Of a DNA stretch of 64,000 nt, positions 1 through 64,000 are shown one piece after another. Made by a program: the position numbers and the translations under genes. Every line of letters starts with the position of its first letter. Within the stretch, counting starts at the first letter, position 1. Source of the stretch: Squalus acanthias (Eukaryota); contig CM059432.1 in NCBI GenBank assembly GCA_030390025.1, positions 39,310,001-39,374,000 of the forward strand, given 5' to 3'. The notes beneath the pieces are model-generated. The model did no database searches, was not told the DNA's origin, and saw only the letters and a program-made list of their open reading frames with translations.

Positions 1-3000
1 CCCCCTTCACCCGATCGAGGCCAGACCACCCCCTTCACTCGATCGAGGCCAGACCCCCACTTCACCCGATCAAGGCCAGACCCCCCCGCTTCACCCGATC
101 GAGTTCAGACCCCCCCTTCACTCGATCGAGGCAAGACCACCCCTTCACCCGATCGAGGCCAGACCACTCCCTTCACCTGATCGAGGCCAGACCCCCCCTT
201 CACCCGATCGCGGCCAGACCCCCCCCTTCACCCGAATGTGGCCAGACCCCCCTTTCACCCGATCGAGGCCAGACCCCCCCTTCACCAGATCGAGGCCAGA
301 CCCCCCCTTCACTCGATCGAGGCCAGACCACCCCCTTCACCCGATCGAGGCCAGACCACCCCCTTCACCCGATCGAGGCCAGACCCCCCCCTTCACCCGA
401 TCGAGGCCAGACCCCCCCGCTTCACCCGATCGAGTTCAGACCCCCCCTTCACTCGATCGAGGCCAGACCACCCCTTCACCCGATCGAGTCCAGACCCCCC
501 CCTTCACTCAATCGAGGGCAGACCCCCCTTCACCCGATCGAGGCCAGACCACTCCCTTCACCTGATCGAGGCCAGACCCCCCCGCTTCACCCGATCGAGT
601 TCAGACCCCCCCTTCACTCGATCGAGGCCAGACCACCCCTTCACCCGATCGAGTCCAGACCCCCCCTTCACTCAATCGAGGGCAGACCCCCCTTCACCCG
701 ATCGAGGCCAGACCACTCCCTTCACCTGATCGAGGCCAGACCCCCCCCCACTTCACCCGATCGAGGCCAGACCACCCCCATCACTCGATCGAGGCCAGAC
801 CACCCCCTTCACCCGATCGAGGCCAGACCCCCCCCTTCACCCGATCGAGGCCAAACCACCCCCTTCACTCGATCGAGGCCAGACCACCCCCTTCACCCGA
901 TCGAGGCCAGACCACCCCCTTCACCCGATCGAGGCCAGACCCCCCCCTTCACCCGATCGAGGCCAGACCCCCCCTTCACTCGATCGAGGCCAGACCACCC
1001 CTTCACCCGATCGAGTTCAGACCCCCCCTTCACTCGATCGAGGCCAGACCACCCCTTCACCCGATCGAGTCCAGACCCCCCCTTCACTCAATCGAGGGCA
1101 GACCCCCCTTCACCCGATCGAGGCCAGACCACTCCCTTCACCTGATCGAGGCCAGACCCCCCTTCACCCGATCGCGGCCAGACCCCCCCCTTCACCCGAA
1201 TGTGGCCAGACCCCCCTTTCACCCGATCGAGGCCAGACCCCCCCTTCACCAGATCGAGGCCAGACCCCCCCTTCACCCGATCGAGGCCAGACCCCCCTTC
1301 ACCCGATCGAGGCCAGACCACCTCCTTCACCCGATCGAGGCCAGACCCCCCCTTCACCCGATCGAGGCCAGACCCCCCCCTTCACCCGATCGAGGCCAGA
1401 CCACCCCCTTCACTCGATCGAGGCCAGACCACCCCCTTCACCCGATCGAGGCCAGACCCCCCCCTTCACCCGATCGAGGCCAAACCACCCCCTTCACTCG
1501 ATCGAGGCCAGACCACCCCCTTCACCCGATCGAGGCCAGACCACCCCCCTTCACCCGATCGAGGCCAGACCCCCCCCCTTCACCCGATCGAGGCCAGACC
1601 ACCCCCTTCACTCGATCGAGGCCAGACCCCCACTTCACCCGATCAAGGCCAGACCCCCCCCTTCACCCGATCGAGGCCAGACCCCCCCTTCACTCAATCG
1701 AGGGCAGACCCCCCTTCACCCGATCGAGGCCAGACCACTCCCTTCACCTGATCGAGGCCAGACCCCCCCCCCTTCACCCGATCGAGGCCAGACCACCCCC
1801 TTCACTCGATCGAGGCCAGACCACCCCCTTCACCCGATCGAGGCCAGACCCCCCCCTTCACCCGATCGAGGCCAAACCACCCCCTTCACTCGATCGAGGC
1901 CAGACCACCCCCTTCACCCGATCGAGGCCAGACCACCCCCTTCACCCGATCGAGGCCAGACCCCCCCCTTCACCCGATCGAGGCCAGACCACCCCCTTCA
2001 CTCGATCGAGGCCAGACCCCCCACTTCACCCGATCAAGGCCAGACCCCCCCGCTTCACCCGATCGAGGCCAGACCCCCCCCTTCACCCGATCGAGGCCAG
2101 ACCCCCCCCTTCACCCGATCGAGGCCAGACCACCCCCTTCACTCGATCGAGGCCAGACCACCCCCTTCACTCGATCGAGGCCAGACCCCCCCCTTCACCC
2201 GATCGAGGCCAGACCTCCCCTTCACCCGATCGCGGCCAGACCCCCCCTTCACTTGATCGAGGCCAGACCCCCCCCCTTCACCCGATCACGGCCAGACCCC
2301 CCCTTCACCTGATCGAGGCCAGACTCCCCTTCACCCGATCGCGGCCACACCCCCCCTTCACCCGAATGTGGCCAGACCCCCCCCTTTACCCGATCGAGGC
2401 CAGACCCCCCCTACATCCGATCGAGGCCAGACCCCCCCCCTTCACCCGATCGAGGCCAGACCCCCCTTTCACCCGATCGAGGCCAGACCCCCCCTTCACC
2501 CGATCGAGGCCAGACCCCCCCCTTCACCCGATCGAGGCCAGACCACTCCCTTCACCTGATCGAGGCCAGACCCCCCTTCACCCGATCGCGGCCAGACCCC
2601 CCCCTTCACCCGAATGTGGCCAGACCCCCCTTTCACCCGATCGAGGCCAGACCCCCCCTTCACCAGATCGAGGCCAGACCCCCCCTTCACCCGATCGAGG
2701 CCAGACCCCCCTTCACCCGATCGAGGCCAGACCACCTCCTTCACCCGATCGAGGCCAGACCCCCCTTCACCCGATCGAGGCCAGACCCCCCCCTTCACCC
2801 GATCGAGGCCAGACCACCCCCTTCACTCGATCGAGGCCAGACCACCCCCTTCACCCGATCGAGGCCAGACCACCCCCTTCACCCGATCGAGGCCAGACCC
2901 CCCCCCTTCACCCGATCGAGGCCAGACCCCCCCCTTCACCCGATCGAGGCCAGACCACCCCCTTCACTCGATCGAGGCCAGACCCCCACTTCACCCGATC

Positions 3001-6000
3001 AAGGCCAGACCCCCCCCTTCACCCGATCGAGGCCAGACCCCCCCCCTTCACCCGATCGAGGCCAGACCCCCCCCTTCACCCGATCGAGGCCAGACCACCC
3101 CCTTCACTCGATCGAGGCCAGACCACCCCCTTCACTCGATCGAGGCCAGACCCCCCCCTTCACCCGATCGAGGCCAGGCCTCCCCTTCACCCGATCGCGG
3201 CCAGACCCCCCCTTCACTTGATCGAGGCCAGACCCCACCTTCACCCGATCACGGCCAGACCCCCCCTTCACCTGATCGAGGCCAGACTCCCCTTCACCCG
3301 ATCGCGGCCAGACCCCCCCTTCACCCGAATGTGGCCAGACCCCCCCTTTACCCGATCGAGGCCAGACCCCCCCTTCACCCGATCGAGGCCAGACCCCCCC
3401 TTCACCCGATCGAGGCCAGACCCCCCCTTCACCCGATCGAGGCCAGACCCCCCCTTCACCCGATCGAGGCCAGACCCCACCTTCACCCGATCGAGGCCAG
3501 ACCCCCCTTTCACCCGATCGAGGCCAGACCCCCCCTTCACCAGATCGAGGCCAGAACCCCCCTTCACCCGATCGAGGCCAGACCCCCCTTCACCCGATCG
3601 AGGCCAGACCACCTCCTTCACCCGATCGAGGCCAGACCCCCCTTCACCCGATCGAGGCCAGACCCCCCCCTTCACCCGATCGAGGCCAGACCACCCCCTT
3701 CACTCCATCGAGGCCAGACCCCCCCCTTCACCCGATCGAGGCCAGACCCCCCCCTTCACCCGATCGAGGCTAAACCACCCCCTTCACTCGATCGAGGCCA
3801 GACCACCCCCTTCACCCGATTGAGGCCAGACCACCCCCTTCACCCGATCGAGGCCAGACCCCCCCCTTCACCCGATCGAGGCCAGACCACTCCCTTCACC
3901 CGATCGAGGCCAGACCTCCCCTTCACCCGATCGCGGCCAGACCACCCCCTTCACTCGATCGAGGCCAGACCCCCCCCTTCACCCGATCGAGGCCAGACCC
4001 CCACTTCACCTGATCGCGGCCAGACCCCCCACTTCACCTGATCGCGGCCAGACCCCCCCTTCACTTGATCGAGGCCAGACCCCCCTTCACCCGATCGAGG
4101 CCAGACCCCCCCTTCACCTGATCGAGTCCAGACTCCCCTTCACTCGATCGAGGCCAGACCCCCCCTTCACCCGATTGAGGCCAGACCCCCCCTTCACCCG
4201 ATCGAGGCCAGACCACTCCCTTCACCTGATCGAGGCCAGACCCCCCTTCACCCGATCGCGGCCAGACCCCCCCTTGCCCGAATGTGGCCAGACCCCCCCT
4301 TCACCCGATCGAGGCCAGACCCCCCTTCACCCGATCGAGGCCAGACCACCTCCTTCACCCGATCGAGGCCAGACCCCCCTTCACCCGATCGAGGCCAGAC
4401 CCCCCGCTTCACCCGATCGAGGCCAGACCACCCCCTTCACTCGATCGAGGCCAGACCACCCCCTTCACCCGATCGAGGCCAGACCCCCCCCTTCACCCGA
4501 TCGAGGCCAAACCACCCCCTTCACTCGATCGAGGCCAGACCACCCCCTTCACCCGATCGAGGCCAGACCAACCCCTTCACCCGATCGCGGCCAGACCCCC
4601 CCTTCACCCGAATGTGGCCAAACCCCCCTTTCACCCGATCGAGGCCAGACCCCCCCTTCACCAGATCGAGGCCAGACCCCCCCTTCACCCGATCGAGGCC
4701 AGACCCCCCTTCACCCGATCGAGGCCAGACCACCCCCTTCGCCCGATCGAGGCCAGACCACCCCCTTCACTCGATCGAGGCCAGACCACCCCCTTCACCC
4801 GATCGAGGCCAGACCCCCCCCTTCACCCGATCGAGGCCAAACCACCCTCTTCACTCGATCGAGGCCAGACCACCCCCTTCATCCGATCGAGGCCAGACCA
4901 CCCCCTTCACCCGATCGAGGCCAGACCCCCCCCTTCACCCGATCGAGGCCAGACTACCCCCTTCACTCGATCGAGGCCAGACCCCCCACTTCACCCGATC
5001 AAGGCCAGACCCCCCCCTTCACCCGATCGAGGCCAGACCCCCCCCTTCACCCGATCGAGGCCAGACCCCCCCCTTCACCCGATCGAGGCCAGACCACCCC
5101 CTTCACTCGATCGAGGCCAGACCACCCCCTTCACTCGATCGAGGCCAGACCCCCCCCCTTCACCCGTTCGAGGCCAGACCTCCCCTTCACCCGATCGCGG
5201 CCAGACCCCCCCTTCACTTGATCGAGGCCAGACCCCCCCTTCACCCGATCACGGCCAGACCCCCCCTTCACCTGATCGAGGCCAGACTCCCCTTCACCCG
5301 ATCGCGGCCAGACCCCCCCTTCACCCGAATGTGGCCAGACCCCCCCTTTACCCGATCGAGGCCAGACCCCCCCTTCACCCGATCGAGGCCAGACCCCCCC
5401 TTCACCCGATCGAGGCCAGACCCCCCTTCACCCGATCGCGGCCAGACCCCCCCTTCACCCGATCGAGGCCAGACCCCCCCTTCACCCGATCGAGGCCAGA
5501 CCCCCCCCTTCACCCGATCGAGGCCAGACCCCCCTTTCACCCGATCGAGGCCAGACCCCCCCTTCACCAGATCGAGGCCAGACCCCCCCTTCACCCGATC
5601 GAGGCCAGACCCCCCTTCACCCGATCGAGGCCAGACCACCTCCTTCACCCGATCGAGGCCAGACCCCCCTTCACCCGATCGAGGCCAGACCCCCCCCTTC
5701 ACCCGATCGAGGCCAGACCACCCCCTTCACTCGATCGAGGCCAGACCCCCCCCTTCACCCGATCGAGGCCAGACCCCCCCCTTCACCCGATCGAGGCTAA
5801 ACCACCCCCTTCACTCGATCGAGGCCAGACCACCCCCTTCACCCGATTGAGGCCAGACCACCCCCTTCACCCGATCGAGGCCAGACCCCCCCCTTCACCC
5901 GATCGAGGCCAGACCACCCCCTTCACTCGATCGAGGCCAGACCCCCACTTCACCCGATCGAGGCCAGACCCCCCCCTTCACCCGATCGAGGCCAGACCAC

Positions 6001-6685
6001 CCCCTTCACTCGATCGAGGCCAGACCCCCCCCTTCACCCGATCGAGGCCAGACCACCCCCTTCACTCGATCGAGGCCAGACCCCCACTTCACCCGATCGA
6101 GGCCAGACCCCCCACTTCACCCGATCGAGGCCAGACCACCCCCTTCACTCGATCGAGGCCAGACCACCCCCTTCACTCGATCGAGGCCAGACCACTCCCT
6201 TCACCCGATCGAGGCCAGACCTCCCCTTCACCCGATCGCGGCCAGACCACCCCCTTCACTCGATCGAGGCCAGACCCCCCCCTTCACCCGATCGAGGCCA
6301 GACCCCCCCTTCACCTGATCGCGGCCAGACCCCCCCTTCACTTGATCGAGGCCAGACCCCCCTTCACCCGATCGCGGCCAGACCCCCCCTTCACCTGATC
6401 GAGGCCAGACTCCCCTTCACCCGATCGCGGCCAGACCCCCCCTTCACCCGAATGTGGCCAGACCCCCCCTTTACCGATCGAGGCCAGACCCCCCCTTCAC
6501 CCGATCGAGGCCAGACCCCCCCTTCACCCGAACGAGGCCAGACCCCCCCTTCACCCGATCGAGGCCAGACCCCCCCTTTACCCGATCGAGGCCAGACCCC
6601 CCCTTCACCCGATCGAGGCCAGACCCCCCCTTCACCCGATCGAGGCCAGACCCCCCCTTCACCCGATCGAGGCCAGACCACCCCC
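1..6685. repeat. C-rich tandem satellite, ~28-31 bp unit (C5-8 TTCACCCGATCGAGGCCAGAC); runs off the window start
   Basis: Unit directly visible throughout; length varies mainly in the C tract; recurring variants (CACTCGAT, CGCGGCC, CGAATGTGG, GCCAAACC). Confidence 0.99.
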
Positions 6686-7123
6686 AGAGTAGGTTGGAAC
6701 TCTACTCATTGGAATACAGAAGAATGAAGGCGATCTTATCGAAACATATAAGATTGTGAGAGGGCTTGATCGGGTGGATACTGGGAGGATGTTTCCACTG
6801 ATGGGTGAGACTAGAACTAGGGAACATAATCTTAGAATAAGGGGCTGCCGTTTCAAAACTAAGATGAGAAGAAACTTCTTCACTCAGAGGGTAGTAAATC
6901 TATGGAATTTGCTACCTCAGAGAGCTGTGGAAGCTGCGACATTAAATAAATTTAAAACGGAGATAGACAGTTTCCTAGCTGATAAGGGAATTAAGGGTTA
7001 TGGGGAGCAGGCAGGGAAGTGGACGTGAGTCTAGGTTCGGATCAGCCATGATCCTATTGAATGGCGGAGCAGGCCCGAAGGGTTGTATGGCCTACTCCTG
7101 CTCCTACTTCTTATGTTCTTATG
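6686..7123 (+). mobile_element. 5'-truncated CR1 LINE 3' end inserted in the satellite
   Basis: ORF 6756-7028 has the CR1 ORF2 C-terminus (RRNFFTQRVVNLWN, FKTEID); ends in a (TTCTTATG)2 tail; satellite resumes in register at 7124. Confidence 0.95.
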
Positions 7124-7690
7124 TTCACCCGATCGAGGCCAGACCACCTCCTTCACTCGATCGAGGCCAGACCACCTCCTTCACTCGATCGAGGCCAGAC
7201 CACCTCCTTCACTCGATCGAGGCCAGACCACCTCCTTCACTCGATCGAGGCCAGACCACCTCCTTCACCTGATCGAGGCCAGACCACCCCCTTCACCCGA
7301 TCGAGGCCAGAGGTCCCCCTTCACCCGATCACAGCGAGACCCCCCCCTTCACCCGATCGAGGCCAGGCCCCCCTTCACCCGATCGAGGCCAGACCCCCCT
7401 TCACCTGATCGCAGCCAGACCCCCCCCCTTCACCCGATCGAGGCCAGACCCCACTTCACTCGATCGAAGCCAGACCCCCACTTCACTTGATCGAAGTCAG
7501 ACCACCCCTTCACCCGCTCGCAGCCACATCCCCCCTTCACCCGATCGCAGCCAGACCACCCCCTTCACCCGATCGAGGCCAGACCACCCCCTTCACCCGA
7601 TCGAGGCCAGACCCCCCCTTCACCCGATCGAGGCCAGACCCCCCCTTCACCCGATCGAGGCCAGACCCCCCTCCCTTTCACCCCTTCATG
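7124..7690. repeat. Distal part of the same satellite, degenerating towards its end
   Basis: Same unit; about five ACCACCTCCTTCAC variant units follow the CR1, then divergence rises. Confidence 0.97.
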
Positions 7691-7980
7691 GCCAGAGCTC
7701 TTCCCCCTCCCACAATTGTCACCAGATCCTTCCCCCCTCCCCCTCGATCCTGCCCAGATCCGGGTCCCGGTGGGGGCCTCCTGTCACCAGATGCCCACTC
7801 CTGCCCGCAGGTCAATTCGTAAATCTGGCTGAGTGTTGGGTGGGACTCTGGAGAATTTTATTTAAATGAAGCCCTGCCATTAAGATCGGCAGGACCTCCA
7901 ATTCACTGGCCTTGCCAGGTTCATCGCCCATTACTGGGTTCCCCTGTGCCCTTCCCGCCCTCCCCGTAAATGCTGAGGCC
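7691..7980. mobile_element. Probable terminus of a non-autonomous Harbinger-type DNA element (MITE)
   Basis: GC-rich segment ending AAATGCTGAGGCC; its reverse complement starts GGCCTC like the MITE at 57315; AT-rich DNA follows. Confidence 0.45.
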
Positions 7981-8084
7981 AATGTTTCCACAGATTACTT
8001 GTCTGTCAGTCAGCGAGTTACTTTTTCCAATATACGTATTGACAGTAAAAGGGGATATTGTTCACCCAGGGCATGCTACCAGAT

Positions 8085-8300
8085 AGGAACATGAGCAGTC
8101 CATTCAGCCCCTCGAGTATGTCCTGCAATTCAATTTAATCATGGCTGATCGGTACCTCAACTCCATTTACCCAACTTTGTTCCATATCCCTTGATACCCT
8201 TACCCAACAAAAATCTATCGGTCTCAGTCTTGAAATTTCTATTCACCTAGCACCCATGGCTTTTTGGGGGAGCTTTGTGTGAAAAAGTGCTTCCTGACTG
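8085..8300 (-). mobile_element. Degraded CR1 3' tail fragment
   Basis: CATTCAGCCCCTCGAG...ATCATGGCTGATC...CATATCCCTTGAT...AAAATCTATC matches the CR1 tails at 26680-26850 and 38823-39000. Confidence 0.8.
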
Positions 8301-11185
8301 AATTCTTAGTTTCACAGAGAAAGTAGGAAGTTGAAGATACACTTCAGACAAGGAAGTAGGAACCAGTTGTCATTTACTACCAAGTAAGCTTTTTATAAAC
8401 ATTTTTTTGTGAATTTTATCAAGGTGAAGGATATCAGTGCTAAGGAATGGAACTCTGGTTTAAGAGTGCTAAGCTCAGTTCAGAGAGGTCATCTATAGTC
8501 AATAGTGAAGATACTTTGTTCCCATCAATCTGCGCTGGTTGCAAGGATGAAAGGACAGTGTGTTGAATTTAAGCAGATTACATGTGCTAATTGTGCAGAC
8601 CTATTGTATTTGCACATAACGTGATTAAGAAAATGTTTTAATTTACAATATTTTGATTCTTCCTCAAACTACTTGGCCTATAGCCTTTTAATGTTCAACT
8701 ATTTCTTCCTTTTCAGACATGCATCTAAGAATTCTATCAGTTAATCGCATTATTATTATTATACATTTCCATATTGGATGTGTTATTAAGCATCGTCAAA
8801 GCAACTATTGTACTGTACAAACCACCTGTTAGGCTTCAGTATTAAGCCCCACAGCTATTACAAATATAGAAGTACTTAAAAGTTGATGGATGAGCACAAT
8901 TTTTCCTTGTGCATCTGTGATTGATCCCTTGATCCTGCTTTGTCATATCACAGGCTCCAGAACAGGTGTCTCATGGAACAAAAAAAAAGGAGGAAATTCA
9001 GACAATTACAGAAATGGAGCTTGCATGGAAGATTTTCATCTCTCGGGTGCCTAAGGTGCTCTCCCTGTCATTACTGAGGTTAAGTGAATGATCCACTATC
9101 AGCATTCCAGCAGCAGAGGGTTCCTTATCTGATTGAACATATTCAACATATTAGGAACTTTCCTCAGGAAGTTTATTCCCTCCTAATCTGCTGATGGTCC
9201 TGAGAATATAATACTCAGCAGCGAAAAAAGAAAGACATGGAAATTCTATCAGGTTTTTAAAAAAGTGGAAGGCACAAAGCAATCTGAAATTTTCCATTAC
9301 AATTTCCCTACAGTTACAGCTTAGAATGAATCAATTATCAATAAATATTTTTTAATTATTAAAAAAAAAACATTTTTGATGCTGAGCAGCAATTGAATTA
9401 GAAACCAGAAAAGGTTGAAAAAATTTAATGGAATAACAGTATAGAACTGGAAATAATTTAAAAGTTGTAACTGCCGACATGCATGATTTCATTCATAGAT
9501 AATGTTAACTGAAGGTCAGATATCTAAACATCTTAGGAGAATATAAAATATATTCCCCATTACTGCAGGGCTTAAAATATGATGACAGTTAGACGTCTAC
9601 TGCAGATATTGATGTTTGGGAGCAGGACTCACACTAGGACTCGAAGCAGTAACGCTTCACAGCTGCTTTCAGTTTTTATTGCTTTAGCCATTCTAAAACA
9701 GAAAACACACAGCAACAGTACTCTCTGAAATAAGGGGTGAGTGCTTTTTGTGTTTGCGTCTTAGCTTAGATGCCCCAACAATTTGTGTGTTGATTTCAGG
9801 TGGAATCATGAAGGAGAAATCCTCCCAGTATCTCTGATATCGCTCCAGTTCCTTATCTCTAAGATTCCCTTCCTGTTTTCCGTACCTATGCGATCCTTCT
9901 CCCTCTTCATGATTCTGAAATGTCCCTCTCCCTCAATTTTTGACCTCTTCCTCCACCATATTTTCAACGTAGACTACACTTTCTCAGCATGTCTTCATCT
10001 AACCTCCAGCCCCCTTATTGCTGCAAAAGTGAGTTTGGGAAGGAGTGCCTCTATGGAGAGAAATATAGGAGTAACAATCCCAAAAGCTCTACCACACCAG
10101 CATGACACTTCCATTTGCCTTAATAGGCATCTTCGATGGCACTCATGAATGGATTAAAAAAAATTCTAAGACTCCTGGTTAAACTAAAAATGGATTTGAA
10201 ATGAATACAGTATTCGGAAAAATAATTTAATGCCGCACTGACCCTGAAATTATGCTGTAGGTAACTAGTGCACAAACACTTACGCCGTTCATCTTAAACT
10301 CTTCCCTCTATTTAAGATAAGTATGCTCACATGCTACAGCATGATTTCAAAGAATTTTAAGGATTGCAGCTGAAATAAGATCTGCCAGTCTGATAGGAAT
10401 TGATATCACAACAGCTTCTTGAGTCCAGTTTGTGAGATTCAGAAATATCGGTCAAAGCTGAACATCAAGAACAAAAGAAAATTCTTTAAATTCATTTGGC
10501 AGTTCACAAAATGGAGTTTCAGGTCAGTAGGTGTCTAGAAAATTAAAGTTCTCTAGCACATTTAAATTGTCACAGGAAACCATATTGTGATATTCATTAT
10601 AAGAACCTAAAATATCAATCACTGAGGTTTGTTTTTGATAACGAAGGCCATCCTGCTGAGTACCAAACAGAAGCCATTTGCGTGGAGTTTTTTTTTATGC
10701 TTTAGTTCATGTAAGAAGAATAGTTCTACAGGTTGTAAGACAGTAGTTTCTGAACTCTGAGAAAGGGTCCCACCTGAAACATTAACCTATCTTTCTCTTT
10801 CAGATGTTGAATGGCCACTTCCTGCGTATTCTTTTTGTGAAGTGGTTCATGTGATAACCTGCACCTGGCTTTAATATAGTGTAATGATAATACATTAATA
10901 CAAAGCTGTGACCAATGAAAGTATACTTAAGAACCATACTGTGCAGCTCAGTTTGTAACATGTGGCAGTGTGCAAAATGCAATCTCTAGCATTAAATTAA
11001 CTTGGATATTAACTTTAAAATGAATGATATATATTTTTGGAAGGAGCATATATATCAGAGTCAATGTAACTCAGATCTAAAAGAACAACAGTTGAGTTCA
11101 AATCTCAGCTTGGGGCATCTGAAGTCACAGCAGTGTCACATTGTTAATGTTTCACCTCATTACTGAATAGTTCATTTCTACAGTA

Positions 11186-12600
11186 ATGAGTGATGGAGGG
11201 CACAACTATAGAAAGGATGCTGCTTTGGAAACCATTACTTCTGAAGACTGGAGAGAAGTAGCTTTATTAAAAAATAAGAATTATGAATTACCTGACAACC
11301 ATGGGGTGAGGACCAGGACATGCGAGGGGGGTGGGGGGGTTGGAGGGGCAGCCATCATTAGCCAGCAGACTCAGTCTGAGGAGATGGCCTCTACCATTTT
11401 CCCTGGGAAGGGATCAGCAGGGATGGGTTTTAAGATGTGGTGCTACTAGCCAACAAGGAAACTTCATTTATTATGATCCTTTCTGTACTCACTTTTTTTA
11501 TTCTTCCCCATTGGGGCGACACTTGTTAATCAGCAGCATGATGCATACAATACCTTATGATCTCACCTCTCTCTCTTTGATGTCTTGAGGATGAATTGAA
11601 AATCCTTTCCTTTTTATGTTCCTGTAGGTTGTTCCCAAAACAGAGATGCACCAAGTGGCACCACTCTCTCTTGCGTATCACAGCAGATTATGCGATGTAC
11701 ACCCTCTTCCCCCAACACCAGCACAGCTATTAGCATGCCGGAGAATTTTGGAAATGAGTTTGAGGAAGATGCAATGGGTGAATCACAAGTGAGGAGGAGC
11801 AACTGGAGGTGACAAGACAAGGTAAAGAAAGATCTGGCCAGGATACAAGCCCACACTGGGCAAGGGATTGATATCTTACTGGGCCTGCCTTCGGACATGA
11901 GTTAATACAGGAGTAAAAGGCATTTCCTACATTCTTTGAGATCGCCATAAGCAACCTGCGGCATCCATCAGACAGTATTTAGCGGTGGATCTCTGAGATC
12001 ACTGTAATGCTATCAGTTGGATTTATGGAAAGGTAGAGTGAGTACCATTTGCAGGAATCCCCAAAGCAATGAGCCAACAAGTGCAGAACAACAATATTTC
12101 ATGAACATTGTGACTGATGCCATTAGGTCTTGGGCTTCTAGATACAAGACTGTCTCTGGGGGATTAGATAGACCAGGGGATAATTTGCAAAGGAGAGACT
12201 TCATACAGATTAGAGACATCCAATAACTGTTCTCATGCAGGTCACTGATCCTCCAGCTGAGATTTCAGCATTGGGGACCTGGCAGGAGAAGAAACCAATG
12301 AGGTCTTAAGGTGGCTACAAATCCTTCCACTCAAGCCAGGCCCCTCAAAGAACTGAGGAAGCGCTGTTAATGGGCAGCCACTGTGATGTCCAGCTATTGA
12401 AGGGACATCTAATGACCCAAAGGTTCAGGGTCAGGAACAAATTAAATGGCCACAGCACCCAACAGCAACCTGCTACCAGAGTTGCACTCATGGAACATTT
12501 AGATACAGCCTTAGGTTAGGAAGTAGAACAAGCACACAGTGTGGGGTCACCAAGGAGAAACACTAGCATAGATTAGACTCCCACCAGACATGACAGGGGT
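11186..12600 (+). pseudogene. Old decayed Harbinger Myb/SANT-like accessory gene
   Basis: RTRT..GGG..GGAAIISQQTQSEEMASTIF resembles exon 2 of the Myb gene at 33182-33329 (RTGGGQADTQTLSALEDRVLQIIG); acceptor TTTTTATGTTCCTGTAG at 11627 precedes an S/T/E-rich stretch like its exon 3. Many stops; boundaries approximate. Confidence 0.45.
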
Positions 12601-13744
12601 CCGCCAGAATAGGTATGCAATTTCAGGACCCTTTACTTTTTCTTTTCAATCCTGGGTATGTCAATAGGATTTAATTCTGCAGTAACACTTTTTTGAGGCA
12701 AGTTTACACTTCGCACCTCTTTGATATATTGGGGTAATTTTGCAAAGCTCTGCTGCCAGCAAAGGAACTGGAATTATCTCCAGTATCGTTCTGTAGTGGA
12801 AGTAAATTGATTATTAAGCAAGGTTATGTATTCTATATTGACCAATGATCACCTTTACCATAGAGTTATAAGCTTACACTCCTTCTTGGGATGGAAGTCA
12901 GACTTTCCCGGGGCAGAGGGGCGGGACATTGGGGCAGAACCTGTCTCTGCCAGGTTTCCACCCCTCGAAAGATGCCACTGCAAATTCCGACGATGGGGTG
13001 GGGGCAATTCTTCTACCTGTGCCCCATCCATCTGGACATTAGTTTGGAACCATGTCTGGGAGGAGGGGATTCTCAGGATCTCCCAAAAGTCCTGCCAGAT
13101 ACACCAACAATGCAAGCAGCAGTATGTACACCTGAAGAAAGCAGGTGTCCATGTCATATTGGGCCACATGCGGGACCCATAATGCCAGATTCAAATGACA
13201 ATTGGTCCCAGAGGGTTCAAATTGCCTTTAAAATTCTGGGCCAGTCATTGAGAGATCAGCCTCCCTTAAATGCAGCAGCAAGGAGCCCTCCGACATCCTG
13301 CCACTTACACTGGGTGAGTGACCCGTAGTGTCAGCGCAGGTGCATGTCCTAGTATGTTAATGACCCATCTCCGGGATTTTGTACAGGGTCATAGTGGGAC
13401 AAAACAGCGGCTGGAAGTTCTGTCCTGCCACACTTTAGGCAGCACAACATCACTGGACCTTCTCCCCACTTGCCTTGGGAGGCAGTATTCCTATGACTGT
13501 TGGGTTGGCAAGGATCAAAAAGTTATGTAGATTACTAATTAACTCTCTGTAAATTCACTTTTAAAGATAATTACTCTCTCCCCTCACTGTGTTAATATCA
13601 GCAACCATCACATCTCCAACTTTCATTCCTTCTTTCCCAGGACCCCGGAAATGTGAATCCCCATACCTTCCTCAGTCTTCCATTTCTCCTAAAAAGTTCC
13701 AAGTTTCCCTTTCTGTTGTGCATGAAAACAACACAATATAGAAG

Positions 13745-13917
13745 CAATAACAATAGAAAATGCTGGAAACACTCAGCAGGTCAGGGTTCTGACGAAGGGT
13801 CCCCGACTCAAAATGTTAACTCTGTTTCTCTCTCCTCGATGCTGCCTGACCTGCTGAGTGTTTCCAACATTTTCTGTTGTTATTTCAGATTTCCAGCATC
13901 CGCAGTATTTTGCTATT
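13745..13917 (+). mobile_element. Penelope-like element terminus with short 5' inverted copy and degenerate hammerhead
   Basis: 13745-13783 is the inverted copy of ~13844-13884; contains CTGACGA-A-GGGTC-ccc-GACTC-AAAA-TG-TT-AAC; same tail as 30480-30577 and 48760-48892. Confidence 0.8.
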
Positions 13918-15040
13918 ACTGTATATGACAATCTAGAAGCAGGTGCGGAATCTGAGGTAGGACCTGGCTACGCTGGGATCCCACTCCTTTTCCGCCCATT
14001 AACATTTCTGCTGCATTTGGGGTCGAGCGCAAAACTCTGGAAAAATCCTGTCTGAATCCCAAAGGCAATTAAATCTTGGAAACCATGTTGATTGGGTAAC
14101 ACATCCCCCAGTGCCCCACTACCTTTTATATACAGATATCTTGGCCACTCTCAGGAACTCTTCTAGCTCTGTTGTGAATACTTGCAGCAAATCTGCTTGC
14201 ACTGCATATGCCAGCAATTTGTACTAGAGTTCAATGACTCTCTGCGAAAAGAAGTAACATTGTATCTAACCTAGTTCCATGGGTGTGTAACTTATACTTA
14301 TGTCACCTGGTCCTCCCTAACCTATCGAGCTCGAATAGCCTATTCATTTGGACTGAGTCTACTCCTTTCATTTATTTTTAAAGATCTACTTTTCTAAAGT
14401 TAAAAAAAAAGCTCTCTAAGCCTATTGTAGTAACTGAAGGCCCTTAAACTAGGTAGCAATCTAATGGCCCACTTCGTCATCCTTCCCAGGATGTTTATAT
14501 CACCCAGCATGTGAGTGGACCATAACTGGACACAATGTCCTAGAAATTCAGGGTTTAGTGCCATCCGTTACCGCCAGATTTGGGTGAAAAAGTGGCGGCC
14601 ACTGCTCTTCTGCCCGCTGCTGGCGGGTCCTGCGGCAGCCACCATTTTCGGATGGCTGGCAGCGCTGCCAATGTCTGCGTTCGCTAAGGATATGTAGATT
14701 ATGCAGATCATGACGCCAGTGAGTGTGCAACGCTCACCTGACACCCGATCTGCCATTTTGGAGTTCGCCACTCAACTTACCGGCATGCCTTAAGTGCGAC
14801 GAACTGAGCAAGCGTTGCCAAGCAGGAAGGAGGCTCCAGCAGCGATATTTAAAGGGATCATCAGCAACTACTTGCAGCTGACATGTTTGTTCAGTTTGAC
14901 TGGCTCTGTGCAACTTTCTGCAACTCCAGCAGCTTTCTAAACTTCTTTCCAGGTTCTAAGGTAACAGGGAGTGTTGTTGCAAGTGGAGAACACCTTCATT
15001 ATTATTTAAAGGCTTCTGCTCACAACACTTTCTCACAGTC

Positions 15041-16075
15041 ATGGGGGCTCTACTGGTAGTCCCCCTCGCGCTCGAGTATCTTCGGGAGAGGGAGCGGAGG
15101 CAGCGAAGAAGAGGAGAAGATGCGCAGAGGGATGAGGAGGAGGGCCAGGAGGGCTCTCAACAGGCAGCCTTACCCACTTAGGGACTTCCGAGTGCACTTC
15201 TCTTATATCCACTTAAGTAAGCAGCAGTGTATTAGGAAGCTTCGCTTCACCAAGGAGGCGGTCACAGAACTCTGCCACTTCCTGCAGCCAGACCTGGAGC
15301 CTCAGAGCAGGGCGAGCACGGCTCTCCCAGTAGACCTCAAGGTCACCGTGGCCCTCAACTTCTTCACCAGCAGATCCTTCCAGTCTGCAGCAGGAGACAT
15401 AGCTAACATTTCACAGTTTGCCGTCCATCGCTACATCTGGGAGGTCACTGAGGCTGTTTACACCAGGAGAAGGGACGACATTGTCTTCTCTCTGAGCAGG
15501 GAGAAACACGCAAACATGCATGTGGTTTTGCCAGGATAGCGGGCTTCCCCGTGGTGCAGGGCACCATCAACTGAACACATGAGGCTTTGCAGGCGCGGCA
15601 TATCAATCCTGAGATGTACCATAACCGCAAAGGCTGCCACTCACTTACTGTGCAGTTGGTGTGCGACCACGCCCAGCGCCTCCTGATGGTCAATGCCCGC
15701 TCTGCTGGCAGCAGCCATGATGCCTTCATCCTGCATCAGTCTAGTGTAACAGCAATCTTCCAGCCACCACATGAAACTCAAGGGTGGCTGATCGGAGACA
15801 AGGGCTATCAGCTCTGCATATGGCTCATGGCTCCCCTCCGCAACCCCACCACATGTGCCCAACACTCATATAATGAGAACCATGCTTCCACCAGGAACAT
15901 CGTCGAGCAAACCAACGTGCTACTGAAGCAATGGTTCCGCAGCCTTGACCGCTCAGGAGGAGCCCTCCAGTTCACATAGGAGCGGCTGTCCCATTTCGTG
16001 ATAGTCTGCTGCATGCTTCACAACTTGGCCATCATGAAGGCGCAGGCCTTGCCATCAGGGATTATGGGACCATCT
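15041..16075 (+). pseudogene. HARBI1-like (PIF/Harbinger) DDE transposase, frameshifted, with stops
   Basis: Motifs LRFTKEAVTELC, VTVALNFF..SFQ, YHNRKG.HSL.VQLVCD, GSSHDAFIL, GWLIGDKGY, YNENHASTRNIVEQ, CCMLHNLA spread over three frames. Confidence 0.95.
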
Positions 16076-16166
16076 GGGGTTGCAAAAGACAATGCTGAAG
16101 AGTTTCAAAACATCTTCAGCCAGAAGTGCCGAATGGATGATCCATATCGGCCTCCTCTTGAAGTCC
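16076..16166 (+). mobile_element. 5' piece of a second LINE family (CR1/Jockey superclade, here 'family B'), split by a CR1
   Basis: AKDNAEEFQNIFSQKCRMDDPYRPPLEV matches AKDKAEAFVTIFSQKCRVDDPYRSPPEV in ORF 39985-41022; continues at 23295. Confidence 0.9.
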
Positions 16167-16825
16167 GGAGTGCAGATTGGAACAGAGTGTTAAACTGCGA
16201 GTTTGGTGAGTGAGGGAGTGAATCTTAAAGGTTAATCTCTTATTTTTATAAATTCTAGTCTTGTGTACTTGCAATTAGCATTTAAATTTACTGTTTCAAT
16301 TTTTAAGTTTCTTCCAGGCTTGGGCAGGGCTAAGCATGCTCTGTGCTGGAGAGCAGGTGAGAGTAATTAATTAATTAAGTGGTCTAATCTGGTTCTGAAA
16401 CTGCCAGAGAGCTCACTTATTTAAATTTCAGCAGCATAAATAAGGGAGGCTAGAGTGCAGTTTGTCACGGAGTGGAGATTGGAACAAAGTGTTAAGCTGT
16501 GAGTTTGGTGAGTGAGGGAGTGAATCTTAAAGGTTAATCTCTTATTTTTATAAATTCTAGTCTTGTGTGCTTGTAATTAGCATTTAAATTTACTGTTTCA
16601 ATTTTTAAGTTTCTTCCAGGCTTGGGCAGGGCTCAGCAAACTCTGTGCTGGAGAGCAGGTGAGAGTAATTAATTAATTAAGTGGTCTAATCTGGTTCTGT
16701 AACTGCCAGAGAGCTCACTTATTTAGATCTCAGCAGTATAAATAAGGGAGGCTAGAGTGCAGTTTGTCACGGAGTGCAGATTGGAACAGAGTGTTAATCT
16801 GCGAGTTTGGTGAGTGAGGGAGTGA
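16166..16825 (+). repeat. Tandem 302-bp monomers (2 full + 1 partial) forming the CR1 5' end
   Basis: CGGAGTG(C/G)AGATTGGAACA starts at 16166, 16468 and 16770. Confidence 0.95.
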
Positions 16826-17049
16826 GTTCTTTTTCCATCTTTGTCAGCTTCCAGGAGAGCAGGAGCTAAAAAGCTGCACAAAAGAGGGGACAGAGAACCA
16901 GCGGTGAGTATTTCTACAGTATTTCTTCATTCCAGTCATTAAAGTAAAAGTAAGGTCTCTAGTTTAGAGTAAGTAGTGTTTAAAAAGAAGTAAGGTCCCT
17001 AGTGTCTTTAATATTCTTTAATTTAAAGGGAGTAAATTAAGGGTAGAAC

Positions 17050-17994
17050 ATGGCAGGGCAGCTCGGAAGTGTGGAGTGCTCCTCCTGTGCAATGTTGGAA
17101 GTCAGGGACACTTTAGGTGTCCAGGGCGAACACATGTGCAGGAAATGTCTCCAGCTGCAGCTACTTGAAATCCGCGTTTCGGAGCTGGAGCTGCGGCTGG
17201 AGTCACTGTGGAGCATCCGCAAAGCTGAGATCTTTGTGGATAGCACGTTTAATGAGGTGGTCTCACCGCAGGTAAAGAGTACACAGGCAGACAGGGAATG
17301 GGTGACCGCCAGACAGAGTAAAAGAACTAGGAAGGTAGTGCAGGAGTCCCCTGGGTCCATCTCCCTCTCCAACAGATTTTCCGTTTTGGATACTGCTGGG
17401 GGAGATGGTTTCTCAGGGGAATGCAGCAAGAGCCAAGTCCGTGGCACTACGAGTGGCTCAGCTGCACAGGAGGGGAGGAAAAAGAGTGGGAGAGCAATAG
17501 TGATAGGGGATTCTATCGTAAATGGAACAGATAGACGTTTCTGTGGCCGCAGACGTGACTCCAGGATGGTATGTTGCCTCCCTGGTGCCAGGGTCAAGGA
17601 TGTCACTGAATGGCTGCAGGGCATTCTGAAGGGGGAGGGCGAACAGTCAGAGGTCGTGGTTCATGTTGGTACCAACGGCATGGGTAGAAAGAGGGATGAG
17701 GTCCTGCAACAAGAATTTTGGGAGCTAGGTAGCAGATTAAAAAGCAGAACCTCAAAGGTTGTAATCTCTGGATTACTCCCGGTGCCATGTGCTAGTGAGT
17801 ATAGGAATAGGAGGATAGAGCAGATGAATGCGTGGCTAAAGAGTTGGTGCAGGAGGGAGGGCTTTAGTTTCCTGGATCACTGGGTCTGCTTCTGGGGAAG
17901 GTGGGACCTGTACAAGTCGGACGGGTTGCACCTGAACCGGAACAGGACCAACATCCTTGCGGGGAGGTTTGCTAGTACTGTTGGGGGGGGTTAA
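17050..17994 (+). CDS. CR1 ORF1p: Cys-rich zinc finger/leucine zipper plus SGNH (GDSL-like) esterase domain
   Basis: Open 314-aa ORF: CSSC...CRKC, heptad leucines, VIGDSI, VHVGTN, DGLHLN. Confidence 0.92.
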   Translation: MAGQLGSVECSSCAMLEVRDTLGVQGEHMCRKCLQLQLLEIRVSELELRLESLWSIRKAEIFVDSTFNEVVSPQVKSTQADREWVTARQSKRTRKVVQESPGSISLSNRFSVLDTAGGDGFSGECSKSQVRGTTSGSAAQEGRKKSGRAIVIGDSIVNGTDRRFCGRRRDSRMVCCLPGARVKDVTEWLQGILKGEGEQSEVVVHVGTNGMGRKRDEVLQQEFWELGSRLKSRTSKVVISGLLPVPCASEYRNRRIEQMNAWLKSWCRREGFSFLDHWVCFWGRWDLYKSDGLHLNRNRTNILAGRFASTVGGG

Positions 17995-20461
17995 ACTAAC
18001 TTGGCAGGGGGATGGGATACGGAGTAGAGCTATAGTAGGGGGTGATGCACAGCCAAATATAGAGGAAAAAACAAGTCAGCCTGGAAGGCAGAGCAAATAT
18101 GTAATGGCACAAGGGAGTATGGCAAGGCTGGATGGCATTTATTTTCATGCAAGGAGTCTTGCGAGTAAGGCAGATGAATTGAAGGTGTTGATGAACACAT
18201 GGGAGTATGATATTGTTGCTATCACTGAGACATGGTTGAGGGAGGGGCAGGACTGGCAGCTCAATATTCCGGGGTATAGAATCTTCAGGCGAGACAGAGG
18301 GGGGTGTAAAAGAGGAGGGGGTGTCGCAATATTAATCAAGGAGCCAATTACTGCTGTAAGGAGGGATGATATCTTAGCAGGTTCCTCTAATGAGGCCATA
18401 TGGGTAGAACTTAAAAACAAAAAGGGGGCAAGCACTTTGCTGGGAGTGTACTATAGGCCCCCAAACAGTCAGGGGGAGATAGAGGAACAGATATGTAGGC
18501 AAATCTCAGAAGTGTAGAAATAATAGGGTAATAATAGTAGGGGATTTCAACTTCCCCAATATTAACTGGAATAGTCAGAGTGTGAAAGGCTTAGAGGGTG
18601 TGGAATTCTTAAAGTGCATCCAGAGAGCGTTTTGAGCCAGCATGTAGAAAGTCCTACAAGAGAGGGGACGGTACTGGACCTAATTCTAGGGAATGTAGCC
18701 GGGCAAGTGGTGGAAGTGTTAGTAGGAGAGCATTTTGGTGACAGTGACCATAATTCGGTGAGATTTAAGGTAGTCATGGAAAAGGACAAAGATGGACCGG
18801 AACTAAAGGTTCTAAATGGCAGGAAGGCCGATTTTAATATGATAAGGCAGGATCTGGCCAAAGTGGACTGGGATCAGCTATTTGTAGGAAAATCCACATC
18901 AGAGCAGTGGGAGTCTTTCAGAAAGGAAATAGAGAGAGTACAACGGCAACATGTTCCCGTAAAGGTCAAGGGTGGGACCAATAAGCCCAGGGAACCCTAG
19001 ATGTCAAGGGATATACGAGAATGGATTAGGAAAAAAAGGGAGGCTTTTGGCAGATACAAAGGACTAAAAACAATGGAAGCCCTAGAGGAGTATAGAAAGT
19101 ACAGGGGGGTACTTAAAAAAGAAATTAGGAGTGCGAAGAGGGGGCATGAAAAAACACTGGCGGGCAAAATAAAGGAAAACCCCAAGGTGTTTCATAAGTA
19201 TATTAAGGGCAAGAGGATAACCAGGGAAAGAGTAGGGCCCATTAGGGACCAAAGTGGCAATCTGTGTGTAGAGGCAGAAGATGTAGGTGAGGTTTTAAAT
19301 GAATATTTTGCATCTGTGTTCACTATGGAGAAGGACGATGTAGGCATAGAAATCAGGCAGGGGGATTGTGATATACTTGAACAAATTAGTATTGAGAGGG
19401 AGGAGGTACTAGCGGTTTTAGCAGGCTTAAAAGTGGATAAATCCCCAGGCCCAGACGAGATGTATCCCAGGCTTCTGTGTGAGGCAAGGGAGGAGATTGC
19501 AGGGGCTCTGACACAAATTTTCAGAACCTCTCTGGCCACAGGGGAGGTGCCAGAGGACTAGAGAACAGCTAATGTAGCATCATTATTCAAGAAGGGTAGT
19601 AGGGATAAACCAGGGAATTACAGGCCAGTGAGCCTAACATCAGTGGTAGGGAAATTATTGGAAAAAATTCTGAGGGACAGAATTAGTCTCCACTTGGAGA
19701 GGCAAGGATTATTCAAGGATAGTCAGCATGGCTTTGTCAGGGGGAGATCATGGCTGACCAATTTGATTGAATTTTGAGAGGGGGTGACTTGGTGTGTGGA
19801 TGAGGGTAGTACAGTTGATGTGGTCTACATGGACTTCAGTAAGGCTTTTGACAAAGTCCCGCATGGGAGACTGGTCAAGAAGGTAAGAGCCCATGGGATC
19901 CAGGGCAACTTGGCACATTGGATCCAAAATTGGTTTAGTGGCAGGAAGCAGAGGGTGATGGTCGAAGGTTGTTTTTGTGACTGGAAGCCTGTGTACAGTG
20001 GTGTACCACAGGGATCGGTGCTGGGTCCTTTGCTGTTTGTAGTGTACATTAATGATTTAGATATGAATGTAGGAGGTATGATCAGTAAGTTTGCAGATGA
20101 CACGAAAATTGGTGGGGTGGTAAATAGCGAGGAGGGAAGCCTCAGGCTACAGGACGATATAGATGGGTTGGTTAGATGGGCAGAACAGTGGCAAATGGAA
20201 TTTAACCCTGAAAAGTGTGAGGTGATGCATTTTGGGAGGACTAACAAGGCAAGGGAATACACAATGAACGGTAGGACCCTAGGAAGGACAGAGGATCAGT
20301 GGGACCTTGGTGTGCATGTACATAGATCCCTGAAGGCAGCAGGACAGGTAGATAAGGTGGTTAAAAAGGCATAGGGGATACTTGCCTTCATTAGCCGAGG
20401 CATAGAATATAAGTGAGAAGTCGCACAACACCAAGTTATCGTCCAACAGCTTTATTTGAAA

Positions 20462-20498
20462 TCACAAGCTTTCAGAGCGCTGCTCCTTCGTCAGGTGA
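20462..20498 (-). ncRNA. Minimal type I hammerhead ribozyme motif (inverted copy)
   Basis: Reverse complement reads UCAC-CUGACGA-A-GGAGC(agc)GCUCU-GAAA-GC-UU-GUGA; the one change leaves a G-U wobble. Confidence 0.75.
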
Positions 20499-20592
20499 AG
20501 TGAAGAAATACAAATGGGCACAGCATATATAGTCAGAGAACAATGCCTGTGCAGAGAACAATGCCAGACGACTACAGTTAATCTTTCTAACT

Positions 20593-20629
20593 TCACCTGA
20601 CGAAGGAGCAGCGCTCCGAAAGCTTGTGA
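20593..20629 (+). ncRNA. Minimal type I hammerhead ribozyme motif
   Basis: UCAC-CUGACGA-A-GGAGC(agc)GCUCC-GAAA-GC-UU-GUGA: intact core, stem I, stem II and palindromic stem III (AGCU). Confidence 0.8.
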
Positions 20630-21308
20630 TTTCAAATAAAGCTGTTGGACTATAACCTGGTGTTGTGCGACTTCTCACTTTTGTCCACCCCAGTCCAACA
20701 CCGGCATCTCCGCATCATAGAATATAAGAGCAGGGAGGTTATGATGGAGTTGTACAAAACGCTAGTTAGGCCACAGCTGGAATACTGTGTGCAGTTCTGG
20801 TCGCCACACTATAGGAAGGATGTGATTGCATTGGAGAGGGTGCAGAGGAGATTCTCCAGGATGTTACCTGGGCTGGAGCGCTTCAGCTATGAAGAGAGAT
20901 TGGACAGGCTGGGGTTGTTTTCCTTAGAGCAGAGAAAGCTGAGGGGGGACCTGATTGAGATGTACAAAATTATGAGGGGCATAGATAGGGTAGATAGAAA
21001 GGAACTTTTCCCCTTAGTAGAGGGGTCAATAACCAGGGGGCATAGTTTCAAGGTAAGGGGCAGGAGGTTTAGAGGGGATTTGAGGAAAAACTTTTTCACC
21101 CAGAGGGTGGTTGGAATCTGGAACTCACTGCCTGAAAGGGTGGTAGAGGCAGGAACCCTCACAACATTCAAGAAGCATTTAGATGAGCACTTGAAACGCC
21201 ATAGCATACAAGGCTACGGACCAAGTGCTGGAAAATAGGATTAGAATAGACAGGGCTTGATGGCCGGCACAGACACGACAGGCCTCTTTCTGTGCTGTAT
21301 AACTCTAT

Positions 21309-22163
21309 GGGGGAAAATTTCAGTTGGTTGCACCTCCCGTTAGCGCCTTAAGAGGGCGCTAATGGGGCGCAAAGCAACTAGCGCCCGGGCGCGGCGATGT
21401 TTGCGCTGCTCGTGAAATTAACAACACATTTTGCGGCGGCGCTAAACAGTACCGCCACAATCTCCTGCGCCGGCAGATCGTGATGTCAGTCGTGTGCGCA
21501 ACGCCCCGGTAGCGCCCCGGAGCGGATATTGAGTGGCGCCCCCTGCCTTACCACCTGCCGTTAGCAACGACAGGTTGAGGGGAGCTTCTTGCAGTCAGGA
21601 AGGGACTGGGGGAGCGCTATTTAAAGGCGACCGCTTCTTGCCTTTTTTTGTTGGCGACATTTTTGAACCATGCATTCTGAGAGAGAGAGAGAGAGAGAGA
21701 GAGAGAACTTCTGGAGAGATTCAACGCTGTGTGAAGGAGTTTTTGGTACTGAGCAGCACTTTGCAGGTTCATTTTGATTTGCCCTTCCTTGTATTGATTT
21801 AGAAGAGACTGTTGGGGCTGCACTCTGAGCTCTTTCCCCGGGCCTCTCCATTGTTATTTCCAGCAGATTTGATGTACAGGTTTCTCCAGGCCGAGATTCA
21901 AGGCTGCAATGAGCAGGATGTGGATGGAAAGCAAGATTAACCCTCGCCTTTAAGAACTGGCCGGGGCCATTGTGTCTGTGTTCCATTGCTGATTGACATC
22001 ACATGAGCTTCGCCAGCGCTCTGAGTTAGCACCTCGCTCCAATCACCTCCAGGGGCGATAAAAGTAAAGTTTGCAGTCGGAGGCGATAATTAACGCCAGG
22101 CGCTAATCTTTGCGCCCGGCCAATAATTGCGCCCCAAATGGGGCGATACTGAATTTTTCCCCC
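21309..22163. mobile_element. Harbinger-type MITE, copy 1
   Basis: TIRs GGGGGAAAATTTCAGT / ACTGAATTTTTCCCCC; TAT on both sides; many TAGCGC/GCGCTA motifs; internal (GA)n. Confidence 0.9.
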
Positions 22164-22165
22164 TA

Positions 22166-22395
22166 TGACCACATATCCGCGCCATCACTAAAACTGCCTA
22201 TTTCCACCTCTGGAACATCACCCGACTCCACCCCTGCCTCAGCTCATCTGCTGCTGAAACCCTCATCCATACCTTTGTTATCTCTACACTTTACTATTCC
22301 AATGCACTCCTGGTCGGCCTCCCATGTTCTACTCTTCATAGCTTCCACTCCTTTATCTCAAGGGGGGTGGAATACAAAGGCCAACAGTCTAATAG
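22166..22395 (+). repeat. Dispersed duplicate of 42285-42514 (L2/CR1 junction sequence)
   Basis: Base-by-base match apart from ~3 substitutions and a 21-bp inversion. Confidence 0.95.
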
Positions 22396-23287
22396 GGGGA
22401 GAAATTCAGTATCGCCCCATTTGGGGCGCAATTATCGGCCGGGCGCAAAGATTAGCGCCTGGCGCTAATTATCGCCACCGACTGCAAACTTGACTTTTAT
22501 CGCCCCTGGAGGTGATTGGACCGCTAAATCAGGCGCTTCACACCTGTCTTAAGGCGCAAAGGCCGAGGAGCGAGGCGCTACCTCAGAGCGCTGGCGAAGC
22601 TCATGTGATGTCAGTCAGCAATGGAACACACACACAATGGCCCGGGCCAGTTCTTAAAGGGGATGGTTAATCTTGCTTTCCATCCACATCCTGCTCATTG
22701 TAGCCTTGAATCTCGGCCTGGAGAGACCTGCACATCAAATCTGCTGGAAAGAACAATGGAGAGTACCAGGCAAAGAGCTCAGAGTGCAGCCCCCACAGAC
22801 TCTTCTAAATCGATACAAGGAATGGCAGATCAAAATGAACCTGCAAAGTGCTGCTCAGTACCCAAAACTCCTTCACACAACGTTGAATCTCTCCAGAAGT
22901 GTCTCTCTCTCTCTCTCAGAATGTGTAGTTCAAAAATGGCACCAACAATAAAAGGCAGGAAGCGGTCACCTTTAAATAGCGCTCCCCCTTTCCCTTCATG
23001 ACTGCAGAACGCTCCCCTCAACCTGTCGTTGCTAGCGTCAGGCGGTAAGGCAGGGGGCTCCACTCAATTTCCGCTCCGGGGCGTTACCGGGGCGTTGCGC
23101 ACTCGACTGACGTCACGATCTGCCGGCGCAGGAGATCGTGGCGGTAGTGTTTAGCGCCGCCGCAAAATGTCTAGTTAATTTCGCGAGCGGCGCAAACTTC
23201 GCCGCGCCTGGGCGCTAGATGCTTTGCGCCCCATTAGCGCCCTCTTAAGGCGCTAACGGGAGGCGCAACCAACTGAATTTTTCCCCC
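22395..23287. mobile_element. Harbinger-type MITE, copy 2, inverted relative to copy 1
   Basis: Reverse complement of 21309-22163 with scattered substitutions and an extra ~45-50 bp near 22520-22570; followed by TAT. Confidence 0.9.
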
Positions 23288-23294
23288 TATGACT

Positions 23295-24834
23295 CCCCAC
23301 CATCACAGAAGCCAGTCTTCAGCCAATTCAATTCACTCCACATGATATCAGGAAACAGCTGAGCACACTGGATACAGCAAAGGCTATGGCCCCTGAAAAT
23401 ATCCCGGCTGTCGTGCTGAAGACTTGCGCTCCAGAACTAGCCGCGCCTCTGGCCAAGCTGTTCCATTACAGCTACAACACTGGCATCTACCCAACAATGT
23501 GGAAAACTGCCCAGGTATGTCCTGTCCACAAAAAGCAGGACAAATCCAATCCAGCCAATTACCACCCAATCAGTCTAATCTCAATCATCACCAAAGTGAT
23601 GGAAAGTGTCATCGACAGTGCTATCAAGTGGCACTTACTCACCAATAACCTGCTCACCAATGCTCAGTTTGGGTTCCACCAGGACCATTCAGCTCCAGAC
23701 CTCATGATAGCCTTGGTCCAAACATGGACAAAAGAGCTGAATTCCAGAGGTGAGGGAGAGTGACTGCGCTTGACATCAAGGCAGCATTTGATTGAGTGTG
23801 GCATCAAGGAGCCCTAGTAAAATTGGCGTCAATGGAAATCAGGGGGAAAACACGCTACTGGCTGGAGTCATACCTAGCACAAAGGAAGATGGTTGTGGTT
23901 GTGGTTGTTGGAGGTCAATCTCAGCCCCAGAACATCGCTGCAGGAGTTTCTCAGGGCAGTGTCCTAGGCTCAACCATCATCAACTGCTTATCAATGACCT
24001 TCCTTTCATCATAAGGTCAGAAGTGGGGATATTCGCTGACGATTGCACAGTGTTCAGTTCTATTCGCAACTCCTCAGATAATGAAGCAGTCCATGGATGA
24101 CATTCAGGCTTGGGCTGATAAGTGGAAAGTAACATTCGCGCCACACAAGTGCCAGGCAATGCCTATCTCCAACAAGCGAGAGTCTAACCAACGCCCCTTG
24201 AAATTCATTATCCTGGGGGTCACCTTTGACCAGAAACTTAACCACATAAATACTGTGGCTACAAGAGAAGTTCAGAGGCTGGACATTCTTCGGCGAGTGT
24301 CTCACCTCCTAACTCCCCAAATCCTTTCCACCATCTACAAGGCACAAGTAAGGAGTGTGATGGAATACTCTCCACTTGCCTGGATGAATGCAGCTCCATC
24401 GACACTCAAGAGCTTGACATCATCCAGGACAAAGCAGCCCACTTGATTGGCACCCCATCACCATCTTAAACATTCACTCCCTCCACCACCGGCGCACAGT
24501 GGCTGCAGTGTGTACCATCGGCAGCACCTCCCAAACCCACGACCTCCACCATCTAGATGGACAAGGGCAGTAGGCACCTGGGAACACCATCACCTGCAAG
24601 TTCCCCTCCAAGTTACACACCATACTGACTTGGAAATATATTGTCATTCCTTCATCGTCGCTGGGTCAAAATCCTGGAACTTCCTCCCTAACAGCACTGT
24701 GGGAGCACCTTCACCACATGGACTGCAACGGTTCAAGAAGGCGGCTCACCACCACCTTAAGGGCAATTAGAGATGGGCAATAAATGCTGACCTTGCCAAC
24801 GAGGCCCACATCCCAGGAACGAATAAAAAAAAAA
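23295..24834 (+). mobile_element. 3' part of family B LINE (RT, 3' end, poly-A)
   Basis: VVLKTCAPELA, NY.PISL, QFGF, DIKAAFD, GVSQGSVLG, FADD, SWNFLP, FKKAAHHHL; ends GAATAAAAAAAAAA. Confidence 0.93.
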
Positions 24835-24864
24835 CCTCAGGAGGAGGATGAGGGAGAGGAGGAG

Positions 24865-26663
24865 TCATAGTCTTAGAGTCATAACGGCTAGAAGGAGGCC
24901 ATTCGGCCCATCGAGTCTGTGCCGGCTCTCTGTAGAGCAATCCAGTCGGTCCCATTCCCCCGCTCTATCCCCGTAGCCCTACAAGTTTATTTCACTCAAG
25001 TTCCTATCCAGTCCCCCCTTGAAAACATGAGTGTCTCCGCTTCCACCACTTCCGTCGAAAGCGAGTTCCAGGTCCTCACCACTCGCTGCGTAAAAAAGTT
25101 TTTCCTCACGTCCCCCCTGTATCTCTTGCCCAAAACCTTAAATCTGTGTCCCATAGTCCTTGTACCATCAACTAGTGGGAACAGCCTTTCCCCGTCTAGC
25201 CTATCCAAACCCGTCATAATCTTGTACACCTCTATCAAATCACCCCTCAACCTCCTTTGCTCTAATGAAAACAAATCCAGCTTCTCCAACCTGTCCTTGT
25301 AGCTAAGATCCCCCATCCCCGGAACCATTCTGGTAAATCTCCTCTGCACTCTCTCAAGGGCCTTCACATCCTTCCTAAAGTGTGGTGACCAGAACTGGAG
25401 GCAATACTCCAGTTGTGGCCTAACCAGCGCTTTATAAAGGTTCAGCATAACTTCTCTACTTTTGTACTCAATACCTCTATTTATGAAGCCCAAGATCCCA
25501 TATGCTTTGTTAACCACTCTCTCAATATGTCCTACCACCTTCAGGGACCTGTGCACATTAACTCCCAGGTCCCGCTTTCCCTGCACACTCTTTATAACTG
25601 TGCCATTAAGTGTATATTGCCTCTCCCTGTTCCTTCTGCCAAAATGCATCATCTCACACTTCTCTGTATTAAATTCCATCTGCCACTTGTCTGCCCATTC
25701 TGTTAGCCTTTCTACGTCCTGTTGCAGTCGATTGGTATCATCATCACTGTCTGCCACACCCCCAAGTTTGGTGTCATCGGCAAATTTAGAAATTCTACTC
25801 TGTATTCCAATATCCAGGTCATTTATATATATATAACAAAAAAAGCAGTGGCCCCAGCACTGACCCTTGGGGAACACTCCTGTCTACCATCCTCCAGTCT
25901 GAAAAACAGCCATTTACCAAAACTCGCTGTTTTCTGTCCTTAAGCCAATTCCTTATCCAAGCTGCCACTTACCCACCTATTCCATGAACCTCAATTTTGT
26001 TAACCAGCCTTCTATGTGGGACTTTGTCAAAAGCCTTCCTAAAATCCATGTAGACAACTTCCACTGCATTCCCTTCGTCAATCCTCTGTTACGTCATCAA
26101 AAAATTCAATTAGATTAGTCAAACACGATCTGCCTTTTACAAATCCGTGTTGGCTCTCCTTAATTAGCTTAAACCTCTCCAAGTGCCCGTTAATTTTTTC
26201 CTTGATTATTGTTTCAAAACCATTACCCACCACTGATGTTAAACTGACTGGCCTGTAGTTACTAGGATTGTCCTTATACCCTTTCTTGAACAGTGGTGTC
26301 ACATTTGCCACTTTACAATCCTCAGGCACCTCCCCCGCATCTAGGGAAGATTGCAAAATTATGGCAAGCTCTTCCGCTATCTCCTGCCCCAATTCCCTTA
26401 GCAACCTAGGATGCAAGCCATCTGGACCAGGTGACTTGTCCACTCTAAGCATACCCAGCCTTTCTAGTACATCCTGTCTATCAATTTTCACCCCTTCCAT
26501 TGCTTCTACCTTTTCCACTTCTACTGATATTTTGTCAGCATCCGCCTCCTTAGTAAATACCGATACAAAGTACTCATTGAGTATTCTAGCCTTGCCCTGC
26601 GCCTCTAAGCATATAACACCTTCTTTGTCTCGAATAGGCCCCACCCCACCTCTTACTACCCGT
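24865..26663 (-). mobile_element. 5'-truncated CR1 LINE (RT region)
   Basis: ORFs 24996-25877 and 26078-26660: KSPGPDG, NYRPVSLTS, QHGF, FADD, NFFTQRVV; possible TSD GAGGAGGAG at 24856-24864 and 26664-26672. Confidence 0.95.
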
Positions 26664-27562
26664 GAGGAGGAGGAAAAAGAACATAAGAACATAAGAAATA
26701 AGAGCAGGAGTAGGCCATACGGCCCCTCGAGCCTGCTCCGCCAGTCAATAAGATCATTGCTGATCATCAACCTCAACTCCACTTTCCCGCCCGATCTCCA
26801 TATCCCTTGATTCCCCTAGAGTCCAAAAATCTATCTATCTCAGCCTTGAATATACTCAAAGACTCAGCATTCACAGCCCTCTGGGGCAGAGAATTCCAAA
26901 GATTCACAACCCTCTGAGTGAAGAAATTCCTCCTCATCTCAGTCTTAAATGGCCTACCCATTATCCTGAGACTATGCCCCCTAGTTCTAGACACTCCAGC
27001 CAGGGGAAACTACCTCTCAGCATCTACCCTGTCAATCCCCTTCAGAATCTTATATGTTTCAATGAGATCACCTCTCATTCTTCTAAATTCCAGAGAGTAT
27101 AGGCCCATTCTGCACAATCTCTCATCATAGGACAGCCCTCTCATCCCAGGAATCAATCTAGTGAACCTTCGTTGCACCACCTCCATGGCAAGTATATCCT
27201 TCCTTAGATAAGGAGACCAAAACTGTGCACAGTACTCCAGATGTGGTCTCACCTAGGCCCTGTACAATTGTAGCAAGACTTCCTTACTCTTATACTCCAA
27301 CCCCCTTGCAATAAAGGCCAACATGCCATTTGCCTTCCTTACTGCTTGCTGTACCTGCATGCTAGCTTTCTGTGTTTCTTGCACGAGGACACCCAAATCT
27401 CTCTGAACACCAACATTTGAAAGTTTCTCACCATTTAAAAAATATTCTGTTTTTCTATTCTTCCTACCAAAGTGAATAACCTCATATTTCTCTACATTAA
27501 ACTCCACCTGCCACCTTACTGCCCACTCACTTAGTCTATCTATATCCCTTTGCAGACTCTAT

Positions 27563-28239
27563 GGGCTGGATTTTCATTGACCCGTGTAGGCGGGTTTGGA
27601 GGCGTGTGGGGGGTTAAAATTGCAAAAAGTGGCGGGCAGGCACAAGTCCGCCTCCATCCCGCCTCCACGCAATTTTGATGAAATCGTGTCTGCTGGTCCC
27701 GACTGCGTCCCGCCTTTAAGAGACGGGATAGGCTGTTAAGGCCCTTAGCAAGCACTAAATTGGTTCTATAATGCCATTTTGAAAGGCCTTTCTGATTTTA
27801 ACCCTTGTTCTACGTGAAGCACGCCTGTTCTGAAACACGATTGTGAAACCTGGCGGGAGCACATGTGGATAGCTGAATATCAGTGGCTGCGCTGAGTATC
27901 AGTGAGAGGCTGGCTGGCATCTGGGAGTGGTGGAGCAAAAACAAATTCTCTCTCTCTCTCTCTCTCTCTGACTTAGAGCTGCTGCTCATTTTGCATCCAG
28001 GTCCTCTCACAGCAAAGGCCAGGCAGTCTCTGACCTTCAATGCAGCATCAATGAAGATATCATCAGAGGCGACTTTCAGACTGAAACCACTAATTGGTTC
28101 ATGGGTTCCCACATGCTGGAACTCAATTGCCCAATTAGGTGAAAATTGCATCAATCTCCCACATCCAATTGCAGTCGGGTGGATAACACGAAATGTGGAT
28201 GACATGAACCCAACCCGCCCCAGTATCAAAATCCAGCCC
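27563..28239. mobile_element. Harbinger-type MITE (second family) inside CR1
   Basis: 12-bp perfect TIR GGGCTGGATTTT/AAAATCCAGCCC; flanks TAT/TCT; homologous to 41317-42060. Confidence 0.9.
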
Positions 28240-28462
28240 TCTGTGTTCTCCTCACAGCTTACTGTCCCACCTAGCTTTGGATCATCAGCAAACTTGTATA
28301 CATTATACTCGGTCCCTTCATCTAGGTCATTTATAGATTGTCAACAGCTGAGGCCCCAACACTGTTCCTTGCAGCACCCCACTAGTTACAGCCTGCCAAC
28401 CTGAAAAAGTTCAGTTTATCCCTACTCTCTGTTTTCTGTCCATTAACCAATCCTCTATCCAT

Positions 28463-28623
28463 AAGAACATTAGAACATAAGACAAAGGAGCAGGAGTAGG
28501 TCATTTGGCCCCTCGAGCCTGCTCCGCCATTCAATAAGATCATGACTGATCTGATCTTGGCCTCAACTCCATTTCCCTGCCCGTTCCCCATAATCCTTGA
28601 CTCCCTTGTCGTTCAAAAATCTG
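28463..28623 (-). mobile_element. Very short CR1 3' tail inserted into CR1
   Basis: CR1 3' UTR flanked by a TCTATCCAT direct repeat (28454-28462, 28624-28632). Confidence 0.88.
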
Positions 28624-29951
28624 TCTATCCATGCTATTATATTACCCCCAACCCCATGAGCCCTAATCTTGTGTAATAAACTTTTATGTGGCACCTTATC
28701 GAATGCCTTTTTTAGAAATCCAAATATATTACATCCGCTGGTTCCCCTTTATCTACCCTGCTAGTTACATCCTCAAAAAAGTCTAATAAATATGTCAAAC
28801 ACGATTTCCCTTTCATAAAACCATGTTGACCCTGCCTAATCATGTCATGATTTTCTAAGTGACTTGATACCACTTCCTTAATAATGGATTCCAGCATTTT
28901 CCCGATGACTGATGTCAGGCTAACTGGCCTGTAGTTCCCTGTTTCTTGAATAGCGGTGTTACATTTGCGACCTTCCAATCCGCTGGGACCATTCCAGAAT
29001 CTAGGGTATTTTGGAAAATCAAAACCAATGCATCCACTGTCTCTTCAGCCACCTCTTTTAGAACCCTAGGATGTAGGCCGTCAGGGCCAGGGGATGTGTC
29101 GGCTTTTAGTCCCATTAGTTTCTCTAGTACTTTTTCTCTACTTATATTAATTACGTTAAGTTCCTCACCCTCATTAGACCCTTGGTTCCCCACCATTTTT
29201 GGTATGCTTTTTGTGTCTTCTACTGTGAAGGCAGATACAAAATATTTGTTTAACGTTTCTGCCATTTCCTTATTCCCCATAATAATTTCTCCTGTCTCAG
29301 CCTCTAAGGGACCAATGTTTACCTTTGCTACTCTTTTCCTTTTTACATACTTGTAGAAACTCTTACAATCTGTTTTTATATTTCTTGCTAGTTTTCTCTC
29401 ATATTCTATTTTTTTACCTTTTTATCAATGTTTTGGTCAACCTTTGCTGGTTTCTGAAACTCTCCCAATCCTCAGGCTTACTATTATTCTTTACAACATT
29501 ATAAGCTTCTTCTTTCAATCTAATGCTATCTTTAACTTCTTTAGTTAGCCACAGTTGGATCACTTTTCCCGTGGAGTTTTTGTTTCTCAATGGAATGTAT
29601 TTTTGTTGAGAATTATGAAATATTTCTTTAAATGCTAGCCACTGCTTATCTACCACCATACCTTTTAATCTATTTTTCCAATCTACCTTAGCCAACTCAC
29701 CCCTTATACCTATGTAATTGGCTTTATTTAAGTTTAAGACTCTAGTTTCAGACTTAAGCAAGTCACTCTCAAAATTAACGTGAAGTTCTATCATATTATG
29801 ATCACTCTGCCCCAGAGGATTCTTTACTATGAGATTGCTAATTAACCCTGTCTCATTACACAATACAAGATCTAAAATAGCCTGTTCCCTGGTTGGTTCC
29901 ATGACATATTGTTCGAAGAAACTGTCCCAAATGCATTCCATGAACTCAACC

Positions 29952-30577
29952 CTTCTTTGACTTCTCTGTCTCCATTTCTGGTGATAGGCTATTAACAAAC
30001 ATCCACTACAAGCCCACTGACTCCCACAGCTACCTGGACTACAATTCCTCGCACTCCGCTTCCTGTAAGGACTCTATTCCATTCCCCCAGTTTCTCCGTC
30101 TCCGCCGCATCTGTTCTGACGATACCACCTTCCATACCAGTGCTTCCGATATGTCTTCCTTTTTCCTCAACCGAGGATTCCCCTCTACTGTGGGGATGCA
30201 TCGCACTAACTACGCCCCTGGGATACACAAGCACTGCGCGCCGGCAGCTGCAGGAGGCTCAGGAGCTGAAGTCCCCGTGGGCCCAGAGGTCAACAGCAGG
30301 CGCGGTAGGTAGGTGCGCGCGGGATCCTTGCACCCGCGGGAAGCCAGGGAGCCTAATTTCTGGGCCAATATCTCTCCTGCCTTCTACCCTAGCACAGACT
30401 ATTCCTTCAGATCCTCCCCCCCACTTCCCCCCCCCGCCTCTGCACCTGCTTAAAATCTGTTACATCTCCAGCTTTTTCCAGCTCTGAAGAAGGGTCCCAG
30501 ACCTCTCATGTTAACTCTGTTTCTCTCTCCACGGATTCTGCCTGGCCTGCTGAGTATTTCCAGCATTTTCTGTTGTT
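29952..30577 (+). mobile_element. Penelope-like retroelement fragment (RT C-terminus plus tail), interrupted by a GC-rich MITE-like piece at ~30195-30367
   Basis: Manual translation gives HYKPTDSHSYLDYNSSH..SCKDSIPFPQFLRLRRICSD, typical of the Penelope RT C-terminus; same tail as 13790-13917. Confidence 0.9.
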
Positions 30578-32097
30578 ACTCCAGACTACCTTTGCCAATT
30601 TCATTTGTCCAGTCTATATGAAGATTAAAGTCCCCCAAGATTATTGCATTACCTTTGTTGCAAGCTTCTCCTATTTCTTGATTAATATTCTGTCCAACAG
30701 TATAACTACTGTTAGGGGGCCTATATACTACTCCTACCAGTGTTTTCTGCCCCTTGTTATTCCTTATCTCCACCCATACTGATTCTATTTCCTGATCTTC
30801 CGAGCCGAGATCCTTTCTCGCTACTGTGTCATCCTTTATTATCAGGGCTACTCCCACTCCTTTTCCATTCTGCCTGTCTTTTCAAAACGTCAAGTACCCT
30901 GGAACATTTAGTTCTCAACCTTGGCCACTTTGCAACCATGTCTCTGTAATGGCTATTACATCAAACCCATTTATCTCTATTTGTGCCAATAGTTCGTCTA
31001 TCTTGTTACGAATGCTTCGTGCATTCAGATAAAGAGCCTTTAATTTACATTTTTTACCATTATTCCCTGCTTTGACCTTATTCTCTGCTGCACTGCTACC
31101 ATTAAACTGTCTGTCCCTTCCTGCCACACTCTGCTTGTTTTTACCCAATTCGCTACACTGCTCTATTGCCTTGACCTTTCTCTTTAGATTTCTAAATTTC
31201 CCCTCACATGACCCCTCCCACCCTTTTTTAGTTTAAAGCCCTATCTACAGCCCTAGTTATTCGATTCATCAGGACTCTGGTCCCAGCCTGGTTTAAGTGG
31301 AGCCCGTCCTGACAGAACAGCTCCCTCTTTTCCCAGTACTGGTGCCAGTGCCCCATGAATTGAAACCCCTTTTTCCCACACCACTCTTTCAGCCACGTAT
31401 TTAACTCTCTGATCTGCTTGACCCTATGCCAATTTGCGTGTGGCTCAGGTAGTAATCCAGGGATTATTACCCTTGTGGTTCTGCTTATTAATTTAGATTC
31501 TAGCTCCTCAAACTCCCTCAACAAAACTTCATTCTTAGTTCTACCTATGTCATTGGTTTCTACATGGACCACGACAACTGGATCCTTCCCCTCCCACTCC
31601 AAGTTCTTCTCCAGCCGCGAGGAGATATCCTTAACCCTGGCACTGGGCAGGCAACACAGCCTTCAAGACTCTATTTTGCGGCTGCAGAGAACAGTATCTA
31701 TCCCCCTGACTATACTGTTCCCTACTACTACCACATTCCTTCCTTCTTCCCCCACTCGGATGGCCCCCTGTACCACAGTGCCGTGGTCAGTTTGCCCATC
31801 CTCCCTGCAGTCCTTTTCCTCATCCATACAGGTAGAAAGTACCTCGTACCTGTTGGACAAGGTCCAGGGCTGAGGCTCCTCCATCACTACATCCTGGGTC
31901 CCCATACCTTCCTGACTCGCGGTCACACCCTCCTGTCCCCTGACCACTGATGAACTCTAAAGTACTACTTAACCTAAAGGGTGTGACTGCCTCCTGGAAC
32001 AAAGTGTCCAGGTAACCCTCCCCCTCCCTGATGCATCGCAATGTCTGCAGCTCGTACTCCAGCTCAACAATTCTGAGCCGAAGTTCCTCGAGCTGCT

Positions 32098-33780
32098 CTG
32101 GGCCTGTAAGGCCCGGTTGTAGACTACACCACCTCAGCATGGGCGGCAACAGTCTGGGCTGGCTGGATGACAGGCAGCAACAAGGGCAATGGCAGAGTGG
32201 CAGTTGTGGGAGCAGGAATGCTATCATCCTGAGAGAGGAGCGCAGGTTCCTGCTCCATTGACCCACAGCCACTCCTCCAGGGCAGCACCTCAGCATCCCT
32301 AGCAATCTGTTGGAGCACAGATTGCAGGCCTCCTGCGACACCGTGAAAGCCCCGGTCGACAGTGGGAGACCCAACCACGATGGCAGCAGTCAGAAGCTGA
32401 GACTGCATGAGAGCAGTCTGAGATTGGATGCCACCAAGCATAGACTGCATTACAACACTAAAGCATTGTGTCGCTTCCGCCTGTGCTGTAATGGAAGCTG
32501 CCAGATCGCCCATCACACACTGCATCAGGTCTAGGTCACCACAATCTATCTGGGAGTCTACCATCCTTTGCAGACTAGAAATGATGGGCTCCATGGTGTG
32601 CGCAGAGCCTTGTGTAATGTTGGAGGTGGACTCCTCCACGCTCCTTACCATTGCTGAGAGGCTGTCGGGCACCCTTGCCAGTGCACCTATCATCTCCGTG
32701 TGCATGCCCATGACCCTTCTTCTAAAGGCCTCCCCATCAAGGTCCTCATCTGAGTCCTGTGCAGCAGAACTTGCCCTCCAGGGTTAGCTGGCCCCCGAGC
32801 TACCCTTTCCCCCTGGCCTTGCTGCAGCCCACTCCTTCCTGGTGCCTCACCCTGTGCAGATCCCGCTACTATACTAGCCTCTAAAGAATGCACAGTACCA
32901 GTATCTGAGCTGGTGCCTGCGGGTGAGACATGCAGTGACACGGTGTGTTCTACCTCGTCCTCTTCTCCCACTTTGCTCTCAACGGTGCCCTCAGGGACAG
33001 GCTGCTCAGGTGCTTGCTGATTATCTGAAAGCATAAAGGCACAAGAGTTGGGTTAAGGTGAGGGGAGGGGGGCAGGAAGGGAGAAATGCATGCATACAGC
33101 ATGATTAGCTGGAAAGTGCGAAACGCTTGTGAGGTGAGGGGGAAGTGGGATGTGAGAAGAAATGAGTAGGGATGAACATACCATTGTTAACATCGCTGGT
33201 GGCCACGGCACCCACCGCCTGGCACCCAATAATCTGCAACACTCTATCTTCCAGCGCAGACAGTGTTTGGGTGTCGGCTTGTCCCCCGCCTGTGCGCTCC
33301 TGCTCCCTCCTGTTGTGAGCCACCTTGGCCTGCAAGAGAAAGGAAAGTGTGTGAGTGAGTGTGGCGCAATGTGTTTGGGTGATGTACCTGCCATCGTTGA
33401 ATAGCTGTGGGTGTGAGTGTTGGTAGGTAGAGATTACTGCTGGGTGAGTGCGGGGGGTGTGGTGCTTTGGACAGTGTGTGCAGACTGTGGTTCAGATGGT
33501 GGTAGTAGCATTTGGTGAAGCATTGACTCACACTCACCCTGACGACCCGAGTGAGGTCGTAAAATTTCTTCTTGCACTGCGTATGGGTCCTGGGGACCAC
33601 AGTGCTGCCCGAGACGTTCTGGGCTACCTCGCTCCACATGGCGTGGAAGACTTGTGGCAAGGGCCTCCTGCCACTTGCTGGATGGAGCACTGCCCTCCGT
33701 CTCTCCACAGCGAAGACCAATGCCTCAAATGCTTGATCGCAGAATCTGCGGGCTCTCTCCCTGGGGCGTGAATCTGCCAT
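32098..33780 (-). pseudogene. Harbinger Myb/SANT-like DNA-binding gene, three exons (33780-33538, 33329-33182, 33024 to ~32098), frameshift in exon 3, cut by CR1
   Basis: RERARRFCDQAFEALV...W.EVA...RT..QCKKKFYDL is a Myb/SANT (NAIF1/MSANTD-like) domain; GT-AG introns in phases 0 and 1 join the exons in frame. Confidence 0.9.
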
Positions 33781-34185
33781 CAGTACAGCTGCTTGAGTTG
33801 TCCGGCTCCTGCTACTTGACCTGTTGTTGCTTGCTGAGACAGCTGCACAGCCAGCAATGCTGAGAATGAGGTTCTGCAGCATCAATAAACCTCCCCTTTA
33901 AGAACTGGAAATAGCCTGTTGCAATGATGATTTGCGATTAGACTGCACGCGATATTGGTCCACCCTTTGATTGTAACGCCAATGAGCTTGGGCTTTAATG
34001 TTTGATTTAGCGCTCCAATTATTTCTTTGAGCAGTTAGCGTTAATTTTGCGTGCAGTCTAAAGTATTAGCGCTTAGCGCTAATTCTCAACCTTTCCTAAA
34101 GATACCACCATTCCTGGGCTATAATGAATTTCTAGCCCATATTATTTCTTGTTATATATTTATGTTATAATGTTTTCTTTTTGTC

Positions 34186-34929
34186 AATGACAAAGTCCAA
34201 CACCGCCTTCAGTGTGCCAGTGCAGCCTTCGGTCGCCTGAGGAAGAGAGTGTTTGAAGACCAGGACCTCAAATCCGGCACTAAGCTCATGGTCTACAGAG
34301 CAGTAGTGATACCCGCCCTCCTGTATGCTTCAGAGACATGGACCATGTACAGCAGGCACCTCAAAGCACTGGCGAGGTACCACCAACGCTGCCTCCGCAA
34401 GATCCTGAAAATCCATTGGCAGGATAGGCGCAGCAACATCAGTGTTCTTGCTCAGGCCAACATCCCCAGCATCAAAGCCCTGACCACGCTCGATCAGCTC
34501 CGATGGACGGGCCACATCGTCCGCATGCCCGATACGAGACTCCCAAAACAAGCGCTCTACTCGAAACTCCAACATGGCAAGAGAGCCCCAGTGACACCCT
34601 CAAAGCCTCCTTGAAAAAATGCAACGTCCCCACCGACACCTGGGAATCCCTGGCTCAAGACAGCACAAAGTGGAGGAGAAGCATCCGGAAAGGCACCGAA
34701 CACCTCGAGCCTCTTCGCCGGGAGCAAGCAGAAGCCAAGCGCAAACAGCAGAAGGAGCGCACGTCAACCCAAGCACCCCACCCACCCACCCCTTCAACCA
34801 CCGTCTGCCCCACCTGTGACAGAGACTGTAGGTCCCGCATTGGACTCATCAGTCACCCGAGAACTCATTTTTAATGTGGAAGCAAATCATCCTCGGTTCC
34901 GAGGGACTGCCTAAGAAGAGAAAGAAGAA
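34186..34929 (+). mobile_element. RTE-clade LINE 3' fragment
   Basis: ASAAFGRL, VYRAVV.PALLY.SETWT, HQRCLRKIL, QLRW.GH..RM, RLPKQ, C-terminal CPTC..CRSRIGLISH; GAA-rich tail. Confidence 0.92.
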
Positions 34930-35526
34930 TGTTTTCTTTTATTGGCTTAGAATTGGTCTTATACCAAATAATAATGAATTAAATTCATAATAAATTTAAA
35001 AGTTGCAGAAAAATACAGAGGCAAAGATTTGTTGTGAAGCAACTATTATCACAATAAGTTCTTTTAATTGGTAATATTTACCTTTGATCTCTCTTTTGAC
35101 AGATATTGTAAAATAAAAATATATTTTTCAAATAGAAAAATTCCAACTTGAAGATTTTAATATTGACAGAACCCATTAGAATGAAACAAATGTCATTTTT
35201 CTCGACACGTTCATCTCACATAACATCATCAGAATTCCAACTGCACACTTTATGTGATTAAACTTTGCAATGACAAAACTAACACCAGCGCTTGTGCCAA
35301 TGCAACAACAATTAAACCATACTCACTGTTCATATGTAAGATAATAGCACCAATGGGTCTCATATGGAAGCAGCTGCAAAAATGTCCGTACATAATTTCC
35401 TCAGACTAATTTTAAAATTCATAGTCTGCTATGTACAAATCGATTCTTAAAGTATGAAGAATGCTAGCATGTGAAAGCAGATGTTTGTAAAATGCCAGTG
35501 ATGAATCTATTCTGTCATGCACAGCT

Positions 35527-35851
35527 GTTGTCATAGCAACAAATTAACATCATCTGTTTTGTTTGTTCTCTTAAAAAAGGCGGCTCATCATTGCAAGCCT
35601 GCCTGCCTGCCAACATAAGCAGAATCACCGCAATCAAAATAATTGCAACACGTTCCTGCACAAGCTCCAATTGACCAACAAGGAAAGTGTGAAAGGGCAG
35701 GAGGGATTGATTGCACAGACAGGATGATCCTCATATGGGTACTTGAGCTCTCACTGTTTCGAGTGGGGGAAACCCAGCCAATCAGTAAAAGAATATCCGA
35801 AAAACAGGAAGGCAAAAAAAAATTCACAATTATAAATATTAAACGGTAAGC
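35527..35851 (+). promoter_or_regulatory. Candidate promoter/first exon: RFX X-box, forkhead-like sites, CCAAT boxes, splice donor
   Basis: GTTGTCATAGCAAC at 35527-35540, TGTTTTGTTTG nearby, CCAAT at ~35667 and ~35778, donor ACG|GTAAGC at 35845/6. Motifs only. Confidence 0.3.
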
Positions 35852-36539
35852 ATTTTAAAAAGAATACCTGGCAAAGTCATTATAAGAGAGATTAAAACAA
35901 ATATGTGAATGCGGGAAATTTGTAATAAAAGCAAAAAATGCTAGAAATGCGCAGCGGAAAGCAAAAGAAAGATTTATATTTTGGGTGAGATAGTTCATTT
36001 GAGGTCTGATACTGGGTCACACCCAAATCATGAACCAATCTTCCTTTTTCTGAGCCAGTACATTTTCAGCTCAGAATATAGGCCAAACGGCACATTAAAA
36101 AGGAATTAGACTGGAAGTGCTGTGGGATACAGGCTCATCATAACTTAAGCTGCAGACATTCGATCATTTTAATTGCAGGGGAAAGGACTGAAAGTACTTA
36201 GAAATTCAGTTTGCTGCAGAAGTGGACGTAGAAATTAGTGAGTGCTGAAGACATCCTTTCCAGTGGGGTTTGGGGACACAATCCCTTTGTCCCAGAAACA
36301 CTTTTAACATTTTATTTGGTACATTTTCAGCCTTTGGAGTCTACTGTAATTTGCATTTTTTTTTCTGGTGCGGCTACAGATAATTTCAATATAAAAAAAC
36401 ATTAGTTTTAGATGTTTCAACATAACTAACAGGATTCAATTCCTTTCTTAGGAATCTGACCCCAGATACAGTATGTTAATTTGTGAACAGAAACCTTTTA
36501 CAACACACACCTACACTAATCCCAATCAACATGCATTCA

Positions 36540-37330
36540 TAGAATTATAGAAACTTACAGTACAGAATGAGGCATTCGGCCCATCGTGCCTGTGCTGGCT
36601 CTTTGAACGAGCAGTCGTACTTAGTCCCACAACCTTGCTTTTTGTCGGTAACTCTGCAAGTTTCTCATCCTCAAGCACCTGTCCAACTTCCTCTTAAAAT
36701 TATTTATGGAATCAGCTTCCACCGCCTTTTCAGGTAGAGCGTTCCAGATCCTGACAACTCTCTGAGTGAAAAGATTTCTCCTCATCTTCCCTCTAGATCT
36801 TTTGCCAATGATTTTGAATCTATGACCTTTGCTTATTGACCCACTCACCAGAGGGAATAGTTTTTCCCTATTTACTCTATCAAAATCTCTCATCATCTTG
36901 AAAACCTCTATTAGGTCACCTCTTAACCTTCTCTGTTCCAAGAAGAACAGTTCTAACTTTCGCAACCTCCCCTCATAACTGAAGTCCCTCATCCCTGGCA
37001 ACATCCTGGTAAATCTCCTCCATACCCTTTCTAAGGCCTTTACATCTTTGCTGAAGTGTGGTGCCCAGCATTGTCCACAATACTCCAGCTGAGGCCTAAC
37101 CAGTGATTTATAAAGTTCTAGCATGACCTCTTTGCTTTTATATTCTATTCCTCTATTTATAAACCCAAGTAACCCATATGCTTTTTAACCACCTTATCAA
37201 CTTGCTCTAAGGATTTGGATTTGTGTACATGGACACCAAGGGGTCTCTGCTCATCTACACTTTTCAAAATTGAGCCATTTATAATACTGTCTTTCCATAT
37301 TAGTCCTTCTACATTCTACATTGACAAGAC
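36540..37330 (-). mobile_element. CR1 3' fragment
   Basis: ORF 36621-37124: LVRPQLEYC, RRLRGDLIEVFK, TQRVVRIWNALP. Confidence 0.93.
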
Positions 37331-37499
37331 AAAATCCAAGTAACCTACTAGTCTAACATGACCTAAAAAACAAAATCGAGGATATTTAGGTGAGATTGTT
37401 GGCATGACTTGATGTATTCTAGATTATTCTGGAGTAAAGATTGGATTAGATACTCCAAAATAATTTAATCTACCATATCCTATTCTTGAATATTACCCA

Positions 37500-37872
37500 G
37501 GATTACATAGGACGTACGGCACAGAAACAGGTCATTCGGCCCAACCAGTCCATGCCGGCGTTTATGCTCCCTCGAACCTCCTCCCATCTTTCCTCATCTA
37601 AATCTATCGGCATAACCCTCTATTGCCTTTTCCCTCATATGCTTGTCTAGCCTCCCCTTAAATGCATCTATACTATTCGCTATGGGAACACCACCACCTC
37701 CAAGTTCCCCTCAAGTTACACAACATCCTGACTTGGAAGTATATCGCCGATCCTTCATCGTCACTGGGTCAAAATCCTGGAACTCCCTCCCTAACAGCAC
37801 TGTGGGAGTACCTTCACCACACAGACTGCTGTGGTTCAAGATGGCAGCTCACCACCACCTTCTCAAGGGCAA
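37500..37872. mobile_element. Short CR1-like 3' tail (-, ~37500-37680) abutting a family B LINE 3' piece (+, 37682-37872)
   Basis: CATTCGGCCCAACCAGTCCATG tail motif; GGGAACACCACCACC...AAAATCCTGGAACTCCCT matches 24580-24770. Confidence 0.75.
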
Positions 37873-38069
37873 CTATTCATGTCCTTTACTCCCCAGGTGA
37901 ACTCATGTCCTGTTTATACTTCTTTGGAGCCATGAGCTGGGTTGGCAGGGTGCTGCATTTTCTTTGGCGTAATACTTCAAATCATTCTAACGTTGTTAGT
38001 GTTTGTTAGACTATTTACATTAAAATGCTAGATGTCAATGACCATCTAAATATATTAGAAACTTTAATA

Positions 38070-41000
38070 TTTTAACCCAGCGATGATGAAGGAACAGCGA
38101 TATACTTCCAAGTCAGGATGGTGTGTGACTTGGAGGGGAACTTGGAGGTGATGGTGTTCCCATGCACCTGCTGCCCTTGTCTTTCTAGATGGAAGAGGTC
38201 GCGGGTTTGGGAGGTGCTGCCAAAGAAGCCTTGACGAGTTGCTGTAGTGCATCCTGTAGATGGTACACACTGCAGCCACGGTACGTCGGTGGTGGAGGGA
38301 GTGAATGTTTAAGGTGGTGGATGGGGTGCCAATCAAGCGGGCTGCTTTGTCTTGGATGGTGTCAAGCTTCTTGAGTGTTGTTGGAGCTGCACTCATCCAG
38401 GCAAGTGGAGAGTATTCCATCACACTGTTGACATGTGCCTTGTAGAAGGTGGAAAGGCTTTGGGGAGTCAGGAGGTGAGACACTCGCCGCAGAATACCCA
38501 GCCTCTGACCTGCTCTTGTTGCCACAGTTGAATGTCAAGGGGAGGTGGTTAGATGCTCGCTTGTTGGAGATAGACATTGCCTGGCATTTGTGTGGCGCGA
38601 ATGTTACCTTCCACTTATCAGCCCAAGCCTGAATGTTGTCCAGGTTTTGCTGCATGCAGGCATGGACTGCTTCATTATCTGAGGAGTTGCAAATGGCACT
38701 GAACACAGTGCAGTCATCAGCGAACATCCCCACTACTGAACTTATGATGGAGGGAAGGTCATTGATGAAGCAGCTGAAGATGTTTGGGCCTAGGACACTG
38801 CCCTGAGGAACAGCTGCAGCGATAGAAACATAGAACATAGAAAAATAGGAGCAGGAGTAGGCCATTCAGCCCTTCGAGCCTGTTCCGCCATTCAATATGA
38901 TCATGGCTGATCCTCTATCTCAATATCATATTCCCACTCTCTCCCCATACCCCTTGATGCCTTTTGTGTCTAGAAATCTATCTATCTCCTTCTTAAATAT
39001 ATTCAGTGACTTGGCCTCCACAGCCTTCTGTGGTAGAGAATTCCACAGGTTCACCACCCTCTGAGTGAAGAAATTTCTCCTCATCTCAGTCCTAAATGTC
39101 CTACCCCGTATCCTGAGTCTGTGACCCCCTCGTTCTAGACCCCCCAGCCAGGGGAAACATCCACCCTGCATCCAGTCTGTCTAGCCCTGTCAGAATTTTA
39201 TACGTTTCAATGAGATCCCCTCTCATTCTTCTAAACTCTAGTGAATACAGGCCTAGTCGACCCAATCTCTCCTCATACGATAGTCCTGCCATCCCAGGAA
39301 TCAGTCTGGTGAACCTTCGCTGCACTCCCTCTATGGCAAGTATATCCTTTCTTAGGTAAGGAAACCAAAACTGCACATAGTACTCCAGGTGTGGTCTCAC
39401 CAAGGCCCTGTATAACTGTGGTAAGATATCCTTGCTCCTGTACTCAAATCCTCTTGCAATGAATGCCAACATACCATTTGCCTTCCAAACTGCTTGCTGC
39501 ACCTGCATGTTTGCTTTCAGTGACTGGTGTACAAAGACACCCAGGTCCCTTTGTACATCAACATTTCCCAATCTATCACCATTTAAATAATACTCTGCCT
39601 TTCTGTTTTTCCTACCAAAGTGGATAACTTCACATTTATCCACGTTATACTGCATCTGCCATGAATTTGCCCACTCACTCAACTTGTCTAAATCGCCTTG
39701 AAGCCTCTTTGCATCCTCCTCACAACTCACAATCCCACCTAGTTTCGTGTCGTCAGCAAACTTGGAAATATTACATTTGGTTCCCTCATCAAAATCCTGA
39801 GGCTGTGATGATTGACCTCCAACCACCACAACCATCTTCCTTTGTTCTAGTTATGACTCCAGCCAGTGGAGAGTTTTCCCCTCAATTCCCATTGACTTCA
39901 GTTTTACTAGGTCTCCTTGATGCCACACTCGGTGAAATGCTGCCTTGATGTCAAGGGCAGTCACTCTCACCTCACCTCTGGAATTCAGCTCTTTTGTCCA
40001 TGTTTGGACCAAGGCTGTAATGAGGTCTGGAGCCGAGTGGTCCTGGCCATACCCAAACTGGGCATCAGTGAGCAGGTATTTGTAAGTAAGTGCTGCTTGA
40101 TAGCACTGTCGACAACACCTTCCATCACTTTGCTGATGATTGAGAGTAGACTGATGGGGTGGTAATTGGCCGGATTGGATTTGTCCTGCTTTTTGTGGAC
40201 AGGACATACATGGGCCGTTTTCCACATTGTCGGATAGATGCCAGTGTTGTAGCTGTACTTGAGAAGCTTGGCTAGAGGCATGGCTAGTTCTGGAGCACAA
40301 GTCTTCAGCACGACAGCCGGGATGTTGTCGGGGCCCATAGCCTTTGCTGTATCCAGTGTGCTCAGCCATTTCTTGATATCACATGGAGTGAATCGAATTG
40401 GCTGAAGACCGGCTTCTGTGGTGGTGGGGACCTCAGGAGGAGACCGATATGGATCATCCACTCGGCACTTCTGGCTGAAGATGGTTACAAACGCTTCAGC
40501 TTTGTCTTTTGCACTCACGTGCTGGGCTCCACCATCACTGAGGATGGAGATACACATGGAGCCTCCTCCTCCCGTTAGTTGTTTAATGGTCCACCACCAT
40601 TCACGACTCGATGTGGCAGGACTGCAGAGCTTTGATCTGATCTGTTGATTGTGGGATCTGTCTATAGCATGCTGCTTCTGCTTTTTAGCATGCATGTAGT
40701 CCTGTGTTGCAGCTTCCCCAGGTTGGCACTGCATTTTTAGGTACGCCTGGTGCTGCTCCTGGCATGCTCTTCTACACTCCCTATTGAACCAGTGTTGGTC
40801 CCCTGGCTTGATGGTAATGTTTGAGTGAGGGGTATGCCAGGCCATGAGGTTACAGATTGTGGTGGAATACAATTCTGCTGCTGCTGATGCCCCACAGTGC
40901 CTCATGGATACCCAGTTTTGAGCTACTAGATCTGTTCTGAATCTATCCCATTTAGCACGGTGGTAGTGCCACACAACACGATGGAGGGTGACCTCAGTGT

Positions 41001-41245
41001 GAAGACGGGACTTTGTCTCCACAATGACCGTGTGCGATGGTCACTGCTACCAATGCTGTCATGGACAGATGCATCTGCAACAGATAGATTCATGAGGACG
41101 AGGTACAGTAGGTTTTTCCCTCATGTTGGTTCTCTCATCACCTGCCGCAGGCCCAGACCCTCAGGACTCGGCCAGCTCAGTCAGTAGTGGTGCTACCAAG
41201 CCACTCTTGGTGATGGACATTGAAGTCCCCCATCCAAAGTACATT
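38070..41245 (-). mobile_element. Family B LINE (part of EN plus RT), interrupted by a CR1
   Basis: ORFs 39985-41022, 39851-40369, 38362-38865, 38064-38525: [20 protein letters not shown]; homologous to 23295-24834. Confidence 0.94.
38823..39795 (-). mobile_element. 5'-truncated CR1 nested in the family B LINE
   Basis: KFADDTKLGG to NFFTQRVV; (TTCTATG)n tail; host LINE rejoins across it (GCAGCGAT...CCTGAGGCTG). Confidence 0.95.
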
Positions 41246-41316
41246 TGCTCCTTGGTAAAAAGTATTTAGATGAGGTTTTACCCATACACCAACGTTTAAG
41301 CATTATTGCACTCATA

Positions 41317-42060
41317 GGGCTCGATTTTGCCAGGCCCGAGGAGGTGGGAATGGAGGCGTGTGGGGTGTTAAAATTGCAAAAAATGGCGGGCGGGCCCGAC
41401 CCCACCTCCAAGCAATTTTCCCAAATACGTGGTTTCTGATCCCGTCTCCGTCCTGCCTCCAAGAGGCGGGATAGGCCCTTAACAACCACTTAATAGCCTC
41501 TATAATCCCATTTTGAGAGGCCTTTCTGATTTTAAGACTTTTCCGACGTGATGCACGCCTCCTCTGAAACACGACGGTGAAACCTGGCAGTAGCACACTT
41601 GGATTGCTAACTATCAGCTGCAGGTCCACCATTAAGAAGGAGATTTGATCAATCATCATTCTGGGGGAACTTTTAGCAGTCATAAGCATTGTTGTGGAAG
41701 TTTGGAGCTTGGAGCTTGGAGCTTGGAGCCTGGAGGAGGAGTAGTGGTAGTGGTAGTGGTAAAAAATCTGGGAGCAAGCTTAGGTCTCCTGCTGCTTATT
41801 TTGCCTCCAGGTCCCTCTCACAGCAAAGGCCAAAAGCTTCCCAGTCTTTGCAGACCTTAAATGCAGCAGCAATGATGACATCATCAGAGGCGACTTTCAG
41901 ACTGAAAAAACTAATTGGGTCATAGGTTTCCACATGCTGGAACTCAATTGCCCAATTAGGGGAAAATCACATAATTCTCCCACATCCAATTGGAGTCAGG
42001 TGGCTAACACAAAAAGCTGATGACACGACCCCAGCCCGCCCCAATGACAAAATCGAGCCC
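41317..42060. mobile_element. Harbinger-type MITE (second family), copy 2
   Basis: TIR GGGCTCGATTTT/AAAATCGAGCCC; interior homologous to 27563-28239. Confidence 0.9.
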
Positions 42061-42129
42061 TATTATAAAGTCTAACATGGGAGAAATAATTTTCTACTCC
42101 ACATTAGTGAGACCGACAGCAGTACACAA

Positions 42130-42455
42130 TACTAAATATTGGAAAGACCGAAGCCATTGTCTTCGATCCTCACCACAAACTCCGCTCCCTAGCCACTGAC
42201 TCCATCCCTCTCCCTGGCAACTGTCTGAGGCTGAACCAGACTGTTCGCAACCTTAGTGTCGTATTTGACCCCGAAATGAGCTTCTGACCACATATCCGCG
42301 CCATCACTAAAACTGCCGATTTCCACCTCCGGAACATCACCCGACTCCACCCCTGCCTCAGCTCATCTGCTGCTGAAACCCTCATCCATACCTTTGTTAT
42401 CTCTACACTTTACTATTCCAATGCACTCCTGGTCGGCCTCCCATGTTCTACTCTT
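42130..42455 (+). mobile_element. L2-clade LINE RT fragment
   Basis: Manual translation LNIGKTEAIVF...VRNLSVVFD.EMSF*PHIRAITKTA.FHLRNI.RL.P.LS..AAETLIH.FV, typical of L2. Confidence 0.85.
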
Positions 42456-42815
42456 CATAGCTTCCACTCCTTTGTATTCCACCCCCCTTCAGATAAAGGC
42501 CAACAGTCTAATAGCCTTTTAACTTATTTTTTGCACCTGTTCACTAGCTTTTAGTGATTTCTGTACATGGACCCCTAAATCTCTCTGCTCCTCCACAGTT
42601 CCTAGCTTCTCACCATTTAGAAAATACTCTGATCTATCTTTCTTGGGTCCAATGTGGATGACCTCGCACTTCCCCACATTGAACTCATCTGCCACAGTTT
42701 TGCCCACTCACATAATCTATCAATGTTTTTCTGCAACTTTCTGCTCCCATCTACACTATTTACTGTGCCACCTAACTTGGTGTCATCAGCAAAGTTGGAT
42801 AAATGGCTCTCTGTT
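42456..42815 (-). mobile_element. CR1 RT fragment
   Basis: FNVGKCEVIH, QRDLGVHV, AFI*RGVEYKGVE on the reverse strand. Confidence 0.88.
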
Positions 42816-44154
42816 CTCTCTATACATTTACTGCCATTACATTAACACTGCATAATTCAAACTATGGTATCATAACTTACCACTGGCACAATGTTAAGAC
42901 ATTGGTTTGAATTATTCACATTTATTGCTGCTATGAGTGGAAATCAAACATTTGGCCTATGGAAATTTTACATTTTGCAATGCTGGTGGTGGTAAAAGAG
43001 GTAAAGTAGCGACAAAAGGAAAGTCACACAGCAGACCACACTTTAGTGAACTGTCTGTACTTGTAAAACACTACATCAGATTCAAACATTGTTTGGCTCT
43101 CAGGCCTCATTATCAACAACAGAAGGCCTTCAAGAGGCCTGGAACCACAGCTTTTGAAAGGGATAAGAAGTGTGGAAGACTGCAGAAAGCAAATCAACAA
43201 CGTATAATTTGTGCTCAAGAGTACAATAGCACACAGTAAAAACGCGCTGCAGGGGACAAATCCAGCCACGTGGTTTTTAAGAGATATTTGATTAGCCAGA
43301 GCAAATGACAGCAAACACTGACAGTCTACTAAGCAAAGAGGCCACCACATCTTTAAAATCTTCTCAATCTGTTCAGAGTTAGTTGGATAAATTTTTTTGC
43401 TGTTTTTAAATTGACTCATAAATGACTCATAAATAAAAAATAATGTTCATGAATTCTTCTTTACTACTGTTGGTCTGCTTGCCAGTAATATTTAGTGAAG
43501 TCTTGGAAAATTCATGTGGAATGGCCTATGACACTATTCATCTGCTGTGCTTGAATTAAATAAATTAAGAATTGACTCTTTGCCTTCTGGAACTGTCTTA
43601 TTGTAAACACACACTTCATGAATAGTCCTAAGTCAATGAATATTCTTTCATGTCTCCACAGACAATTCCGCCACAAGGCTGATGCAGAAGATTGAATTTT
43701 CTATGTCCATTATGTTTTATATTGTCATTCGACTAAATATTTTAAATAGATTTTCTGTCCATAGATTATGGGGAAATCTAGCTCTTATGATGTCTTCTTT
43801 TCTTCTTCATGACAATTTTTTACCCTCATTTTATATATAGAATTGATGCGAGCAGCTTGTTGTCTATTAACTTCAATAGTCCAACTAACACAGTATCTAG
43901 AATCCTCTTTCATATGTGTCACTCCTTTATCCTGTGGGTTCTGTCATTAAAATACATGCTTGGAGGATAGTTTGACCCATACCCATTGCAAATGTTTGCA
44001 ACTGAAAAGTTGTACTGAGTGTTTTATTTGGAACAATCCACTTATTTAACGTGATGCAAATAGGTTCATTATGCATCTTGGAACAAGCAGAAATATTGGA
44101 GAAAATCAGGCATATTGTTCCATGACACCTCATAACACATCAATAAGGTTATTT

Positions 44155-45830
44155 TGCATAGAATTACATGGAAATTACAACACAGAAACAGGCCGTTCAG
44201 CCCAACCAGTCCGTGTTGGTGTTCATCTGTCACCTGAGCTGTTGTCCTAATCCCATGTGCCTGCCATGTTCCCATATCCCTTTATTCCCTTTTCCTTCAA
44301 CCACTTATCTAGCCTATTCTTAAGTGTTGACGTGGTTTCTGTTCCAATCACTAAATCCACAGTACATTCTACAGCCTCACAACAATCTGTGCAAAAAATG
44401 TTTCTCCTGTTCTTTGTCCTAAATCTCTTACATTTAACCTTGTATCTGTGTTTCCTTATCTAGACCCCTCAGTGACTTAAAGCAGTCTGAGGGCGAATTT
44501 TCACATGGGTTCTCTGGCTTGCAAATTGTAACTTTGATGGATGTTTATGCTGTTTTTCCGGGGTTTCCGTAACCTTTCTGCTGAAGTTACAGCAGACAAA
44601 CAGGAGAACCCCCATGGAAGTTCATCCCTTGTGTTTCGACTCTGTCCCACCCCGTCATAATTTTAAACATCTCTATCACGTCACCCCTAATCTCCTCTGT
44701 TCGAACGATAATAGCTCCAATTTTTCAAGTCTTTCTTCATATTTGTAATTCCTCATACCAGGCAGCAGCCGAGTGAATCTGTGCTGTACCCTTTCTATTG
44801 CCTCAACATCCTTCCAAAAATGAGGAACTCAAACTGCACACAGTACTCCTCCAACTGTGGTTTGACTAAGCTTTTACGTAGATTCACCATTACATCTCGA
44901 CTTTTAAATTCTATATCACTTGCTATAAAAACCAGTGTTCTTTTATCCACTTCAGATGCTACTTTTAAGGGGAAAAATTCGTTACTGACCATTTTGGGTC
45001 GCTAACATCGCCTGGGCGCTATTTAACGCCCAGCGAAAAATAGCGCCGGCGATCGCTAAATTCAGTTTCAGCGCCCCAAGAGGTAGGTGGAGCGCTAATT
45101 CAAGCGCTCCACTTCCTTCTTAGAGCGCTAACCCCGAATATCGGGGCGGTGCGTTCTGCAGCTCTACGCACTGGGCCACGTAGCGCTGCCGCATGGAAGG
45201 GCTCCTCCCCTCATTAAAAGGGAGGGCCCAAGCCCACAACTCTGTGGGGCCCTACCTGGACCACCAGGGAGCGGGCTGCCAGATCGCGGCACGGACCCCG
45301 CATTGAAAGACGCAACGGGCTGCAACAAGTAAGTCGGTCGTTTTTTTTCCCCCCCGCCCGCCACCTCCCCTTTACTTACCGCCCCGCGAGCCTCCTGCTG
45401 CTCCATTCTCACCCCTTGAATCGGTCGCTGTCATCGCCCGGCGCAGATTCAGGGGGCACGGGCCAATTTTGCAGGTGGGGTGAAAACGGGGTGCTGCACG
45501 CGGTGATGACATTGTAATCACCTGTGCAGCGGCGCGGGGTGTTACTGGTTACCGCTAAACTCCCGCTGAATTTAGCAGAAGTCGTTAGCGGCACTGCGCC
45601 AGGACGAAAAGTCAGTTGTGTCCTGTTAGCGCCCCCCGGAGGCGCTAACGAGAGGCGCAAATGCACCGAATCTCTCGCACTTTATGTCTTGTGAACCTGA
45701 CTCCCAAAATTTCACTGATCTTCTACATCACTCAGCTTTCCCCCATTTAAAGTATAATTATTCCTTTTATTTGTTTTACCAAAATGTACCACTTCAAACT
45801 TAATGACATTGAACTCCATGTGACACTTTT
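44155..45830 (-). mobile_element. Degraded CR1 3' fragment carrying MITEs at ~44490-44630 and 44969-45680
   Basis: CR1 tail and KSLVKPQLEEYCVQ; the CR1 sequence resumes after each insert. Confidence 0.8.
44969..45680. mobile_element. CpG-rich Harbinger-type MITE related to 21309 and 51776
   Basis: Starts GGGGAAAAATTCG; decayed right TIR; TAGCGC motifs; end GGCGCTAACG...GGCGCAAA shared with 23250 and 52441. Confidence 0.85.
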
Positions 45831-47441
45831 GTGACACCATGTGGAATGCCTAAAAAAGAGCCCCATGAATTTAGCAGTGTGATCAATGCCTGTGCAAATT
45901 GGGCGCAGGCCGTCCCACTGCTAAATTAGTGTGCTTATCAGCCGTTTTATGCCCAAAGACTGGGTGCAACGTCTACCAATTTCTACCTTATTGGGTCCAA
46001 ATTCAAATACCCATTCATTCCCATAGGTTAGTGCAGCTAAGTTAATAACTCTATTGTGTTAGATATGAACTGATGCATATAAATGAATTTCTCAGTATCC
46101 TGTGGTGTCCTATTGCAATAAAAAGTTCTCCCTAAAGAGAAAATGAATATTAATGTTCCATAAGATTGTTCAGAAAATATAATACTATTGAATTTAGATA
46201 AGTCTGGAACAGATAAAACATAGCATGTCGAGCAAGGTGTAACTGCTACAGTCAGAGCTGAGGCCTCTTTGCTCATGGTCGCTCAGAGCCTAAGTGAAGT
46301 AGAAGCCATAATCAGAGCAGAATATTGTGATTTTTTTAATTTAAAAAATGTTCTCAGTTATAAATACTTTGGAACTGGGTTTAACAGAAGGGGATGATAG
46401 TTTCCTCTCTCTTGAGTATCTCTAATCAACCCTGAGTGCAGTTGGTTCAAACATTCTCAGTGCAGTTCCCAGCAGACACTAGTTCATAGCACAAGACTGA
46501 CCTCAGATTCAACACCAATTGGCACACAGTTAGCAATCTTTGAGAAAGCCCCTAAGGATACAAGATATTATAGAAGATCATTATATGTTACTGAGTGGCC
46601 TTTGGTGTGAAGGTACATTGTTAAGACAATATAATGAGTCACGTATTGAGTCGGATTTATACCACACTTGAGGTGGGAATGTCTGACATTATTACTCATT
46701 CCAAAATAGAAAAAGCTTCCCATTCCAAAGCATTGTCATCGGTCTTTGATGGAATGCAAATCCTCCCACCTATATGCAATTTCTTCCAAGTGAACATACC
46801 ACATGGGACACTGTGCATAGCTTGGTAATTATGTGTATTAAACAGAAGCACATGTAAGGTTCATGTTCGGGAAAAAAAAACATCTGTTTAATTTTGTAAC
46901 AGAAATATTGTGCAGGTTGGTCAGGCGCCATTTCCTTCCTCCACAATCAGAAAGTTTGTGTGTGCATGAGTGAGCGAAAATCAGACGTTAGGACAATGCA
47001 ATACCTTATTTTTAGCACTAAAGGTAGATCAAAGAAGTCAGGGCTTTCATATTTGCCATTATTTGCCCTCAGGGCATCATTATATTAAAAATACTGGTCT
47101 CATGCGAGTGTAGAGTTCCACTCACCAGCACTTAAATGTCATTTAGATTTTAAAGGAGAGCTGACTGTCCCATCTCTCTTCTAACATTAAAAAATGTAAG
47201 AATTAAATTTTAAACATTCCTAGGTTAGTGCAAAGCCCAACAGGGTGACATTACTTCTTAGAAGTGGCCGTGCACCTCCTCTCTCAGGTTGACTTTGCAC
47301 CCAAATTATACTACAGTATATGTTTTGAAGCAAAAAACAATTGTGCAGAATAAGTGGTCTATTGAAATACCCAGAAACAATTCTCAAGTATTTAGAAGAA
47401 CAGACAGATATATATGCCTTATATTACTGAAAAAGAAGTAC

Positions 47442-48095
47442 GGGGCAGATTTTAACTCCAGGGGAAACTGCTCCGGAAAATTGATTTTCGCCCAGCAGAG
47501 GCAGCAGGAGGCCACGATGATTTTAACCGCCAGGCCTCATTTGACTGCTGCCAGTCCACTTCCTGCCCTGAACGAGTGTGAAGAGGGCACAGAGTGATCG
47601 GGTGGCCCTTGGCAGTCTGCCAGTTTCCAGGTAACTGTCGGGGAGAGGATTTCAGGACGGTCTCATATGAGGGAAGGTGTGCGGTGGGGTGGGGAGGTTG
47701 GGTGGTGGTGGTGAGCAAGGGAGGTTGTGACTTTCCTTGTGGGGCCTGGAGAAACACTTCTGCTCTTCCTGGCCCTAGAAAGGAAATTTTTAGACTTACC
47801 TGATGGGCCTCTTCAGCTGCAGACTTGCTTTTGCCAAGCAGGAAGGCGGCCTCCCCACTAAGGCCCTAGTTAAAATTGCATCCGGGTCCTATTGAAGTAA
47901 TTTGGAAAAATTGAAGTAAGATTTGCATAAATTTATGAGGCTCCCACCTGCTTTAGGCAAGAGCATCATTCCCCTGCAAAATCCTACAGGTTAATATCGG
48001 AAATGATCGGAATCTGAGTGAGTAAGTAACCTGCCTGTGTTTAACTGCCCACCTTTCTCGATTCCCATCGGGCGTGTAGGATTCAGATGAGCCCC
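47442..48095. mobile_element. MITE-like element
   Basis: GGGGCAGATTTTAAC start, ...GAGCCCC end; GC-rich island in AT-rich DNA. Confidence 0.6.
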
Positions 48096-48579
48096 TATTA
48101 TAACTTCAAACTTCAACATATGGTGCGCGCAATGCCAATGACAACATTTGCATTCCTCACTTGTGCAGTTGCAGTTTTCCCTCGTGCAGCAAGAACTCAC
48201 CCATGTATAATTATTATTAAAAGTCATCATCATAAACATGTCCAGTTTGGATGTCTGCTGCAGATTAAATAAGATTCTTGTACTTTGTTCTACTTTGTCA
48301 CTACGTAAACTTAAAAATTTAGACATTTGTAAAGTATTTTGTTCAGAATTGATTCTTTTCATTTTATAGGCTAGAGGAAGCAATTTTGAAAATCAAACCT
48401 TTTGGGCACAAGGTAGGAAAGCTTTAAACATGTAGAACGGCAAACAAGACTCTAGAGCTAATACCCAAACCTTCCAATTGGATGTTAATGAATGAAAACA
48501 ACTTTTACTACTTGAGAAAGAGAACAAGAGCCTGAGCTGGGAATGTTTCCAGAAAGGTTTACTATTAAATCATTCATAT

Positions 48580-48892
48580 ATCGTCCTATTACCATCGCCT
48601 TTTGCCTTGCACCATCAATTCTTTTGTCATTATATCAGTCCTGTCCTCTACCGTATCACAGGCTTTCCCTTTTGTTCTGTACCCCACCCTTTCCCCCAAC
48701 CCACTTTTTCCCAGCCCTGTTCTTGGTTATAAGCTGTTAAATCTTTAACTTCTTCCAGTTCTAATGAAAGGTCATCGGCTTGAAACGTTAACTCTGTTTC
48801 TCTCTTCACAGATGCTGCCTGACCTGCTGAGTGTTTCCAACATTTTCTGTTTTTATTTCAGATTTCCAGCATCCGCAGTATTTTGCTTTTGT
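48580..48892 (+). mobile_element. Penelope-like 3' tail with degenerate hammerhead
   Basis: CTAATGAAAGGTCATCGGCTTGAAACGTTAAC followed by the same tail as 13820-13917. Confidence 0.8.
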
Positions 48893-49469
48893 AACTCATT
48901 CATGCCTAACTTCATGTAGACATTGCAAAGAATATATCAGAAAAACATATAATAGCTAGAAATGTCAGAAAAATCCAGAATTTCTCATAGAGCAAAAGTT
49001 CAGCCGTTGTTTGGTTTGTCCAACACAATCCAACATTAATCAGCCTGGTTTTCTGGCTTTATTCCAAATTCATCTAACTGCAAATCCCAGTGTATACAAA
49101 TACATACTCAATCAAAGCATGACTTTTATCATTAATTCCCTTTTAAAAATCAGTTACATTAAATGATGTCCTTCAGATTTTTCATTTCAGTTGAATATCT
49201 TGAATATATTTGTTTGATCAGTGGGTACTGATGACATCATTGATGGGACCAGCTGACAAGAGATTCTGACCCTGACAATATGATGGAACTGAATTAGTAT
49301 ATAGTTGAAATGGTATCATTCCTGCTGTGCTGCCATGTAATTACTCTGCTAATGTTCATTCCACTCCTTCACACTGTCTTGCTCAGTAACTCCTACTCAT
49401 CAGTTTGTCAGACTGTTTCAATAAAACGTTGAGAAAATAGAAGTAAACAAAATGATCTGTTTGTTAGTA

Positions 49470-49800
49470 ATGGCACGATGCAGTGTGCAACTAAGCCATA
49501 AAGATTGGTCAAGTCCCAGGTTCAATCTCCTGTCTGTGTTGATCATAATCTAGAGCAGTAGTCGGGGCACTACAACTGGTCTCAGCACCCCTGTATTAAG
49601 CAGAGGAATAATCAGCCAGTACCCCACGTTTGAAAGTGCATGTGTGCAGACAATGGGTCAGGATACATTTGGGTGTGATATTCCCCACAGTAAATTAGCC
49701 TGCTGGCACTAACTGTCTAAGGTCACAAATGGAAAAGGCCCACTTGAATGAGGCACTGGAAGGGGCCTATCATGTGTGAAAAGCTTCAAGGAAGGAGGAG
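49470..49800 (+). mobile_element. Degraded tRNA-derived SINE
   Basis: B-box-like GGTTCAATCTCC; body homologous to the inverted copy at 55870-56110. Confidence 0.65.
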
Positions 49801-50552
49801 AGAAATTCAAGGGGAAAGGGGCCATATAGTATGATTTTGATGAAGCATCTTGATGGTAATACACAATGCTAACAGTGGATTACTTAAAGTTTAAGTTTGA
49901 TTAGCAGTGTTTGTTATTGTAAGCAATGTGTTTATACAAAAAAGATGAATTGTGTGGAGGTCAAAAGATATACTCCATTCATCAAAAAGCATTAGCTGTT
50001 ATCTAATTACATGATCTAGAACTTACAGTCGACTTTTAACCTGTTTAGCTAACATGGTGATCACTCAATGTTTGTCGAGTACTTAGCAGTACAAGTCAGC
50101 ACTACTGTTTTTGCACTTTGACCCACTAGGCACCACTGTTGTGAGAAAGATAGTGATGCAATCGTTTTAAAGTTTCCTATGCATCTTAATCATATGTTTT
50201 GCCAGTTGGTTCTGTGTATGATGAAAGACCATTTAAAACCCCATAAATTTTGGTCAAATATTTGGTGCATTGTAATGAGAAAACAACATGAAGATATTGC
50301 AGGTTTTCTTGTTGTGGTTTCATAAAAAGATGGAACTCAATAAACTCAGCCATATTTCCAGGAAAATTCGGTCCGATGATTTTTGTTATTATTCCTGCGG
50401 TAGTTTAGATCTTTCCACGTAAAAGGAAATGCGTGCTAACGCCGTCTTATTTTTAAAAGTTCTTTTCAGTTTAGCAATTCTGCTCTTCAATGTACTAAGC
50501 CTTTGAAGACTACATTTTACATGAATCATTACAACTTTTAATTTCTCACAGG

Positions 50553-51010
50553 TAAAAGAAAAAAAGACTTGCATTTCTATAGCGCCTTTCACAGCCGCGG
50601 GACGTCCCAAAGCGCTTTACAGCCAATGAAGCACTTTTGAAGTGCAGTCACTGTTGTAATGTAGGAAACGCAGCAGCCAATTTGTGCACAGCAAGCTCCC
50701 ACAAACAGCCATGTAATAATGACCAGATAATCTGTTTTTTAGTGATGTTGATTTAGGGAGAAATATTGGCTAGGACACCAGGGAGAACTCCCCCGCTCTT
50801 CTTCAAAATAGTACCATAGGATCTTTTACGTTCACCTGAGAGAGCAAATGGGGTTTCGGTTTAACGTCTCATCTGAAAGACGGCACCTCCGATAGTACAG
50901 CACTCCCTCAGCACTGCACTGGAGTGTCAGCCTAGCTTTTTGTGCTCAAGTCTCTGGAGTGGGACTTGAAGCCACAACCTTTTGACTGAGAGGCGAGGGT
51001 GCTGCCCATG
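50553..51010 (-). mobile_element. Deu-domain SINE (SacSINE1-like)
   Basis: Reverse strand: tRNA-like head with GTGGCTTCAAGTCCCAC, central domain, L2-type tail AGGCGCTATAGAAATGCAAGTC plus T-rich end; family name recalled, not searched. Confidence 0.85.
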
Positions 51011-51775
51011 GTATGTTCTGTCTGATAATATTTTGGTCAATTGGGAAAGATTTTTCCATTCATAAATTAAATGATAGGATTAATGGATGACTTGTTCCTG
51101 CCTATAAAATGGAAATTCCCCCTTCCCCCCTCCGCCTGCCAACTAATTACAGTACTATGGAGCAAAAACTTCAGTCTAACCAGTCAGAAAAGCATCACGT
51201 TGAACACTTTGGTGCTGAAGCACCAAATAATTCTAACTTTAAAACTGATGCAAAGGTAAAGTTAGGCCATGGCAGCCACCACACCCAAATCTACTTCTGT
51301 TCTCTCCCAATATCCATACATGCTCACTGAGGAAGCCATTATATTAGAATAAATTGTATTTTATGTCGTCCATTAAGGACATACATTGCATCAATTACAA
51401 GTTAAAACAAAGTGTAACAAAAAAGCAAAGTAATGTATTGTGAAAATGATTGGCTGTACATTTTGAAATTATGACTGATCACATCAATGCTGCATAAGTT
51501 AAAAGAGCACAGGTTCAAGGCATTCATTCATAGTCCCAGAGATATCAATCCTGTGAGCTTTTCACACTGTAATGCAACCTTCCTGCTGGTCATATTTTGT
51601 AATTACATGTAGCCTCCACTGAGCAATTCTCAAATTTGTTTTAAGTATCACAGTGCTTCATGGATAACCTCCCACCATTCCTGAATGAAACGCCTTGGTT
51701 CTTCTATTTTGTTAATATGTATAAATATATACATAAATATATATACATATATAAATATATATAAAATCAGAGTAA

Positions 51776-52480
51776 GGGGAAAAAATGGAGTCGCGCCCCC
51801 TTTGAGGCGCTAACTTTGAGTAGCGCCCCGAAAAAATTAGCGCCCCCGTGGCCGAAATTGAATGGTAGCGCCCCAAGAGGGAAGCAGGGCGCTACTGGAA
51901 GCGCCCCGCCTCCCTCTTGGGGGCGCTCCAAGGGAATATCGCGGCGCAACGTGCTGCGGTATTGCAGGCCTTCCTCCTCTTCTTAAAAGGGAGGGGCCTT
52001 GCGCAGCGCGACCCGGGGCCCAGCTGGCGCCCTGGGGATCGGGAATGCCGGCAAAAGAGCCCGGCACTCAAGAGAAGTGCCGGGCTCCTGGAGCGCAGCT
52101 GGCACTCTGCGGGGGCGCGGGTAAGGAGGCCGGGGACGGGAGCGGAGGCAGGTGCTGGCAGGTGGCCAGCAACAAAAATGGCCGCCCGGCACCTCGCCCT
52201 TTAAATAGCGCCACCCCGGCCGCAGGTAGGCCCCCCTGACCCCGTCGGACAAAGCATCCGGCGGTAAGTCAGGGGGCGCTACCGAAGATCGTGGCCGGGG
52301 CGCAAGCGGGGCACTGCGCACGGCAATGACGTCATTGCCAGCGACACTAACGGTTAGCACCACCGCTAACCTCCTGCTGAATTTCACTGGAGGTGTTGGC
52401 AGCGCCGCGCCCGGGCGCTAGTTCCTTTGCGTCCTGTTAGGGCGCTAACGGAAGGCGCAAAGCAACCGAATTTTTCCCCC
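51776..52480. mobile_element. CpG-rich Harbinger-type MITE
   Basis: GGGGAAAAAAT...AATTTTTCCCCC ends, flanks TAA/TAG, many TAGCGCCC motifs. Confidence 0.88.
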
Positions 52481-52974
52481 TAGGAGTCATAGTCATCAGT
52501 GCAAGTTGGTACTGAGAGCTGTATATTACTTGTATTTCTGTGAATCAACATCCTTAGAAGCTTGGAAATACTTCTCCTAATTCATAACCACAAGTTCCCA
52601 AAGTCAAAGAACAGGTGAAATAGCCATTCCTTTTGATATTCTTGTCTCTGTAACCAATTGAGGAAAATCATTAGGAAAATAAATGTTTGATATAAACATT
52701 TCAATAGTATAACTTTCAGCCAGGTGCTCTCTGTCTTATATCAGCCTCTTTTTAAACCATAGACCATTTTTCTGGTCCCGATACTTCCCTAATTGCTGAT
52801 TTCATTTTGCTTGGACCTTCACTAATATCTCAGTCCCCTCATCAGACTATAGCAGCAAATAGGTCTTGGCTGCTTAGTGATTGCTTTTCTTTCTACACCA
52901 CCAGAAAAATCTCTAGGCTCATTGTTAACCCTCCTCTTCCCAAAGGTTTTCTTCTCTGTCTGACAGCCTGTATA

Positions 52975-53810
52975 TCTCTGAGAATGGACAGACACATAGC
53001 AGATGCAATTTAATAAGTGTGAAGTGATGTACTTTGGGAGAAACAATATGGAGAGGCAGTATAATCTAAATGGTACTATTTTGAGCAGGGTTTAGGAACA
53101 GAGGGGGTGCATATTCACAAATTTTTGAAGGTGGCAGGGCAAGTTGATAAGGTGGTTAAGAAAGTGTATGGAATACTTGGCTATGTAAATAGGGGTATTG
53201 AATACAAAAATAAGGAAGTCATGCTAAACCTTTACAAATCTCTGGTTAGGCCTCAGCTGGAGTATTGTGTATGGCTCTGGGCACCACACTTTAGGATGTC
53301 AAGCCCTTGGAGAGGGTACAGCGGAAGTTTACCAGGATGATACCAGGGATGAGGGACCTCAGTTATAATGAGAGATTGGAGAAGCTGGGATTGTTCTCCT
53401 TACAGCAGAGAAAGTTAAGGGGAGACCTAATAGAGGTATTCAAAATTATGAGGGGTTTTGATAGAGCAAGTAGGGAGAAGCTGTTTCCTTTGGCAAGTGG
53501 GTTGGTAACCAAAGGCCACAGATTTAAAATAATTGGCAAAGGAACTAGAGGGGAAATGAGGCGACATTTTTTCACACAGAAGGTTGTTAAGATCTGAAAT
53601 GCACTACCTGAAAGTGTAGTGTAATCAGACTCCATAGGAACTTTCAAAAGGCAATTGGACATGTACTTGAAGAGGACTCATTTGCAGGGTGATGGGAAAA
53701 AGCTGGAGTATGGGAATTAATTGGACAGCTCTTTCAAAGAGCCGGCACAGACATGATGGACCAAATGGCCTCCTTCTCTGCTGTAACATTCTATATGATT
53801 CTATTATTCT
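52975..53810 (+). mobile_element. CR1 3' fragment
   Basis: LVRPQLEYCV, LRGDLIEVFK, FFTQKVV; TTCTAT tail. Confidence 0.93.
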
Positions 53811-53814
53811 AAAA

Positions 53815-54300
53815 TGAGGCGCTAGAAGGGGAAATTCTTCTCTTATATCCTCAAGGAAATTATGTTTGTGATCTTGAAAGAAATTCCCTAGCTTCCCAAT
53901 TTCCTTCTTTGGCATTTTCATTAGTTTGTCACGATAGAAATTGCTGCATTTATTCCAAAGTGGAATAGATGTGAATAGGTTATCTGTCTAATCTTCACTG
54001 GACGAGTCCGCAAATCCTCCGAAACTAAATTAATCAGTCTGTCCTTGGATAGAAGAACTCCAAATAGAACCATTCCTTCAACTATTTCTTGCTACTCCAG
54101 CACGCTCCAAGATAACTTCAAAGCTGGGAGATGTGCCTATATAGACAAGTGCCAGAACTGAAAAGTCCACTCCCATAATGGGTTCAAGTGGCCCAATTGC
54201 TCCCTCTCCGTATGGCATTATAACTTGTTTAGAAGCAGCTTAGGTGTTTTTCTCCCAGTAGCTCAATTTTGCAATGATATGGATTAGCTGAGTCCTAAAC
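53815..54300 (-). mobile_element. Possible ancient L1/Tx1-clade ORF2 C-terminal remnant
   Basis: SIPLWNK...EIGKLGNFF...FLEDIREEFPLLAPHF resembles the PLWNN..GI..L.DLF..F..L..F.L..HFF pattern of fish L1 ORF2; heavily decayed. Confidence 0.4.
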
Positions 54301-54762
54301 TATTTTTCCACAGCAATCACACGCAGGATGATTGAACATGATCTCTCAGTGTTTACACTTGCAGCTGCCTGGATGAAGAATCCCAACACATTGTGCATTA
54401 CACCGTGCAATTGCCATCTTTTCCCATCTTCTGATCTTAGAAATAGGGAAATGATTAAACGCTGGTTATCTATTGAGACATATTGTAAGTACAGCACATT
54501 ACTTTGGTTTATTTGAGCATTTTATGTATTTAATGATATGAGATAGATTATGTGGGCTGGCCAAGTTATCTAAATTTGAAACCTGACAATATACTTTTAT
54601 TTCCACACTACTGTATCAATAAGTAAGAGGAGGAAACAGGAAATGTTACATAAACATAGCAAAACAAAACACAACTAAATATGTGTACTGAGCTATTATT
54701 TACTGTAAAAGAACAGCATGAGCTACTTACTCTGGCCTATTTTGAAGCATCTGCAAATTCAG

Positions 54763-55313
54763 TGGGGGAGAACTTGAGACCTCCCACCCATCAGAAACAG
54801 GGAAGTAGTGCCCCGAAAATGTTGGGGCATGACTTACCGCCTTTTTCCTGCCGTCGCTGTGGCTGCCGCAGTCTTCCCCCGGGCCGAACACTGGGTCGGA
54901 TCTATATATAGGGCCCTGTTTGCCATTTTAGGACAGTACTGGGTGGAGCGTGCACTGCACATGCTCCATCCAGTATCAGCTGGCAGCCCACCTGGAGAAG
55001 CCCGAAGGTACATTGTACTGTATTTTTGTGGGACCAGGAGGAGCAGGAGTCCTCCTCCAGGCTCCAAAATACTAGCCCAGGCCAGTGTCACACTGCGTTC
55101 CCTCCAAGATCAAACGCCATCCGCCCATATGGCCCATGTTGCCAGCTCGGAAGCCGGCCAGGCCACGGATATTGCCAGCAACCTGCTGGTTGAATACTAA
55201 TGAGGCCTGGCCTTCAAAATGGACCGGGCCTACCGCCATGACTATCAGGCGGCTGGTGGACGGGCTTCTCCGGCTCGCCACCCGAAGTCCAGCACTGGGG
55301 AAAAATCGACCCC
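54763..55313. mobile_element. MITE-like element
   Basis: GGGGGAGAACTT...GAAAAATCGACCCC ends; GC-rich; GACCAGGAGGAGCAGGAGT-like motif also seen inverted near 47760. Confidence 0.6.
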
Positions 55314-55869
55314 AATATTTGGAGATGGGAGTCTGAAATATAAGTGAATTACTCCACATAGCTCAGGGGCTTAATTTCAAATCAACTGTAAACTTACAAA
55401 GAAAACCACATAGCTAATAATGCTTAAGTTGTGGATAGACACGGAGAATAGCATTGCAATGATGAGTTCTTTGAAGCCTGACTAAAAAAAAGTAATGCAA
55501 AACATGTTTGTTTTCCTAAATGAAGAGTCCATCAATCATCAGAGGATTATACTGCGTGTGTTGAATCCCAGGAGCTGAGACCAGTACTTAGTTGTGTTAA
55601 TATCAGTAGAATATGTGGACAGTCCTTTGGCTTTTGTTCAGAAACCATTTTTGAATGTTGGCTTCTTACAAATGTCCATATAGAAGGTTTGCTCACTCAG
55701 AGTGAATAAGGTTTCTCAGAGGATGCTTATTGCACAATGACAGTGCACTTTGTCCTGGAGATCACCGGGTTTGATAGGATATTATTTACCAATTTACTTC
55801 TTTGCTTTTATTTTCATCCATGTTGCTATTCATTACAATGTGAGATAGACAATGAGCATTTGGAGGTTA

Positions 55870-56110
55870 TGGGGTGGGGATGGGTCATTGCAGCCAAGCC
55901 TGATCCTGCCTTCACCTGATGTCCATATCTGCACCCCAAGTGCAGGACACATGGCTAATATTTCCCCTTTCTACTCGGAGAATGCTATGGCCAGTTATAA
56001 GATTCCCACCAATGCCATGGTTGAGGTCAGCTAACTCAACGCAGAAAAGGGATTGAACCTGGAGCCTTCCTAGCCTGCATGGCTCAGTCTATCAGACCTC
56101 ATAGTGTATT
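55870..56110 (-). mobile_element. Degraded tRNA-derived SINE (same family as 49470)
   Basis: GGGATTGAACCTGG (B box on -), TCAGCTAACTCA, CCTGATCCTGCCTTCACCTGATGTCC. Confidence 0.6.
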
Positions 56111-56239
56111 AAATACTGAACAATTGAAGTAATCCTGGTAAACCAAACCAGGGTGTCTGCCAAGAGTTCGTGCTGGGTAGGGGCATGATAAAAAGATTTA
56201 CAGATGATACAAAAATAGGAAGTCACTGTAAGTTAACTT

Positions 56240-56510
56240 GACACCATCCAGAACAAAGCAATCCATTTGATTGACATCTCTGCCACTGGACTCAGTATCA
56301 AACTCCTTCACCATCCTTATTTGTTCAGATATCACCGTTCCTTAATTTTCACTGGGTCAGAATCCTGGAATTCCCAGCCTAACACCACTATGGAAGCACC
56401 ATCACCACAAGGACTGCAGCAGTTCAAGATGAAGGTCCACCATTACCTTCACAGGGCCACTAGGCATGGGCAATAAATCTGGCTGTGCCAGTGTCACCCA
56501 CTCCTGTGAA
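56240..56510 (+). mobile_element. Degraded family B LINE 3' end
   Basis: GSESWNSQPN...QQFKMKVHHYL, GGGCAATAAAT. Confidence 0.8.
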
Positions 56511-56663
56511 CACTCCTGTAATAAAATGGTAAGAGGGCAAGTTAATAAAACAGTAAAAAAAATAGTAAATGGGTCCTTGGTTTTGTAAATGAGGCATAGA
56601 ATACAAAAAACAAAAGGTCATAATAAATCTATATAACTTACTGATTAGACCAGTTAGAATAAT

Positions 56664-58675
56664 GGGGCAGAATCTGCGGTCGGTATAATCTCAATTTTGT
56701 AGTGTTGAGTGGCCAATCAGTGATCCTTAAAGGGACCACTGCAAGCCGCTCTGAAAATGGCGAAAGAAGGCTGTGACACTGATTTTTTTGGGTCAAGAAA
56801 TCTTCCCACTCGCTGCTGGCCCCTCCGTGCTCCACCCTTAAGGACCTACTTTCAGCTGGGTTCTGTGGCGGAGCGCCAGATAACCTGTTCTTCCTCCAGC
56901 ACACCCCCACCTAATCAGCAAGTCGCCTGTCAGTGCTCCTTCAGCACTGGCAGCTCCTCAAAAGTATTCCAATGCGCCCCGACCATGAAAATGGTTCTGA
57001 CCTTTCACTGGTGGTATCAGGCGGACAGTGCCATCGCTTTGCCACTACCCGCCCAATGTGCACCCAAAATGAAAATTGGCCCCGATATCTCTTTCAAGGA
57101 GCCAATGCAAGTGCAATGGACCAGATGTAACATTCTATGATTCTGGCCTCTGTAAATGTATTGAAGATATTGAAATTTAAATTTATGCAAGTTACTAAAA
57201 GAAATAGGACAATTGGATACCCTGCACAGCTTCCATTCCACATTGTACATTACTTTGGTTTAGTTTGGAGTCTTTTCATCAGAGCCTTTTGAACATGACT
57301 TTCTTTGAGATTCAGGCCTCGATTTTAACCATGCCCACCCAGTGGAACAGTGCAAATGGGTGGGGGCGGGGGGGGGGGGGGGGGTTAAAATGATGGCTGG
57401 GCAGAACCTTCCTTTTAACTCCTGGATTTTTGGGAGCGTGGAGTCTACAGGGGGCCTCATTAATATTGAAATTTTGGGGTTCAATGATGTGATTCGGACT
57501 CCGGTATTATTTTAACTCTGAAATATGCAACTGACTTTGCCGTGGTCTGTTTCTGTGGGCCCCCAACGGCGACCTGCAGCTGTGTGATTTCCTCCCACCT
57601 ACATCATTCCTGCTTGCTGCGGGTGGGAGTCAGTGAGGGGGGGATTTAAATAAAGCCAGGGGCTTAAAATCACCTGGGCCTCATACTTCGGGGGGGGTGG
57701 GATGGATCACTGACACCCAGCTGAAGTCGGCAGGGATGACGTAGTGGCCTACTTTATCTCCCGCACCCCCGATTCCCACCTCAAGTGTAAACCAGGCCTA
57801 AGGCTTTTGCCATTTGCATGTTTCCCCCCTCAGTTGTTATTTTATTGTTATTACAATGGCTCGGATTTTACAGGGCCTATGACAGCAAGCGTACGCGGTC
57901 GTAAGTGCCCCGGAAGTTCCAGGTTTCCGCATGCGATGCGCATAGGCCAAAACCTGGAACTTGCGATCTGTCAGGATTCTGCTTGACAGATCGTACGGAT
58001 CCACAGGAAATGGACATTCGCTGGTGCACTGCTCAGCGAATACCCACCAAACCCTTATGCCTGGTAAAAGCAAGCGTAAGGCCTTCTTTAACCATCGTAA
58101 GGGTTTAAATAAATATTAAAATAACATTTTTTAAATGGCTTAAACATTCAAAAACCTTTAAAATTAGTTTAGGTGTTTTTTGCCCTTTTAAAAATGTTTA
58201 CATTTACTTTTTCTAAAAAGTTAAATTTTGTTTTAAATGGTTAATTAAATTGTATTTTAATAATATTTGAACGTGATGATTTATTTTTATTTAAGTGCTG
58301 TGAAAGTGTGTTTTTCAGAAAAAAAATGCAACTCTGTTCATTTCTGTCATATAACTCCTGAGGGAAGATTTTCCTTTTCCATGCACCTGGGAAATATTCA
58401 ACTCCCAGTTGCAATGAAGAGAAAAAAAGGAACAGGGATTCGTTATGTCAGGTGTCTGGCCCTGTTTTGCTATGCATGGATTTCCTTGGCACTCCCAATG
58501 AGCTAGGTCTGCCATTTAAATGAGGTCAACAGGGACAGTTCAGCCTCCGCCTCACTTTCCTCCTTGTCTGACCATTGGGCAGCCCAGGGGAGGATTGCCC
58601 AAAGAAACCTCTGGAGTTCAGGTTTGCACCATAACCCTAGTAAAATGGAGGGTATCCAGGTTCCTGGGGGCAGTC
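56664..58675. mobile_element. Cluster of MITE-like elements (~56664-57083, 57315-57798, 57858 up to the gap)
   Basis: Ends GGGGCAGAAT/AATTGGCCCC, GGCCTCGATTTTA/TAAACCAGGCC and GGCTCGGATTTTA; GC-rich interiors; boundaries approximate. Confidence 0.55.
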
Positions 58676-59175
58676 NNNNNNNNNNNNNNNNNNNNNNNNN
58701 NNNNNNNNNNNNNNNNNNNNNNNNNNNNNNNNNNNNNNNNNNNNNNNNNNNNNNNNNNNNNNNNNNNNNNNNNNNNNNNNNNNNNNNNNNNNNNNNNNNN
58801 NNNNNNNNNNNNNNNNNNNNNNNNNNNNNNNNNNNNNNNNNNNNNNNNNNNNNNNNNNNNNNNNNNNNNNNNNNNNNNNNNNNNNNNNNNNNNNNNNNNN
58901 NNNNNNNNNNNNNNNNNNNNNNNNNNNNNNNNNNNNNNNNNNNNNNNNNNNNNNNNNNNNNNNNNNNNNNNNNNNNNNNNNNNNNNNNNNNNNNNNNNNN
59001 NNNNNNNNNNNNNNNNNNNNNNNNNNNNNNNNNNNNNNNNNNNNNNNNNNNNNNNNNNNNNNNNNNNNNNNNNNNNNNNNNNNNNNNNNNNNNNNNNNNN
59101 NNNNNNNNNNNNNNNNNNNNNNNNNNNNNNNNNNNNNNNNNNNNNNNNNNNNNNNNNNNNNNNNNNNNNNNNNNN
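58676..59175. other. Assembly gap (500 N) followed by (CA)n/poly-C
   Basis: Run of N. Confidence 1.
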
Positions 59176-61084
59176 ACACACACACCCCTCCCCCCCCCCC
59201 CACCCCACACACACACACACCCATCCAGAATAAGTTTCAGGCCTCGGGGCCTTCTGGCTGTTGCTCTCCAGCAGCAGTCAGAAAGCCCCAGTGCTAGTCG
59301 TGAAGTTGCAAGCTAATCAGACCTGCTGCTCCACGCCTGTTTCTGCTCCATGATCTCCGCACAAGGTCCTGTCAGGGAGCCAGAATGCACCAGACAGGGC
59401 ACCCAGACTCTGCCAATGGCCAGGGACCGGAAAATAGCATGCATCTCTCGTCTCACAGGCACAGTGTACCTGAGATGCAGACACCAAAAGAGGAACATCT
59501 ACCATCTAAATACAATAAAAATGTTTTCTAAGATTACTTAGCCCAGTACCTTCATCGTACCAACCATTTGTACCTGATTAATGAAAATCCTTGTAAATGC
59601 TATGGTTTACATTTAAAAACACCATCCCAAAAAATGTCGATTTTGAAAGTATGTTACTTTCCACCTCGATATGAAATTGACTTGTTAGTGTTGGTCGCCA
59701 GACATACCTACTATATGTTAAGTGCTTTGTTGACTCAACCTAGAAGGCCATAGGGTTGCTGCTTTAAAACATCAAGGTTATCATTCACTTTGACTTGCAT
59801 AATGTGACTTACTGGGATGAAAGCCTCCTGATCAAGCAATGCATAGGTCTGAAACAAGAGAAGAGCCTGTTGATGAATGTTTCATCACCGAACTTTATTA
59901 AAACAAGTTATTAGTGCTGTTTCCCATGCAGTTAGACACAGATGAAATGCAGATCTTCACAAATGCATTTTTGTTCAAATTCCTAACATCTCTGTTTACA
60001 AAAAAAAGTGAAGTGCCTTTCAGTGGTATTTGTCACAGAGCTCTGGCAGCCAACAAAGCGCACTGTCAACTACCTAAGGTTTCACTTCCTAATTAACTTT
60101 TCTAGAAGCACAATAACTGTCTAAAACACACAGTTCTCACGTTTAAAGCTCTGTCATTCCACTCTATTCAGAAGGAGTCACATTAATACCCCCACTTATA
60201 AACAACAAAGCATTAGAATAGTAAGTGCACAATCCAAAACATGGACTGGGTAATCGGAGACTGCTTACAACTTGGCAGAAAATTCCCTTTTTAACTTTCT
60301 TTCAGAGCTTGTTAGTGTTTTGAGGATTGGCCGTGTTTAAGTCAGGCTGAAGAAAATAGTTTAAACAGTATCAACTTTTTCATAAAAGGTGACTTACAAA
60401 AAAACTCCAGAAATCATAGAAGTTCAAACTTGACAGGCAATGGAATATACTTTTATAAGATTTTGTTTATTTCCTCTTCCATTTGAAAATTAATACATCA
60501 AAAGGAAAAGGACTATGAGCCTGGAAAAACTGAATCAACAGACTGTCAAAACCATTTAGGGACTGCCTACTTAAAAGCATACAGCTAAGAATGATTTATC
60601 ATGTAGACCAACCCCCATGACCTCATTCTAAATCGTCTGTGTTTCAAAGGAAAAGATAACACAATTAGTTATCCTATCTACTTATTGTTTGTTAATTATA
60701 TATCTATATATAATGAATGTGCGTGTGTGTAAGTAAAATATATATAAAATATATATTTGCAATTTTCTTGTAATTGCCATTTTTCCATGCAGCTGTGCAA
60801 CTGTAATGATGTCACTTTTTAAATTGGCTTTCTTTATTTTCAAAGGATCCTTATAAACAAGCTCATCTCATATTGTTACCGAATGTGTTGCAAATAAAAT
60901 TCACCGGGAATAATTTGAAAACATTTTGACCTAGAAAATCACATTTCACTGCTCCCTTCACACTCTTCAGCTGCTAGTTTATTTCCTTGTACGCTTAGGG
61001 ATTGGAATTATACTGTGTGAAGAAGAGTATGAACACTTAACATGATTAATAATGGACAAAGGAATTTAATTCAAAGTAAAAAAG

Positions 61085-61400
61085 AAGGCCACTCAGCCCC
61101 TCGAGCCTGTTCTGCCATTCAATTAGAAGATGGTTGATCTGTACCTCAACTCTATTTATCTGACTTTGATCCATATCCCTTGATACTCTTACCTAGGAAA
61201 AATGTGTCAATTACAGTCTTGAATATTTCAATTGACCTAGCACCTTTTGGGGAGAGAATTCCAGGTTTCCACTACCCTTTGTGTGAAGAAATGCTTCCTG
61301 ATTTCACTCCTGAATGGCCTAGCTCTAATTTTAAGATTGTGCCTCTTTGTTCTCCCACCAAAGTAAGTAGTTTTTCTGTATCTACACTAGCGAATCCAAA
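61085..61400 (-). mobile_element. Degraded CR1 3' tail
   Basis: GGCCACTCAGCCCCTCGAGCCTG...CATATCCCTTGAT; similar to 8085-8300. Confidence 0.8.
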
Positions 61401-63231
61401 TTTATATGGTTGTACTCATCATTTCATACAAACTCATTGAATGCTTATACATTAGCATTCACACAGCATAATCTCAAAGACCTGGTCTCTTTATATTTCT
61501 AAGTATGTATTTAACAGCTCTCCTTACATTGCTATACACTTCCATTTTGTTTGAGTGTAAATGTTTCTCCTGTCTTTCCCTGTTTACAGGAATAGCCATT
61601 GGTTTTCCACAAAATTTCACAGCCAGTTTTTTTGTGCTGCCTTGAATGGGAAGAGTTAAATGTTGATGGTAAACGAGAAACACTTTGACAGTTTTGTAGC
61701 AAATGTTGTCTATGCTATGTTGTCATCACATTCTTAAATGTCCATGTTCAAAAGTGTAAATTTGCCATTTATATTAAAGAAAAATGTCAAAAATGAGAGC
61801 CTTATTATTAATCTGAATGTACATGTGCATAAAGTAGTAAAGAGGTGAAAAAGTTCACTGTTAAAGATGTGTCTCCTTTGTACGATGCAGACTGTGTAAA
61901 GTTCAAACAAGCATAGCTATGCGTTGAATGAATTTCACTGACTACCACCCAGGTCATACAGAACACCCAGACAGGAATTCCACAAAGGCTTATCACAATC
62001 AAATCTACTTAGCGTATGAAGGAGAATGGTCATCTTTGCAAAGACTAGGCTCTTGCCAGTAGCCAGGATTAGTGCTTACTGCCAAAATTTTGAGGAAAAG
62101 TAACTACAATAGTATTTACTAACAGACCATCCAGAATGTCTGAAACGAGGAAATCCAAGAGCAAAAGTGAAAACAGATCCTGGAAATAGGTTCCAGTTTT
62201 GAGTTTGATCTATTTAGTAGTCGGAGGAATAATCAGTCAAGTGTAACTGCTGGTCAGTCCTGATTGGCTCTTTGTAACCCAGCCACTGTTTTCACAGTAG
62301 AAAAAGCAATGACACTAATGACCATTAATCCAGCCGCAGGCACAAAGGCACCCACAGCTGTCAGGTAGCTTTAATAGAAGATAGCATTAAAGAATCAAAC
62401 TTGCATTCATTCTACAAACATTTTAACGTGACTTCAATACAAACAAGTATTTTTATTAAGTTGAGAAACCAAGGTGAAAGGCCAGGACCCATAGTGCTGA
62501 ACACCACCTAAGTTATAAAGACTAAACAAGAAGATAGGGTAATTCAGGAAGCAGTGGTTAGGTGACAATTATGAATCTACGACAGCAAGCTAAGGAAATC
62601 ATACGCTATTTTACACAATATGCTAATTAGATAGAAGCAATTACTACATTATTTGCATACGTTGACATTGCCATTTAATACCAATAATTGGAGTAACCTT
62701 AACAGTTACCCCGTGAACATAACCCAAGTCTTTTATAGGCTCTTGCATTACTGCATTGTAAACCTAAATGCAGTTCACTGCCCCAATATAAGAGCTAACA
62801 GATCATCACACAGAATTTTAGTTACTGGTTTAGTACAAACTAGCCTATTCAGAATTTGTAACCAAGTTAAACTGCATTTTTTAAAATTTGCTTACATTTG
62901 TGAAATATAGATATAGCTGATTGATTACTTATTATAAAGCTAAACCACATTTAATAAAATTAAAATGCACAAAAGCTTTCAAAATTCTTTTAGGATCAGT
63001 CTTTCAATCAATCTGTGTCCCTGTAGATTTAAAAAAAGACAAAAGAGAGACTAGTATTTTTGCTATGTTTATCTTGTCAGATTTACATTTATTCTTTAGT
63101 AGCTTACATATGTAATGGGTGATTTTATTGCACAGCTTTTTAAAAGAAATAAATGAAGTATGATTGTTTTTTTAAGTTAGGTGTCAGCATGTTTTCTTTC
63201 TGCAGAGGGTGATCGACCTTTGGAACACATT

Positions 63232-64000
63232 GGCCCAGAAATTGATCTCGCTCTGTTCCCGCGGGGGTAAGGCTTCCCCGCGATCTCTCACTCCGCGTGT
63301 GCTTTTTCAGATCCAGCTCGCACGAACTTGATGTTCCAGACATCAGCTGGGCAGTGCTTGCGTATCCCACCGGCGTAGTGAATTCGTGCGAGCTGTGGGA
63401 TCACGTGACTCAGTTAGAGCCAATGGCAGCACACCATCTTCCATTCATAAGTTTCACATACGTGCTGTGAAATCTATGAATCTTACACCCCCCCAAAATA
63501 ACAGCTAAACCTCAATTAAATTTAAAAAAAACATCACATTAATAAAATAAGTATAGTTAAATAAATTAACCATTTTAAATAAAAAATTAAATTTTTGAAA
63601 AAATTTAAAATCTTTTAAAAAGTTATAAAAATAAACTTACCTGTCTTTAAAGTCTCTAAAAAAGATATACCTGTTAAAAAAAATTCAAAAAAATACTTAA
63701 TTCACTACTTACCTTGTTAAAAGTGGGTCTTACTCCTCCTTTTTCCATTTCTAAAATCTTCCGTACTTACCTGCGCGTCCAAAGCACTAAGTGCACAGCA
63801 AGCATTCAAAAGGGAGCTGGACAGGTACCTGGCTATAGCTGGTATCACAGTGTACAAAAAGTATGTGGCATACTGGGCAATGTGTCTCATGGCCACTCTG
63901 GTCTCCTGAAACTGGTTTTGATCATCTTCAGGGGTCAGAGAGCAAATTTCCAGAATTGTTTTTTCCAGAAATGGCCTAGGGTTTTTTTGCCTCTCCTAGG
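63232..64000. mobile_element. MITE-like left part (GGCCCAGAAATT start) followed by a LINE-like 3' fragment from ~63790
   Basis: TIR-like start resembling the Harbinger end; GCATTCAAAAGGGAGCTGGACAGGTACCTG (AFKRELDRYL). Confidence 0.5.

What the first reader, a model, noticed from the sequence alone, without database searches (positions are those of the whole stretch)
21306..23295. Compound-transposon-like unit: two inverted MITEs enclosing DNA copied from 20 kb downstream
Seen: the CR1 tail AACTC-TAT|...|TAT-GACTC is split by MITE (21309-22163) + ~230-bp spacer + inverted MITE (22395-23287), so a TAT duplication brackets the whole ~2-kb unit. The spacer matches 42285-42514, including an L2(+)/CR1(-) junction; both LINE pieces extend further at 42 kb, so that site is the donor, and it has no MITE at either copy boundary. 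The joints show 4-bp microhomologies (TGAC, ATAG). By my count the spacer differs from the donor at ~3 positions while the MITE copies differ at ~7% over the first 260 bp, so they are not a simple fold-back copy. Known: Pack-type capture and alternative transposition are described for TIR elements, mostly in plants. Inference: MITE-mediated local capture (compound or one-ended transposition, or template switching during repair).
Basis: partly seen in the sequence, partly recalled or inferred. Interest (0 to 1): 0.75.

Follow-up and report, generated by a model that had tools for sequence, protein, structure and literature searches.

The report
Two-step Harbinger pair with copied flank
In a shark-like genome, a young jumping element appears to have landed against an older relative and brought along a copy of 230 neighbouring bases from 20 kb away, a one-off accident of transposition and repair rather than a composite element that jumped as one piece.

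Summary
The structure is real at the stated coordinates: element A (21309-22163), a 230-bp copy of 42285-42514, and inverted element B (22395-23287). It is probably not a compound transposon that jumped as a unit. A has its own TAT/TAT duplication, and its inner flank TATGAC repeats the outer flank, so A was there first. B has unmatched flanks (ATA/TAT), and its inner flank is the donor, so B and the spacer most likely arrived together. (1) The spacer holds a 21-bp inversion between CCTTT/AAAGG arms, a template-switch scar. (2) In public contigs, B's letters at 10 of 13 listed sites are common in one organism and rare in two others, while A has the shared letters. B thus looks like a younger subfamily, which reconciles 7.2% A-B divergence with 1.3% spacer-donor divergence. 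Best model (about 0.55): B sat at the donor's ATA; one-ended transposition or template switching copied B plus its flank to A's right TAT, closed at a TGAC microhomology; the donor is now an empty allele. No read bridges the junctions and no genome was available, so assembly and uniqueness are untested. The mechanism classes are known; no function is shown.

The parts
16167..21305 (+). Near full-length CR1-type LINE whose 3' tail received the elements (5' limit approximate)
   Evidence: ORF 17047-17994 hits Lipase_GDSL_2, E 9e-11; ORF2-like frames to 21238; host LINE is interrupted at 16166 and resumes at 23294. CR1 label from own knowledge of LINE anatomy.
21306..21308 (+). Left TAT of A's target-site duplication
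   Evidence: ACTC-TAT-GACT fits A-N-N-Y / R-N-N-T 4 of 4
21309..22163 (+). Element A: non-autonomous PIF/Harbinger-type element, 855 bp, 16-bp TIR, carries the letters shared with organisms H and I, 49-bp internal deletion
   Evidence: weak DNA similarity (63% over 125 nt, E 2e-5) to the start of a Myb_DNA-bind_5 frame near 33.9 kb
22164..22169 (+). TATGAC: A's right TSD plus 3 more bases of the original flank; TGAC (22166-22169) is shared with the donor
22166..22395 (+). 230-bp copy of 42285-42514 (L2-like/CR1-like junction), 3 point differences
22355..22375 (-). 21-bp inversion relative to the donor, between CCTTT (22350-22354) and AAAGG (22376-22380)
22392..22394 (+). ATA: last donor triplet, B's inner flank; inferred remnant of B's earlier target triplet
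   Evidence: the role is inference
22395..23287 (-). Element B: same family, inverted, 893 bp, carries letters common in organism A and rare in H and I; no direct TSD (ATA / TAT)
23288..23293 (+). TATGAC: remainder of the CR1 tail, original right flank
23294..23920 (+). Older host LINE, continuous with 16081-16166
   Evidence: RVT_1 hit E 2e-5, below Pfam's cut-off
42285..42514 (+). Donor segment; both LINE frames extend beyond it; no element and no length change against other CR1 copies around 42511-42514
42511..42513 (+). ATA triplet where B is inferred to have sat
   Evidence: inference; target pattern fits only 2 of 4

Best explanation
Two steps. Step 1 (well supported): A inserted normally into TAT of a CR1 tail. 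Step 2 (inferred): a younger family member sat, or still segregates, at the ATA at 42511-42513. One aberrant event brought that element and 230 bp of its left flank to A's right TAT. B's outer end was joined exactly at the triplet, either by transposase strand transfer of that one end or by a nascent strand returning through the 16-bp TIR it shares with A's inner end. The other side was closed at the TGAC microhomology after A's end had been extended over TATGAC. The spacer was made by error-prone copying, which also flipped 21 bp between 5-bp inverted arms. The donor now shows the empty allele, because the insertion was heterozygous or was excised precisely. The product is a single-copy scar of repeats that could fold into a hairpin of about 800 pairs; no function is shown.
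For: A has TAT/TAT at a 4-of-4 target. Its inner flank equals the outer flank for 6 bp, whereas the donor has TCT there. B's inner flank is donor sequence up to its first G, ends in the complement of the TAT triplet (ATA frequency 0.016 in this window), and B has no direct TSD. Spacer-donor 3 of 230 against A-B 61 of 844, Fisher p 2e-4. At 10 of the 13 listed positions in B, copy A has the letter that makes up 88-99.8% of depth in organisms H and I but only 13-87% in organism A, so B's letter marks a lineage-restricted subfamily. Contigs joining the element end to a CR1 3' end occur in 4 of 4 runs (2, 2, 4, 5 contigs), so CR1 tails are recurrent targets. A's right TAT is still a 3-of-4 target. 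Precise excision is usual for PIF/Harbinger in assays (PMC4561436 abstract and section 7; PMC2836001 passages). Local donors and microhomology are typical of gap filling at TIR elements in animals (PMC8277862 section 8). An unrelated inversion in 230 bp would be expected about once in 1000 or less if human-chimp rates apply (my arithmetic from PMC5453318 passages).
Against: No element or footprint is seen at the donor, so the key premise is unobserved. The donor ATA fits the target pattern only 2 of 4. Another Harbinger-type element in the window (41317-42060) also has ATA/TAT flanks, so unmatched flanks may arise without such an event. Polarising 27 A/B differences with two distant relatives gave 9 A-derived, 9 B-derived, 9 unclear, which does not show that A is older. 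The subfamily table is 40 of 539 rows, depth-weighted, from organisms of unknown relation to this one (best share of words 0.65). Precise excision is disputed in rice (1 of about 70 in one study, PMC4423477 passages). No read or contig bridging any junction was listed. B's outer TIR matches two distant relatives as well as A's inner TIR, so the 16-bp identity does not prove a return switch.
Confidence: 0.55

Rival explanations
1. Three steps: A first; then the spacer alone, as a templated repair patch (TGAC on the left, TA on the right); then B inserted on its own at the right joint, leaving a 2-bp TA duplication or TAT with one T lost.
For: Removing B and one TA gives a clean donor-to-TATGAC join; CR1-tail triplets are recurrent targets; the element at 41317-42060 shows the same ATA/TAT flanks; filler DNA at DNA-transposon breaks is common (PMC4423477 passages).
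Against: Needs B to hit exactly the joint (2-of-4 target) and an imperfect TSD; A has a perfect TSD and 27563-28239 a one-mismatch TSD.
Confidence: 0.13
2. Pure template switching without B at the donor: after copying the donor to ATAG the strand folded back on A's own inner end (or switched to another family copy), copied an element, and returned through the TIR. B's present sequence comes from that other copy or from later conversion.
Against: B differs from A along its whole length, already 7 bp from the inner end, has 49 bp that A lacks, and has subfamily letters from 22477 to 23219; a full-length conversion or a switch landing exactly on a distant element's end is needed.
Confidence: 0.12
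3. B first jumped into A's right TAT, making a near-palindrome (A-TAT-B) that broke at its centre and was patched with 230 bp from the donor.
For: A's right TAT is a 3-of-4 target; long inverted repeats with tiny loops are break-prone (own knowledge); needs no vanished element.
Against: GAC after TAT (frequency 0.010) and ATA before B (0.016) would both be coincidences; both inner TIRs are intact to the last base.
Confidence: 0.08
4. One reading: both elements flanked the segment elsewhere and entered this site together, as a compound transposon or a maize-type composite insertion.
For: TAT brackets the unit, outer TIRs intact; the donor's left boundary AGCT-TCT-GACC is a 3-of-4 target; maize composite insertions have this outline (PMC4270019 sections 6, 8; 10.1101/2020.01.07.897926 section 15).
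Against: A's inner triplet is TAT, the donor's is TCT, and it matches the outer flank for 6 bp; two elements would have to vanish from the donor; no adjoining large duplication or parent copy in the window; both outer ends are the same (5'-type) end; the two copies differ in subfamily letters.
Confidence: 0.07
5. Assembly artefact.
For: No bridging read or contig was listed; the scaffold has a 500-N gap at 58676-59175.
Against: The arms differ at 61 sites with subfamily structure, the spacer differs from the donor by 3 substitutions and an inversion, and the host LINE is continuous across the insert; chimeric reads give identical arms (own knowledge).
Confidence: 0.03

Closest known systems
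Single-copy Pack-TIRs made by gap filling in animals (Tan et al. 2021, PMC8277862; abstract, sections 8 and 9 read)
   Same: Local same-chromosome donor, microhomology at the joint, TIR element present before the capture, single copy as far as seen.
   Different: There the filler sits inside one broken element; here it lies between two whole, inverted elements that differ in subfamily letters, and the 20-kb distance is beyond their <15 kb majority class (56.9%).
Composite insertions from alternative transposition of maize Ac/Ds (PMC4270019, abstract and sections 6, 8; 10.1101/2020.01.07.897926, abstract and section 15)
   Same: Outline TSD - element - flank copy - element - TSD; flank pieces joined at a 4-bp microhomology; inverted element copies that can form dsRNA.
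   Different: hAT, not Harbinger; both ends enter the target in one reaction, parents remain and large duplications usually adjoin. Here A looks resident, only one flank is foreign, and no parent or duplication is seen in the window.
Template switching among clustered mPing elements (rice HEG4 120-kb inversion, PMC5724284; passages read)
   Same: Same superfamily; extra element copies at a breakpoint, explained by template switching between neighbouring MITEs.
   Different: There the product is a large inversion; here a 230-bp direct copy, and the intervening 19 kb keeps its order as far as the host LINE and donor show.
Short template-switch spacer inversions (PMC5453318, passages read; PMC8604942, search listing only)
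   Same: In-place reverse complement of a short segment between inverted arms.
   Different: Here it lies inside a larger templated copy.
Tourist-like MITEs and non-autonomous PIF/Harbinger (PHIS) elements (PMC4561436, PMC2836001, PMC4482050)
   Same: Short TIR starting with G, 3-bp TSD, extended palindromic target, no transposase.
   Different: 855-893 bp is long for a MITE; TAT is none of the TSDs named in the passages read (TTA/TAA, ANT, CWG, TNA, AT).

Membership tests
Non-autonomous PIF/Harbinger (PHIS) element (A and B) | Short TIRs beginning with G or A | tested here: met
   16-bp TIR GGGGGAAAAATTCAGT, one mismatch in each copy; PMC4482050 passages
Non-autonomous PIF/Harbinger (PHIS) element (A and B) | 3-bp TSD within a longer palindromic target | tested here: met
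A: ACTC-TAT / TAT-GACT. Not met for B alone (ATA/TAT), which is the point of the finding.
Non-autonomous PIF/Harbinger (PHIS) element (A and B) | Link to an autonomous element with DDE transposase and Myb/SANT genes | tested here: inconclusive
   Window holds DDE_Tnp_4 and Myb_DNA-bind_5 relics; DNA similarity of A/B to the start of the Myb relic is weak (E 2e-5 and 2e-7); in the part of the tblastn output printed (its tail) only chance-level hits appeared
Non-autonomous PIF/Harbinger (PHIS) element (A and B) | High copy number | tested here: met
   Summed depth of 0.5-3.6 million over the bins inside B in 4 of 4 runs, similar to the LINE bins; not a copy count
Compound transposon moved as a unit | One TSD outside, inner flanks derived from the donor on both sides | tested here: not met
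   A's inner flank is the local TATGAC; donor has TCTGAC
Compound transposon moved as a unit | Further copies of the unit or an empty orthologous site | not testable with these tools
   No genome; read laying swamped by repeats
Pack-TIR (gap-filling type) | Captured non-element DNA inside one element's TIRs, splitting that element | tested here: not met
   Both elements have both TIRs
Pack-TIR (gap-filling type) | Nearby donor and breakpoint microhomology | tested here: met
   20,119 bp; TGAC
Pack-TIR (gap-filling type) | Orthologous element without the capture in outgroups | tested here: inconclusive
   longest listed piece 136 nt of contig or less on the stretch, none bridging a junction
Composite insertion by alternative transposition | TSD flanking two element ends that enclose copied flank, joined at microhomology | tested here: met
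   (outline only)
Composite insertion by alternative transposition | Parent elements at the donor and adjoining tandem or inverted duplication or excision footprint | tested here: not met
   No third close copy and no such duplication in the window beyond 6 kb; no footprint at 42514. Outside the window untested.
Short template-switch inversion | Replaced segment is the reverse complement of the original, in place | tested here: met
   20 of 21, p about 1e-11, CCTTT/AAAGG arms
Hairpin 'killer' locus (Ac killer type) | Inverted repeat able to form long dsRNA | tested here: met
   802 A-B pairs in the predicted fold, 13 identical runs of 21 nt or more
Hairpin 'killer' locus (Ac killer type) | Transcription, small RNAs, silencing in trans | not tested

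The most novel reading that the evidence does not exclude
A fossil of one-ended (alternative) transposition by a vertebrate Harbinger transposase. A young element dragged its flank to the end of an older relative and created a unit with matching outer TSDs and intact outer TIRs: a ready-made precursor of a Pack-type element. It is also an 800-pair hairpin placed directly behind a near full-length CR1 that could transcribe it and trigger small-RNA silencing of the family, as maize composite insertions do for Ac. If real, such units should recur across this genome wherever the family clusters at CR1 tails.
Probability: 0.15. Interest if true: 0.62.

Novelty: new variant of a known kind. Interest (0 to 1): 0.34.

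Why it matters
As it stands it is one scar made of repeats, with no gene involved. Its value is as a legible record: every joint is intact, the order of events can be argued from six bases, and the two elements can be dated relative to each other by subfamily letters. If the B-at-donor step is confirmed it shows that Harbinger elements in a vertebrate copy local flanks by aberrant transposition. Nine literature searches listed such events for maize Ac/Ds, Arabidopsis VANDAL21, rice mPing, and for TIR elements in animals as gap filling; none listed a vertebrate Harbinger case. The library lacks most subscription papers and only the top rows were seen. It also gives a search signature (unmatched flanks, whole element at a sibling's TSD, local donor) for a genome-wide count.

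Tried and rejected
Whole-genome search: no genome is held, so family consensus, TSD statistics and uniqueness of the chimera could not be computed. Run search: 21 runs listed, best share of words 0.65; runs of only 110-255 million letters hold 0.28-0.46, so much of the share is repeat content and no run clearly holds this locus. Rfam: 0 matches in 7700-58600. Pfam on the two frames inside A and B: 0 of 2 hit. Outgroup polarisation of A/B differences: 9/9/9, uninformative. CpG retention (A 5, B 10 of 15 CpG transitions) leans to B being younger but is too small to use. Bacterial promoter scan is irrelevant to a vertebrate and was not used. Earlier-finding look-ups by place and by sequence returned nothing for this locus. 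Rejected: simple fold-back of A (arms differ throughout); the spacer as a long TSD of a 20-kb insertion (the donor keeps both flanks); an inversion with staggered breaks (the copy is direct). No supplements were opened; Fig. S7 of PMC5724284 and the Pack-TIR tables of PMC8277862 may hold closer cases.
Full report
Setting. The window is repeat-rich vertebrate DNA. Earlier notes on the same genome call it shark-like, and its LINE content fits that by my own knowledge. It holds relics of a Harbinger transposase (DDE_Tnp_4, E 5e-23) and a Myb/SANT gene (E 2e-5). No whole genome was available. The finding lies in a nest: an older LINE is interrupted at 16166 and resumes at 23294; into it went a near full-length CR1; into that CR1's tail went the unit. 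The host LINE is continuous across the insert, so nothing was lost at the site and the original tail read ...ACTC TAT GAC.

Observation. Element A (21309-22163) and inverted element B (22395-23287) have 16-bp TIRs and differ at 61 of 844 aligned positions (7.2%; 29 transitions, 32 transversions), spread along the length; A also lacks 49 bp. The spacer 22166-22395 is colinear with 42285-42514, 20,119 bp away. Translation shows an L2-like frame on the plus strand and a CR1-like frame on the minus strand, both running beyond the copied part at 42 kb (the family names rest on my own knowledge, as no repeat library is on hand).

What was missed. First, positions 22355-22375 are the reverse complement of 42474-42494 (20 of 21), between CCTTT and AAAGG. 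The donor orientation agrees with four other CR1 copies, so the inversion arose in the spacer. PMC5453318 (passages) reports 4778 candidate short template switches against about 14.5 million human-chimp differences (my arithmetic from 3.84 million = 26.4%). At that ratio a segment with three substitutions would carry one about once in a thousand, so the inversion is probably tied to the making of the spacer or to its place in a hairpin loop. The transfer of rates to this animal is an assumption. Second, A has its own TAT/TAT, and what is repeated around [spacer+B] is TATGAC. The sequence follows the A-only allele to 22169 and the donor from 22166: a 4-bp overlap, with chance 0.014. The donor has TCT where A's inner triplet is TAT. 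Third, B's flanks are ATA and TAT, not a direct repeat, and the sequence follows the donor up to B's first G.

Relative age. Spacer and donor differ at 3 of 230 (1.3%, interval 0.3-3.8%), far less than A and B (p 2e-4). Laying public contigs on 22120-25000 (4 of 21 runs; organisms coded A, A, H, I) listed 40 of 539 variant rows, 13 inside B. At 10 of the 13, the alternative letter is the one copy A carries; it makes up 88-99.8% of depth in H and I but only 33-64% and 13-87% in the two runs of organism A. At one more site both copies share a letter that is rare in H and I; two sites are private to B. B thus belongs to a subfamily that expanded in the lineage of organism A, and part of the 7.2% is subfamily difference, not time spent at this locus.

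Target. Against the pattern A-N-N-Y/R-N-N-T from another note (e1-7807215), A's site scores 4 of 4, the element at 27563 4 of 4, A's right TAT 3 of 4, the donor's left boundary 3 of 4, the donor ATA 2 of 4 and the element at 41317 2 of 4.

Mechanism. Shown: the anatomy, the direction of copying, the inversion, A's own TSD. Well supported: A came first. Inferred: B sat at the donor ATA, and one event brought B and its left flank to A's right TAT. The exact join of B's terminal base to the triplet suits strand transfer of one end; a return through the shared 16-bp TIR would look the same, and the two cannot be told apart because that TIR is the ancestral one. The TGAC join suits a short extension over the original flank followed by microhomology joining. 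An empty donor is expected if the insertion was heterozygous, or after the precise excision described for mPing (PMC4561436, abstract and section 7; PMC2836001 passages), although PMC4423477 (passages) records conflicting rates. I give this 0.55. The rivals are independent insertion of B at the joint (0.13), fold-back or third-copy templating with conversion (0.12), a patched palindrome centre (0.08), a compound unit (0.07) and misassembly (0.03); 0.02 is left for others. These odds are judgement, not computed. The most awkward facts for the best model are the unseen element at the donor, the 2-of-4 target there, and a second element in the window with the same ATA/TAT flanks.

What could not be tested. 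No listed contig bridged a junction, so read support, polymorphism and orthologous states are open. The chimera's uniqueness was checked only inside the window (two copies). Metagenome scans gave nothing useful.

Comparison. It works like gap filling at TIR elements (PMC8277862, abstract and sections 8-9) but is not a Pack-TIR, since both elements are whole. It has the outline of a maize composite insertion (PMC4270019, abstract and sections 6, 8; 10.1101/2020.01.07.897926, abstract and section 15) but lacks parents and adjoining duplication in the window. The nearest same-superfamily case is template switching among clustered mPings (PMC5724284 passages). Head-to-head VANDAL21 elements with a 200-bp spacer are hypermutable in Arabidopsis (PMC12312487 passages), which offers another route to the small inversion. 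TSD classes were read from PMC4482050 (passages). No supplements were opened.

Possible consequence. The unit folds in silico into 802 A-B pairs with 13 identical runs of 21 nt or more, directly behind a CR1. Any inverted pair of this identity would fold so; transcription and small RNAs were not examined. The unit has matching outer TSDs and intact outer TIRs, so it could in principle move as one piece, but both outer ends are the same end of the element and no second copy is known.

Verdict. A real, legible, probably single-copy rearrangement among repeats. New variant of a known kind; interest 0.34.

Noticed in passing
window 41317-42060: Harbinger-type element (TIR starting GGGCTCGATTTT) with ATA / TAT flanks, the same unmatched pattern as B, ending 224 bp before the donor. 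Related (76-84%) to 27563-28239, which has TAT / TCT.
   Followed up: partly
window 51776-52480 and 44969-45660: Two distant relatives (59-68%) of the A/B family, both on the minus strand; the first has near-matching CTA/TTA flanks in its own orientation.
   Followed up: partly
window 15575-15979 (+) and 33247-33897 (-): Relics of a Harbinger DDE transposase and of a Myb/SANT gene; A and B resemble the DNA around the start of the latter weakly.
   Followed up: partly
window 16166-16825: 302-bp unit repeated 2.2 times (95%) at the 5' end of the CR1, ahead of an open 315-aa frame with a GDSL esterase domain (17047-17994).
   Followed up: no
window 1-6685 and 7124-7671: 28-bp satellite, about 243 and 20 copies, split by a minus-strand LINE fragment at about 6700-7126.
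   Followed up: no
window 20411-20501 and 20590-20680: Short inverted pair (91 nt, 97%) forming a SINE-like insert of about 300 bp inside the CR1 ORF2.
   Followed up: no
window 22599-22817 (B): Organisms H and I carry family variants that skip about 216 bp here; no such joint was listed for the two runs of organism A.
   Followed up: no
window 58676-59175: 500-N assembly gap.
   Followed up: no
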